Shown here: positions 1-64,000 of the stretch, piece by piece
Position numbering within the stretch: the stretch's first letter is position 1
How the letters are laid out: every line of letters begins with the position of its first letter
Assembly (NCBI GenBank): GCA_964016885.1
Contig: OZ024761.1
Coordinates: forward strand, 12,028,001-12,092,000
Origin: Eledone cirrhosa
Lineage: Eukaryota
Direction of reading: 5' to 3'
Length of the DNA stretch: 64,000 bases
The notes under the pieces: model-generated
Told to the model about the DNA's origin: nothing
The model's input: the letters and a program-made list of their open reading frames with translations, nothing else
Database searches by the model: none
Made by a program: the position numbers and the translations under genes

Positions 1-3000
1 ATGTATGTCAGTGTATGTAGTAGTGTTATGTATGTCAGTGTATGTAGTAATGTTATCTATGTCAGTGTATGTAGTAATGTTATGTATGTCAGTGTATATA
101 GTAATGTTATGTATGTCAGTGTATGTAGTAATGTTATGTATGTCAGTGTATATAGTAATGTTATGTATGTCAGTGTATGTAGTAATGTTATGTATGTCAG
201 TGTATATAGTAATGTTATGTATGTCAGTGTATGTAGTAATGTTATGTATGTCAGTGTATATAGTAATGTTATGTATGTCAGTGTATGTAGTAATGTTATG
301 TATGTCAGTGTATGTAGTAGTGTTATGTATGTCAGTGTATGTAGTACTGTTATGTATGTCAGTGTATGTAGTAGTGTTATGTATGTCAGTGTATGTAGTA
401 ATGTTATGTATGTCAGTGTATATAGTAATGTTATGTATGTCAGTGTATGTAGTAATGTTATGTATGTCAGTGTATGTAGTACTGTTATGTATGTCAGTGT
501 ATGTAGTAGTGTTATGTATGTCAGTGTATGTAGTAATGTTATGTATGTCAGTGTATGTAGTAGTGTTATGTATGTCAGTGTATGTAGTAGTGTTATGTAT
601 GTCAGTGTATGTAGTAGTGTTATGTATGTCAGTGTATGTAGTAGTGTTATGTATGTCAGTATGTAGTAATGTTATGTATGTCAGTATGTAGTAGTGTTAT
701 GTATGTCAGTGTATGTAGTAGTGTTATGTATGTCAGTGTATATAGTAGTGTTATGTATGTCAGTGTATGTAGTAATGTTATGTATGTCAGTGTATGTAGT
801 ACTGTTATGTATGTCAGTGTATGTAGTAGTGTTATGTATGTCAGTGTATATAGTAGTGTTATGTATGTCAGTGTATGTAGTAATGTTATGTATGTCAGTG
901 TATATAGTAGTGTTATGTATGTCAGTGTATGTAGTAATGTTATCTATGTCAGTGTATGTAGTAGTGTTATGTATGTCAGTGTATGTAGTAGTGTTATGTA
1001 TGTCAGTGTATGTAGTAATGTTATGTATGTCAGTGTATGTAGTAGTGTTATGTATGTCAGTGTATGTAGTAGTGTTATGTATGTCAGTGTATGTAATAGT
1101 GTTATGTATGTCAGTGTATATAGTAGTGTTATGTATGTCAGTGTATATAGTAGTGTTATGTATGTCAGTGTATATAGTAGTGTTATGTATGTCAGTGTAT
1201 GTAGTACTGTTATGTATGTCAGTGTATGTAGTAATGTTATGTATGTCAGTGTATATAGTAGTGTTATGTATGTCAGTGTATGTAGTAATGTTATCTATGT
1301 CAGTGTATGTAGTAGTGTTATGTATGTCAGTGTATGTAGTAGTGTTATGTATGTCAGTGTATGTAGTAGTGTTATGTATGTCAGTGTATATAGTAGTGTT
1401 ATGTATGTCAGTGTATGTAGTAGTGTTATGTATGTCAGTGTATGTAGTGTTATGTATGTCAGTGTATGTAGTAGTGTTATGTATGTCAGTGTATGTAGTA
1501 CTGTTATGTATGTCAGTGTATGTAGTAGTGTTGTGTATGTCAGTGTATGTAGTAGTGATATGTATGTCAGTGTATGTAGTAGTGTTATGTATGTCAGTGT
1601 ATGTAGTACTGTTATGTATGTCAGTGTATGTAGTAGTGTTATGTATGTCAGTGTATGTAGTAGTGTTATGTATGTCAGTGTATATAGTAGTGTTACGTAT
1701 GTCAGTGTATGTAGTAATGTTATGTATGTCAGTGTATGTAGTAATGTTATGTATGTCAGTGTATGTAGTAGTGTTATGTATGTCAGTGTATGTAGTAGTG
1801 TTATGTATGTCAGTGTATGTAGTACTGTTATGTATGTCAGTGTATGTAGTACTGTTATGTATGTCAGTGTATGTAGTAGTGTTATGTATGTCAGTGTATG
1901 TAGTAATGTTATGTATGTCAGTGTGTGTAGTACTGTTATGTATGTCAGTGTATGTAGTAGTGTTATGTATGTCAGTGTATATAGTAGTGTTATGTATGTC
2001 AGTGTATATAGTAGTGTTATGTATGTCAGTGTATGTAGTACTGTTATGTATGTCAGTGTATGTAGTAATGTTATGTATGTCAGTGTATATAGTAGTGTTA
2101 TGTATGTCAGTGTATGTAGTACTGTTATGTATGTCAGTGTATGTAGTAGTGTTATGTATGTCAGTGTATGTAGTACTGTTATGTATGTCAGTGTATGTAG
2201 TAGTGTTATGTATGTCAGTGTATGTAGTAGTGTTATGTATGTCAGTGTATGTAGTAATGTTATGTATGTCAGTGTATATAGTAGTGTTATGTATGTCAGT
2301 GTATGTAGTAGTGTTATGTATGTCAGTGTATGTAGTAGTATTATGTATGTCAGTGTATGTAGTACTGTTATGTATGTCAGTGTATATAGTAGTGTTATGT
2401 ATGTCAGTGTATGTAGTAGTGTTATGTATGTCAGTGTATATAGTAGTGTTATGTATGTCAGTGTATGTAGTAGTGTTATATATGTCAGTGTATGTAGTAA
2501 TGTTATGTATGTCAGTGTATATAGTAGTGTTATGTATGTCAGTGTATGTAGTAGTGTTATGTATGTCAGTGTATGTAGTAGTGTTATGTATGTCAGTGTA
2601 TGTAGTACTGTTATGTATGTCAGTGTATGTAGTAGTGTTATGTATGTCAGTGTATGTAGTACTGTTATGTATGTCAGTGTATGTAGTAGTGTTGTGTATG
2701 TCAGTGTATGTAGTAGTGTTATGTATGTCAGTGTATGTAGTAGTGTTATGTATGTCAGTGTATGTAGTAGTGTTATGTATGTCAGTGTATGTAGTAGTGT
2801 TATGTATGTCAGTGTATGTAGTAGTGTTATGTATGTCAGTGTATGTAGTAGTGTTATGTATGTCAGTGTATATAGTAGTGTTATGTATGTCAGTGTATGT
2901 AGTAGTGTTATGTATGTCAGTGTATGTAGTGTTATGTATGTCAGTGTATGTAGTAGTGTTACGTATGTCAGTGTATATAGTAGTGTTATGTATGTCAGTG

Positions 3001-6000
3001 TATGTAGTAATGTTATGTATGTCAGTGTATATAGTAGTGTTATGTATGTCAGTGCATGTAGTAGTGTTATGTATGTCAGTGTATGTAGTAGTGTTATGTA
3101 TGTCAGTGTATGTAGTAATGTTATGTATGTCAGTGTATGTAGTAGTGTTATGTATGTCAGTGTATGTAGTAGTGTTATGTATGTCAGTGTATGTAGTAGT
3201 GTTATGTATGTCAGTGTATGTAGTAATGTTATGTATGTCAGTGTATGTAGTAGTGTTATGTATGTCAGTGTATGTAGTACTGTTATGTATGTCAGTGTAT
3301 GTAGTAATTTTATGTATGTCAGTGTATGTAGTAGTGTTATGTATGTCAGTGTATGTAGTAGTGTTATGTATGTCAGTGTATGTAGTAATGTTATGTATGT
3401 CAGTGTATGTAGTAGTGTTATGTATGTCAGTGTATGTAGTAGTGTTATGTATGTCAGTGTATGTAGTAATGTTATGTATGTCAGTGTATGTAGTAGTGTT
3501 ATGTATGTCAGTGTATGTAGTAGTGTTATGTATGTCAGTGTATGTAGTACTGTTATGTATGTCAGTGTATGTAGTAATGTTATGTATGTCAGTGTATGTA
3601 GTAATGTTATGTATGTCAGTGTATGTAGTAGTGTTATGTATGTCAGTGTATGTAGTAGTGTTATGTATGTCAGTGTATGTAGTAGTGTTATGTATGTCAG
3701 TGTATGTGGTAGTGTTATGTATGTCAGTGTATGTAGTAATGTTATGTATGTCAGTGTATGTAGTAGTGTTATGTATGTCAGTGTATGTAGTAGTGTTATG
3801 TAGTAGTGTTATGTATGTCAGTGTATGTAGTAGTGTTATGTATGTCAGTGTATGTAGTAGTGTTATGTATGTCAGTGTATGTAGTAATGTTATGTATGTC
3901 AGTGTATGTAGTAATGTTATGTATGTCAGTGTATGTAGTAGTGTTATGTATGTCAGTGTATGTAGTAGTGTTATGTATGTCAGTGTATGTAGTAATGTTA
4001 TGTATGTCAGTGTATGTAATAGTGTTATGTATGTCAGTGTATATAGTAATGTTATGTATGTCAGTGTTTGTAGTAATGTTATGTATGTCAGTGTATGTAG
4101 TAGTGTTATGTATGTCAGTGTATGTAGTAGTGTTATGTATGTCAGTGTATGTAGTAGTGTTATGTATGTCAGTGTATGTAGTAATGTTATGTATGTCAGT
4201 GTATGTAGTAATGTTATGTATGTCAGTGTATGTAGTAATGTTATGTATGTCAGTGTATGTAGTAATGTTATGTATGTCAGTGTATGTAGTAGTGTTATGT
4301 ATGTCAGTGTATGTAGTAGTGTTATGTATGTCTGTGTATGTAGTAGTGTTATGTATGTCAGTGTATGTAGTAATGTTATGTATGTCAGTGTATGTAGTAA
4401 TGTTATGTATGTCAGTGTATGTAGTGTTATGTATGTCAGTGTATATAGTAGTGTTATGTATGTCAGTGTATGTAGTAATGTTATGTATGTCAGTGTATGT
4501 AGTAATGTTATGTATGTCAGTGTATGTAGTAATGTTATGTATGTCAGTGTATGTAGTAGTGTTATCTATGTCAGTGTATGTAGTAGTGTTATGTAGTAGT
4601 GTTATGTATGTCAGTGTATGTAGTAGTGTTATGTATGTCAGTGTATGTAGTACTGTTATGTATGTCAGTGTATGTAGTAGTGTTATCTATGTCAGTGTAT
4701 GTAGTAGTGTTATGTATGTCAGTGTATGTAGTAGTGTTATGTATGTCAGTGTATGTAGTAGTGTTATGTATGTCAGTGTATGTAGTAGTGTTATGTATGT
4801 CAGTGCATGTAGTAGTGTTATGTATGTCAGTGTATGTAGTAGTGTTATCTATGTCAGTGTATGTAGTAGTGTTATGTCAGTGTATGTAGTAGTGTTATGT
4901 ATGTCAGTGTATGTAGTAATGTTATGTATGTCAGTGTATGTAGTAGTGTTATGTCAGTGTATGTAGTAGTGTTATGTATGTCAGTGTATGTAGTAATGTT
5001 ATGTATGTCAGTGTATGTAGTAGTGTTATGTATGTCAGTGTATGTAGTAATGTTATGTATGTCAGTGTATGTAGTAGTGTTATGTATGTCAGTGTATGTA
5101 GTACTGTTATGTATGTCAGTGTATGTAGTAGTGTTATCTATGTCAGTGTATGTAGTAGTGTTATGTATGTCAGTGTATGTAGTAGTGTTATCTATGTCAG
5201 TGTATGTAGTAGTGTTATGTATGTCAGTGTATGTAGTAGTGTTATGTATGTCAGTGTATGTAGTAGTGTTATGTATGTCAGTGTATGTAGTAGTGTTATG
5301 TATGTCAGTGTATGTAGTAATGTTATGTATGTCAGTGTATGTAGTAGTGTTATGTATGTCAGTGTATGTAGTACTGTTATGTATGTCAGTGTATGTAGTA
5401 GTGTTATCTATGTCAGTGTATGTAGTAGTGTTATGTATGTCAGTGTATGTAGTAATGTTATGTATGTCAGTGTATGTAGTAGTGTTATGTATGTCAGTGT
5501 ATGTAGTAGTGTTGTGTATGTCAGTGTATGTAGTAGTGTTGTGTATGTCAGTGTATGTAGTAGTGTTATGTATGTCAGTGTATGTAGTAGTGTTATGTAT
5601 GTCAGTGTATGTAGTAGTGTTATCTATGTCAGTGTGTATGTAGTAGTGTTGTGTATGTCAGTGTATGTAGTAGTGTTATGTATGTCTGTATGTAGTAATG
5701 TTATGTATGTCAGTGTATGTAGTAATGTTATGTATGTCAGTGTATGTAGTAATGTTATGTATGTCAGTGTATGTAGTAGTGTTATGTATGTCAGTGTATG
5801 TAGTAGTGTTATGTATGTCAGTGTATGTAGTACTGTTATGTATGTCAGTGTATGTAGTAGCGTTATGTATGTCAGTGTATATAGTAATGTTATCTATGTC
5901 AGTGTATGTAGTAGTGTTATGTATGTCAGTGTATGTAGTAATGTTACGTATGTCAGTGTATGTAGTAGTGTTATGTATGTCAGTGTATGTAGTAGTGTTA

Positions 6001-9000
6001 TCTATGTCAGTGTATGTAGTAGTGTTATGTATGTCAGTGTATGTAGTAATGTTATGTATGTCAGTGTATGTAGTAGTGTTATGTATGTCAGTGTATGTAG
6101 TAGAGTTATGTATGTCAGTGTATGTAGTACTGTTATGTATGTCAGTGTATGTAGTAATGTTATGTATGTCAGTGTATGTAGTAATGTTATGTATGTCAGT
6201 GTATGTAGTAGTGTTATCTATGTCAGTGTATGTAGTAGTGTTATGTATGTCACTGTATGTAGTAGTGTTGTGTATGTAGTAGTGTTATGTATGTCAGTGT
6301 ATGTAGTAGTGTTATGTATGTCAGTGTATGTAGTAGTGTTATGTATGTCAGTGTATGTAGTAGTGTTATGTATGTCAGTGTATGTAGTAGTGTTATGTAT
6401 GTCAGTGTATGTAGTAGTGTTATGTATGTCAGTGTATGTAGTAATGTTATGTATGTCAGTGTATGTAGTAATGTTATGTATGTCAGTGTATGTAGTAATG
6501 TTATGTATGTCAGTGTATGTAGTAATGTTATGTATGTCAGTGTATGTAGTAATGTTATGTATGTCAGTGTATGTAGTAGTCTTATGTATGTCAGTGTATG
6601 TAGTAATGTTATGTATGTCAGTGTATGTAGTAATGTTATGTATGTCAGTGTATGTAGTAATGTTATGTATGTCAGTGTGTATGTAGTAGTGTTATGTATG
6701 TCAGTGTATGTAATAGTGTTATGTATGTCAGTGTATATAGTAGTGTTATGTATGTCAGTGTATGTAGTAATGTTATGTATGTCAGTGTATGTAGTAGTCT
6801 TATGTATGTCAGTGTATGTAGTAATGTTATGTATGTCAGTGTATGTAGTAATGTTATGTATGTCAGTGTATGTATGTAGTAATGTTATGTATGTCAGTGT
6901 ATGTAGTAATGTTATGTATGTCAGTGTGTATGTAGTAGTGTTATGTATGTCAGTGTATGTAATAGTGTTATGTATGTCAGTGTATATAGTAGTGTTATGT
7001 ATGTCAGTGTATGTAGTAATGTTATGTATGTCAGTGTATGTAGTAGTCTTATGTATGTCAGTGTATGTAGTAATGTTATGTATGTCAGTGTATGTAGTAA
7101 TGTTATGTATGTCAGTGTATGTATGTAGTAATGTTATGTATGTCAGTGTATGTAGTAATGTTATGTATGTCAGTGTGTATGTAGTAGTGTTATGTATGTC
7201 AGTGTATGTAATTGTGTTATGTATGTCAGTGTATATAGTAGTGTTATGTATGTCAGTGTATGTAGTAATGTTATGTATGTCAGTGTATGTAGTAGTCTTA
7301 TGTCTGTCAGTGTATGTAGTAATGTTATGTATGTCAGTGTATGTAGTAATGTTATGTATGTCAGTGTATGTAGTAATGTTATGTATGTCAGTGTGTATGT
7401 AGTAGTGTTATGTATGTCAGTGTATGTAATAGTGTTATGTATGTCAGTGTATATAGTACTGTTATGTATGTCAGTGTATGTAGTAGTGTTATGTATGTCA
7501 GTGTATGTAGTAGTGTTATGTATGTCAGTGTATGTAGTAATGTTATGTATGTCAGTGTATGTAGTAGTGTTATGTATGTCAGTGTATGTAATAGTGTTAT
7601 GTATGTCAGTGTATATAGTAGTGTTATGTATGTCAGTGTATGTAGTAGTGTTATGTATGTCAGTGTATGTAGTAGTGTTATGTATGTCAGTGTATGTAGT
7701 AATGTTATGTATGTCAGTGTATGTAGTAATGTTATGTATGTCAGTGTATATAGTAGTGTTATGTATGTCAGTGTATATAGTACTGTTATGTATGTCAGTG
7801 TATGTAGTAATGTTATGTATGTCAGTGTATGTAATAGTGTTATGTATGTCAGTGTATATAGTAATGTTATGTATGTCAGTGTATGTAGTAGTGTTATGTA
7901 TGTCAGTGTATATAGTAGTGTTATGTATGTCAGTGTATGTAGTAATGTTATGTATGTCAGTGTATGTAATAGTGTTATGTATGTCAGTGTATATAGTAGT
8001 GTTATGTATGTCAGTGTATGTAGTAGCGTTATGTATGTCAGTGTATGTAGTAGTGTTATGTATGTCAGTGTATGTAGTAGTGTTATGTATGTCAGTGTAT
8101 GTAATAGTGTTATGTATTTCAGTGTATATAGTAGTGTTATGTATGTCAGTGTATGTAGTAATGTTATGTATATCAGCGTATGTAGTAGTGTTATGTATGT
8201 CAGTGTATGTAGTAGTGTTATGTATGTCAGTGTATGTAGTACTGTTATGTATGTCAATGTATGTAGTAGTGTTATGTATGTCAGTGTATGTAGTAGTGTT
8301 ATGTATGTCAGTGTATGTAGTAGTGTTATGTATGTCAGTGTATGTAATAGTGTTATGTATGTCAGTGTATGTAGTAGTGTTATGTATGTCAGTGTATGTA
8401 ATAGTGTTATGTATGTCAGTGTATATTGTAGTGTTATGTATGTCAGTGTATATAGTAGTGTTATGTATGTCAGTATATGTAGTAATGTTATGTATGTCAG
8501 TGTATATAGTAGTGTTATGTATGTCAGTGTATGTAGTAATGTTATGTATGTCAGTGTATGTAGTAATGTTATGTATGTCAGTGTATGTAGTAGTGTTATG
8601 TATGTCAGTGTATGTAGTAATGTTATGTATGTCAGTGTATGTAGTAGTGTTATGTATGTCAGTGTATGTAGTAATGTTATGTATGTCAGTGTATGTAGTA
8701 GTGTTATGTATGTCAGTGTATGTAGTAATGTTATGTATGTCAGTGTATGTAGTAGTGTTATGTATGTCAGTGTATGTAGTAGTGTTATGTATGTCAGTGT
8801 ATGTAGTAGTGTTATGTATGTCAGTGTATGTAGTAGTGTTATGTATGTCAGTGTATATAGTAGTGTTATGTATGTCAGTGTATGTAGTAGTGTTATGTAT
8901 GTCAGTGTATGTAGTAATGTTATGTATGTCAGTGTATGTAGTAGTGTTATGTATGTCAGTGTATGTAGTAATGTTATGTATGTCAGTGTATGTAGTAGTG

Positions 9001-9824
9001 TTATATATGTCAGTGTATGTAGTAATGTTATGTATGTCAGTGTATATAGTAGTGTTATGTATGTCAGTGTATGTAGTACTGTTATGTATGTCAGTGTATG
9101 TAGTAGTGTTATGTATGTCAGTGTATGTAGTAGTGTTATGTATGTCAGTGTATGTAGTAATGTTATGTATGTCAGTGTATGTAGTAGTGTTATGTATGTC
9201 AGTGTATATAGTAGTGTTATGTATGTCAGTGTATGTAGTACTGTTATGTATGTCAGTGTATATAGTAGTGTTATGTATGTCAGTGTATGTAGTAGTGTTA
9301 TGTATGTCAGTGTATGTAGTAGTGTTATGTATGTCAGTGTATGTAGTAGTGTTATGTATGTCAGTGTATGTAGTAATGTTATCTATGTCAGTGTATGTAG
9401 TAATGTTATGTATGTCAGTGTATGTAGTAGTGTTATGTATGTCAGTGTATGTAGTAGTGTTATGTATGTCAGTGTATGTAGTAATGTTATGTATGTCAGT
9501 GTATGTCAGTGTATGTAGTAGTGTTATGTATGTCAGTGTATGTAGTAGTGTTATGTATGTCAGTGTATATAGTAGTGTTATGTATGTCAGTGTATGTAGT
9601 AGTGTTATGTATGTCAGTGTATGTAGTAGTGTTATGTATGTCAGTGTATGTAGTAGTGTTATGTATGTCAGTGTATATAGTAGTGTTATGTATGTCAGTG
9701 TATGTAGTAGTGTTATGTATGTCAGTGTATGTAGTAGTGTTATGTATGTCAGTGTATATAGTAGTGTTATGTATGTCAGTGTATGTAGTAGTGTTATGTA
9801 TGTTAGTGTATGTAATAGTGTTAT
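1..9824. repeat. 27-bp satellite, consensus GTATGTCAGTGTATGTAGTAGTGTTAT, about 360 copies, running off the left edge of the window
   Basis: Direct tandem periodicity. The 9-aa repeat MYVSVCSSV in the ORF track equals 27 nt. Variants differ by single substitutions (AGT/AAT/ACT; TGT/TAT). Confidence 0.98.
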
Positions 9825-10008
9825 GGTGGATTGGCAGTATCGGTAGAGGATCGGACGCCATGCTTTGACGCATGGAGTTACGGCCCTTGCCATTCTGAGT
9901 TCAAATCCCGTCGAGGTTAACTTTGCCTTTCATCCTTACGGGGTCGATAAAATAAAGTACCAGTAACATACTGGGGTTATTGCTGGCCTTGTGCCAATAG
10001 TAGAAACA
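9825..10008 (+). mobile_element. tRNA-derived SINE with a Nin/Deu-type central domain
   Basis: A-box-like TGGCAGTATCGG, B-box GAGTTCAAATCC and GCCTTTCATCCTTACGGGGTCGATAAAATAAAGTACCAG (Nin-domain-like). Near-identical copies lie at 31139 and 54175. Confidence 0.8.
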
Positions 10009-10019
10009 GTTATGTGATA

Positions 10020-10394
10020 ATGGTTTCTTATATAGGCACAAGGCCAGACATTTTGTGGGAGGGGAAAGTCGATTAAATCGACCCCAGTGCCGGACTGGTT
10101 CCTTATTTTATCGACCCTGTAAAGATGAAAGGTAAATTTAACCTCGGTGGGATTTGAACTCAGACCATAAAGGGCTGTAACTCTATGCTGCATGCCCTCT
10201 GACCCTCTACTGATACTATGTAATAATGTTATATAAGTTAGTGTATGCTAGTGTATATAATAATTGTTTCTACTTTTGGCACAAGGCCAGCAATTACTGG
10301 TACTTTATTTTTCATTCTGTAAGGATGAAAGGCCTTGGTGGGATTTGAACTCAGACTATAAAGAACGCTGTCTGACCCTCTACCAATACTGCCA
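10020..10394 (-). mobile_element. Two Nin-type SINE copies on the minus strand (10020-10214 and partial 10264-10394)
   Basis: Reverse-complement matches to the 9825 SINE (GGGATTTGAACTCAG; TTTATCGACCC..AAGATGAAAGG). Confidence 0.75.
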
Positions 10395-11289
10395 AAGGCT
10401 TATGTAAGGACGATGGTTTGTGTTCCTCATTTCTCCCTTCTCAATGTTGATTTTCAATATTTTGTCTTGTTGACAAATGTGGACATTTTGTAGTAAACAG
10501 TCCTGATGTATTATAATAATTCGAATGGCTATTTTTGTATGATCTTATCATGTGATTTATTGTTGATCCTTATAGATAATTTGAGCCACATCCGCAGATT
10601 TACTTTGCATGTTACATATTGAGCCTCACAGATAATTTGAGCCACAGATTTACTTTACATGTTACATGTTGATCCTCAGAAATAATTTGAACTGCATCCA
10701 CAGATTTACTTTACATGTTAAATGTTGAGCCTCACAGATAATTTGAACTACTGGACATAGTTTTATCTAATGTTCCTTTGAAAATAGAGTGAAGTGGTTT
10801 AAAGAAACATTATTTCGAGACTGGACATAGCCTCACGGAAGAGTGGCTGTAGATATATAAAACATATTTTGTCCTACTAGAAAATAAAGACAATCTATTA
10901 TGAGTGGTCTCAATCATCTGTTGTCAGAAATAACATAAATGTTATCCCAGATTATCTCAAACTATCCTCAACATAAATCAATACAAGAGTTTTAACCTAC
11001 AACTCATTTTAGTGACAGTTTTCACTGATAAGCAAACACAGTAAGGAATTGTCGATACCAGCTCATTCACCTTCTTACACACAAACTCCTTCCTTAACAC
11101 ACACTTCGAAAACAAAACAAGACAAAAAAACATACTGTCTATGGTTTAAATTTCTTCTTCTTCTTCTTCTTCTCCCCCCCCCCCCTCCTCCTTCTTCTTC
11201 TTCTTCTTTTTCTTTTTCTTCTTCTTCTCACCACGATGAGAGTACCAGACTCCCCCTGGACAGAGTTAAAGTCAGTCTTAAGCCATTTA

Positions 11290-11485
11290 AGGTCCATTAG
11301 GCCGGTACTTATCCAGGAATTGAACCCATGACATGGTTGTAAGCCCAACACCTGCACCACTAGGCTACATGCCTCCAAACACTACATAATATATTTGTTT
11401 CTACTTTTGGCACAAGGCCTGCAATTACCCCAGTTCATTACTGGTACTTTATTTTATCGAGCCTGTAAGGATGAAAGGCAAAGTT
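11290..11485 (-). mobile_element. tRNA-like SINE head (11290-11378) plus a Nin-SINE 3' fragment (11395-11485)
   Basis: The minus strand reads GGAGGCATGTAGCCTAGTGG...GGGTTCAATTCC (A/B boxes). The adjacent segment matches the Nin-SINE tail. Confidence 0.6.
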
Positions 11486-11939
11486 ATATAACTGACTGGG
11501 AAATCTAAACTATAATAAAGTAAGGAGTGCGGGACTGCATCCAGAATACATTTTTTTTTTATCCCGTTAGTAAAATAAGTTGGATTACTTTGAATAAATA
11601 ATGAATGAATATTACATAATGTATCTACTAAATTTCGTGGCTGTTAATTAAATATATTTTATAGCTTATTTAAAGATTCACTTCTTTAAAATTGTCAAAT
11701 GTCAACACATCCAGTTAGCGATCGCTTAAATAAACATTCATATATTTCCGTCACTAATTTTCTCCTAATGCAGTTTATATATAATATCGTCTTTTCTTAA
11801 TGTATCATGGATTACTTTACTGATTACAGAAGACAGTGTAACACAGTCTCCGTTCAATTTCTGTGTATATTGTCAATTACGATTTTATTTACATGTATAT
11901 ATATTTGTGTATAATATCAATATACACACTACACATGCT

Positions 11940-12118
11940 AGCAGAAAACCACCCGAAGAGTGGGTTTTCTACTAGTTATTATAATAAATTGAAGTGAAAT
12001 CCAACAGGTGCATGTGGTGTTTTTTATTGGCAACATGACCCTACCAAAGTATAATAACAATATCTGTTTCAACACACGCTTGGAGATAAGAAAGCTTGCA
12101 AAAGAAATACAAAAAAGC

Positions 12119-12121
<3 letters not shown>
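11940..12121 (+). mobile_element. PLE pLTR remnant with the ORF start [27 protein letters not shown], ending in (TA)n
   Basis: ATG at 12035. The peptide is homologous to the starts at 12855(-), 13744(+), 47062(-), 59828(-) and 63911(-). Confidence 0.7.
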
Positions 12122-12160
<39 letters not shown>

Positions 12161-12161
12161 T

Positions 12162-12193
<32 letters not shown>

Positions 12194-12351
12194 ATATATA
12201 TATATATAAACCCTTCTAGCGTGGAAGATAGACATTAAATGATATATATATATATATATATTTATATATTTTATATATATAAAGAAATATATGTGTTAGG
12301 TGTTGTTGTAGAACAGGAAATATAAATTTACTGATTTTCAAAAAAAAAAAA

Positions 12352-12395
<44 letters not shown>

Positions 12396-12738
12396 TCTCA
12401 TCTCGTTTTCTTATTTGATGGGAAAAACAGTTTAAAAGGTTTGTAAATAGATGTAAACATTAATCTGTTTGATTCTAAAATATCTCCATTTTAGAATCAA
12501 ACAGCTGTTGTGTTCCAGAGAAGAGAAAAAAAATAGAGAGACTGAGAGAGAGGAGGGGGAGCTCATGTAGTGTTCCTCCTACTTCACATTATCATCCTCC
12601 CCCATCATCATCATCATCATCATCATGCCTCTACACAGTTATTTATCTGCTAGAAATAACAGCCAAATCTTCCTCAAATCTTCCTCAAATCATACCCTTA
12701 ACCTGTTTATTACTATATTTACAACAAAAGACATTGTT

Positions 12739-12773
<35 letters not shown>

Positions 12774-12774
<1 letters not shown>

Positions 12775-13761
12775 GCGGCGATGAATTAGTTTTGCGAGGT
12801 TTTTTATATGAAATCGTGTGTCGAAACAGATATTGTTATATTTGGGGAGGGTCATATTTGCGTAATATTGCCAGAATTAATAACAGAACACACTCACTGT
12901 TTGGTTGGTTTTCGCTTCTCGCTGTCTTTTATATATATATATCTGCGATCTAACTTACTCGGTCCTCAATGTTGCCATTGACTGACCGGCGGTCAAAAAT
13001 AATACAGATACAATATAGACACGAAAAAACGGGTCAGTACTATACGAACATGCTAGACAACAACATGACGGTAACATAGACAACATAGAAATTAGAATAA
13101 TATCTAAACATAGGAATGACCCAGCAGATAGGCAAATCAGAGAGGCCAGTGAAATAGAAATTAGAAGACCAAAGCTAAACAGAAAGAATGAGTGGAACAA
13201 CAACAACACCCAAACAAACAACACTGACCTAAGAGAAGTATAAATAAATAAATAAAATTAAATAAAATAAGATAAACAAATACATACACAAGCACATAAA
13301 CACACACTAGTCACCCAGCAGACACAACACTATACACACTAGTCACACATCACACATAACACTATACACACACGCAAACGCATGCGCAAAGAAGACAAAA
13401 TAAAATAAGATAAACAAACAAGCAAATAAATAAATAAATATATAGACAGACTGAACAAAAAAAATGGCGTAGACATACAACACAACAGGAGGAACAATGA
13501 ATATAACACCACTGACGATGTTGCAGATGTGCAACGAAAGATTTATGTAAATTATGTAAACTATATATATGTGTTTGTGTCTATATTGTATCTGTATTAT
13601 TTTTGACCGCCGGTCAGTCAATGGCAACATTGAGGACCGAGTAAGTTAGATCGCAGATATATATATATAAAAGACAGCGAGAAGCGAAAACCAACCAAAC
13701 AGTGAGTGTGTTCTGTTATTAATTCTGGCAATATTACGCAAATATGACCCTCCCCAAATAT

Positions 13762-13768
<7 letters not shown>
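12774..13768. mobile_element. 5'-truncated copy of the 1077-aa PLE family with an inverted pLTR arm
   Basis: 13021-13243(+) encodes RKNGSVLYEHARQQHDGNIDNIE...DLREV*, nearly identical to the C-terminus of the 47547-50780 ORF. 12774-13022 is the reverse complement of the 3' pLTR. Both ends lie in (TA)n. Confidence 0.9.
13506..13548 (+). ncRNA. Minimal type I hammerhead ribozyme motif (also at 47254-47296, minus strand)
   Basis: CTGACGA-T-GTTGCA(GATG)TGCAAC-GAAA-GATT-TA. Stem I is weak (about 2 bp). Confidence 0.6.
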
Positions 13769-13798
<30 letters not shown>

Positions 13799-14638
13799 TG
13801 TATGTGTGTAGATATGTGTGTGTGTATATATATGTGTGTCTGTGTATATATATGTGTTTGTGTGTGTATATATATATATGTTTGTGTGTGTATATATATA
13901 TGTTTGTGTGTGTATATATATATGTTTGTGTGTGTATATATATATGTATGAGTGTGTGTGTATATATATATATGTGTGTAGATATGTGTGTATATATATG
14001 TGTGTGTGTATATATATGTTTGTGTGTGTATATATATGTTTGTGTGTGTATATATATATGTATGAGTGTGTGTGTATATATATATGTATGAGTGTGTGTG
14101 TATATATATATATATATATGTATGAATATGTGTGTGTGTGTGTCTATATATATATGTATGAATGTATATATATATGTATGAGTGTGTGTGTGTGTGTATA
14201 TATATATATGTATGAGTGTGTGTGTGTATATATATATATATGTATGAATGTGTGTGTGTGTGTATATATGTATGTATGAATGTATATATATATGTATGAA
14301 TGAATGAATGAATGTATATATATATATATATATGTATGAATGTGTGTGTGTGTATATATATGTATGAATGTATGTGTGTGTATATATATGTATGAATGTA
14401 TGTGTGTGTGTATATATGTATGTATGAATATATATATATATATGTATGAATGAAAGAATGAATGTATATGTATGAATGTGTGTGTGTGTATATATATATA
14501 TGTATGAATGTATATATATATATATGTATGAATGAATATATATATATATATGTATGTGTATATAAAAAGATGCTGATATCCTTATACTAAATCTTCAAAC
14601 TACACACTAGGATGTCAAAATTAATAAAACACACTTCG

Positions 14639-14695
14639 TATTTTATCTGATGATAGCGCACCAACATTTTTGGTACCCTTGAATATAATAGAATG
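14639..14695 (+). ncRNA. Degenerate hammerhead motif (TATTTTAT-CTGATGA family)
   Basis: Stem I TATTTTAT/ATAGAATG, core CTGATGA, ACCA/TGGT in stem II. GAAA/stem III is partly deleted. Related to the motifs at 55852 and 63616. Confidence 0.55.
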
Positions 14696-14894
14696 TATAT
14701 ATATATACACACACACATATACACACACACATATATATACACACACACACATATATATACACACACACATATATATATACACACACACACATATATATAC
14801 ACACACACATATATATACACACACACACACATATATATACACACACACATATATATATATTGAAAATTGCAAACTCGACTGTCACCACATGTCA

Positions 14895-14932
14895 TGAACC
14901 TGAAGATTGCGAAAGCATGAAAGTACTGTTCA
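14895..14932 (+). ncRNA. Minimal hammerhead motif
   Basis: TGAAC-CTGAAGA-T-TGC(GAAA)GCA-T-GAAA-GTAC-T-GTTCA, with a 5-bp stem I and palindromic AGTACT stem III. The cleavage nucleotide appears to be missing. Confidence 0.65.
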
Positions 14933-15046
14933 ATTAACACTTAGAATTTAATATTCTATCATACTATTTCATTATAATACCATTATATATATTTTAAAGG
15001 ATTGTAAATAAAACGAGTAAATAAGACAAAGTTGGAATTCCTCTTA

Positions 15047-15150
<104 letters not shown>

Positions 15151-15163
15151 CACACACACATAT

Positions 15164-15216
<53 letters not shown>

Positions 15217-15366
15217 TATATATATACATTATACACACATATATATATACACACACATATACACACACACACACACACATATATATATACACACACACAT
15301 ATATACACACACACACACATATATATATTTATACACACATATATATATATACACACACACATATAT

Positions 15367-15408
<42 letters not shown>

Positions 15409-16149
15409 AGATTTGAATGGATACAGTTTAGTTGAAAGGAATTTATTGACACGTGTTTCTATAACAGTTACATAACCTAAAACAGCTATCTACAAACTTT
15501 TAGTTATGCAGACATTCAATATTTCAATGTTATTGTTTACTGTCATTTCATCAGAATAATATTACTGAGGACCTATTTAGTTTTTATAGAGAATATTAGG
15601 AGGAAGGGGTGAAGTTGTTAGAAGAATAGTTGAAGGAGTGGTTTTTCGATAGCAGTGAGAATTCTTGGTGGCAGTGATTAATTAGATTCCCATCTGTTGT
15701 TTTGACATTTTTTATAGAATATATTATTGGTTATTTTTCTAAATCTATAGAAGGATTAGAGATAGTAAAGATATGCGTGGTTGGTTTTGTGTTTGCACTT
15801 AACATTCAGACTTAAATTTTTCTTTCAAGTGTACGTATTCTTTCACCCACGCATTCACACACAAATATATTTGCACACCTCTACAAAATACATATACTCA
15901 CAATTCACATATTCATACTTACATATATATACACATGCATACACATATATATACACACATGTATTCATGTACATACATACGCGCTCATGTGTATACATTT
16001 TCATACTCAACTTATCTTTATATATACACACGTATAGACACACACATATATACATACATACTCTAGTCCATGTGTACACACATACACATACATACACATC
16101 CATATACACATACATACATACACATATATATATACATATATACACATAC

Positions 16150-16197
<48 letters not shown>

Positions 16198-16515
16198 ATA
16201 TATACACACATATACACACACACACCCATATATATATATATATATAAGCACTTTAATACATGAATACACTTACATCTAACTATACACATCAAACATATAT
16301 ATATATTTACTTATTTATATACATTTTCACATATATATACATACTTATGGACGTTTTTAGACACATTCATTATCGCATATTTGTACCTATTCTCATCAGC
16401 ATATCTTTTCATTATTAGTATGGTAATTTAAGGTTATTAATATATGTTGAAAAGAGATTGTTTTTATATTTTTCTAACTAGATTAAGGTTTATATAGTTG
16501 GGGGATGTCCCTCTT

Positions 16516-18837
16516 TTATGTAATATTCGGCTTGTAGTGGGAAAAAAGGGTTTTAGTTCTGTGACGGCAGAATAATGTTCGTTCAATTCTGTTATTCAGC
16601 AGTTTCTTCTTGTGTGTGATTATGTAATAAATCTCAAGATTACACAATTTGCAGAAATTTTGGCTCCTGGAAAAGCTTTGGGTTTTAGCTAATTTTTCCC
16701 ATTTTAGGGTAAACTTTTGATTGCTATCCCTGAGCGTCCAAGCTTTCTCTGCTAAAGTTGTTACATTTCTTTGGCTCTGGTGTTTTATTGAGTAAGAATG
16801 CCTATACAATCGAGATTTAAACGATGTTGCCGTTGATCCCACGTAATACCACTCGTTGCCTCCGGATTTAATGGTACACTTATAAATAATATTTTTTTCC
16901 AGGCAGTTATTGCCGAGGGGGCAGTTGTCAGGATAGGTGCAGTTACAGTTGTGTACGTTGGGTTTTCTCTGGAGTAGTATTGCGGACGAACTTAGGTGTG
17001 GTTTATTTATGTTCTGTAGTGTATTGTCTACTGTTTTTTGGGGGTTCTTTGTACTTAAGTTCTTAGTGTTTTCGTTTAACCTTCTAGTATTGATCTTTTT
17101 TATGTGTTGTTCAAGGTTTAACGCTGTAGAGTATGACAGTCTTATAGTGGTAGGGTTTAGGATTTTGTGGTATTTGTGTGATGTGGGAAAATGTCTTTTA
17201 ATTATTTTAAAGAAGAGTACTGGTAAATTTGTACTAATGGAGCTATTGTATTCGGGGTTATACCATAAGTACTCTTTGCATCGCTTTCTATTAGTTTTGT
17301 TTGTTGGTTTACTGGTGTGCATACTATGGTGGTAAGTGTGGTTTGGTGTTGTGTTATTATATCTACCTATGTGGGATTTATTTTGGGTGTTTTGATTGTT
17401 CCCATCTATGTACTCTATTTTGTTGAGGTAGCCTGCTTTACTAAGGGCGTTATCGTAGTACTCGGCGTGTTCCTTAAATACTTGTATGTTAGAAGATAGA
17501 CCCGAGATTCTAAGGGAAATATTTTTAGGGATAGATTTAATTATAGAGATGGGGTGGTTAGACCCAACATTTACGTATTTGAGATTTTCATTCAATTTAT
17601 GAAACGGTTTAATCAAACCAGAGTTTAAATTGAGTGTGACATCCAGGAAGTTAACTACTTTAAGGTTGTATTCATATGTTATAGTTAGTCCTATTTCGAG
17701 TAGTAGTTTTCTTATATCTTTGCGTAGTTTTTCTAGTTTTTGGTTATTAAGGTTTTTAGCTAGGAGGAGAACATCGTCGCGGTATATTCCGCCGTGGAGA
17801 TTGCTGAATTTTTCCTGGAGTCTAAAGGCGATAAATAACCCCACAATATCAGTTATTTCCGCTGAATCGTTAGAGCCCATTGTTATGTCAAAGTTAGAGG
17901 GTCTATCTTTACGTACCCAATAACTGTTCTCAAATTTGACTATAGTTTTCCTAGCTTCTAATATAATCTTAATTTCATCGTTTGTAAGGTCGGAGTTATC
18001 CTTAGCAAACTTAATGGCTCTATTCAAAGTTTCAGGTGATATCGATGAGTAATATTCATCGATATCAAACTGGATAAACTTAGATTTATTCTTATTGCTA
18101 ATGCTATTAAACCATCTTATTGCTTCTTGGGTCTTCCCCCAGAGTTTAATGTTAACCTTAGCCTTAATTTGGGGGATGATTCTATCTAAGATATATTTGC
18201 TTATTTTACCTATATCTGATTTAGAGGGGCAGATTAATCTAATTTTAGGGTCATTATCAAAGTTTACCTTGTGGTCCTTAAGATTGAAAGTGGGTACCGC
18301 CGGTAAGAGTGGTCCTGTCCTATCTTCGATTCCGAGATTTTTCACTATTTCGCATGCCCCATCATTGATGTGCTTAAGGGTTACTTCACTCGTTTTTCTA
18401 TATTTTTTATGTAATTCTTTTCGAATGAAGTTGTTGTATGTAGTGCAATCCATAGTGTACAGGTTTGATGTTTTGTCCGCTTTTACTACAATTCCTTTGG
18501 TGTTTTTAAGGTCGTCCAGTAGTTTTTTTATATCTTTCTGTAATTTGCTGTTGGTGTTGCGTCCTTTGAATTTAATTTTAAGGATTAAGTTCATAAGGTC
18601 CTGCTCAAATGCATCTAATAGTGGGTTGGTGGGTGGGTTTTTACAAGTCCTAAAACCGAATTTTTTGTTTACACCACTTTCTAATGTTGAGTTCATACGG
18701 CTTCTATCATAGTGGAGCGTTTTCCACCTGACACGTCGAATGAATTCATTAGTTTTTTGAATCATGCTCAATAAATATTCCTTTCTACCTTGGGTTGGTA
18801 TGTTTTTGAGTGACATATCCAGGTAGTGTTTTTCCAT
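16516..18837 (-). CDS. PLE reverse transcriptase plus C-terminal GIY-YIG endonuclease, 773 aa (Hydra-type)
   Basis: RT motifs KADK, QFDIDEYYSSI, ITMGS, IYRDD and NFLDV. GIY-YIG IIYKC...YYVGST..FKSR. CNC-x5-CPL-x3-C linker and terminal CKLC..E..LNNRIE..CRH. The N-terminal SLKNIP...FIRRVRWK is typical of the Hydra clade. Confidence 0.95.
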   Translation of the reverse strand: MEKHYLDMSLKNIPTQGRKEYLLSMIQKTNEFIRRVRWKTLHYDRSRMNSTLESGVNKKFGFRTCKNPPTNPLLDAFEQDLMNLILKIKFKGRNTNSKLQKDIKKLLDDLKNTKGIVVKADKTSNLYTMDCTTYNNFIRKELHKKYRKTSEVTLKHINDGACEIVKNLGIEDRTGPLLPAVPTFNLKDHKVNFDNDPKIRLICPSKSDIGKISKYILDRIIPQIKAKVNIKLWGKTQEAIRWFNSISNKNKSKFIQFDIDEYYSSISPETLNRAIKFAKDNSDLTNDEIKIILEARKTIVKFENSYWVRKDRPSNFDITMGSNDSAEITDIVGLFIAFRLQEKFSNLHGGIYRDDVLLLAKNLNNQKLEKLRKDIRKLLLEIGLTITYEYNLKVVNFLDVTLNLNSGLIKPFHKLNENLKYVNVGSNHPISIIKSIPKNISLRISGLSSNIQVFKEHAEYYDNALSKAGYLNKIEYIDGNNQNTQNKSHIGRYNNTTPNHTYHHSMHTSKPTNKTNRKRCKEYLWYNPEYNSSISTNLPVLFFKIIKRHFPTSHKYHKILNPTTIRLSYSTALNLEQHIKKINTRRLNENTKNLSTKNPQKTVDNTLQNINKPHLSSSAILLQRKPNVHNCNCTYPDNCPLGNNCLEKNIIYKCTIKSGGNEWYYVGSTATSFKSRLYRHSYSIKHQSQRNVTTLAEKAWTLRDSNQKFTLKWEKLAKTQSFSRSQNFCKLCNLEIYYIITHKKKLLNNRIERTLFCRHRTKTLFSHYKPNIT

Positions 18838-19748
18838 TGTTGTGGTTGCGTTTGCTGTGTGGGTTGCTCGACTTTACAGGAGGTAAATATACAGTTTTTT
18901 CCGTTGTGTTGTAATATAAATATTACACACAGTAGATTATCAGCTCACGTAGAGTTTGCTCGACGGTTCCAGTTGTAGTTCCAAAAGTAATCCGGAGAAA
19001 AATAGAAAGATTTGAATGGATACAGTTTAGTTGAAAGGAATTTATTGACACGTGTTTCTATAACAGTTACATAACCTAAAACAGCTATCTACAAACTTTT
19101 AGTTATGCAGACATTCAATATTTCAATGTTATTGTTTACTGTCATTTCATCAGAATAATATTACTGAGGACCTATTTAGTTTTTATAGAGAATATTAGGA
19201 GGAAGGGGTGAAGTTGTTAGAAGAATAGTTGAAGGAGTGGTTTTTCGATAGCAGTGAGAATTCTTGGTGGCAGTGATTAATTAGATTCCCATCTGTTGTT
19301 TTGACATTTTTTATAGAATATATTATTGGTTATTTTTCTAAATCTATAGAAGGATTAGAGATAGTAAAGATATGCGTGGTTGGTTTTGTGTTTGCACTTA
19401 ACATTCAGACTTAAATTTTTCTTTCAAGTGTACGTATTCTTTCACCCACGCATTCACACACAAATATATTTGCACACCTCTACAAAATACATATACTCAC
19501 AATTCACATATTCATACTTACATATATATACACATGCATACACATATATATACACACATGTATTCATGTACATACATACGCGCTCATGTGTATACATTTT
19601 CATACTCAACTTATCTTTATATATACACACGTATAGACACACACATATATACATACATACTCTAGTCCATGTGTACACACATACACATACATACACATCC
19701 ATATACACATACATACATACACATATATATATACATATATACACATAC

Positions 19749-19795
<47 letters not shown>

Positions 19796-20114
19796 CATAT
19801 ATACACACATATACACACACACACCCATATATATATATATATATAAGCACTTTAATACATGAATACACTTACATCTAACTATACACATCAAACATATATA
19901 TATATTTACTTATTTATATACATTTTCACATATATATACATACTTATGGACGTTTTTAGACACATTCATTATCGCATATTTGTACCTATTCTCATCAGCA
20001 TATCTTTTCATTATTAGTATGGTAATTTAAGGTTATTAATATATGTTGAAAAGAGATTGTTTTTATATTTTTCTAACTAGATTAAGGTTTATATAGTTGG
20101 GGGATGTCCCTCTT

Positions 20115-22436
20115 TTATGTAATATTCGGCTTGTAGTGGGAAAAAAGGGTTTTAGTTCTGTGACGGCAGAATAATGTTCGTTCAATTCTGTTATTCAGCA
20201 GTTTCTTCTTGTGTGTGATTATGTAATAAATCTCAAGATTACACAATTTGCAGAAATTTTGGCTCCTGGAAAAGCTTTGGGTTTTAGCTAATTTTTCCCA
20301 TTTTAGGGTAAACTTTTGATTGCTATCCCTGAGCGTCCAAGCTTTCTCTGCTAAAGTTGTTACATTTCTTTGGCTCTGGTGTTTTATTGAGTAAGAATGC
20401 CTATACAATCGAGATTTAAACGATGTTGCCGTTGATCCCACGTAATACCACTCGTTGCCTCCGGATTTAATGGTACACTTATAAATAATATTTTTTTCCA
20501 GGCAGTTATTGCCGAGGGGGCAGTTGTCAGGATAGGTGCAGTTACAGTTGTGTACGTTGGGTTTTCTCTGGAGTAGTATTGCGGACGAACTTAGGTGTGG
20601 TTTATTTATGTTCTGTAGTGTATTGTCTACTGTTTTTTGGGGGTTCTTTGTACTTAAGTTCTTAGTGTTTTCGTTTAACCTTCTAGTATTGATCTTTTTT
20701 ATGTGTTGTTCAAGGTTTAACGCTGTAGAGTATGACAGTCTTATAGTGGTAGGGTTTAGGATTTTGTGGTATTTGTGTGATGTGGGAAAATGTCTTTTAA
20801 TTATTTTAAAGAAGAGTACTGGTAAATTTGTACTAATGGAGCTATTGTATTCGGGGTTATACCATAAGTACTCTTTGCATCGCTTTCTATTAGTTTTGTT
20901 TGTTGGTTTACTGGTGTGCATACTATGGTGGTAAGTGTGGTTTGGTGTTGTGTTATTATATCTACCTATGTGGGATTTATTTTGGGTGTTTTGATTGTTC
21001 CCATCTATGTACTCTATTTTGTTGAGGTAGCCTGCTTTACTAAGGGCGTTATCGTAGTACTCGGCGTGTTCCTTAAATACTTGTATGTTAGAAGATAGAC
21101 CCGAGATTCTAAGGGAAATATTTTTAGGGATAGATTTAATTATAGAGATGGGGTGGTTAGACCCAACATTTACGTATTTGAGATTTTCATTCAATTTATG
21201 AAACGGTTTAATCAAACCAGAGTTTAAATTGAGTGTGACATCCAGGAAGTTAACTACTTTAAGGTTGTATTCATATGTTATAGTTAGTCCTATTTCGAGT
21301 AGTAGTTTTCTTATATCTTTGCGTAGTTTTTCTAGTTTTTGGTTATTAAGGTTTTTAGCTAGGAGGAGAACATCGTCGCGGTATATTCCGCCGTGGAGAT
21401 TGCTGAATTTTTCCTGGAGTCTAAAGGCGATAAATAACCCCACAATATCAGTTATTTCCGCTGAATCGTTAGAGCCCATTGTTATGTCAAAGTTAGAGGG
21501 TCTATCTTTACGTACCCAATAACTGTTCTCAAATTTGACTATAGTTTTCCTAGCTTCTAATATAATCTTAATTTCATCGTTTGTAAGGTCGGAGTTATCC
21601 TTAGCAAACTTAATGGCTCTATTCAAAGTTTCAGGTGATATCGATGAGTAATATTCATCGATATCAAACTGGATAAACTTAGATTTATTCTTATTGCTAA
21701 TGCTATTAAACCATCTTATTGCTTCTTGGGTCTTCCCCCAGAGTTTAATGTTAACCTTAGCCTTAATTTGGGGGATGATTCTATCTAAGATATATTTGCT
21801 TATTTTACCTATATCTGATTTAGAGGGGCAGATTAATCTAATTTTAGGGTCATTATCAAAGTTTACCTTGTGGTCCTTAAGATTGAAAGTGGGTACCGCC
21901 GGTAAGAGTGGTCCTGTCCTATCTTCGATTCCGAGATTTTTCACTATTTCGCATGCCCCATCATTGATGTGCTTAAGGGTTACTTCACTCGTTTTTCTAT
22001 ATTTTTTATGTAATTCTTTTCGAATGAAGTTGTTGTATGTAGTGCAATCCATAGTGTACAGGTTTGATGTTTTGTCCGCTTTTACTACAATTCCTTTGGT
22101 GTTTTTAAGGTCGTCCAGTAGTTTTTTTATATCTTTCTGTAATTTGCTGTTGGTGTTGCGTCCTTTGAATTTAATTTTAAGGATTAAGTTCATAAGGTCC
22201 TGCTCAAATGCATCTAATAGTGGGTTGGTGGGTGGGTTTTTACAAGTCCTAAAACCGAATTTTTTGTTTACACCACTTTCTAATGTTGAGTTCATACGGC
22301 TTCTATCATAGTGGAGCGTTTTCCACCTGACACGTCGAATGAATTCATTAGTTTTTTGAATCATGCTCAATAAATATTCCTTTCTACCTTGGGTTGGTAT
22401 GTTTTTGAGTGACATATCCAGGTAGTGTTTTTCCAT
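20115..22436 (-). CDS. PLE RT plus GIY-YIG, 773 aa, second copy
   Basis: Translation appears identical to 16516-18837. Confidence 0.95.
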   Translation of the reverse strand: MEKHYLDMSLKNIPTQGRKEYLLSMIQKTNEFIRRVRWKTLHYDRSRMNSTLESGVNKKFGFRTCKNPPTNPLLDAFEQDLMNLILKIKFKGRNTNSKLQKDIKKLLDDLKNTKGIVVKADKTSNLYTMDCTTYNNFIRKELHKKYRKTSEVTLKHINDGACEIVKNLGIEDRTGPLLPAVPTFNLKDHKVNFDNDPKIRLICPSKSDIGKISKYILDRIIPQIKAKVNIKLWGKTQEAIRWFNSISNKNKSKFIQFDIDEYYSSISPETLNRAIKFAKDNSDLTNDEIKIILEARKTIVKFENSYWVRKDRPSNFDITMGSNDSAEITDIVGLFIAFRLQEKFSNLHGGIYRDDVLLLAKNLNNQKLEKLRKDIRKLLLEIGLTITYEYNLKVVNFLDVTLNLNSGLIKPFHKLNENLKYVNVGSNHPISIIKSIPKNISLRISGLSSNIQVFKEHAEYYDNALSKAGYLNKIEYIDGNNQNTQNKSHIGRYNNTTPNHTYHHSMHTSKPTNKTNRKRCKEYLWYNPEYNSSISTNLPVLFFKIIKRHFPTSHKYHKILNPTTIRLSYSTALNLEQHIKKINTRRLNENTKNLSTKNPQKTVDNTLQNINKPHLSSSAILLQRKPNVHNCNCTYPDNCPLGNNCLEKNIIYKCTIKSGGNEWYYVGSTATSFKSRLYRHSYSIKHQSQRNVTTLAEKAWTLRDSNQKFTLKWEKLAKTQSFSRSQNFCKLCNLEIYYIITHKKKLLNNRIERTLFCRHRTKTLFSHYKPNIT

Positions 22437-23347
22437 TGTTGTGGTTGCGTTTGCTGTGTGGGTTGCTCGACTTTACAGGAGGTAAATATACAGTTTTTTC
22501 CGTTGTGTTGTAATATAAATATTACACACAGTAGATTATCAGCTCACGTAGAGTTTGCTCGACGGTTCCAGTTGTAGTTCCAAAAGTAATCCGGAGAAAA
22601 ATAGAAAGATTTGAATGGATACAGTTTAGTTGAAAGGAATTTATTGACACGTGTTTCTATAACAGTTACATAACCTAAAACAGCTATCTACAAACTTTTA
22701 GTTATGCAGACATTCAATATTTCAATGTTATTGTTTACTGTCATTTCATCAGAATAATATTACTGAGGACCTATTTAGTTTTTATAGAGAATATTAGGAG
22801 GAAGGGGTGAAGTTGTTAGAAGAATAGTTGAAGGAGTGGTTTTTCGATAGCAGTGAGAATTCTTGGTGGCAGTGATTAATTAGATTCCCATCTGTTGTTT
22901 TGACATTTTTTATAGAATATATTATTGGTTATTTTTCTAAATCTATAGAAGGATTAGAGATAGTAAAGATATGCGTGGTTGGTTTTGTGTTTGCACTTAA
23001 CATTCAGACTTAAATTTTTCTTTCAAGTGTACGTATTCTTTCACCCACGCATTCACACACAAATATATTTGCACACCTCTACAAAATACATATACTCACA
23101 ATTCACATATTCATACTTACATATATATACACATGCATACACATATATATACACACATGTATTCATGTACATACATACGCGCTCATGTGTATACATTTTC
23201 ATACTCAACTTATCTTTATATATACACACGTATAGACACACACATATATACATACATACTCTAGTCCATGTGTACACACATACACATACATACACATCCA
23301 TATACACATACATACATACACATATATATATACATATATACACATAC

Positions 23348-23394
<47 letters not shown>

Positions 23395-23673
23395 CATATA
23401 TACACACATATACACACACACACCCATATATATATATATATATAAGCATTTTAATACATGAATACACTTACATCTAACTATACACATCAAACATATATAT
23501 ATATTTACTTATTTATATACATTTTCACATATATATACATACTTATGGACGTTTTTAGACACATTCATTATCGCATATTTGTACCTATTCTCATCAGCAT
23601 ATCTTTTCATTATTAGTATGGTAATTTAAGGTTATTAATATATGTTGAAAAGAGATTGTTTTTATATTTTTCT

Positions 23674-24459
23674 AACAAAACTAATAGAAAGCGATGCAAA
23701 GAGTACTTATGGTATAACCCCGAATACAATAGCTCCATTAGTACAAATTTACCAGTACTCTTCTTTAAAATAATTAAAAGACATTTTCCCACATCACACA
23801 AATACCACAAAATCCTAAACCCTACCACTATAAGACTGTCATACTCTACAGCGTTAAACCTTGAACAACACATAAAAAAGATCAATACTAGAAGGTTAAA
23901 CGAAAACACTAAGAACTTAAGTACAAAGAACCCCCAAAAAACAGTAGACAATACACTACAGAACATAAATAAACCACACCTAAGTTCGTCCGCAATACTA
24001 CTCCAGAGAAAACCCAACGTACACAACTGTAACTGCACCTATCCTGACAACTGCCCCCTCGGCAATAACTGCCTGGAAAAAAATATTATTTATAAGTGTA
24101 CCATTAAATCCGGAGGCAACGAGTGGTATTACGTGGGATCAACGGCAACATCGTTTAAATCTCGATTGTATAGGCATTCTTACTCAATAAAACACCAGAG
24201 CCAAAGAAATGTAACAACTTTAGCAGAGAAAGCTTGGACGCTCAGGGATAGCAATCAAAAGTTTACCCTAAAATGGGAAAAATTAGCTAAAACCCAAAGC
24301 TTTTCCAGGAGCCAATATTTCTGCAAATTGTGTAATCTTGAGATTTATTACATAATCACACACAAGAAGAAACTGCTGAATAACAGAATTGAACGAACAT
24401 TATTCTGCCGTCACAGAACTAAAACCCTTTTTTCCCACTACAAGCCGAATATTACATAA
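23674..24459 (+). pseudogene. 5'-truncated PLE ORF (linker plus GIY-YIG) at the inversion junction
   Basis: Matches the C-terminal ~260 aa of the 773-aa protein, with one substitution (SQNF to SQYF). Confidence 0.92.
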
Positions 24460-24778
24460 AAGAGGGACATCCCCCAACTATATAAACCTTAATCTAGTTA
24501 GAAAAATATAAAAACAATCTCTTTTCAACATATATTAATAACCTTAAATTACCATACTAATAATGAAAAGATATGCTGATGAGAATAGGTACAAATATGC
24601 GATAATGAATGTGTCTAAAAACGTCCATAAGTATGTATATATATGTGAAAATGTATATAAATAAGTAAATATATATATATGTTTGATGTGTATAGTTAGA
24701 TGTAAGTGTATTCATGTATTAAAGTGCTTATATATATATATATATATGGGTGTGTGTGTGTATATGTGTGTATATATG

Positions 24779-24825
<47 letters not shown>

Positions 24826-25415
24826 GTATGTGTATATATGTATATATATATGTGTATGTATGTATGTGTATATGGATGTGTATGTATGTGTATGTGTGTA
24901 CACATGGACTAGAGTATGTATGTATATATGTGTGTGTCTATACGTGTGTATATATAAAGATAAGTTGAGTATGAAAATGTATACACATGAGCGCGTATGT
25001 ATGTACATGAATACATGTGTGTATATATATGTGTATGCATGTGTATATATATGTAAGTATGAATATGTGAATTGTGAGTATATGTATTTTGTAGAGGTGT
25101 GCAAATATATTTGTGTGTGAATGCGTGGGTGAAAGAATACGTACACTTGAAAGAAAAATTTAAGTCTGAATGTTAAGTGCAAACACAAAACCAACCACGC
25201 ATATCTTTACTATCTCTAATCCTTCTATAGATTTAGAAAAATAACCAATAATATATTCTATAAAAAATGTCAAAACAACAGATGGGAATCTAATTAATCA
25301 CTGCCACCAAGAATTCTCACTGCTATCGAAAAACCACTCCTTCAACTATTCTTCTAACAACTTCACCCCTTCCTCCTAATATTCTCTATAAAAACTAAAT
25401 AGGTCCTCAGTAATA

Positions 25416-25532
25416 TTATTCTGATGAAATGACAGTAAACAATAACATTGAAATATTGAATGTCTGCATAACTAAAAGTTTGTAGATAGCTGTTTTAGGT
25501 TATGTAACTGTTATAGAAACACGTGTCAATAA
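25416..25532 (+). ncRNA. Type I hammerhead ribozyme with a long branched stem II (copies: 29015-29131 +; 15443-15559, 19042-19158 and 22641-22757 -)
   Basis: Stem I TTATT/AATAA, core CTGATGA, stem II ATGACAGT/ACTGTTAT enclosing two hairpins, GAAA, palindromic stem III ACACGTGT, and GTC cleavage triplet (C25527). Confidence 0.78.
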
Positions 25533-25736
25533 ATTCCTTTCAACTAAACTGTATCCATTCAAATCTTTCTATTTTTCTCCGGATTACTTTTGGAACTACA
25601 ACTGGAACCGTCGAGCAAACTCTACGTGAGCTGATAATCTACTGTGTGTAATATTTATATTACAACACAACGGAAAAAACTGTATATTTACCTCCTGTAA
25701 AGTCGAGCAACCCACACAGCAAACGCAACCACAACA

Positions 25737-28058
25737 ATGGAAAAACACTACCTGGATATGTCACTCAAAAACATACCAACCCAAGGTAGAAAGGAATATT
25801 TATTGAGCATGATTCAAAAAACTAATGAATTCATTCGACGTGTCAGGTGGAAAACGCTCCACTATGATAGAAGCCGTATGAACTCAACATTAGAAAGTGG
25901 TGTAAACAAAAAATTCGGTTTTAGGACTTGTAAAAACCCACCCACCAACCCACTATTAGATGCATTTGAGCAGGACCTTATGAACTTAATCCTTAAAATT
26001 AAATTCAAAGGACGCAACACCAACAGCAAATTACAGAAAGATATAAAAAAACTACTGGACGACCTTAAAAACACCAAAGGAATTGTAGTAAAAGCGGACA
26101 AAACATCAAACCTGTACACTATGGATTGCACTACATACAACAACTTCATTCGAAAAGAATTACATAAAAAATATAGAAAAACGAGTGAAGTAACCCTTAA
26201 GCACATCAATGATGGGGCATGCGAAATAGTGAAAAATCTCGGAATCGAAGATAGGACAGGACCACTCTTACCGGCGGTACCCACTTTCAATCTTAAGGAC
26301 CACAAGGTAAACTTTGATAATGACCCTAAAATTAGATTAATCTGCCCCTCTAAATCAGATATAGGTAAAATAAGCAAATATATCTTAGATAGAATCATCC
26401 CCCAAATTAAGGCTAAGGTTAACATTAAACTCTGGGGGAAGACCCAAGAAGCAATAAGATGGTTTAATAGCATTAGCAATAAGAATAAATCTAAGTTTAT
26501 CCAGTTTGATATCGATGAATATTACTCATCGATATCACCTGAAACTTTGAATAGAGCCATTAAGTTTGCTAAGGATAACTCCGACCTTACAAACGATGAA
26601 ATTAAGATTATATTAGAAGCTAGGAAAACTATAGTCAAATTTGAGAACAGTTATTGGGTACGTAAAGATAGACCCTCTAACTTTGACATAACAATGGGCT
26701 CTAACGATTCAGCGGAAATAACTGATATTGTGGGGTTATTTATCGCCTTTAGACTCCAGGAAAAATTCAGCAATCTCCACGGCGGAATATACCGCGACGA
26801 TGTTCTCCTCCTAGCTAAAAACCTTAATAACCAAAAACTAGAAAAACTACGCAAAGATATAAGAAAACTACTACTCGAAATAGGACTAACTATAACATAT
26901 GAATACAACCTTAAAGTAGTTAACTTCCTGGATGTCACACTCAATTTAAACTCTGGTTTGATTAAACCGTTTCATAAATTGAATGAAAATCTCAAATACG
27001 TAAATGTTGGGTCTAACCACCCCATCTCTATAATTAAATCTATCCCTAAAAATATTTCCCTTAGAATCTCGGGTCTATCTTCTAACATACAAGTATTTAA
27101 GGAACACGCCGAGTACTACGATAACGCCCTTAGTAAAGCAGGCTACCTCAACAAAATAGAGTACATAGATGGGAACAATCAAAACACCCAAAATAAATCC
27201 CACATAGGTAGATATAATAACACAACACCAAACCACACTTACCACCATAGTATGCACACCAGTAAACCAACAAACAAAACTAATAGAAAGCGATGCAAAG
27301 AGTACTTATGGTATAACCCCGAATACAATAGCTCCATTAGTACAAATTTACCAGTACTCTTCTTTAAAATAATTAAAAGACATTTTCCCACATCACACAA
27401 ATACCACAAAATCCTAAACCCTACCACTATAAGACTGTCATACTCTACAGCGTTAAACCTTGAACAACACATAAAAAAGATCAATACTAGAAGGTTAAAC
27501 GAAAACACTAAGAACTTAAGTACAAAGAACCCCCAAAAAACAGTAGACAATACACTACAGAACATAAATAAACCACACCTAAGTTCGTCCGCAATACTAC
27601 TCCAGAGAAAACCCAACGTACACAACTGTAACTGCACCTATCCTGACAACTGCCCCCTCGGCAATAACTGCCTGGAAAAAAATATTATTTATAAGTGTAC
27701 CATTAAATCCGGAGGCAACGAGTGGTATTACGTGGGATCAACGGCAACATCGTTTAAATCTCGATTGTATAGGCATTCTTACTCAATAAAACACCAGAGC
27801 CAAAGAAATGTAACAACTTTAGCAGAGAAAGCTTGGACGCTCAGGGATAGCAATCAAAAGTTTACCCTAAAATGGGAAAAATTAGCTAAAACCCAAAGCT
27901 TTTCCAGGAGCCAAAATTTCTGCAAATTGTGTAATCTTGAGATTTATTACATAATCACACACAAGAAGAAACTGCTGAATAACAGAATTGAACGAACATT
28001 ATTCTGCCGTCACAGAACTAAAACCCTTTTTTCCCACTACAAGCCGAATATTACATAA
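25737..28058 (+). CDS. PLE RT plus GIY-YIG, 773 aa, third intact copy
   Basis: Translation appears identical to the other two copies, on the opposite strand. Confidence 0.95.
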   Translation: MEKHYLDMSLKNIPTQGRKEYLLSMIQKTNEFIRRVRWKTLHYDRSRMNSTLESGVNKKFGFRTCKNPPTNPLLDAFEQDLMNLILKIKFKGRNTNSKLQKDIKKLLDDLKNTKGIVVKADKTSNLYTMDCTTYNNFIRKELHKKYRKTSEVTLKHINDGACEIVKNLGIEDRTGPLLPAVPTFNLKDHKVNFDNDPKIRLICPSKSDIGKISKYILDRIIPQIKAKVNIKLWGKTQEAIRWFNSISNKNKSKFIQFDIDEYYSSISPETLNRAIKFAKDNSDLTNDEIKIILEARKTIVKFENSYWVRKDRPSNFDITMGSNDSAEITDIVGLFIAFRLQEKFSNLHGGIYRDDVLLLAKNLNNQKLEKLRKDIRKLLLEIGLTITYEYNLKVVNFLDVTLNLNSGLIKPFHKLNENLKYVNVGSNHPISIIKSIPKNISLRISGLSSNIQVFKEHAEYYDNALSKAGYLNKIEYIDGNNQNTQNKSHIGRYNNTTPNHTYHHSMHTSKPTNKTNRKRCKEYLWYNPEYNSSISTNLPVLFFKIIKRHFPTSHKYHKILNPTTIRLSYSTALNLEQHIKKINTRRLNENTKNLSTKNPQKTVDNTLQNINKPHLSSSAILLQRKPNVHNCNCTYPDNCPLGNNCLEKNIIYKCTIKSGGNEWYYVGSTATSFKSRLYRHSYSIKHQSQRNVTTLAEKAWTLRDSNQKFTLKWEKLAKTQSFSRSQNFCKLCNLEIYYIITHKKKLLNNRIERTLFCRHRTKTLFSHYKPNIT

Positions 28059-28377
28059 AAGAGGGACATCCCCCAACTATATAAACCTTAATCTAGTTAG
28101 AAAAATATAAAAACAATCTCTTTTCAACATATATTAATAACCTTAAATTACCATACTAATAATGAAAAGATATGCTGATGAGAATAGGTACAAATATGCG
28201 ATAATGAATGTGTCTAAAAACGTCCATAAGTATGTATATATATGTGAAAATGTATATAAATAAGTAAATATATATATATGTTTGATGTGTATAGTTAGAT
28301 GTAAGTGTATTCATGTATTAAAGTGCTTATATATATATATATATATGGGTGTGTGTGTGTATATGTGTGTATATATG

Positions 28378-28424
<47 letters not shown>

Positions 28425-29281
28425 GTATGTGTATATATGTATATATATATGTGTATGTATGTATGTGTATATGGATGTGTATGTATGTGTATGTGTGTAC
28501 ACATGGACTAGAGTATGTATGTATATATGTGTGTGTCTATACGTGTGTATATATAAAGATAAGTTGAGTATGAAAATGTATACACATGAGCGCGTATGTA
28601 TGTACATGAATACATGTGTGTATATATATGTGTATGCATGTGTATATATATGTAAGTATGAATATGTGAATTGTGAGTATATGTATTTTGTAGAGGTGTG
28701 CAAATATATTTGTGTGTGAATGCGTGGGTGAAAGAATACGTACACTTGAAAGAAAAATTTAAGTCTGAATGTTAAGTGCAAACACAAAACCAACCACGCA
28801 TATCTTTACTATCTCTAATCCTTCTATAGATTTAGAAAAATAACCAATAATATATTCTATAAAAAATGTCAAAACAACAGATGGGAATCTAATTAATCAC
28901 TGCCACCAAGAATTCTCACTGCTATCGAAAAACCACTCCTTCAACTATTCTTCTAACAACTTCACCCCTTCCTCCTAATATTCTCTATAAAAACTAAATA
29001 GGTCCTCAGTAATATTATTCTGATGAAATGACAGTAAACAATAACATTGAAATATTGAATGTCTGCATAACTAAAAGTTTGTAGATAGCTGTTTTAGGTT
29101 ATGTAACTGTTATAGAAACACGTGTCAATAAATTCCTTTCAACTAAACTGTATCCATTCAAATCTTTCTATTTTTCTCCGGATTACTTTTGGAACTACAA
29201 CTGGAACCGTCGAGCAAACTCTACGTGAGCTGATAATCTACTGTGTGTAATATTTATATTACAACACAACGGAAAAAACTG

Positions 29282-29315
<34 letters not shown>

Positions 29316-29403
29316 TATATATATATATACACACATATATAATATAATAGAATAAATATGGTTTTATAAAAAATTGTTTCCATTTATTTAATATCATTGA
29401 TAT

Positions 29404-29484
<81 letters not shown>

Positions 29485-29679
29485 TCTCTCTGCCCCCCCC
29501 CCCCCCAGTCATTTCTTTATCTTTTACAGATGATCCCTGTGAAATATTTTAAAGTATCAACTAAGCCCCCTCCCCATCTCTAAAGTCTGGAAATTGTTCT
29601 AGAAGGGTTAGACTCCCACATTTCCTTTCTCAACTAAACTACAGAAAAATGGTAACTTAAAACAAGATGTCTGCTAAAC

Positions 29680-30092
29680 ACCACCACCACTACTACCACC
29701 ACCACTAATACTACCACCACCACCACTAATACTACCACCACTACTAACACTATCACCACCACTACTACACACTACCACCACTACTACACAGTACCACCAC
29801 CACTACCACTAACACTACCATCACCACCACTAACACTACCGCTACTACCATCACCACCACCATTAACACTACCACTACTACACACCATCACCACCACTAA
29901 CACCACTACTACACACTACCACCACCACCACTAACACCACTACCACCACTACTACACACTACCACCACCACCACCACTACCACCACCACCACCACTACTA
30001 CCATCACCACCACTACTACCACCACTACTACCACTACTACTATCACCACCACCACCACTACCACCACCACCACCGCTACCACCACTGCCACA
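29680..30092. repeat. (CAC/TAC)n low-complexity trinucleotide tract
   Basis: Direct reading. Confidence 0.9.
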
Positions 30093-30489
30093 TTTTTTCC
30101 CTCCTCTTTTTCCTATCTTTCATTATCCCCTTGCCCCCCCCCCCATGTCACCTCATCTCCCCCCTCCCCACCCCACCCTCTACAAGTTCTTCCAATGACA
30201 AGTAGGTCACCAATGTGTGAAAAAGTACAACAACCTGTTGTTATTGTTGTTGTTGTTGTTGGTGCTGCAATGGAGGAGGTCAGCCTACAGTATTTAGCTT
30301 TCTTTTTCACTACTAAATCTCTCTCTGTCTTTCTCTCTCTCTCTCTCCCTGTCTCTCTGTCTCTCTGTCTCTCTGTCCCTGTCTCTCTCTCTGCAGGTAC
30401 CCCCCCCCCCCCACACATACATACATACATAGGAAAAGAGTCAGGACCCCGAAAGCTGAGCTCCAGCCATTTCGACAACTATATATATG

Positions 30490-30523
<34 letters not shown>

Positions 30524-30540
30524 GGCGCAAGTCTACATAT

Positions 30541-30893
30541 ATCATCATCATCACCGTTTTACGTCCGTTCTTCCACACTAGCATGGGTTAGACGGGTTGT
30601 CCTGTTGTGGGCAGTGTCCAGTCGCCTGATCTTGTCTTGCTCATACAGGAACTGATTCTGGCTTGATTTCTACAGCTGGATGCCCTTCCTAACACCAACC
30701 TCATTTACAGTGAGTGCTGGGTGCTTTTTTGCCGTGGCACCTCCACGGCCACTTTGCAGTGGAATGATAGGGACCCCAGTCCCTATCATCTCATTTCTAC
30801 AGCTGAGTAAACTGGAGCAATGTGAAATAAAGTGTCTTGCTCAAGGAAACAACACATCATCCGGTCTGAGAATTGAACTCACAATCTTTCGAT
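30541..30893 (-). mobile_element. tRNA-derived SINE with an RTE-type 3' tail ending in (GAT)n
   Basis: B-box GAGTTCAATTC, core CCTTGAGCAAGACACTTTATTTCAC, and tail GGTTGGTGTTAGGAAGGGCATCCAGCTG...GGACGTAAAACGGTGATGATG shared with the RTE 3'UTR. Confidence 0.8.
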
Positions 30894-30987
30894 TATATAT
30901 ATATATATATATATACATTATATTTATATATACAAATAGATAGATGCACATACTACACATACTAGATGCACGAGTCTACATGTTAAA

Positions 30988-31079
30988 ACATATCTTAGGA
31001 GCTTCCGGTCCCAGAGTTAGGTTTGATCATTAATAGATCGTACCTTGAGCTGATCGACAGTGAAACATATGTAATATGT
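30988..31079 (+). ncRNA. Degenerate hammerhead (core CTTAGGA) with a long stem II
   Basis: Stem I ACATAT/ATATGT, palindromic stem III ACATATGT, GAAA and GTA site. G5 is mutated. Confidence 0.55.
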
Positions 31080-31138
31080 AATTAAATATGTAAATGATGC
31101 AACACTGATTCTTTGTTCCCTTATATATTATATTATAT

Positions 31139-31326
31139 GGCGGTGGACTGGCAGTATCGGTAGAGGGTCGGACGCTATGCTTTCTAGCATAGAGTTACGT
31201 CCCTTGCCATTCTGAGTTCAAATCCCGCCGAGGTTAACTCTGCCTTACATCCTTACGGGGTTGATAAAATAAAGTACCAGTAATGCACTGGGTATTTGCT
31301 GGCCTTGTGCCTAAAGTAGAAACAAT

Positions 31327-31327
<1 letters not shown>
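31139..31327 (+). mobile_element. Nin-type tRNA SINE
   Basis: Near-identical to 9825-10008. Confidence 0.8.
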
Positions 31328-31380
<53 letters not shown>

Positions 31381-31543
31381 ATTGTTTCTACTTTAGGCAT
31401 GAATGGGTCTACTCCGCCCCCTCTCCCCTTTTCTCCTACTGGCAGGTTTGGCTACCTCCCCCACCAACTTGCCATCGCTGAATTACTACTACCTTGTGGG
31501 ATGACCAATCCTGGTGATTATCTCTTTGACCATATATGGAATT

Positions 31544-31638
31544 GCCCCTTGACAAGTTCGGCTATTTAAATACCAGAACTGATTTTTCATTCAGTACAGA
31601 ATTAGCCGTCGAAACGGCTTGAGCTCAGCCGTCGGGGT
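31544..31638 (+). ncRNA. Hammerhead with a U3-A8 core variant (TTGACAA) in a PLE pLTR remnant (~31400-31730)
   Basis: Stem I GCCCC/GGGGT, TTGACAA, stem II CGGCTA/TAGCCG, GAAA, stem III ACGGCT/AGCCGT, GTC site. Confidence 0.72.
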
Positions 31639-31742
31639 CTTACTTACTCCTATTACCCACTCTACTACCCTAAGTATTGAGTACTTTGGTGCGTTATGGT
31701 CCACCTGGTTCCTTACCACTTTTCCCTCGCTATATATGTATA

Positions 31743-31779
<37 letters not shown>

Positions 31780-32042
31780 GTAGGAGGTGAGTTTTATTGT
31801 AGTACTGTAGTACTGTGAAACAATATATATTTTTCTCAGTTGTAAAGGCTATCTCTCTCTATCACCCATCTCTCCTCCTATCTCATCCTCCCCCACCATT
31901 CTTTACTCTCATCTCCTCTTCTTTGTCACCCCCCCCCCCCACCCCCCCCCCATATCACACATCAATCTTAAATTACTTTTCATATGTTGATTTAAAACTT
32001 CACTATTCACAAGGGTTTGTTAACCTTCATATCATATATCCC

Positions 32043-32113
32043 TATTTTATCTGATGAAAACCCAAATGTCATCTCATGATGATATTTGTTTTTGAAATGT
32101 GCATAATAAAATA
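32043..32113 (+). ncRNA. Intact type I hammerhead ribozyme
   Basis: Perfect 8-bp stem I TATTTTAT/ATAAAATA, CTGATGA, stem II AAA/TTT plus CAAATGTCATC/GATGATATTTG, GAAA, stem III ATGTGCAT, ATA site. Confidence 0.82.
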
Positions 32114-32167
32114 CTTGGAACTCTTTTAACCATCTTTTGATCTTATATATATGTATATATATATATA

Positions 32168-32623
32168 TATGACAATGTCACTGGACCGAGACCTTTGGCG
32201 GTACTCAGTAATAGAGAAGACCCGCCTTACCTAAATACATAGTAAAACCTACTACAGCCAGTAGGCATCTCTAACAAAATACACCCCTGTCCCACCACCC
32301 CCACCCAATCCACACCACCCCTTTCAATGTAAAGTTATGTTGGTGCCACAACATCCAGGCCGAAACAAATGAGGTCGTGTAGGTGTCACGACAAAAAAAC
32401 ACACAGTCCACACTGTAATGTGGCCGTGTAGGCAACACGGTAAAAACCTCCCAGCCCCACACTGTAAATGTGGTTGGTGTTAGGAAGGGCATCCAGCTGT
32501 AGAAAACCCGCCAGACAGTCCTATGCGAGCAAGACAACCACTCTTGCCTCAAGTGGGAATACCCCCGTCCAAACCCATGCAAGCGTGGAATATGGACGTT
32601 AAACGTTGATGATGATGATGATG
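32168..32623 (+). mobile_element. RTE LINE 3' fragment
   Basis: Encodes TMSLDRDLWRYSV and carries the same 3'UTR and (GAT)n tail as the element at 38331-41779. Confidence 0.88.
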
Positions 32624-32764
32624 TATATATATATATATATATATAATATCAAAAGTATATATTGAGTTAGAAACTCACAATAATCTCTTATAGTCTCTCG
32701 ATAAAATAAAGTACCAGTAATACACTGGAATAATTGCTGGCCTTGTGCCAAATGTAGAAACAAT

Positions 32765-32803
<39 letters not shown>

Positions 32804-32976
32804 CATCATCATATATATATGTATGTATATATATTGAATAAAAACTAAAGAAGACAAGGAAAAGGAAGCAAATACAGACAGTATTTCCACCTCCTCAGTG
32901 GACCACTCGGGACACATTGTGTCTGTGTGTGTGTGTCTCTGTGTGTGTGTGTGCATATACGAGTGGTGTGTGTGTA

Positions 32977-33030
<54 letters not shown>

Positions 33031-33240
33031 TGTGTGTGTCTGTGTGTGAGTATGTCTGTGTGTCTGTGTCTGTGTGTGTGTGTGTCTGTGTCTGTGTGTG
33101 TCTGTGTGAGTCTGTCTGTGTGTCTGTGTGTGTGTGAGTCTGTCTGTGTGAGTCTGTGTGTCTTCCATCTCACACTACATATTTATATACAACAATGCCA
33201 ACCCTCTGGCATTCTTGTGCTTTTATCTACATTTTACATT

Positions 33241-33298
<58 letters not shown>

Positions 33299-33341
33299 TA
33301 AATATATATATATATATTTATATATATGTATATATATATAC

Positions 33342-33379
<38 letters not shown>

Positions 33380-33395
33380 TTATATATATATACAC

Positions 33396-33445
<50 letters not shown>

Positions 33446-33520
33446 ATATACACATTTATATATATATATATACACGTGTATATATGCAAGTGCACATAGC
33501 ATGTGTATGTGTGTCTATAA

Positions 33521-33558
<38 letters not shown>

Positions 33559-34039
33559 CAAATATATATATATATATATATATATAAATATATACAAATA
33601 TATACAGAAATTCAAATGTTTAGTTTTGCACTTATTTGCTCTCATAACTGCAACTGTCCCAAACTTGCATCTTTAAGTCTCTCCTCCCCCTCTCTCTCCT
33701 CCCCTCTCTCTCTCCTCCCCCTCTCTCCTCCCCTCTCTCTCTCCTCCCCCTCTCTCTCATCCCCTTTCTCCCCATCTCTCATTCTTTGCCTATCCTTTTC
33801 CTCCTTCTCTCTTCCTTCCATCTTTCTCTCTCTCCTGCCTTTTCTTCCTCTATCTCCCCATCTTTCTTCTCTCTCCTCTCTCACCCTTTCTCCTCTTGTC
33901 TCTCTCTCTCTCTCTTCCCATCTCTCTCTGTCTCACCCCTCCCTCTTTCTTCCCCCTCTTTCTTTTTTCCTTATCCCTCTCTTCCCATCTCTCTCTCTCT
34001 CTCTCTCTCCCCTCTGTCTCTCTTATCCTCTCTCTCCTC

Positions 34040-34322
34040 TTGTCTACCTCCTCTTTCCCTCCATTATCTCCCCTGTCTACCCCCTCTTTCCCTCCGTTAT
34101 CTCCCCTGTCTATCCCCCTCTTTCCCTCCATTATCTCCCCTGTCTACCCACTCTTTCCCTCCATTATCTCCCCTGTCTATCCCCTCTTTCCCTCCATTAT
34201 CTCCCCTGTCTATCCCCACTTTCCCTCCATTATCTCCCCTGTCTACCCCCTCTTTCCCTCCGTTATCTCCCCTGTCTACCCCCTCTTTCCCTCCATTATC
34301 TCCCCTGTCTATCCCCCTCTTC
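34040..34322. repeat. Pyrimidine-rich ~33-bp minisatellite (CTCTTTCCCTCCATTATCTCCCCTGTCTAyCCC)
   Basis: About 8 tandem copies. Confidence 0.88.
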
Positions 34323-34789
34323 ACCACAATACTAAAGGAAGATAAGTTTATTTGTAGAAACTGTGTCAGCGACATTTCCTTCAGCTTTTTATTTCAATTC
34401 CAAACAATTCTACAACTTTTAACAATTCAGCCCATTGTTATCACATGTGCATGTGTGTGTGTGTGTGTTTGTGCGTGTGAGAAACATATACAGTGTACCC
34501 CCACCCCCCACCCGGCATTTGTGGTCCCGGTTATTCGCGAAATTTTTCTTAGAATCTAACTAATAATTGTTTGTAGAAGCAACCTCAGCCATGAATTCCA
34601 TATCAAGAAAACCTAACCATTCACTTCTGTAAGATTTTCAATAATTTATTTGTTATCAGTCAACAGCTCCGGCCAGAAATGTTTCACCTTTTTCTGTTCA
34701 AACCAGCTGTAACTGGCCATACATACTGACATTAAGGTATTGTTCTCAAAATAGGTAATATCAAAATCTCAAAGATTCAATATTATGTG

Positions 34790-35895
34790 GGATAATTATG
34801 TAAGATAAAGCCTTTACTGTGAAAATACAAGAGTAAGAGTAATGTAAATGTTATGTGAGATAAAGCCTTTACTGTGAAAATACAATAGTATATATAGAGT
34901 AATGTAAATGTTATGTGAGATATTATATGAGGTAAAGACTTTACTGTTAAAATATACAATAGTATATATAGAGTAATGTAAATGTTATGTGAGGTATTAT
35001 GTGAGGTAAAGCCTTTACTGTGAAAATACAATAGTATATATAGAGTAATGTAAATGTTATGTGAGGTATTATGTGAGGTAAAGTCTTTACTGTGAAAATA
35101 CAATAGTATATATAGAGTAATGTAAATGTTATGTGAGGTATTATGTGAGGTAAAGTCTTTACTGTGAAAATACAATAGTATATATAGAGTAATGTAAATG
35201 TTATGTGAGATATTATGTGAGGTAAAGCCTTTACTGTGAAAATACAATAGTATATATAGAGTAATGTAAATGTTATGTGAGATATTATGTGAAGTAAAGC
35301 CTTTACTGTGACAATACAATAGTATATATAGAGTAATGTAAATGTTATGTGAGATATTATGTGAGGTAAAGCCTTTACTGTGAAAATACAATAGTATATA
35401 TAGAGTAATGTAAATGTTATGTGAGATATTATGTGAGGTAAAGCCTTTACTGTGACAATACAATAGTATATATAGAGTAATGTAAATGTTATGTGAGATA
35501 TTATGTGAGGTAGAGCCTTTACTGTGAAAATACAATAGTATATATAGAGTAATGTAAATGTTATGTGAGGTAAAGCCTTTACTGTGACAATACAATAGTA
35601 TATATAGAGTAATGTAAATGTTATGTGAGATATTATGTGAGGTAAAGCCTTTACTGTGACAATACAATAGTATATATAGAGTAATGTAAATGTTATGTGA
35701 GATATTATGTGAGGTAGAGCCTTTACTGTGAAAATACAATAGTATATATAGAGTAATGTAAATGTTATGTGAGGTAAAGCCTTTACTGTGACAATACAAT
35801 AGTATATATAGAGTAATGTAAATGTTATGTGAGATATTATGTGAGGTAAAGTCTTTACTGTGAAAATACAGTAGTATATATAGAGTAATGTAAAT
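34790..35895. repeat. Minisatellite with 72-bp units and 60-bp variants lacking one internal 12-mer
   Basis: AAAGCCTTTACTGTGAAAATACAATAGTATATATAGAGTAATGTAAATGTTATGTGAG[ATATTATGTGAG]GT repeated. The ORF track shows 24-aa and 20-aa periods. Confidence 0.93.
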
Positions 35896-36435
35896 GGTAA
35901 AGGGTTAAACAAAAATTACTCAAAAATACATTAGTTTATCTATCACTGTTTCTAGCAGAACCCCTAGGGACTTTGTGTGGAGCCCTGGGGTTCTGGGGAA
36001 CATCATTTCCATTTAGCATCAATTAGACGGGTCTTCCACGCCGGGAGACAAGTCTGGCCATGGTTGGCCATGTGTCACACCTTGCTCCGGTGAGGACTGT
36101 AAATCAGGCTGGGGGAGTATTTTACAGCTGGATGCCCCTTCCCAGTTCAGAAATGCTGGGCCAAACCTTTCAGAAAGAGGATAACCTAGCTTGTGTCTGG
36201 AATCAATGCTATCAGAAAATTGGATGTGTTTGTTGTACTACAACAAAAACAAACAAGAAATAATAGTATTAGAATGAAAAATTACACACTTCGATATCTT
36301 GTGCTGGCTTTGATGAATCTAGTTTTAAAACAGCTGTTAAAGTTTGTCTTCTCTATGAAGCAGGTGTATGTGAGATAGAAATCACATAAATATGATATAT
36401 ATATACACACATGCACATATATATATATATACACC

Positions 36436-36477
<42 letters not shown>

Positions 36478-36494
36478 CACCCACACACATACTT

Positions 36495-36525
<31 letters not shown>

Positions 36526-36530
36526 CATAC

Positions 36531-36571
<41 letters not shown>

Positions 36572-36641
36572 GTCAAGTATGAAATTTGTAGAAATTTTTG
36601 TTTTTCTATATATTTCTACAAATTTCATACTTGACGACCCA

Positions 36642-36672
<31 letters not shown>

Positions 36673-37224
36673 CATATATACATACAAATTTTAGTACAGC
36701 ATTAACGAAGCTTCAGGCAGTGGCTAAGCTAACGAATGCAAATTCGGAATGTAGCTTTAGCACTCGATGGAGAATAGTACCCCAGAGTTATAACAATACG
36801 TTTAGACAGCTTTGCAAATCAAATATAGCGATTGGCAGTCCAGCCACATTGCCATAGCAACGAAAATGGTTGGACTCAGGAAAAGATTTTATATACACAC
36901 ACACACACACACACACAGAGACACCCACACACATACAGACATGTATATATATATTCAAAAAGTGATTTTTAATACAACATAACCAATAGTAATACTACTA
37001 ATAAAATAAGTATGTTGTTGTATTTGTTATAAAACATTGTTTTCTAAAAGTCTCTCCTCTCTCCCTACAGAAATAATATGAAAGGTAACTTGGATTATTC
37101 AAATAATATATTGTTTCTTGTACTAAAGTTTTCAAAAGTTGTTAGAAAGAAAAGTGCAAGGTTTAAAGTCACATCAGTTTCTAGTCTCCTGAGAAATAAG
37201 TTAGTGTTTAATACTACTGTAAAT

Positions 37225-38000
37225 GTGTTAGGTATAGTTTGTTGTTTAACTGGAGGTCAGCTCTCCACCAGATGTGTTAGGTATAGTTTGTTGTTTAACT
37301 GGAGGTCAGCTCTCCACCAGATGTGTTGGGTATAGTTTGTTGTTTAACTGGAGGTCAGCTCTCCACCAGATGTGTTAGGTATAGTTTGTTGTTTAACTGG
37401 AGGTCAGCTCTCCACCAGATGTGTTGGGTATAGTTTGTTGTTTAACTGGAGGTCAGCTCTCCACCAGATGTGTTAGGTATAGTTTGTTGTTTAACTGGAG
37501 GTCAGCTCTCCACCAGATGTGTTGGGTATAGTTTGTTGTTTAACTGAAGGTCAGCTCTCCACCAGATGTGTTAGGTATAGTTTGTTGTTTAACTGGAGGT
37601 CAGCTCTCCACCAGATGTGTTGGGTATAGTTTGTTGTTTAACTGGAGGTCAGCTCTCCACCAGATGTGTTGGGTATAGTTTGTTGTTTAACTGGAGGTCA
37701 GCTCTCCACCAGATGTGTTGGGTATAGTTTGTTGTTTAACTGGAGGTCAGCTCTCCACCAGATGTGTTGGGTATAGTTTGTTGTTTAACTGGAGGTCAGC
37801 TCTCCACCAGATGTGTTGGGTATAGTTTGTTGTTCAACTGGAGGCCAGTTCTCCATCAGATGTGATGGGTATAGTTTGTTGTTCAACTGGAGGTCAGCTC
37901 TCCACCAGATGTGTTAGGTATAGTTTGTTGTTCAACTGGAGGTCAGCTCTCCACCAGATGTGTTGGATATAGTTTCTGGTTCAACTGGAGGTCAGCTCTC
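37225..38000. repeat. 49-bp minisatellite, about 16 copies
   Basis: GTGTTrGGTATAGTTTGTTGTTTAACTGGAGGTCAGCTCTCCACCAGAT in tandem. Confidence 0.95.
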
Positions 38001-38293
38001 GCTGTAAATGTAGTTGGTGTTAGCAAGGGTATGTGACAAAAGATAAACTACAATAAAATATATCTTTTGTCACATCACCAGTTGGAGGAGCAGATTGAAA
38101 CTGGAGTCAGGTCCATAACCCCTATGGGTCACCTTTAGCCAATCCTCTGTAACAGGTCGATACCCAATAAATATTTTTCATATGTAAACAAAACTTGCTC
38201 ATATTTTTCTAATATATCTACTCTGCCTGTGCATAGAATAGAGTGCTTGATTTGGTACCAACGCCAGTATTTCACCTATCTACCTACACTATA

Positions 38294-38330
<37 letters not shown>

Positions 38331-38334
<4 letters not shown>

Positions 38335-41300
38335 TCATCATCATCATCATCAACGTTTAACGTCCGTGTTCCACGCTTGCATGGGTTTGGACGGGGGTAG
38401 TCCCACTTGAGGCAAGAGTGATTGTCTTGCTCGCATAGGACTGTCTGGCAGGTTTTCTACAGTTGGATGCCCTTCCTAACACCAACCACATTTACAGTGT
38501 GGGTCTGGGAGGTTTTTACCGTGTTGCCTACACGGCCACATTACAGCGTGGACTGTGTGTTTTTTTGTCATGACACCTACACGATCTCATTTGTTTCGGC
38601 CTGGATGGCGCGGCACCAACATAACTTTACATAGGACGGGGTGGTGTGGATGGGTGGGGGTGGTGGCGGGACGGGGTGTATTTTGTTAGAGATGCCTACT
38701 GGCAAGGCGGGTCTTCTCTGTTACTGAGTACCGCCAAAGGTCTCGGTCCAGTGACATTGTCTTGGAGAGGTGTAAGTGTGTGAGGTCGGAGTTTATCAGC
38801 TCGTCCCAGGTTTTTCTAGGTCTGCCTATTCCGTGGCTACCGTCTATCTTTATTGCCCTGCACTTTGTTATACAGCTATCGACTTTCATGCGCATCACGT
38901 GTCCATACCAACGTAGCCTTCTCTCGAGTAAACAACATCTGATCCCTCTTATCTCTAATGTTTTCCTTAGTTCGTTTATGCTTTGCCGTTCACGTATATT
39001 ACTGTTACACATCCAGCGGAGCATGCAAGCTTCGTTCCTCTCTAGTCTGCGTATATCTTCTGCACACAATGCCCAGGTCTCACTGCCATGCAACATTGCT
39101 GTTCGTATGCAGGCATCGTACAACCTGCCTTTCATTTTTAGGGAGAACTCTTTAGCAGCTAATAGTGGTATAAGCTCTCTGAACTTTTTCCAACCAGTTC
39201 TGACTCTAGCTACAGTACTTTCAGAGCACCCTCCCCCACTGCTGATTTTATCGCCCAGGTAACGGAAGCTGTCCACTATTTCTATAGAACCCTCTGCGCA
39301 ATTGAAAGAGCTAGTATTTTGTGGGCACTTGCTGCTACTTATTGCACCAGAACACCGGCCACATGTAAAATCTATGTTCTTAGTTAGCTTACCTGTGATC
39401 CCACTACATCTTTTATGCACCCATACTTTGCATTTAGGACATAAAATGGAGTTTCTACCTACGCCTTTCCTACACACCGAGCACGACCATTTCCCAGAAG
39501 GGACCGCCACCTTGTTTTCTTTCCTACAAACTAGAACTTTGGTCTTAGCCATGTTAATTTTAAGTCCTTTTGACTCTAGGCCGTGCTTCCATGTTTGGAA
39601 TTTCTTCTCTAGCTCGGCCATTGATTCCGCTATGAGTGTCAGGTCGTCTGCGTATAGGAGTTCCCATGGGCAGCCTGTCTTGAACTCCTCTGTTATAGCC
39701 TGAAGGGCAATAATAAATAGTAGGGGGCTGAGAACAGAGCCCTGATGGACGCCAACTTTTACGCTAAACTCTTCACTATATTCGTTGTTAATTCTAACCT
39801 TGCTGACTGTTTCTTTATACATGGCTTGTATAGCCCTCACAAGCCATTCGTCAACGCCTAGTTTTCTAAGAGCCCACCAGATAATGGAGCGGGGGACTCT
39901 GTCGAAGGCTTTCTCCAAGTCGACAAAAGCTAAGTAGAGGGGTTTACCTTTAGCTAGGAACTTCTCCTGTAGTTGTCGTACTATGAAAAGAGCGTCTGTG
40001 GTACTTTTGCCTGACACAAACCCGAACTGCATTTCATCTAGGTCAATTCTCTCTCTGATTAGTTGCGCTATTACTTTTTCCGTGACCTTCATGACCTGGT
40101 CGATTAATTTAATGCCTCTATAGTTACTCCTATCTAGGGCGTCTCCTTTACCCTTATAACAGTTAACGATGATGCTGCTATGCCAGTCCTTCGGAACAAC
40201 CCCATTCTGTACGACATGGTTAACTATGCGAGTGACCATGGTGTGTCCCACCGTGCCAGATGCCTTCAGCATCTCAGCAACTATTTCCGAAGGCCCAGCC
40301 GCCTTACCTGTCTTCATATCCTTGATTGCCTTACTTATTATACTCCCCTCGACTAACACTGCTGGTCCCTCTATTGGGTCGATATGGGGGAGACTGTCTT
40401 TCTCCCATTTATTCTCCTCATTTAGTAGCCTTTCATAGTGACACTTCCAAGCTACCTTCTTATCAGTGTCGGTGATGGCAAGTATGCCATCATCGTTAAG
40501 TACACACTTCTCCCCGACAATATCACGGTTTTCCTTGACGCATTGCCTAGCAATCCTGAACACCTCACGTTTTTGGTCATCACGTTGTAGGACATGCTTG
40601 AACTTTCTCTCCTCAGCTTCCCTTCTTGCTAAGTACACTTCTCTCCTAGCTTCCCTCCTGGCCACTTGATAGTCTACTCTACTTCCCCCATCCCGCCATA
40701 CTTTCCAAGCCTGCTTTTTGGCCTTAATTGACCCCTCCACCTTACTGTTCCACCACCATGTTACTCTCCTCCCGCCTACAGGCCTGCTCCAGCCACAGAC
40801 TTCGTCTGTCGCCAACAGCAGGTTTGCTTTCAGAAATTCCCACTGTCCCTCTATATTGTCCGACTCTAAATGTTCTTCCTTACTGTCGAAAGCATCAAGT
40901 AATATGTTTTGAAATTTATTTTTGGCTGTGGGGTCCTTTAGCTTCCATATTTTTCTCCTGAGGATAGTCCTCTTCTGCTGTCGAGTACGTCTCGTCCTGA
41001 CTATGAGGTCGCTAATTATCAGTCTATGTTAGGAGGTGCATTCTTCATGGGGGAGGGATTTAGTGTTTACAACAGACACTCTGTCACGTCTTCTGGTAAG
41101 GATATAATCTACCTGGCTTGTGTGTTCCCCGGATCTATAGGTGATCAGGTGATTGTCACGTTTTTTGAAGTTAGTGTTACAGATAGTTAGGTTATTTGCA
41201 TCACAGAATTCCAGGATTCTGGAGCCTTCCTCATTTCTAGTACCAAACCCATAGCCTCCATGGATTTCGTCGTAGCCGTCACAATGTTGTCCAACGTGAC

Positions 41301-41779
41301 CATTTAGGTCGCCTGCAATAATTATATAGTCACTGTCAGATATTTGGGAGGTAGTGAGCATCAGTGTCTCATAGAATCTGTCTTTTATAGTGCCGGGCAG
41401 TCCGGATTGGGGTGCGTACGCAGATATTACTGTCACCGTAGTTCTATTGAGGACAAGTCGTATTTTAATTATTATGTCGTTCACTCTATTTACGTCTATT
41501 ATCTTATCTGCCCACTTTTCTGCTACCATGATTCCTACTCCACCCAGCCCATCGTCGTTTCCCACCCAGAAAAGCTTATAACATCGTTTTTTACCCTCAA
41601 TGAATCTAGCAGACCCACCCCTCCACCTGGTCTCTTGAATACAACAAACATCGACCTCCTTACGTTCAAGCATTTCTACAACCTCGTTAGCGCGACCCTT
41701 TAGGGTGCCTACATTTATGGTACCAACTCTGAAGTTTTGGATTGCGTTTGGAGGGTGGGGGTGGTGGGGGGGGCGGGGA
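38331..41779 (-). mobile_element. RTE-clade LINE, near full-length, with (GAT)n tail, inserted in (TA)n
   Basis: APE plus RT ORF, 3'UTR at 38340-38685 and (GAT)n tail. Confidence 0.92.
38686..41750 (-). pseudogene. RTE ORF (APE endonuclease, RT, internal PHD finger) broken by one in-frame TAA at 41029-41031
   Basis: APE motifs GTINVG, IQETRW, GDLNGHVG and QVDYIL. RT motifs NYRGIKL, QFGF, FVDLEKAFD, GVHQGSVLSP, LYADD and FRYLG. The frame is continuous across the stop (HEECTS*HRLIISDL). Confidence 0.92.
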
Positions 41780-41808
41780 TATATATATAAATATATATAT
41801 ATATAAAT

Positions 41809-41839
<31 letters not shown>

Positions 41840-41909
41840 AATAAATATATATATATAAATAAATATATATATATAAATAAATATATATATATAAATAAAT
41901 ATATATATA

Positions 41910-42480
41910 TCATCATCATCATCATCATCAACGTTTAACGTCCGTGTTCCACGCTTGCATGGGTTTGGACGGGGGTAGTCCCACTTGAGGCAAGAGTGAT
42001 TGTCTTGCTCGCATAGGACTGTCTGGCAGGTTTTCTACAGTTGGATGCCCTTCCTAACACCAACCACATTTACAGTGTGGGTCTGGGAGGTTTTTACCGT
42101 GTTGTCTACACGGCCACATTACAGCGTGGACTGTGTGTTTTTTGTCGTGACACCTACACAATCTCATTTGTTTCGGCCTCGATGGCGCGGCACCAACATA
42201 ACTTTACATAGAACGGGGTGGTGTGGATGGGGTAGGGGTGGGGGTGGTGGGACGGGGTGTATTTTGTTAGGGATGCCTACTGGCTGGAGTAGGTTTTACT
42301 ATATATTTAGGTAAGGCGGGTCTTCTCTGTTACTGAGTACCGCCAAAGGTCTCGGTCCAGTGACATTGTCTTGGAGAGGTGTAAGTGTGTGATGTCGGAG
42401 TTTATCAGCTCGTCCCAGGTTTTTCTAGGTCTGCCTGTTCCGTGACTACCGTCTATCTTTATTGCCCTGCACTTTGTTAT
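41910..42480 (-). mobile_element. RTE 3' fragment
   Basis: Encodes [11 protein letters not shown]...DLWRYSVTEK followed by the 3'UTR and (GAT)n. Confidence 0.9.
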
Positions 42481-42916
42481 ATATAAATAAATATATATAT
42501 ATATAAATAAATATATATATATATATATATAAATAAATATATATAAATAAATATATATATATATAAATAAATATATATATATAAATAAATATATATATAT
42601 ATATAAATAAATATATATATAAATAAATATATATATAAATAAATATATATATAAATAAATATATATATAAATAAATATATATATATATATAAATAAATAT
42701 ATATAAATAAATATATATATATATAAATAAATATATATATATATAAATAAATATATATATATAAATAAATATATATATATATATAAATAAATATATATAT
42801 ATAAATAAATATATATATATATATAAATAAATATATATATATAAATAAATATATATATATATATATAAATAAATAAATATATATATATATAAATAAATAT
42901 ATATATATATAAATAA

Positions 42917-42947
<31 letters not shown>

Positions 42948-42956
42948 TATATATAT

Positions 42957-42991
<35 letters not shown>

Positions 42992-42996
42992 AATAA

Positions 42997-43029
<33 letters not shown>

Positions 43030-43449
43030 TATATATATATATATATAAATAAATATATATATATATATAAATAAATATATATATATAAATAAATATATAT
43101 ATCCACTGAAAGTTTTCATGAAATAGTCTTTGAAGACTATACAGAGCATTTGATGTTATTCCAAATTGAAGGATAAGTGTTTCAAACTGTATTTTATCAT
43201 GAGTTAAAGGTCTATAGATTTTTCCCTGGATTTTACTAAATTCTGTGGATGAATTTATATCCTGATTCTCTTTTGAGATGAGTTTGAGTTATTTTTCCTA
43301 AATCTTTCGTTAACTACTTTTCCCATCTTGACGTTATAGTCGCATATATGTTATAGAATGCCGTTAGCTTCTTGCTAAAACAATCTCTATACCTCTCATT
43401 TATAAATAAATATATATATATATATAAATAAATATATATATATAAATAA

Positions 43450-43480
<31 letters not shown>

Positions 43481-43513
43481 TATATATATAAATAAATATA
43501 TATATATAAATAA

Positions 43514-43544
<31 letters not shown>

Positions 43545-43555
43545 TATATATATAA

Positions 43556-43596
<41 letters not shown>

Positions 43597-43623
43597 TATA
43601 TATATATATATATAAATAAATAA

Positions 43624-43654
<31 letters not shown>

Positions 43655-43669
43655 TATATATATAAATAA

Positions 43670-43700
<31 letters not shown>

Positions 43701-43703
43701 TAT
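42481..43703. repeat. (TA)n/TAAA compound microsatellite tracts (42481-43102 and 43400-43703)
   Basis: Direct reading. Confidence 0.9.
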
Positions 43704-43899
43704 GATTTATTATCTTTTGGTCGTTTTAGAAGCCTCAACAATGCAGATGGGTAATTCTCCGGGTAACAGGATCCGGTGGTGAAGAGGGAGATGTAAGGGG
43801 TGTAGTATGAGATGTATAGTGTGTAGAGGAATGTAGGAAAGAGCGTAAGAAATAAAAAATAACAACACAAGATAGAGTTACCTTGGGAGAGATTTAATT

Positions 43900-43937
43900 G
43901 TCCCTATATTTCGGATTCACATCCATCAACTGGGGGG
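43900..43937 (-). ncRNA. Degenerate minimal hammerhead in a pLTR-like remnant
   Basis: Minus strand CCC-CAGTTGA-T-GGAT(GTGA)ATCC-GAAA-TA-TA-GGG, with two core mutations. Confidence 0.45.
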
Positions 43938-44039
43938 TTTTCCGGGGGGTGGGAAAGGTTATCTGTTGGAGAGGAATGGAACGTGTCCTCTGTTGTTGGC
44001 TGTTTGTGTCTAAATATATATATGTGTGTGCGTGTTTGT

Positions 44040-50862
<6,823 letters not shown>

Positions 50863-50970
50863 ATATATATATATATATATAATGGAAAAATTTGAACAGG
50901 GACAAAACAGAGAGGCAGTACAATAAATGTTTATTAATTTCACGCTCAGGAGAGTGGGGGGTAAGTGGGG

Positions 50971-51006
50971 GACGACGTTTCGGGCATAAGCCCTTCTTCA
51001 GGTGAG
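50971..51006 (-). ncRNA. Minimal Penelope-type hammerhead in a pLTR remnant (~50880-51530)
   Basis: Minus strand CTGAAGA-A-GGGC(TTAT)GCCC-GAAA-CG-TC, with palindromic ACGT stem III and a very short stem I. Confidence 0.7.
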
Positions 51007-52079
51007 AAGTGTGTGGGAACAGAGTTCAAAAGGTGTGTGGGGGAGTGGTGGAGAGACATATAGCGAAAGGAAACGGTGCGAATGAAAAAAAACAAATAAA
51101 GATAAAAAATAAAAATAAAGCATGATCAAAATACAAGGAATGAGAAAATTTAAAAATAAAGGCATGATCAAAATAAACTGAAATTAAAAGGGGGGTAAAC
51201 AGGTGGTGGAAGGGTGGGGGGTGAGTAGGGGTGGTGGCGGATGGAGTGGGGAGAGGGAGACGGGGTGTCCGAGCGGGGAGGGCTGAGGGTGGTGTGTGTG
51301 TGTAGGTGTGCGTGTGTGTGTGTGTATGTGAAAGTAAGGGTTGGGGGAAAAACGGGGTTGCATGTTCAGGAAGGGGTGTTTGTGGGGGGGTGTTTTTGTG
51401 GGTCGGAGTGTCTGTGTGTGTGTGGATAGGGGGGTGGGGGGGGAGGAATCAGGAGGCTGAGGGTGTAAATATGTAGTGGGAAGCACGTGTGTGTGGGGTT
51501 TAAGCGTGTTGTGGGTGTGGGTGGACATATATATATACACACATAATTATATGTGTGTGTGTCAGCAACCATAAAGACAATTGCTCCAATAAAACCACCT
51601 CAGCCATAAATTCAATATCAAGAAAACCAACCCATGCACTACTAGAAGATTCTTAATTTATTTATTTATCTGTCAACAGCGTCCTTACTTTTCTTACACA
51701 CACGCGATCCCCTTTAACTTATTGAAACTTATTGATAGCCTCTTGTCTTATTTTTTTAATTTTATTTTATGTATATATATATACACACGCACACACATAT
51801 ATATTTTATATACGTATATACATATATATATATATGTATATATATCATTTTATTTTATTTTATTTTATTTTATTTTATTTTATTTTATTTTATTTTATTT
51901 TATTTTTTTTTAAAATACTGATGAAAAATGCTTGTGATTACTGCGTTGCCTTAGTTCTCACACACAGAAATGGTGTCACAAAGTCTTGCAGCATCATCTC
52001 ACTCCTTCAACTGTTTTGTCAAAGTTTCACAACAATGTCCTACTGTGCCAATTCCAGTTGCTAGTCTGCTATTGTCTGG

Positions 52080-52157
<78 letters not shown>

Positions 52158-52394
52158 CATACATGCATATATATAAAGAATGAATAATAAGTGTAGTAAT
52201 TAACCATTACTACATCTTGGATAATCCTATACCTAATACATGCATATATATATACATACATGCATATATATATATACATACATGCATATATATATATATC
52301 TTCCCAAACCCATGCTAGCGTGGAAGATGGACGTTAAACGATGATGATATATACATACATGCATATATATATATATATATATATATAATTCAAT

Positions 52395-52920
52395 ATAACG
52401 AAGGAAATGTGGTAAGGAACCAGATGACCATAACGCACCAAAGTACTCAATACTTAGGGTAGTAGAGTGGGTAATAGGAACAAGTATGACCCCGGCGGCA
52501 GAGCTCAAGCTATTTCTGGACTAAATAAGTATTTTTAGTTTTTTTACTCCCTTTCGATTTACCTATTCTTTCACCCCCCCCCCTCTTCTCCAGTACACTT
52601 TTTTCGACCTTCTATACACTATCCTTAGAATCTGCTGTATAGATTTCACTTTCAAAGCTTCACTGGGTTTCCCCCACTCCCTCTTTGTTCTACCAGCAAG
52701 TTCAGCCACCCCTACCTCTCACTAAATGCCATGATACATTCATCTGTCTTTACAACAAACTTTTGACCAATCCTCTCGACAATTACTATCTTACCAAACA
52801 AGGAAATACCCCCTGAGAAGTTCGGCTATTTATTTACCAGGCTAAAAATTCTTATTTAGTCCACTAATAGCCGTCAAAACGGCTTGAGCTCTGCTGTCGG
52901 GGTCATACTTGTTCCTATAA
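52395..52920. mobile_element. Fold-back pLTR remnant of the 31544 family with a decayed hammerhead at 52808-52903(+)
   Basis: 52400-52540 is the reverse complement of the 31620-31730-type sequence. The plus arm reads ACCCC-CTGAGAA...AAAA-CGGC..GCTG-TC-GGGGT. Confidence 0.72.
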
Positions 52921-53377
52921 TTCAATATAATAGAGATAAACACAGATATATACATATCTGTGTTCAAAATTATAAAGGACCAAATTCGCTATGGTTCCTT
53001 ATAATTTAAACACAGATATGTATATATCTGTGTTTATCTTTATTATATTGAATTATATTACACGGTCGGGAAAAATATTTTCCTTGAGCTATTTTAATTG
53101 TAAGGGACTATTCCAAGTTTCTAACTCAATATATACTTTTGATATATATACACACACATTATGTATATATATATATATATATTTAGGTTTGTTGGTTCAC
53201 CACTGGATAGAACTAGTCATTCCGTATGGTCAACCTTGATGAATTATTAGGGAGAGTACTCAACGTAATGCAACTCACCCGTCTGCCCGGTCAATGAAAT
53301 GATCATAGTATAATAAACCTCTTAAGGAATTACACCAGTCTAGCCTCCTGTTATTTTATAATTATATATATATCTAT

Positions 53378-53725
53378 GGAGGCACATGGCTTAGTGGTTA
53401 GAGTATTGGCCTTGCAATCGAAAGGTTGTGAGTTCAATTCTCAGACCGGGTGATGTGTTGTTTCCTTGAGCAAGACACTTTATTTCACATTGCTCCAGTT
53501 TACTCAGCTGTAGAAATGAGATGATAGGGACTGGGGTCCCTATCATTCCACTGCAAAGTGGTCGTGGAGGTGTCACGGCAAAAAAAAAGCACCCAGCACT
53601 CACTGTAAATGAGGTTGGTGTTAGGAAGGGCATCCAGCTGTAGAAATCAAGCCAGAATCAGTTCCCGTCCCACCCTTGCAAGCAGGGAAAAGTGGACGTA
53701 AAATGAAATGAAATGATGATGATGA
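53378..53725 (+). mobile_element. Full tRNA-derived SINE with RTE-type tail
   Basis: GGAGGCACATGGCTTAGTGG (A-box), GAGTTCAATTC (B-box), CCTTGAGCAAGACAC core, shared RTE tail and (GAT)n. Confidence 0.85.
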
Positions 53726-53911
53726 TATATATATATATATAAATGAAAATAGAGAAATTAATGTGAGCAAGAAGCCAACAGTAATTCATACATATAAGTG
53801 ACTATTACGTCAAGATGGAAAATATTTAACGTAAGATATGGGAAAATAATTCAATCTCAATTCAAAAAAAGTCAAGACAGAAATTTTATCCACAGATTTT
53901 GTGTAATCCAT

Positions 53912-53944
<33 letters not shown>

Positions 53945-54174
53945 ATTGTTTCTACTTTTGCTACAAGGCCAGCAATTACCCTAGGGAATCCACTGTTACT
54001 TTATTCTTTATTTTATCGACCCCTGAAAGGATGAAAGACAAAGTTAACCAAAATATTAACAATAATAATGGTTTCTTTTATTAGCCACAAGGGCCAATAT
54101 AGGGGACTATACAATAGATGGGGACAGTGGGGGGTTTACATATAAAACCTGTAAAAAAAATATTAATAGTAATA

Positions 54175-54358
54175 ATTGTTTCTACTTTTGGCACAAGGCC
54201 AGCAATTTACCCAGTGCATTACTGGTACTTTATTTTATTGACCCCATAGGGATGAAAGGCAAAGTTAACCTCGGTGGGATTTGAACTCAGAATGGCAAGG
54301 GCCGTAACTCTATGCGTCAAAGCATGGCGTCCGACCCTCTACCAATACTGCTAATCCA
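54175..54358 (-). mobile_element. Nin-type tRNA SINE (partial copy also at 53945-54050)
   Basis: Reverse complement of the 9825 SINE. Confidence 0.8.
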
Positions 54359-54389
54359 TTAATATTAATAATAATAATAATAATATATA

Positions 54390-54708
54390 TGTGTTGTTTC
54401 CTTGAGCAAGACACTTTATTTTACGTTGCTTCAGTTTACTCAGCTATAGAAATGAGATGATAGGGACTGCGGTCCCTATCATTGGTCCCTATCATTCCAC
54501 TGCAAAGTGGTCGTGGAGGTACCACAGCAAAAAAGCACCCAGCACTCACTGTAAATGAGGTTGGTGTTAGGAAGGGCATCCAGCTGTCGAAATCAAGCCA
54601 GAATCAGTTCCTGTATGAGCAAGCCATGGTCACTGCCCACAACAGGACAACCCGTCTAACCTATGCTAGTGTGGAGGAACGGACGTAAAACGGTGATGAT
54701 GATGATGA
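54390..54708 (+). mobile_element. 5'-truncated RTE-tailed SINE
   Basis: Matches 53455-53725 and the 30541 copy. Confidence 0.8.
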
Positions 54709-54841
54709 ATATATGGTATATGTTAGGTTATATTGGAGTTTACCAATATATGTCCTTGTAGAGATTATAGAAGCTCTATGCTAATCAGTATCCTTGGTCC
54801 AGCAGTAACTGGAAAAGTCTGAGGGAGTTTTATATATATAT

Positions 54842-55428
54842 ATCATCATCATCATCACTGTTTAACGTCCGTTCTTCCACGCTAGCATGGGTTAGACGGG
54901 TTGTCCTGTTGCGAGCAGTGTCCGGTCGGCTGACCTTGTCTTGCTCATACGGGAACTGATTCTGACTTGATTTCTACAGCTGGATGCCCTTCCTAACACC
55001 AACCTCATTTACAGTGAGTACTGGGTGCTTTTTTGCCGTGGCACCTCCACGACCACTTTGCAGTGGAATGATAGGGACCCCAGTCTCCGAACTCATTAGA
55101 CGTGTCCGTCGAACCTGCGGGTACAGAATCAGACAGATCCCCACAATGATCGCGTCTCGAGCTATCTGCCAGCGAAACAATTGTAACACACAATAAATTG
55201 AGTCCAGATGCATCACTGATTTTTCGCTTTCTATTCTATATATATTAAAGGAACGATCGACATTTGTCAAATCGGACCGAGGAAACAATGTTTCCATTGG
55301 TCTTTCCAGTTGCTAATGTTATCTATCGGTCGCAACTCCAGGTAGAAGGAGCAATGTGAAATAAAGTGTCTTGCTCAAGGACATAACGCATCGCCCGGTC
55401 TGTGAATCGAACACACGACCTCACGATA
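54842..55428 (-). mobile_element. RTE-tailed SINE with an extra ~260-bp internal segment
   Basis: The tail and core match the other copies. 55085-55345 is absent from them. Confidence 0.7.
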
Positions 55429-55578
55429 TATATTTATATATATATGTGTGTGTTAAAGTTCTATTGTACATATATATAGATATATAAGTATATATATATA
55501 TATATATGTCATTCACTATTTTGTAATGATTAAATGCTCGGATTTATTCTTTGAATGTATATATATATATACATATAA

Positions 55579-55642
<64 letters not shown>

Positions 55643-55756
55643 GTATATAAATGTGTATAAATACAGCCAGATGGCTGGAACAGGTCAAAGAGTAAAAGAG
55701 TATATATATGAGTCTATAGATATATATGTATGTATGTATATATATATGTATATATA

Positions 55757-55910
55757 TATTTCGTTATATATATTTCTGGGATATCATATTAAATGGAAGT
55801 TGCATTATTCTAAGGTATGTCAAAATTATTTATAAAACAGCTTATATATTGTATTTTGTCTGAGGAAGGCATACCATATTTTTAATATGATATCCCAGAA
55901 ATATATGTAT
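55757..55910. mobile_element. Fold-back pLTR remnant with a hammerhead motif at 55852-55910(+)
   Basis: Inverted arms TATTTCTGGGATATCATATTAAA / TTTAATATGATATCCCAGAAATA. TATTTTGT-CTGAGGA...GAAA-TATA. Confidence 0.6.
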
Positions 55911-55980
55911 ATATATATATATATTTAATACTTATTGGAACACTTAGCTATGTTAGGAAAAAAAGTGCTAATATCTAAAG

Positions 55981-56127
55981 CAAAGATTCTCAAACTTTTG
56001 GAGCCACCGCCCCCCTCACAGCCACATAATACCATCAACGCACCCCAAGCCTATTCCCCCCCCCCCCCTGGATCTTCTCACCCCACCCCCACCCCCGGCG
56101 GGGTAGCACCCACTTTGAGAACCTCTA
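55981..56127. mobile_element. hAT-type MITE
   Basis: Imperfect TIRs CAAAGATTCTCAAA / TTTGAGAACCTCTA flanked by a perfect 8-bp TSD, ATCTAAAG (55973-55980 and 56128-56135). Confidence 0.8.
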
Positions 56128-56683
56128 ATCTAAAGGGTGGTGCTTTCAGACGTAGAAAGTGCCCAGGTACCATGCACTTTGCACTTCAAATACAGAAGCG
56201 GAACAGCAAAAATATGCAAGACTTCCAAAAAATTTAACAAGGAAATTAATCTGAATAGGGAAGCTGAGGTTTCTAAATATTCTCTTCCTCCCTGATTTTC
56301 TCACTGGTGTATGTATGTGTGTATGTATATACTGGATACTCAATCGCGTGGTAAACCACTGGGAGTGAAGGACCCCTAGCCCTTGTCGGGGCATTCTTCT
56401 AGGCGAAGGCAACTCAGGAAACTGGGATAACTCCGACATAAAACCTGCAGCTCAGTAGTTACCGATGATGTTGATCTATTCTTCTATTCGGGTTATAGCT
56501 ACTGTCTCTCAGAGAGTGGGATTGGCTCAGTGCCGTCTTTCCTCACTTTAAAATATATCTTCACGCTCAGGCATTGCACGATAGAATTAATTGATAATTA
56601 TTAATAATGGTATATCGTGCAATGGCTATACTTGATAACGAGGGGGTTGCCATCATGTATATATATACATATATGTGTGTGTG

Positions 56684-56723
<40 letters not shown>

Positions 56724-56761
56724 ATGCTAGCGTGGAAGATAGACGTTAAACAATGATGATG

Positions 56762-56797
<36 letters not shown>

Positions 56798-57167
56798 TCA
56801 TGTATGTATGTGTGAAACAGTCAAGATGTTATTATCAGTGTGTATCAAATTCTCAGAGTATGTATGACTTCGACTTAAAGTTTTGAAATGAGGACCCCCT
56901 CCCCCCTCCACCATCCCACCAAATAACAACAACAACAACAACACCATCTCCATATCTGAAGTTATATGTAATATATTGTTGTAACATATATATTTGTGTG
57001 AACTGAATTATTTCATTTATTTTAACTTTATATTTTAGAAATTGTATGTATTTGTTATTCCAAGAATTTTCTCATTCTTCCAGTTTCAAAGACCTCCTTA
57101 ATATCTATTATATAGAGGGTGTCCCCAAAAATAAAGATTTGAATTGACAAACCATATGAAAAATTAA

Positions 57168-57618
57168 CCCTTTTTATAGAGTAACGTTATTCCAAGGACC
57201 TTTTGGAGGAATCCCAATTTCTTCCGCTTGTATTCGTGATCCCATTCTTTCAGTCAGAACTCAAGAATGATGACCAAAAGTTAGGCTTGGCATGAAAATT
57301 TAAAATTGCTGGTTTTTGTTGAAAATTTGAAACCGTTTGAAGCTGATGCTGGGATAATAATTTAATTGACTTGTTACTATATTTTTAATGAAATACATCC
57401 CTTATTTCCTTCAATTAATTTTGAAACTAATCAAGAATTTAGAAGTATTTAGTAATATAACTAACTTTGTTATTATTAAGCTGGTTTTTGGAGCATAACT
57501 TAAAGGTTCTTACACAGAATGATGATGGAAAGCTTTTAGATAAATATAAACACTTGAAAAAAAAGAAGTTTTGCTTGGGTTAGAGGTGGGAGGTTTTGGC
57601 AGTTTGATATGAAAGGGG
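57168..57618. mobile_element. Possible piggyBac-like MITE
   Basis: TTAA-CCCTTTTTATA ... TATGAAAGGGG-TTAA: short imperfect TIRs with TTAA on both sides. Confidence 0.5.
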
Positions 57619-57926
57619 TTAAATATATATATACAGCTTATAGTAGTAATATAATGTGTGTATGTGGGACCTGTGTCTATGTATGTGGAGCCTGCGTCTG
57701 TATGTATGTGTCTCTATATGTATCTTATTGTGTGAAGTATATATGTATGTGTTTACATTCAAAATCACATAATCATATATATATATATTTATATATACAT
57801 ATACATACATACATACACATATACACACACACACACACATATATATATATATTTGTAAATATAAATACACACATATATATATTTGTAAATATAAATACAC
57901 ACACACATATATATATATATATACAC

Positions 57927-57979
<53 letters not shown>

Positions 57980-58143
57980 CATAAACACATATATACACAT
58001 GCATATATACACATACACATATGCATATACACACATTTCGATATGTATTCAGACACCTGTTAGTTCTGTGAGGTAGACTAGCAAACAATTCAATTAGCTT
58101 GAAAAAAATCAATGATATATTTATATATATTTATATTTATATA

Positions 58144-58180
<37 letters not shown>

Positions 58181-58189
58181 TCATAGAGG

Positions 58190-59630
58190 CACATACATAT
58201 ATATAACTCTACATACACATACAGACATACACATACATACACATACATACACATACATACACAGACATACACATACATACACATACAGACATACACATAC
58301 ATACATACAGACATACACATATACACACAGATATACGCATAGATACACATACAGACATACAGACATACACATACACATAGACATACATATATATACAGAC
58401 ATACACAGACATACACAGACATACACATATATACACATACATACACATACATACATACACATACATAAACATATATACACATACATACACATACATACAC
58501 ATACATACACATATATACACATACATAGACATACATATACATATACAGACATACATACACATATATACACAGACATATACAGACATACAGACATCTACAT
58601 TCATAGACATACATACACACAGACATACACAGACATACACATATATACGCATACATATACAGACACATAGACATACATATACATATACAGACATACATAC
58701 ATACACAGACATACACATTCATAGACATACATACATACACATACATACACATACATACACATAGACATACACATACATACACATGCATACACATACATAC
58801 ACATAGACATACACATACATACACATACATACACATACAAACACATACAAACACATACATACACAGACATACACATACATACACATACATATACATACAT
58901 ACACATACAAACACATACATACACAGACATACATACACATACATACACATACAAACACATACATACACAGACATACACAGACATACACATACATATACAT
59001 ACATACACATACATACACATACATACACATACAAACACATACAAACACATACATACACAGACATACACATACATACACATACATACAGACATACACATAC
59101 ACAACCATACACAGATACAGACATACACATACATACACAGACATACACAAATATACAGACATACACATACATACACAGACATACACAAATATACAGACAT
59201 ACACAACCATACACAACCATACACATATATACAGACATATACATACATACACATACATACAGACATATACATACATACACATACATACACATATACACAC
59301 AAACATATACAACCATGCACATACATACACATATATACACATATATACACAGACATATACAACCATACACATGCATACACATACATACAGACATACATAC
59401 ACATACACATATATACACAGACATATACAACCACATACATACACACACAGACATATACAACCATGCACATACATACACATATATACACATATATACACAG
59501 ACATATACAACCATACACATGCATACACATAAATACAGACATACACATACACACACATACATACACAGACATACACATACACAAACATACACACACATAC
59601 ACATACATACACATACATACACATACATAC
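58190..59630. repeat. (CATA/CA/CAGA)n compound microsatellite
   Basis: Direct reading. Confidence 0.92.
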
Positions 59631-59747
59631 TCGAAGATATAGAAACAGGTGTTTTTTGTTTATTTTTAAAATATATTTTTTATTGAATTCTATATGATTC
59701 AATTGAAGATGGTTTTAGTGTCAATAGCCTCCAGTGTGTATATATTA

Positions 59748-59805
<58 letters not shown>

Positions 59806-59810
<5 letters not shown>

Positions 59811-60138
59811 ATACTTTGGGAGGGTCATGTTGCCAATAAGAAACACACGCACCAGTTGCTTTCACTTCAATTTATTATATATTTATAAATTCATAAATTT
59901 ACAAATCTACAAACTTATAAATTATAAATTTCTGGTTGGTTGGTTGGTTCCACAACCAGATAGTTGTTTATATATATAGTCATAGTCCTTTCGTCACACA
60001 CTCTGTGACCTCTTTAGTGACTGGGGATTCCTTTCTTCTATCCTACGCCAAACAAAATGGCGTAGGATAGAAGAAAGGAATCCCCAGTCACTGAAGAGGT
60101 CACAGAATGTGTGACGAAAGGACTATGACTATATATAT
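59806..60138. mobile_element. Fold-back pLTR remnant (MTLPK family) with an intact hammerhead at 60086-60130(+) and a mutated one at 59978-60022(-)
   Basis: AGTCA-CTGAAGA-G-GTCACA(GAATG)TGTGAC-GAAA-GGAC-TA-TGACT. About 80-bp inverted arms surround a 7-nt loop. The minus arm runs on to ATG ACC CTC CCA AAG TAT AAC. Confidence 0.82.
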
Positions 60139-60150
60139 ATATATATATAT

Positions 60151-60191
60151 AACATAGCTTCATTTCAATAGCCTCCAGTGTGTTTATATTA

Positions 60192-60226
<35 letters not shown>

Positions 60227-60265
60227 CATAGCTTCATTTCAATAGCGTCCAGTGTGTTTATATTA

Positions 60266-60306
<41 letters not shown>

Positions 60307-60345
60307 CATAGCTTCATTTCAATAGCGTCCAGTGTGTTTATATTA

Positions 60346-60377
<32 letters not shown>

Positions 60378-60420
60378 ACATAGCTTCATTTCAATAGCGT
60401 CCAGTGTGTTCATATTAAGG

Positions 60421-60460
<40 letters not shown>

Positions 60461-60500
60461 CATAGCTTCATTTCAATAACGTCCAGTGTGTTCATATTGA
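60151..60500. repeat. About 46-bp unit plus variable (TA)n spacer, 5 tandem copies, with dispersed copies at ~59720, ~60684 and ~60951
   Basis: AACATAGCTTCATTTCAATAGCsTCCAGTGTGTTTATATTAAGACT(AT)n. Confidence 0.88.
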
Positions 60501-60510
60501 AATATATAGA

Positions 60511-60677
60511 CCATATTTGCTGGCATCGAAGACGCTACTTTTTCCCTAAAATAAGTTTCAAAAATCTACCATGTGTCCTGAAGGCCGAAGGTTGTTTATT
60601 ATTTTTTTCAAATTTTTGCTTGTAAAAACTGGGGTGCGTCCTCGAGGGGGACGCGTCTTCGGCACCAGGAAATCTGG
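60511..60677. mobile_element. Tc1/pogo-like MITE
   Basis: About 25-bp imperfect TIRs CCATATTTGCTGGCATCGAAGACGC / GCGTCTTCGGCACCAGGAAATCTGG, with TA at the right flank. Confidence 0.65.
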
Positions 60678-60748
60678 TATGTATAACATAGTTTCGTTTT
60701 AATAGCTTCCAATGTGTTTATATTGAAAGCTATGCATACGTATACAAG

Positions 60749-60955
60749 ATGGTTTCGCCATTGCACTCAGTGCTCCTGTGGGAGCCCCTGCATGGACACA
60801 CTAGAAGAGGGAGACCGACGTTGACCTATGTTGATGCCCTAAGGACAGACACCAGTCTCTTGGAGACGCAGGACATGGCAGCGTTGATGAGGGACAGACA
60901 CCGCTGGAGAGAACTCGTCCATGGATCTCGGGGGAATTTTACCCGCCCTAGATAG
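60749..60955 (+). pseudogene. C-terminal fragment of a second RTE-like LINE family
   Basis: VLLWEP..G..RRGRP..TYVD.L..D.......MRDR..WR is the typical RTE C-terminal signature. Confidence 0.75.
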
Positions 60956-61717
60956 TTTCATCTCTATAGCTTCCAATGTGTTCATATTGAAAACTATATA
61001 TATATATATATATACACTGGAGCTTTGTCACCTCTCCAGTAATATTCCATTTTTACTTCTTCTTCTCCTTCTTCCTCTCCTCCTCCTTTTCCTTCTTCCT
61101 CTCCTCCTCCTCTCTCTCTCTCTCTCTTTCTCTCTCTCCCCATCTGATTCTGGAGACATCTCATATCACAGGTTGTCAGTTTTCTGTCCATTGCAGTATT
61201 TGTTCTGGCTCTTTACACTCTGAGTATATAAGTACCAGTAATGTACTGGGAGTTAATTTAATCCCCCCCCCCCTCCCCACCTTCCCCGCCAAGAATCAGA
61301 AACCATTATTTGATCAAAGTGGAAAAAAACTAAGACATTCTACCAGCAATAATTGAATCTGACACAGTAGAAAACACATACACACACACATACATACATA
61401 CACACATGTACTCTCTCACACACACACACACACATACATGATTGATTGGTGTGGGTGTGTAGGTGTGTGGGGGGGCAGGCAGGTGTGTGGGGGGGGCAGG
61501 TGTGTAGGTGTGGTGATTACAGTGGCTAGTGTTTGTCTACTGGTTGGTGATATTGTGTTTGAACAGTTGGAGATCATCTGGAATCTTGAGGAGACAGAAA
61601 CAGGTCACATCACCTCTCTCTCTCACAATCCTCTCTCTCTTTCTCTCTCTCTTGGTCTCTCTCTCTCTCTCTTTCTTGGTCTCTCTCTCTCCATCTGTGT
61701 GTCTCTCTCTTGATCTG

Positions 61718-61757
<40 letters not shown>

Positions 61758-62615
61758 TGTGTGTCTCTCTCTTGATCTGTGTCTGTCTCTCTCTCTCTCT
61801 TTCTCTCTTACTTGGTCTCTCGCTCTCTCTTGGTCTCTCTTGATCTGTGTCTGTCTCTCTCTCTCTCTTTTTATCTGTGTGTGTGTATCTCTCCCTTTCT
61901 TGGTCTCTCTCTCTCTCTTCATCTGTGTGTGTGTCTCTCTCTCTTTCTTGGTCTCTCTCTCTTCATCTGTGTGTCTCTCTCTCTCTCCATCTGTGTGTGT
62001 CTCTCTCTCTCTTGATCTGTGTCTGTCTCTCTCTCTTTCTTGGTCTCTCTCTCTCTTGGTCTCTCTCTCTCTTTCTCTCTTGATCTGTGTCCGTCTCTTT
62101 CTTTCTTGTTCTGCCTCTCTCTCTCTCTCTCCCCTTGGATTATTGTGCAGCTTGGTGTGTGTGTCTCTATGGTTTGATGTATGTGTGTGTCTGTTCCGCT
62201 GGCTTGGTGTGTGTGTGTTTGTGCATGTCTCTCTCTCTGGATTTAGTGAGACTTGGTCTCTCTCTCTCTCTGGCATTATGTGTATGTGTGTATGTATATG
62301 TATGTATGTGTTTGCATATGTATGTGTGTGTCCACTCCTCTAACTCTGTTGTCTCTCTCTCTCTCTCTCTCTCTCTCTGGCTTGAAGGAGACAAGATTCT
62401 ATCAGAAATTCTTTTGTTTAGCCATCTGTCTAAAGAGAGGTAAAGTTACAGAGTGTACTGGTGTGAGTGTGTGTGTGTACTTATGTGTGAGTGTGTGTGT
62501 GTATATATATATGTGTATATATGTATATATATATATGTGTATGTATATATGTATATATATATATATATATATACATATATATGATGATGATATGTGTGTA
62601 TATATATATACACAC

Positions 62616-62653
<38 letters not shown>

Positions 62654-62697
62654 GTATATGTATATATATATATATATATACACATATATATATGTAT

Positions 62698-63410
62698 ATC
62701 ATCATCATCATCATCCATCTTACAAGCTAGCGTAGGTTAGACGGGAGTTGTCCCACTTGAGGCAAGGTTGGTCGGGTGACCATGTCTCGCTCATATAGGA
62801 CTATCTGGTAGGTTTTCTATGGCTGGATGCCCTTCCTAACACCAACCACGTTTACAGTGTGGACTGGGAGGTTTTTACCGTGTTACCTACACGGCCACAT
62901 TACAGCGTGGACTGTGTTTTTTTCTCGTGACACCTACACAATCTCGATCTCATTATCTCATTTATCTCATTTATTTGGACTGGATGTTGTGTTACCAACT
63001 TTACAGAGAGAGGGTGGTGTTGGTGGGAGTGGGAGGATAGAGTAGGGGTAGTGGATTGTGGTGTATATTTGGTTAAGAGGTGCCTACTGACTGTAGCTTT
63101 CGCTTTGTACATAGGCAAGGCGGGTTTCTGTATTACCGCGTAGCGCCAAAGATCTCGGTCCAGTGACATTGTCTTAGAGAGGTGCAAGTGTTTAAGGTCG
63201 GAATTTATCAAGTCGTCCCAGGTTTTTCTGGGTCTACCTACTCCGTAACTACCATCAATTTTGATCGCCCTGCACTTTTTTATACAGCTGTCGTCTTTCA
63301 TGCGCATCACGTGACCATACCAATGTAGTCTTCTCTCAAGTAAACAGCATCTGATCCCTCTTATTCCTAATTTCTCACTTAGTTCATTTATGCTTTGCTG
63401 TTCACGTATA
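62698..63410 (-). mobile_element. RTE 3' fragment (diverged subfamily)
   Basis: IREQQSINEL...RRLHWYGHVMRM...GRPRKTW...DRDLWR plus the 3'UTR and (GAT)n. Confidence 0.9.
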
Positions 63411-63412
63411 TG

Positions 63413-63487
<75 letters not shown>

Positions 63488-63493
<6 letters not shown>

Positions 63494-63727
63494 ATATTAA
63501 CAAATGGAAACTATATTTATAAAACCATATTTATTTTATTATATATATTTCAAGGGCAACCTTAACGGTTGTCTTTTTTCAGGGTATGTCAATATTTATT
63601 TATAAAACAAATCTGTATTTTATCAGATGAAAGCGCACCATAATTTGCCTTGGTGGCCCTTGAAATATGTATAATAAAATAAATATGGTTTTATAAATAT
63701 AGTTTCCATTTGTTAATATATTGTATA
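63488..63727. mobile_element. Fold-back pLTR remnant with a hammerhead motif at 63616-63681(+), core CAGATGA
   Basis: Stem I TATTTTAT/ATAAAATA, stem II AAG/CTT plus CACCA/TGGTG, GAAA-TATGTA-TA. 63488-63556 is the inverted arm. Confidence 0.68.
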
Positions 63728-63827
63728 TTTACTCCACTTACCTGTTGAGTGCTTTATATCAGTTATAAAAATGTTTAAGCTTGTTGAATCCCAACAAATG
63801 AAATATAACCTCTGCATATATATATAT

Positions 63828-64000
63828 ATTTCGTTTCTGAATTTGTTTAGCAAGATTCTTTATCTGAAAACGTGTGTTGAAACCAATATTGTTATGCTTT
63901 GGGAGGGTCATGTTGCCAATAAGAAACACACGCACCAGTTGCTTTCACTCCAATTTATTATAAATTAAATTTATAAATTCCGATAAAATTCCGGTTGGTT
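63828..64000 (-). mobile_element. PLE pLTR end with ORF start MTLPKHNNIGFNTRFQIKNLAKQIQKR
   Basis: ATG at 63911(-). Homologous to the other MTLPK starts. Ends in (TA)n. Confidence 0.72.

What the first reader, a model, noticed from the sequence alone, without database searches (positions are those of the whole stretch)
15403..29286. 13.9-kb double-armed, multi-unit Penelope-like insertion: possible twin-primed rolling-circle reverse transcription from a ribozyme-generated 3599-nt RNA circle
Seen: a left arm of about 2.3 head-to-tail 3599-bp units (minus) and a right arm of about 1.56 units (plus), fused at their truncated 5' ends through a 3-nt microhomology (AAC, 23674-23676). Both outer ends are 3' ends joined to (TA)n at a TAT match. 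They lie about 45 nt (left) and about 160 nt (right) past the predicted hammerhead cut site. There is one hammerhead per unit, three intact ORFs, and only a few differences noticed between units (near 16189, 23448 and 24316). Known: PLEs form partial tandems, show inverted 5' segments and carry hammerheads in their pLTRs. Inferred: both ends of a break in (TA)n primed cDNA synthesis at different positions, and each arm ran across the cut site more than once. A circular monomer template or an uncleaved multimeric transcript would explain this. Multi-unit arms on both sides make this an unusually informative case.
Basis: partly seen in the sequence, partly recalled or inferred. Interest (0 to 1): 0.85.

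Follow-up and report, generated by a model that had tools for sequence, protein, structure and literature searches.

The report
Twin-primed, rolling Penelope-like retrotransposon insertion
This is a very young jumping-gene insertion made of two back-to-back arms; across the genome such pairs always end at two fixed, different points, which likely means both broken DNA ends prime copying of one RNA, and the longest arms likely arise by copying round a looped template, though not clearly one made by the ribozyme.

Summary
It is a Hydra-clade Penelope-like element with about 1,500 insertions in this genome, and double arms are its normal product. The outer ends are not arbitrary. They fall at two fixed sites about 115 nt apart (A, B), always one of each: 66 of 66 fetched double-armed insertions, and 55 of 55 pairs on part of contig 1. 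Both arms carry one template haplotype (1 mismatch in 952 against 28% between insertions) and sit in a roughly 16-nt target duplication. Extra units behave as copies of one monomer. Two loci have the same anatomy built from 321- and 377-nt mini-units, with one novel junction repeated in both arms, which points to a closed or re-entered template. Those junctions miss the hammerhead cut site, and the young family's hammerhead has a broken first stem-II pair. Twin priming is well supported, rolling on a monomer is likely, and a ribozyme-made 3599-nt circle is unproven. Circles and two start sites are already in print; I did not find the strict pairing or the mini-unit evidence. No RNA or long-read data were available. 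The scan had no earlier matching finding.

The parts
15403..23676 (-). Left arm, 2.30 units, 3' end at site A (u1113)
   Evidence: site A family-wide
23674..29286 (+). Right arm, 1.56 units, 3' end at site B (u1228)
   Evidence: site B family-wide
23674..23676 (.). Head-to-head junction of the two truncated 5' ends, 3-nt microhomology AAC
25737..28058 (+). Intact RT plus C-terminal GIY-YIG-type endonuclease ORF, 773 aa, Hydra-clade motifs
20115..22436 (-). Intact ORF copy, identical protein
16516..18837 (-). Intact ORF copy, identical protein
23674..24459 (+). 5'-truncated ORF copy (carries the private substitution at 24316)
24631..25229 (+). 599-nt microsatellite-filled intron-like segment (GTATGT ... 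CTAAT ... TAG), retained in every copy; five copies in the insertion
   Evidence: sequence; no spliced copy among fetched loci; splicing untested
25416..25532 (+). Predicted type I hammerhead with long stem II and palindromic stem III; predicted cut after 25527; further copies at 29015-29131 (+) and 15443-15559, 19042-19158, 22641-22757 (-)
   Evidence: no Rfam match; activity untested
25570..25572 (+). Priming site A (TAT, u1111-1113), read through here; used as the outer end at 15403-15405
25683..25687 (+). Priming site B (TATAT, u1224-1228), read through here; used as the outer end at 29282-29286
25573..25687 (+). 'Tail' between the two sites, about 115 nt
   Evidence: tail concept from PMC11167929
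15050..15405 (.). Left (TA)n/(CA)n target flank; pure TA next to the element, so no duplication can be read here
29282..29484 (.). Right (TA)n target flank

Best explanation
This is a Hydra-clade Penelope-like retrotransposon whose double-armed insertions have one arm ending at site A and the other at site B, and it likely forms when both 3' ends of a staggered cut in (TA)n prime reverse transcription on the same RNA, which the enzyme likely circles more than once. Shown: two fixed ends used one each; one haplotype in both arms; a duplication of about 16 nt; extra units that match a single monomer; mini-unit arrays with one junction repeated in both arms. Inferred steps: (1) unspliced RNA bound by the element's protein, probably two copies of it, cuts (TA)n on both strands about 10-15 nt apart; (2) one 3' end is placed at A and the other at B, both internal sites, using only 2-5 nt of TA pairing; (3) both cDNAs grow the same way along the RNA and stop independently, about 6% passing a whole unit; (4) passing the unit boundary uses a closed RNA circle (my lean, about 55:45) or exact re-entry on a terminally redundant linear RNA; (5) the two cDNA 3' ends are joined head to head by microhomology, blunt joining or a short filler, and each can then template the other's second strand. 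The hammerhead may help make full-length circles but is not shown to be needed.
For: Fixed ends: 1573 A joins and 147+1163 B joins; 157 of 158 outer ends in 143 fetched stretches are A or B, and the other lies in the element's own microsatellite segment. Pairing: 66 of 66 double-armed insertions are A+B; among 100 A and 91 B ends on contig 1 up to 178 Mb, 55 outward A-B pairs, 0 A-A, 0 B-B (2e-17 under free choice). One template: arms differ at 1 of 952 comparisons at 43 polymorphic sites, against 15,668 of 56,356 between insertions. Duplication: exact and readable in 7 of 65 loci, 16 nt in six and 18 nt in one. Independent priming: arm lengths uncorrelated (rho -0.11, n=29), and in 5 of 29 the B arm lies wholly in the tail, sharing no sequence with the start of the A arm. 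Monomer: in 28 insertions with three or more copies (17,648 sites) all 32 differences are single-copy, split 11/11/10 among outer A, outer B and inner copies, and none has both outer copies rare against a common inner copy; 16 rare alleles are in all copies. Mini-units: L079 (321 nt) has its junction six times, three per arm, and nowhere else in the 3-Gb assembly; L098 (377 nt) has the same blunt junction in both arms. In vitro precedent for two internal start sites and extension of both strands: PMC11167929.
Against: No RNA, circle or long read was seen; everything rests on one assembly. 'Same haplotype' cannot tell one RNA molecule from two transcripts of one source locus. A source array for L079 or L098 could be missing from this assembly, and only L079's junction was searched genome-wide. 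Signs of linear templates exist: L096 has a one-off jump with an extra base in one arm only, L156 has one junction, and 5' ends at u1037-1039 recur in 9 of 18 junction loci that I picked by hand, a biased set. In 4 of 29 pairs both arms stop within 12 nt of each other (0.2 expected), which fits run-off at a shared RNA end or fold-back. The excess of second-pass stops in the tail (15 of 40) is not significantly above first-pass stops (5 of 27; p=0.11). If source copies transposed when very young, the three-copy test loses power.
Confidence: 0.65

Rival explanations
1. One reading: the hammerhead cuts the precursor once per unit, the 3599-nt monomer is ligated at GUC^AAUAA, and both primers roll round that circle.
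For: All arms read through the cut site seamlessly; both priming sites lie just 3' of it, so even an A-ended donor could yield a circle holding both; core boxes intact in 243 of 250 copies; monomer behaviour; proposed in PMC4209133.
Against: The four visible seams are at u1048, u1045, u1038 and u896, not u1069, and the 321- and 377-nt units lack the CUGAUGA half of the ribozyme. Only 1 of 40 second-pass arms ends at the cut (L117/L159, u1070). Positions 10.1/11.1 are A.A in the young family and A-U only in the older copy L156, and the cleaving fold is 4.6 kcal/mol above the minimum. In PMC11167929 ribozyme mutants did not affect insertion in vitro.
Confidence: 0.25
2. No covalent circle: a linear RNA starting near u1038 and ending past site B of the next unit is re-entered by strand transfer through its terminal redundancy, or by end-to-end jumps.
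For: L096 jump with one extra base in one arm only; recurring 5' ends at u1037-1039 (hand-picked loci); seams cluster at u1038-1048; gives the same monomer signature as a circle.
Against: Six of six identical junctions in L079 and two of two in L098, the latter blunt and one base off the microhomology register, made in two separately primed arms; independent jumps would be expected to vary.
Confidence: 0.3
3. Arms are plain copies of a long read-through transcript of a pre-existing multi-unit donor (the scenario favoured in PMC11167929).
For: Multi-unit copies exist (arms up to 9.9 kb); read-through of the cut site is universal.
Against: No unit-to-unit differences inherited from donors in 17,648 sites; no other near-identical copy as long as this left arm among the 44 best matches; the two other loci with the window's rare ORF allele are only 97-99% identical; cannot create repeats of a new junction; arrays could only shrink.
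Confidence: 0.1
4. One cDNA folds back and copies itself (self-priming, as proposed in PMC3846280), and the palindrome later loses its centre.
For: 4 of 29 pairs are near-perfect palindromes; more in hand-picked L174, L175, L177; arms share haplotype.
Against: Arms with no shared sequence (L107) and tail-only B arms (5 of 29); no length correlation; L096's junction is in one arm only; no error mirrored in both outer copies; does not explain why the second end is always the other fixed site.
Confidence: 0.08
5. Assembly artefact, or later unequal crossing-over or nested insertions.
For: Near-identical repeats and palindromes are hard to assemble; no long reads were checked.
Against: The same A+B anatomy with distinct inner junctions at 66 loci, target duplications, three private substitutions, and different flanks on the two sides; crossing-over cannot put one new junction in both inverted arms.
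Confidence: 0.03

Closest known systems
Hydra-clade Penelope-like elements (Craig et al. 2021, PMC8557442)
   Same: RWK, DKT, CxCX5C, CxxC and CxH motifs, no CCHH, C-terminal endonuclease, (TA)n targets, tandem and inverted insertions, tail at one end only.
   Different: Unit 3.6 kb rather than under 3 kb; tail about 115 nt rather than 30-40; hammerhead not canonical in the young subfamily; the tail is attributed there to endonuclease resolution, while here it tracks a strict one-arm-each use of two sites.
Poseidon element of the green anole in vitro (Frangieh et al. 2024, PMC11167929)
   Same: Two internal start sites that bound the tail, AT-rich target, both strands cut and extended, ribozyme not needed.
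   Different: They saw no difference in start site between strands and favour a multi-copy mRNA; here each insertion uses each site exactly once and units behave as copies of a monomer.
Circular-template model for Penelope-like elements and non-LTR retrozymes (PMC4209133, PMC7229834, bioRxiv 10.64898/2026.07.22.740005)
   Same: More-than-unit copying from an RNA circle giving head-to-tail arrays; L079 and L098 look like newborn retrozyme-sized arrays from the pseudo-LTR region.
   Different: The mini-units here are not closed at the hammerhead cut and hold no complete ribozyme; they are double-armed with A and B ends.
LINE-1 twin priming (recalled, no call)
   Same: Both target ends prime; arms join head to head at truncated 5' ends with microhomology.
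   Different: In LINE-1 the second primer anneals at a variable site upstream of the first cDNA and the arms do not overlap; here both sites are fixed, the arms overlap by kilobases, and double arms are the majority product.

Membership tests
Penelope-like element with endonuclease | Telomerase-like reverse transcriptase | tested here: met
   YRDD at 352; model pLDDT 89.9; 8 of the 10 best Foldseek hits are telomerase RTs, best E 4.5e-9. Pfam gave no family.
Penelope-like element with endonuclease | C-terminal GIY-YIG endonuclease in the same ORF | tested here: inconclusive
   IIY...YVG strands followed by R, E and N-bearing helices are seen in the sequence and model; assigned by motif, with no profile or fold hit for this domain alone.
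Penelope-like element with endonuclease | Partial tandems forming pseudo-LTRs, inverted 5'-truncated copy, tail at one end | tested here: met
Penelope-like element with endonuclease | Retained intron | tested here: inconclusive
   GT...AG segment with branch-like CTAAT kept in 176 copies, no spliced copy; splicing not testable without RNA.
Penelope-like element with endonuclease | Hammerhead in the pseudo-LTR | tested here: inconclusive
   Core boxes and stems present but no Rfam match and A.A at 10.1/11.1; activity not testable.
Hydra clade | RWK present, GxKF/Y not conserved, DKG changed to DKT | tested here: met
   RWK at 37, DKT at 121, no GxKF/Y (criteria)
Hydra clade | CxCX5C linker, no CCHH, CxxC and CxH near the catalytic E and N | tested here: met
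   CxCX5C at 631, CxxC at 729, CxH at 757, no CX2-5CxxC; one cysteine only between the two strands
Hydra clade | Insertion into (TA)n | tested here: met
Hydra clade | Placement in an RT tree with named Hydra elements | not tested
   No named reference sequences were at hand; 295 relatives at 31-43% identity are almost all unnamed.
Non-LTR retrozyme (for mini-unit arrays L079, L098) | Complete type I hammerhead in every repeat | tested here: not met
   Units start at u1045-1048 and lack the CUGAUGA box at u962
Non-LTR retrozyme (for mini-unit arrays L079, L098) | Expressed circular RNA | not testable with these tools
   no RNA holder listed

The most novel reading that the evidence does not exclude
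Penelope-like elements integrate by a dedicated paired mechanism: a two-enzyme complex makes a staggered cut, hands one DNA end to each of two fixed sites on a single circular RNA, and both enzymes roll round it. This one reaction would explain the tail, the inverted copy, pseudo-LTR regeneration, second-strand synthesis and the birth of retrozyme-like arrays from any small circle that carries both sites, with or without a ribozyme.
Probability: 0.4. Interest if true: 0.88.

Novelty: new variant of a known kind. Interest (0 to 1): 0.72.

Why it matters
How these elements regenerate their pseudo-LTRs and why they form tandem and inverted insertions with a one-sided tail has been called unexplained in print (PMC2377424; PMC8557442). 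This family gives sharp, testable rules: two fixed sites used once each, a duplication of about 16 nt, one template for both arms, and natural 321- and 377-nt substrates that carry everything needed in cis. With an intact, very young 773-aa protein, circle versus jump and the role of the ribozyme can be tested directly in vitro. It also suggests how retrozyme-like satellites arise, and bears on repeat addition by the closest relatives of telomerase.

Tried and rejected
Rfam: no hammerhead match (only microsatellite-driven miRNA hits). Pfam and PDB sequence search: nothing useful. Sequencing runs: no RNA holder listed, which is no evidence on expression. Contigs of four runs show close relatives of the element, two of them with a contig stopping at site A, but cannot span the locus. 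Dimer prediction for residues 1-490: no verdict, score 0.00, not evidence either way. Back-splicing as the source of the seams: rejected, L079 and L098 lack GT/AG and L096 has an extra base. A second hammerhead-like motif at 24576-24627 has GAUA in place of GAAA and was not pursued. The window's rare allele at u1756 was hoped to be unique; it also occurs at two diverged loci, so it is weaker evidence than L079. Pattern counts of junctions near u1036-1047 (42 matches), u1068-1079 (37) and u884-895 (4) are not directly comparable, because short arms are common and the cores differ in polymorphism; no base-by-base tally of these lists was made, so the peak at u1037-1039 stays a hint. A collision signal in the tail on the second pass was not significant. 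Earlier findings of the scan: none relevant.
Full report
1. Observation. The left arm is 15403-23676 on the minus strand (8,274 nt, 2.30 units) and the right arm 23674-29286 on the plus strand (5,613 nt, 1.56 units). The period is 3599 with no indels and three single-copy substitutions (16189, 23449, 24316). The arms join at AAC. There are three identical 773-aa ORFs. I number the unit from window 24460 (u1). The left end is u1113 (site A, sharing TAT with the target) and the right end is u1228 (site B, sharing TATAT). The predicted hammerhead cut follows u1068. Five copies of a 599-nt microsatellite-rich, intron-like segment have the same length, whereas 176 family copies range from 325 to 711 nt, so the insertion is very young.

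2. Identity. The protein folds with high confidence and its best structural matches are telomerase RTs. It carries the Hydra-clade motifs listed in section 11 of PMC8557442: RWK, DKT, CxCX5C, CxxC, CxH, no CCHH, no GxKF/Y. No tree with named references was built. It is a retrotransposon, not a virus.

3. The family. The genome (3.0 Gb) holds 1573 exact A joins and 1310 exact B joins (147+1163) but only 187 read-throughs of B (36+151). About 6% of arms therefore pass a whole unit (182 of 2883 after removing five mini-unit matches). I fetched 181 stretches: 36 best full-length matches (biased to long arms), the first 40 of 100 listed A ends on contig 1 (unbiased for length), 9 of 36 unpaired B ends, 40 of 151 read-through sites, extensions, and hand-picked loci. 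The 143 merged stretches exclude L162-L181 and eight superseded or unmerged stretches. Arms as long as this one exist elsewhere (9.9, 8.4 and 8.3 kb).

4. Two fixed sites, one arm each. Of 158 outer ends next to a TA run, 157 are A or B. All 66 double-armed insertions with both ends visible are A+B. On contig 1 up to 178 Mb, 100 A and 91 B ends form 55 outward A-B pairs and no A-A or B-B pair. In the unbiased 40 loci, 29 have an inverted B arm and 11 are single; single B arms occur too (5 of 9). A target duplication is readable where the TA run is interrupted: 16 nt in six loci and 18 nt in one, of 65 examined; by eye four more fit 16 with one mismatch and one (L075) does not fit; the rest are pure TA. 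Some of those letters are shared with the element, so the true stagger is inferred to be 10-15 nt. Inner junctions show microhomology in 28, a filler in 22 and a blunt join in 6 of 56 (ten loci with broken alignment chains were left out).

5. One template, two primers. At 43 family-polymorphic sites the two arms of an insertion differ once in 952 comparisons (near a junction), against 15,668 of 56,356 between insertions. Arm lengths are uncorrelated and five B arms lie wholly in the tail (29 pairs); L107 has arms with no shared sequence. This fits two priming events on one RNA or on transcripts of one donor. Against a tidy picture, 4 of 29 pairs stop at the same template position (0.2 expected), and L160 and L161 do so a full unit apart; a shared RNA end or fold-back could cause this.

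6. Extra units come from a monomer. In 28 insertions with three or more copies of a region, 17,648 sites outside the microsatellite gave 32 differences, all single-copy and evenly spread (11 outer A, 11 outer B, 10 inner). None shows both outer copies carrying a rare allele that the inner copy lacks, as a linear multi-unit donor would pass on. Sixteen rare alleles are present in every copy of their insertion. The test is weaker if donors were very young. The strongest evidence is L079 (G000:C3:218052258-218054083): the same A and B ends, but a 321-nt unit (u1048-1369) whose junction occurs three times in each arm and nowhere else in the assembly, with two single C-to-T differences. L098 has a 377-nt unit (u1045-1421) with the same blunt junction in both arms. 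Here A and B are plainly internal sites. A closed circle explains identical junctions in separately primed arms most simply. L096 (one jump with an extra base, one arm only) and recurring 5' ends at u1037-1039 (9 of 18 hand-picked loci) show that linear templates and jumps also occur.

7. The ribozyme. The motif has the core boxes in 243 of 250 copies, a 5-bp stem I, a long stem II and a palindromic stem III like other Penelope-like hammerheads. But positions 10.1/11.1 are A.A in the young family and A-U only in the older copy L156, Rfam finds nothing, no visible seam is at the cut, the mini-units lack half the core, and 1 of 40 second-pass arms ends there. A full-length circle ligated at the cut would be seamless and so cannot be excluded; I put it at about 25%.

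8. Literature. Seen: PMC4209133 parts 1-2 of 4, which proposes circles as templates for more-than-unit copying; PMC11167929 parts 1-2 of 4, two internal start sites bounding the tail, both strands extended, a predicted dimer, ribozyme dispensable; PMC8557442 passages and section 11; PMC3846280 passages, tail on one inverted pseudo-LTR, 8-10-bp duplications, self-priming model; PMC2377424 passages; PMC7229834 passages; bioRxiv 10.64898/2026.07.22.740005 part 1 of 5 and passages; PMC9977147 passages (not useful). LINE-1 twin priming is recalled. Seven searches showed no paper stating a strict one-site-per-arm rule or mini-unit double-armed arrays. Older subscription papers on Penelope and all supplements were not seen and may bear on that claim.

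9. Verdict. The locus is real as far as one assembly can show, and its parts are known features of Penelope-like elements. What is new is the family-wide rule behind them and the natural mini-unit arrays, which turn an old open question into direct experiments. Paired two-site priming about 0.85; monomer template about 0.75; both together 0.65; ribozyme-made circle 0.25. Interest 0.72.

Noticed in passing
L079 2258-4083 (G000:C3:218052258-218054083): Double-armed array of a 321-nt mini-unit with A and B ends and one junction repeated six times; looks like a newborn retrozyme-sized satellite without a complete ribozyme.
   Followed up: yes
L098 4399-5292 (G000:C2): Second double-armed mini-unit insertion, 377-nt unit, same blunt junction in both arms; junction not searched genome-wide.
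   Followed up: partly
L096 6433-6730; L156 868-1708: Single same-direction jumps (u1387 to u1038 with one extra base; u1537 to u896) in one arm only.
   Followed up: partly
window 25496-25498 (u1037-1039): Recurring 5' end of arms (L164-L170, L174, L178); may be a transcription start or an RT stop in the long stem.
   Followed up: partly
window 24571-24632: Second, degenerate hammerhead-like motif (CUGAUGAG, GAUA for GAAA, GUC) directly before the intron-like donor site.
   Followed up: no
L009, L012, L016, L024, L028, L042 inner junctions: Fillers of 16-67 nt, several copied from nearby element sequence and some repeated (L024 three times), suggesting RT stuttering or repair synthesis at the cDNA ends.
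   Followed up: no
window 25210-28230, runs X1-X10: Close relatives of the element are held by runs under several different organism codes; shared ancestry or horizontal spread was not examined.
   Followed up: no
window 1-9825: Array of a 27-bp repeat, 364 copies, 93% matches, running off the window start.
   Followed up: no
window 34796-35939 and 37223-38000: Minisatellites with 72-bp and 49-bp units.
   Followed up: no
window 29335-29400 and L176 flanks: The right flank resembles a small repeat that also surrounds the insertion in L176, so (TA)n tracts inside another repeat family may be common targets.
   Followed up: no
G000:C1:126842072-126849351: The same short A+B insertion appears twice 6.9 kb apart, probably a later segmental duplication.
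   Followed up: no
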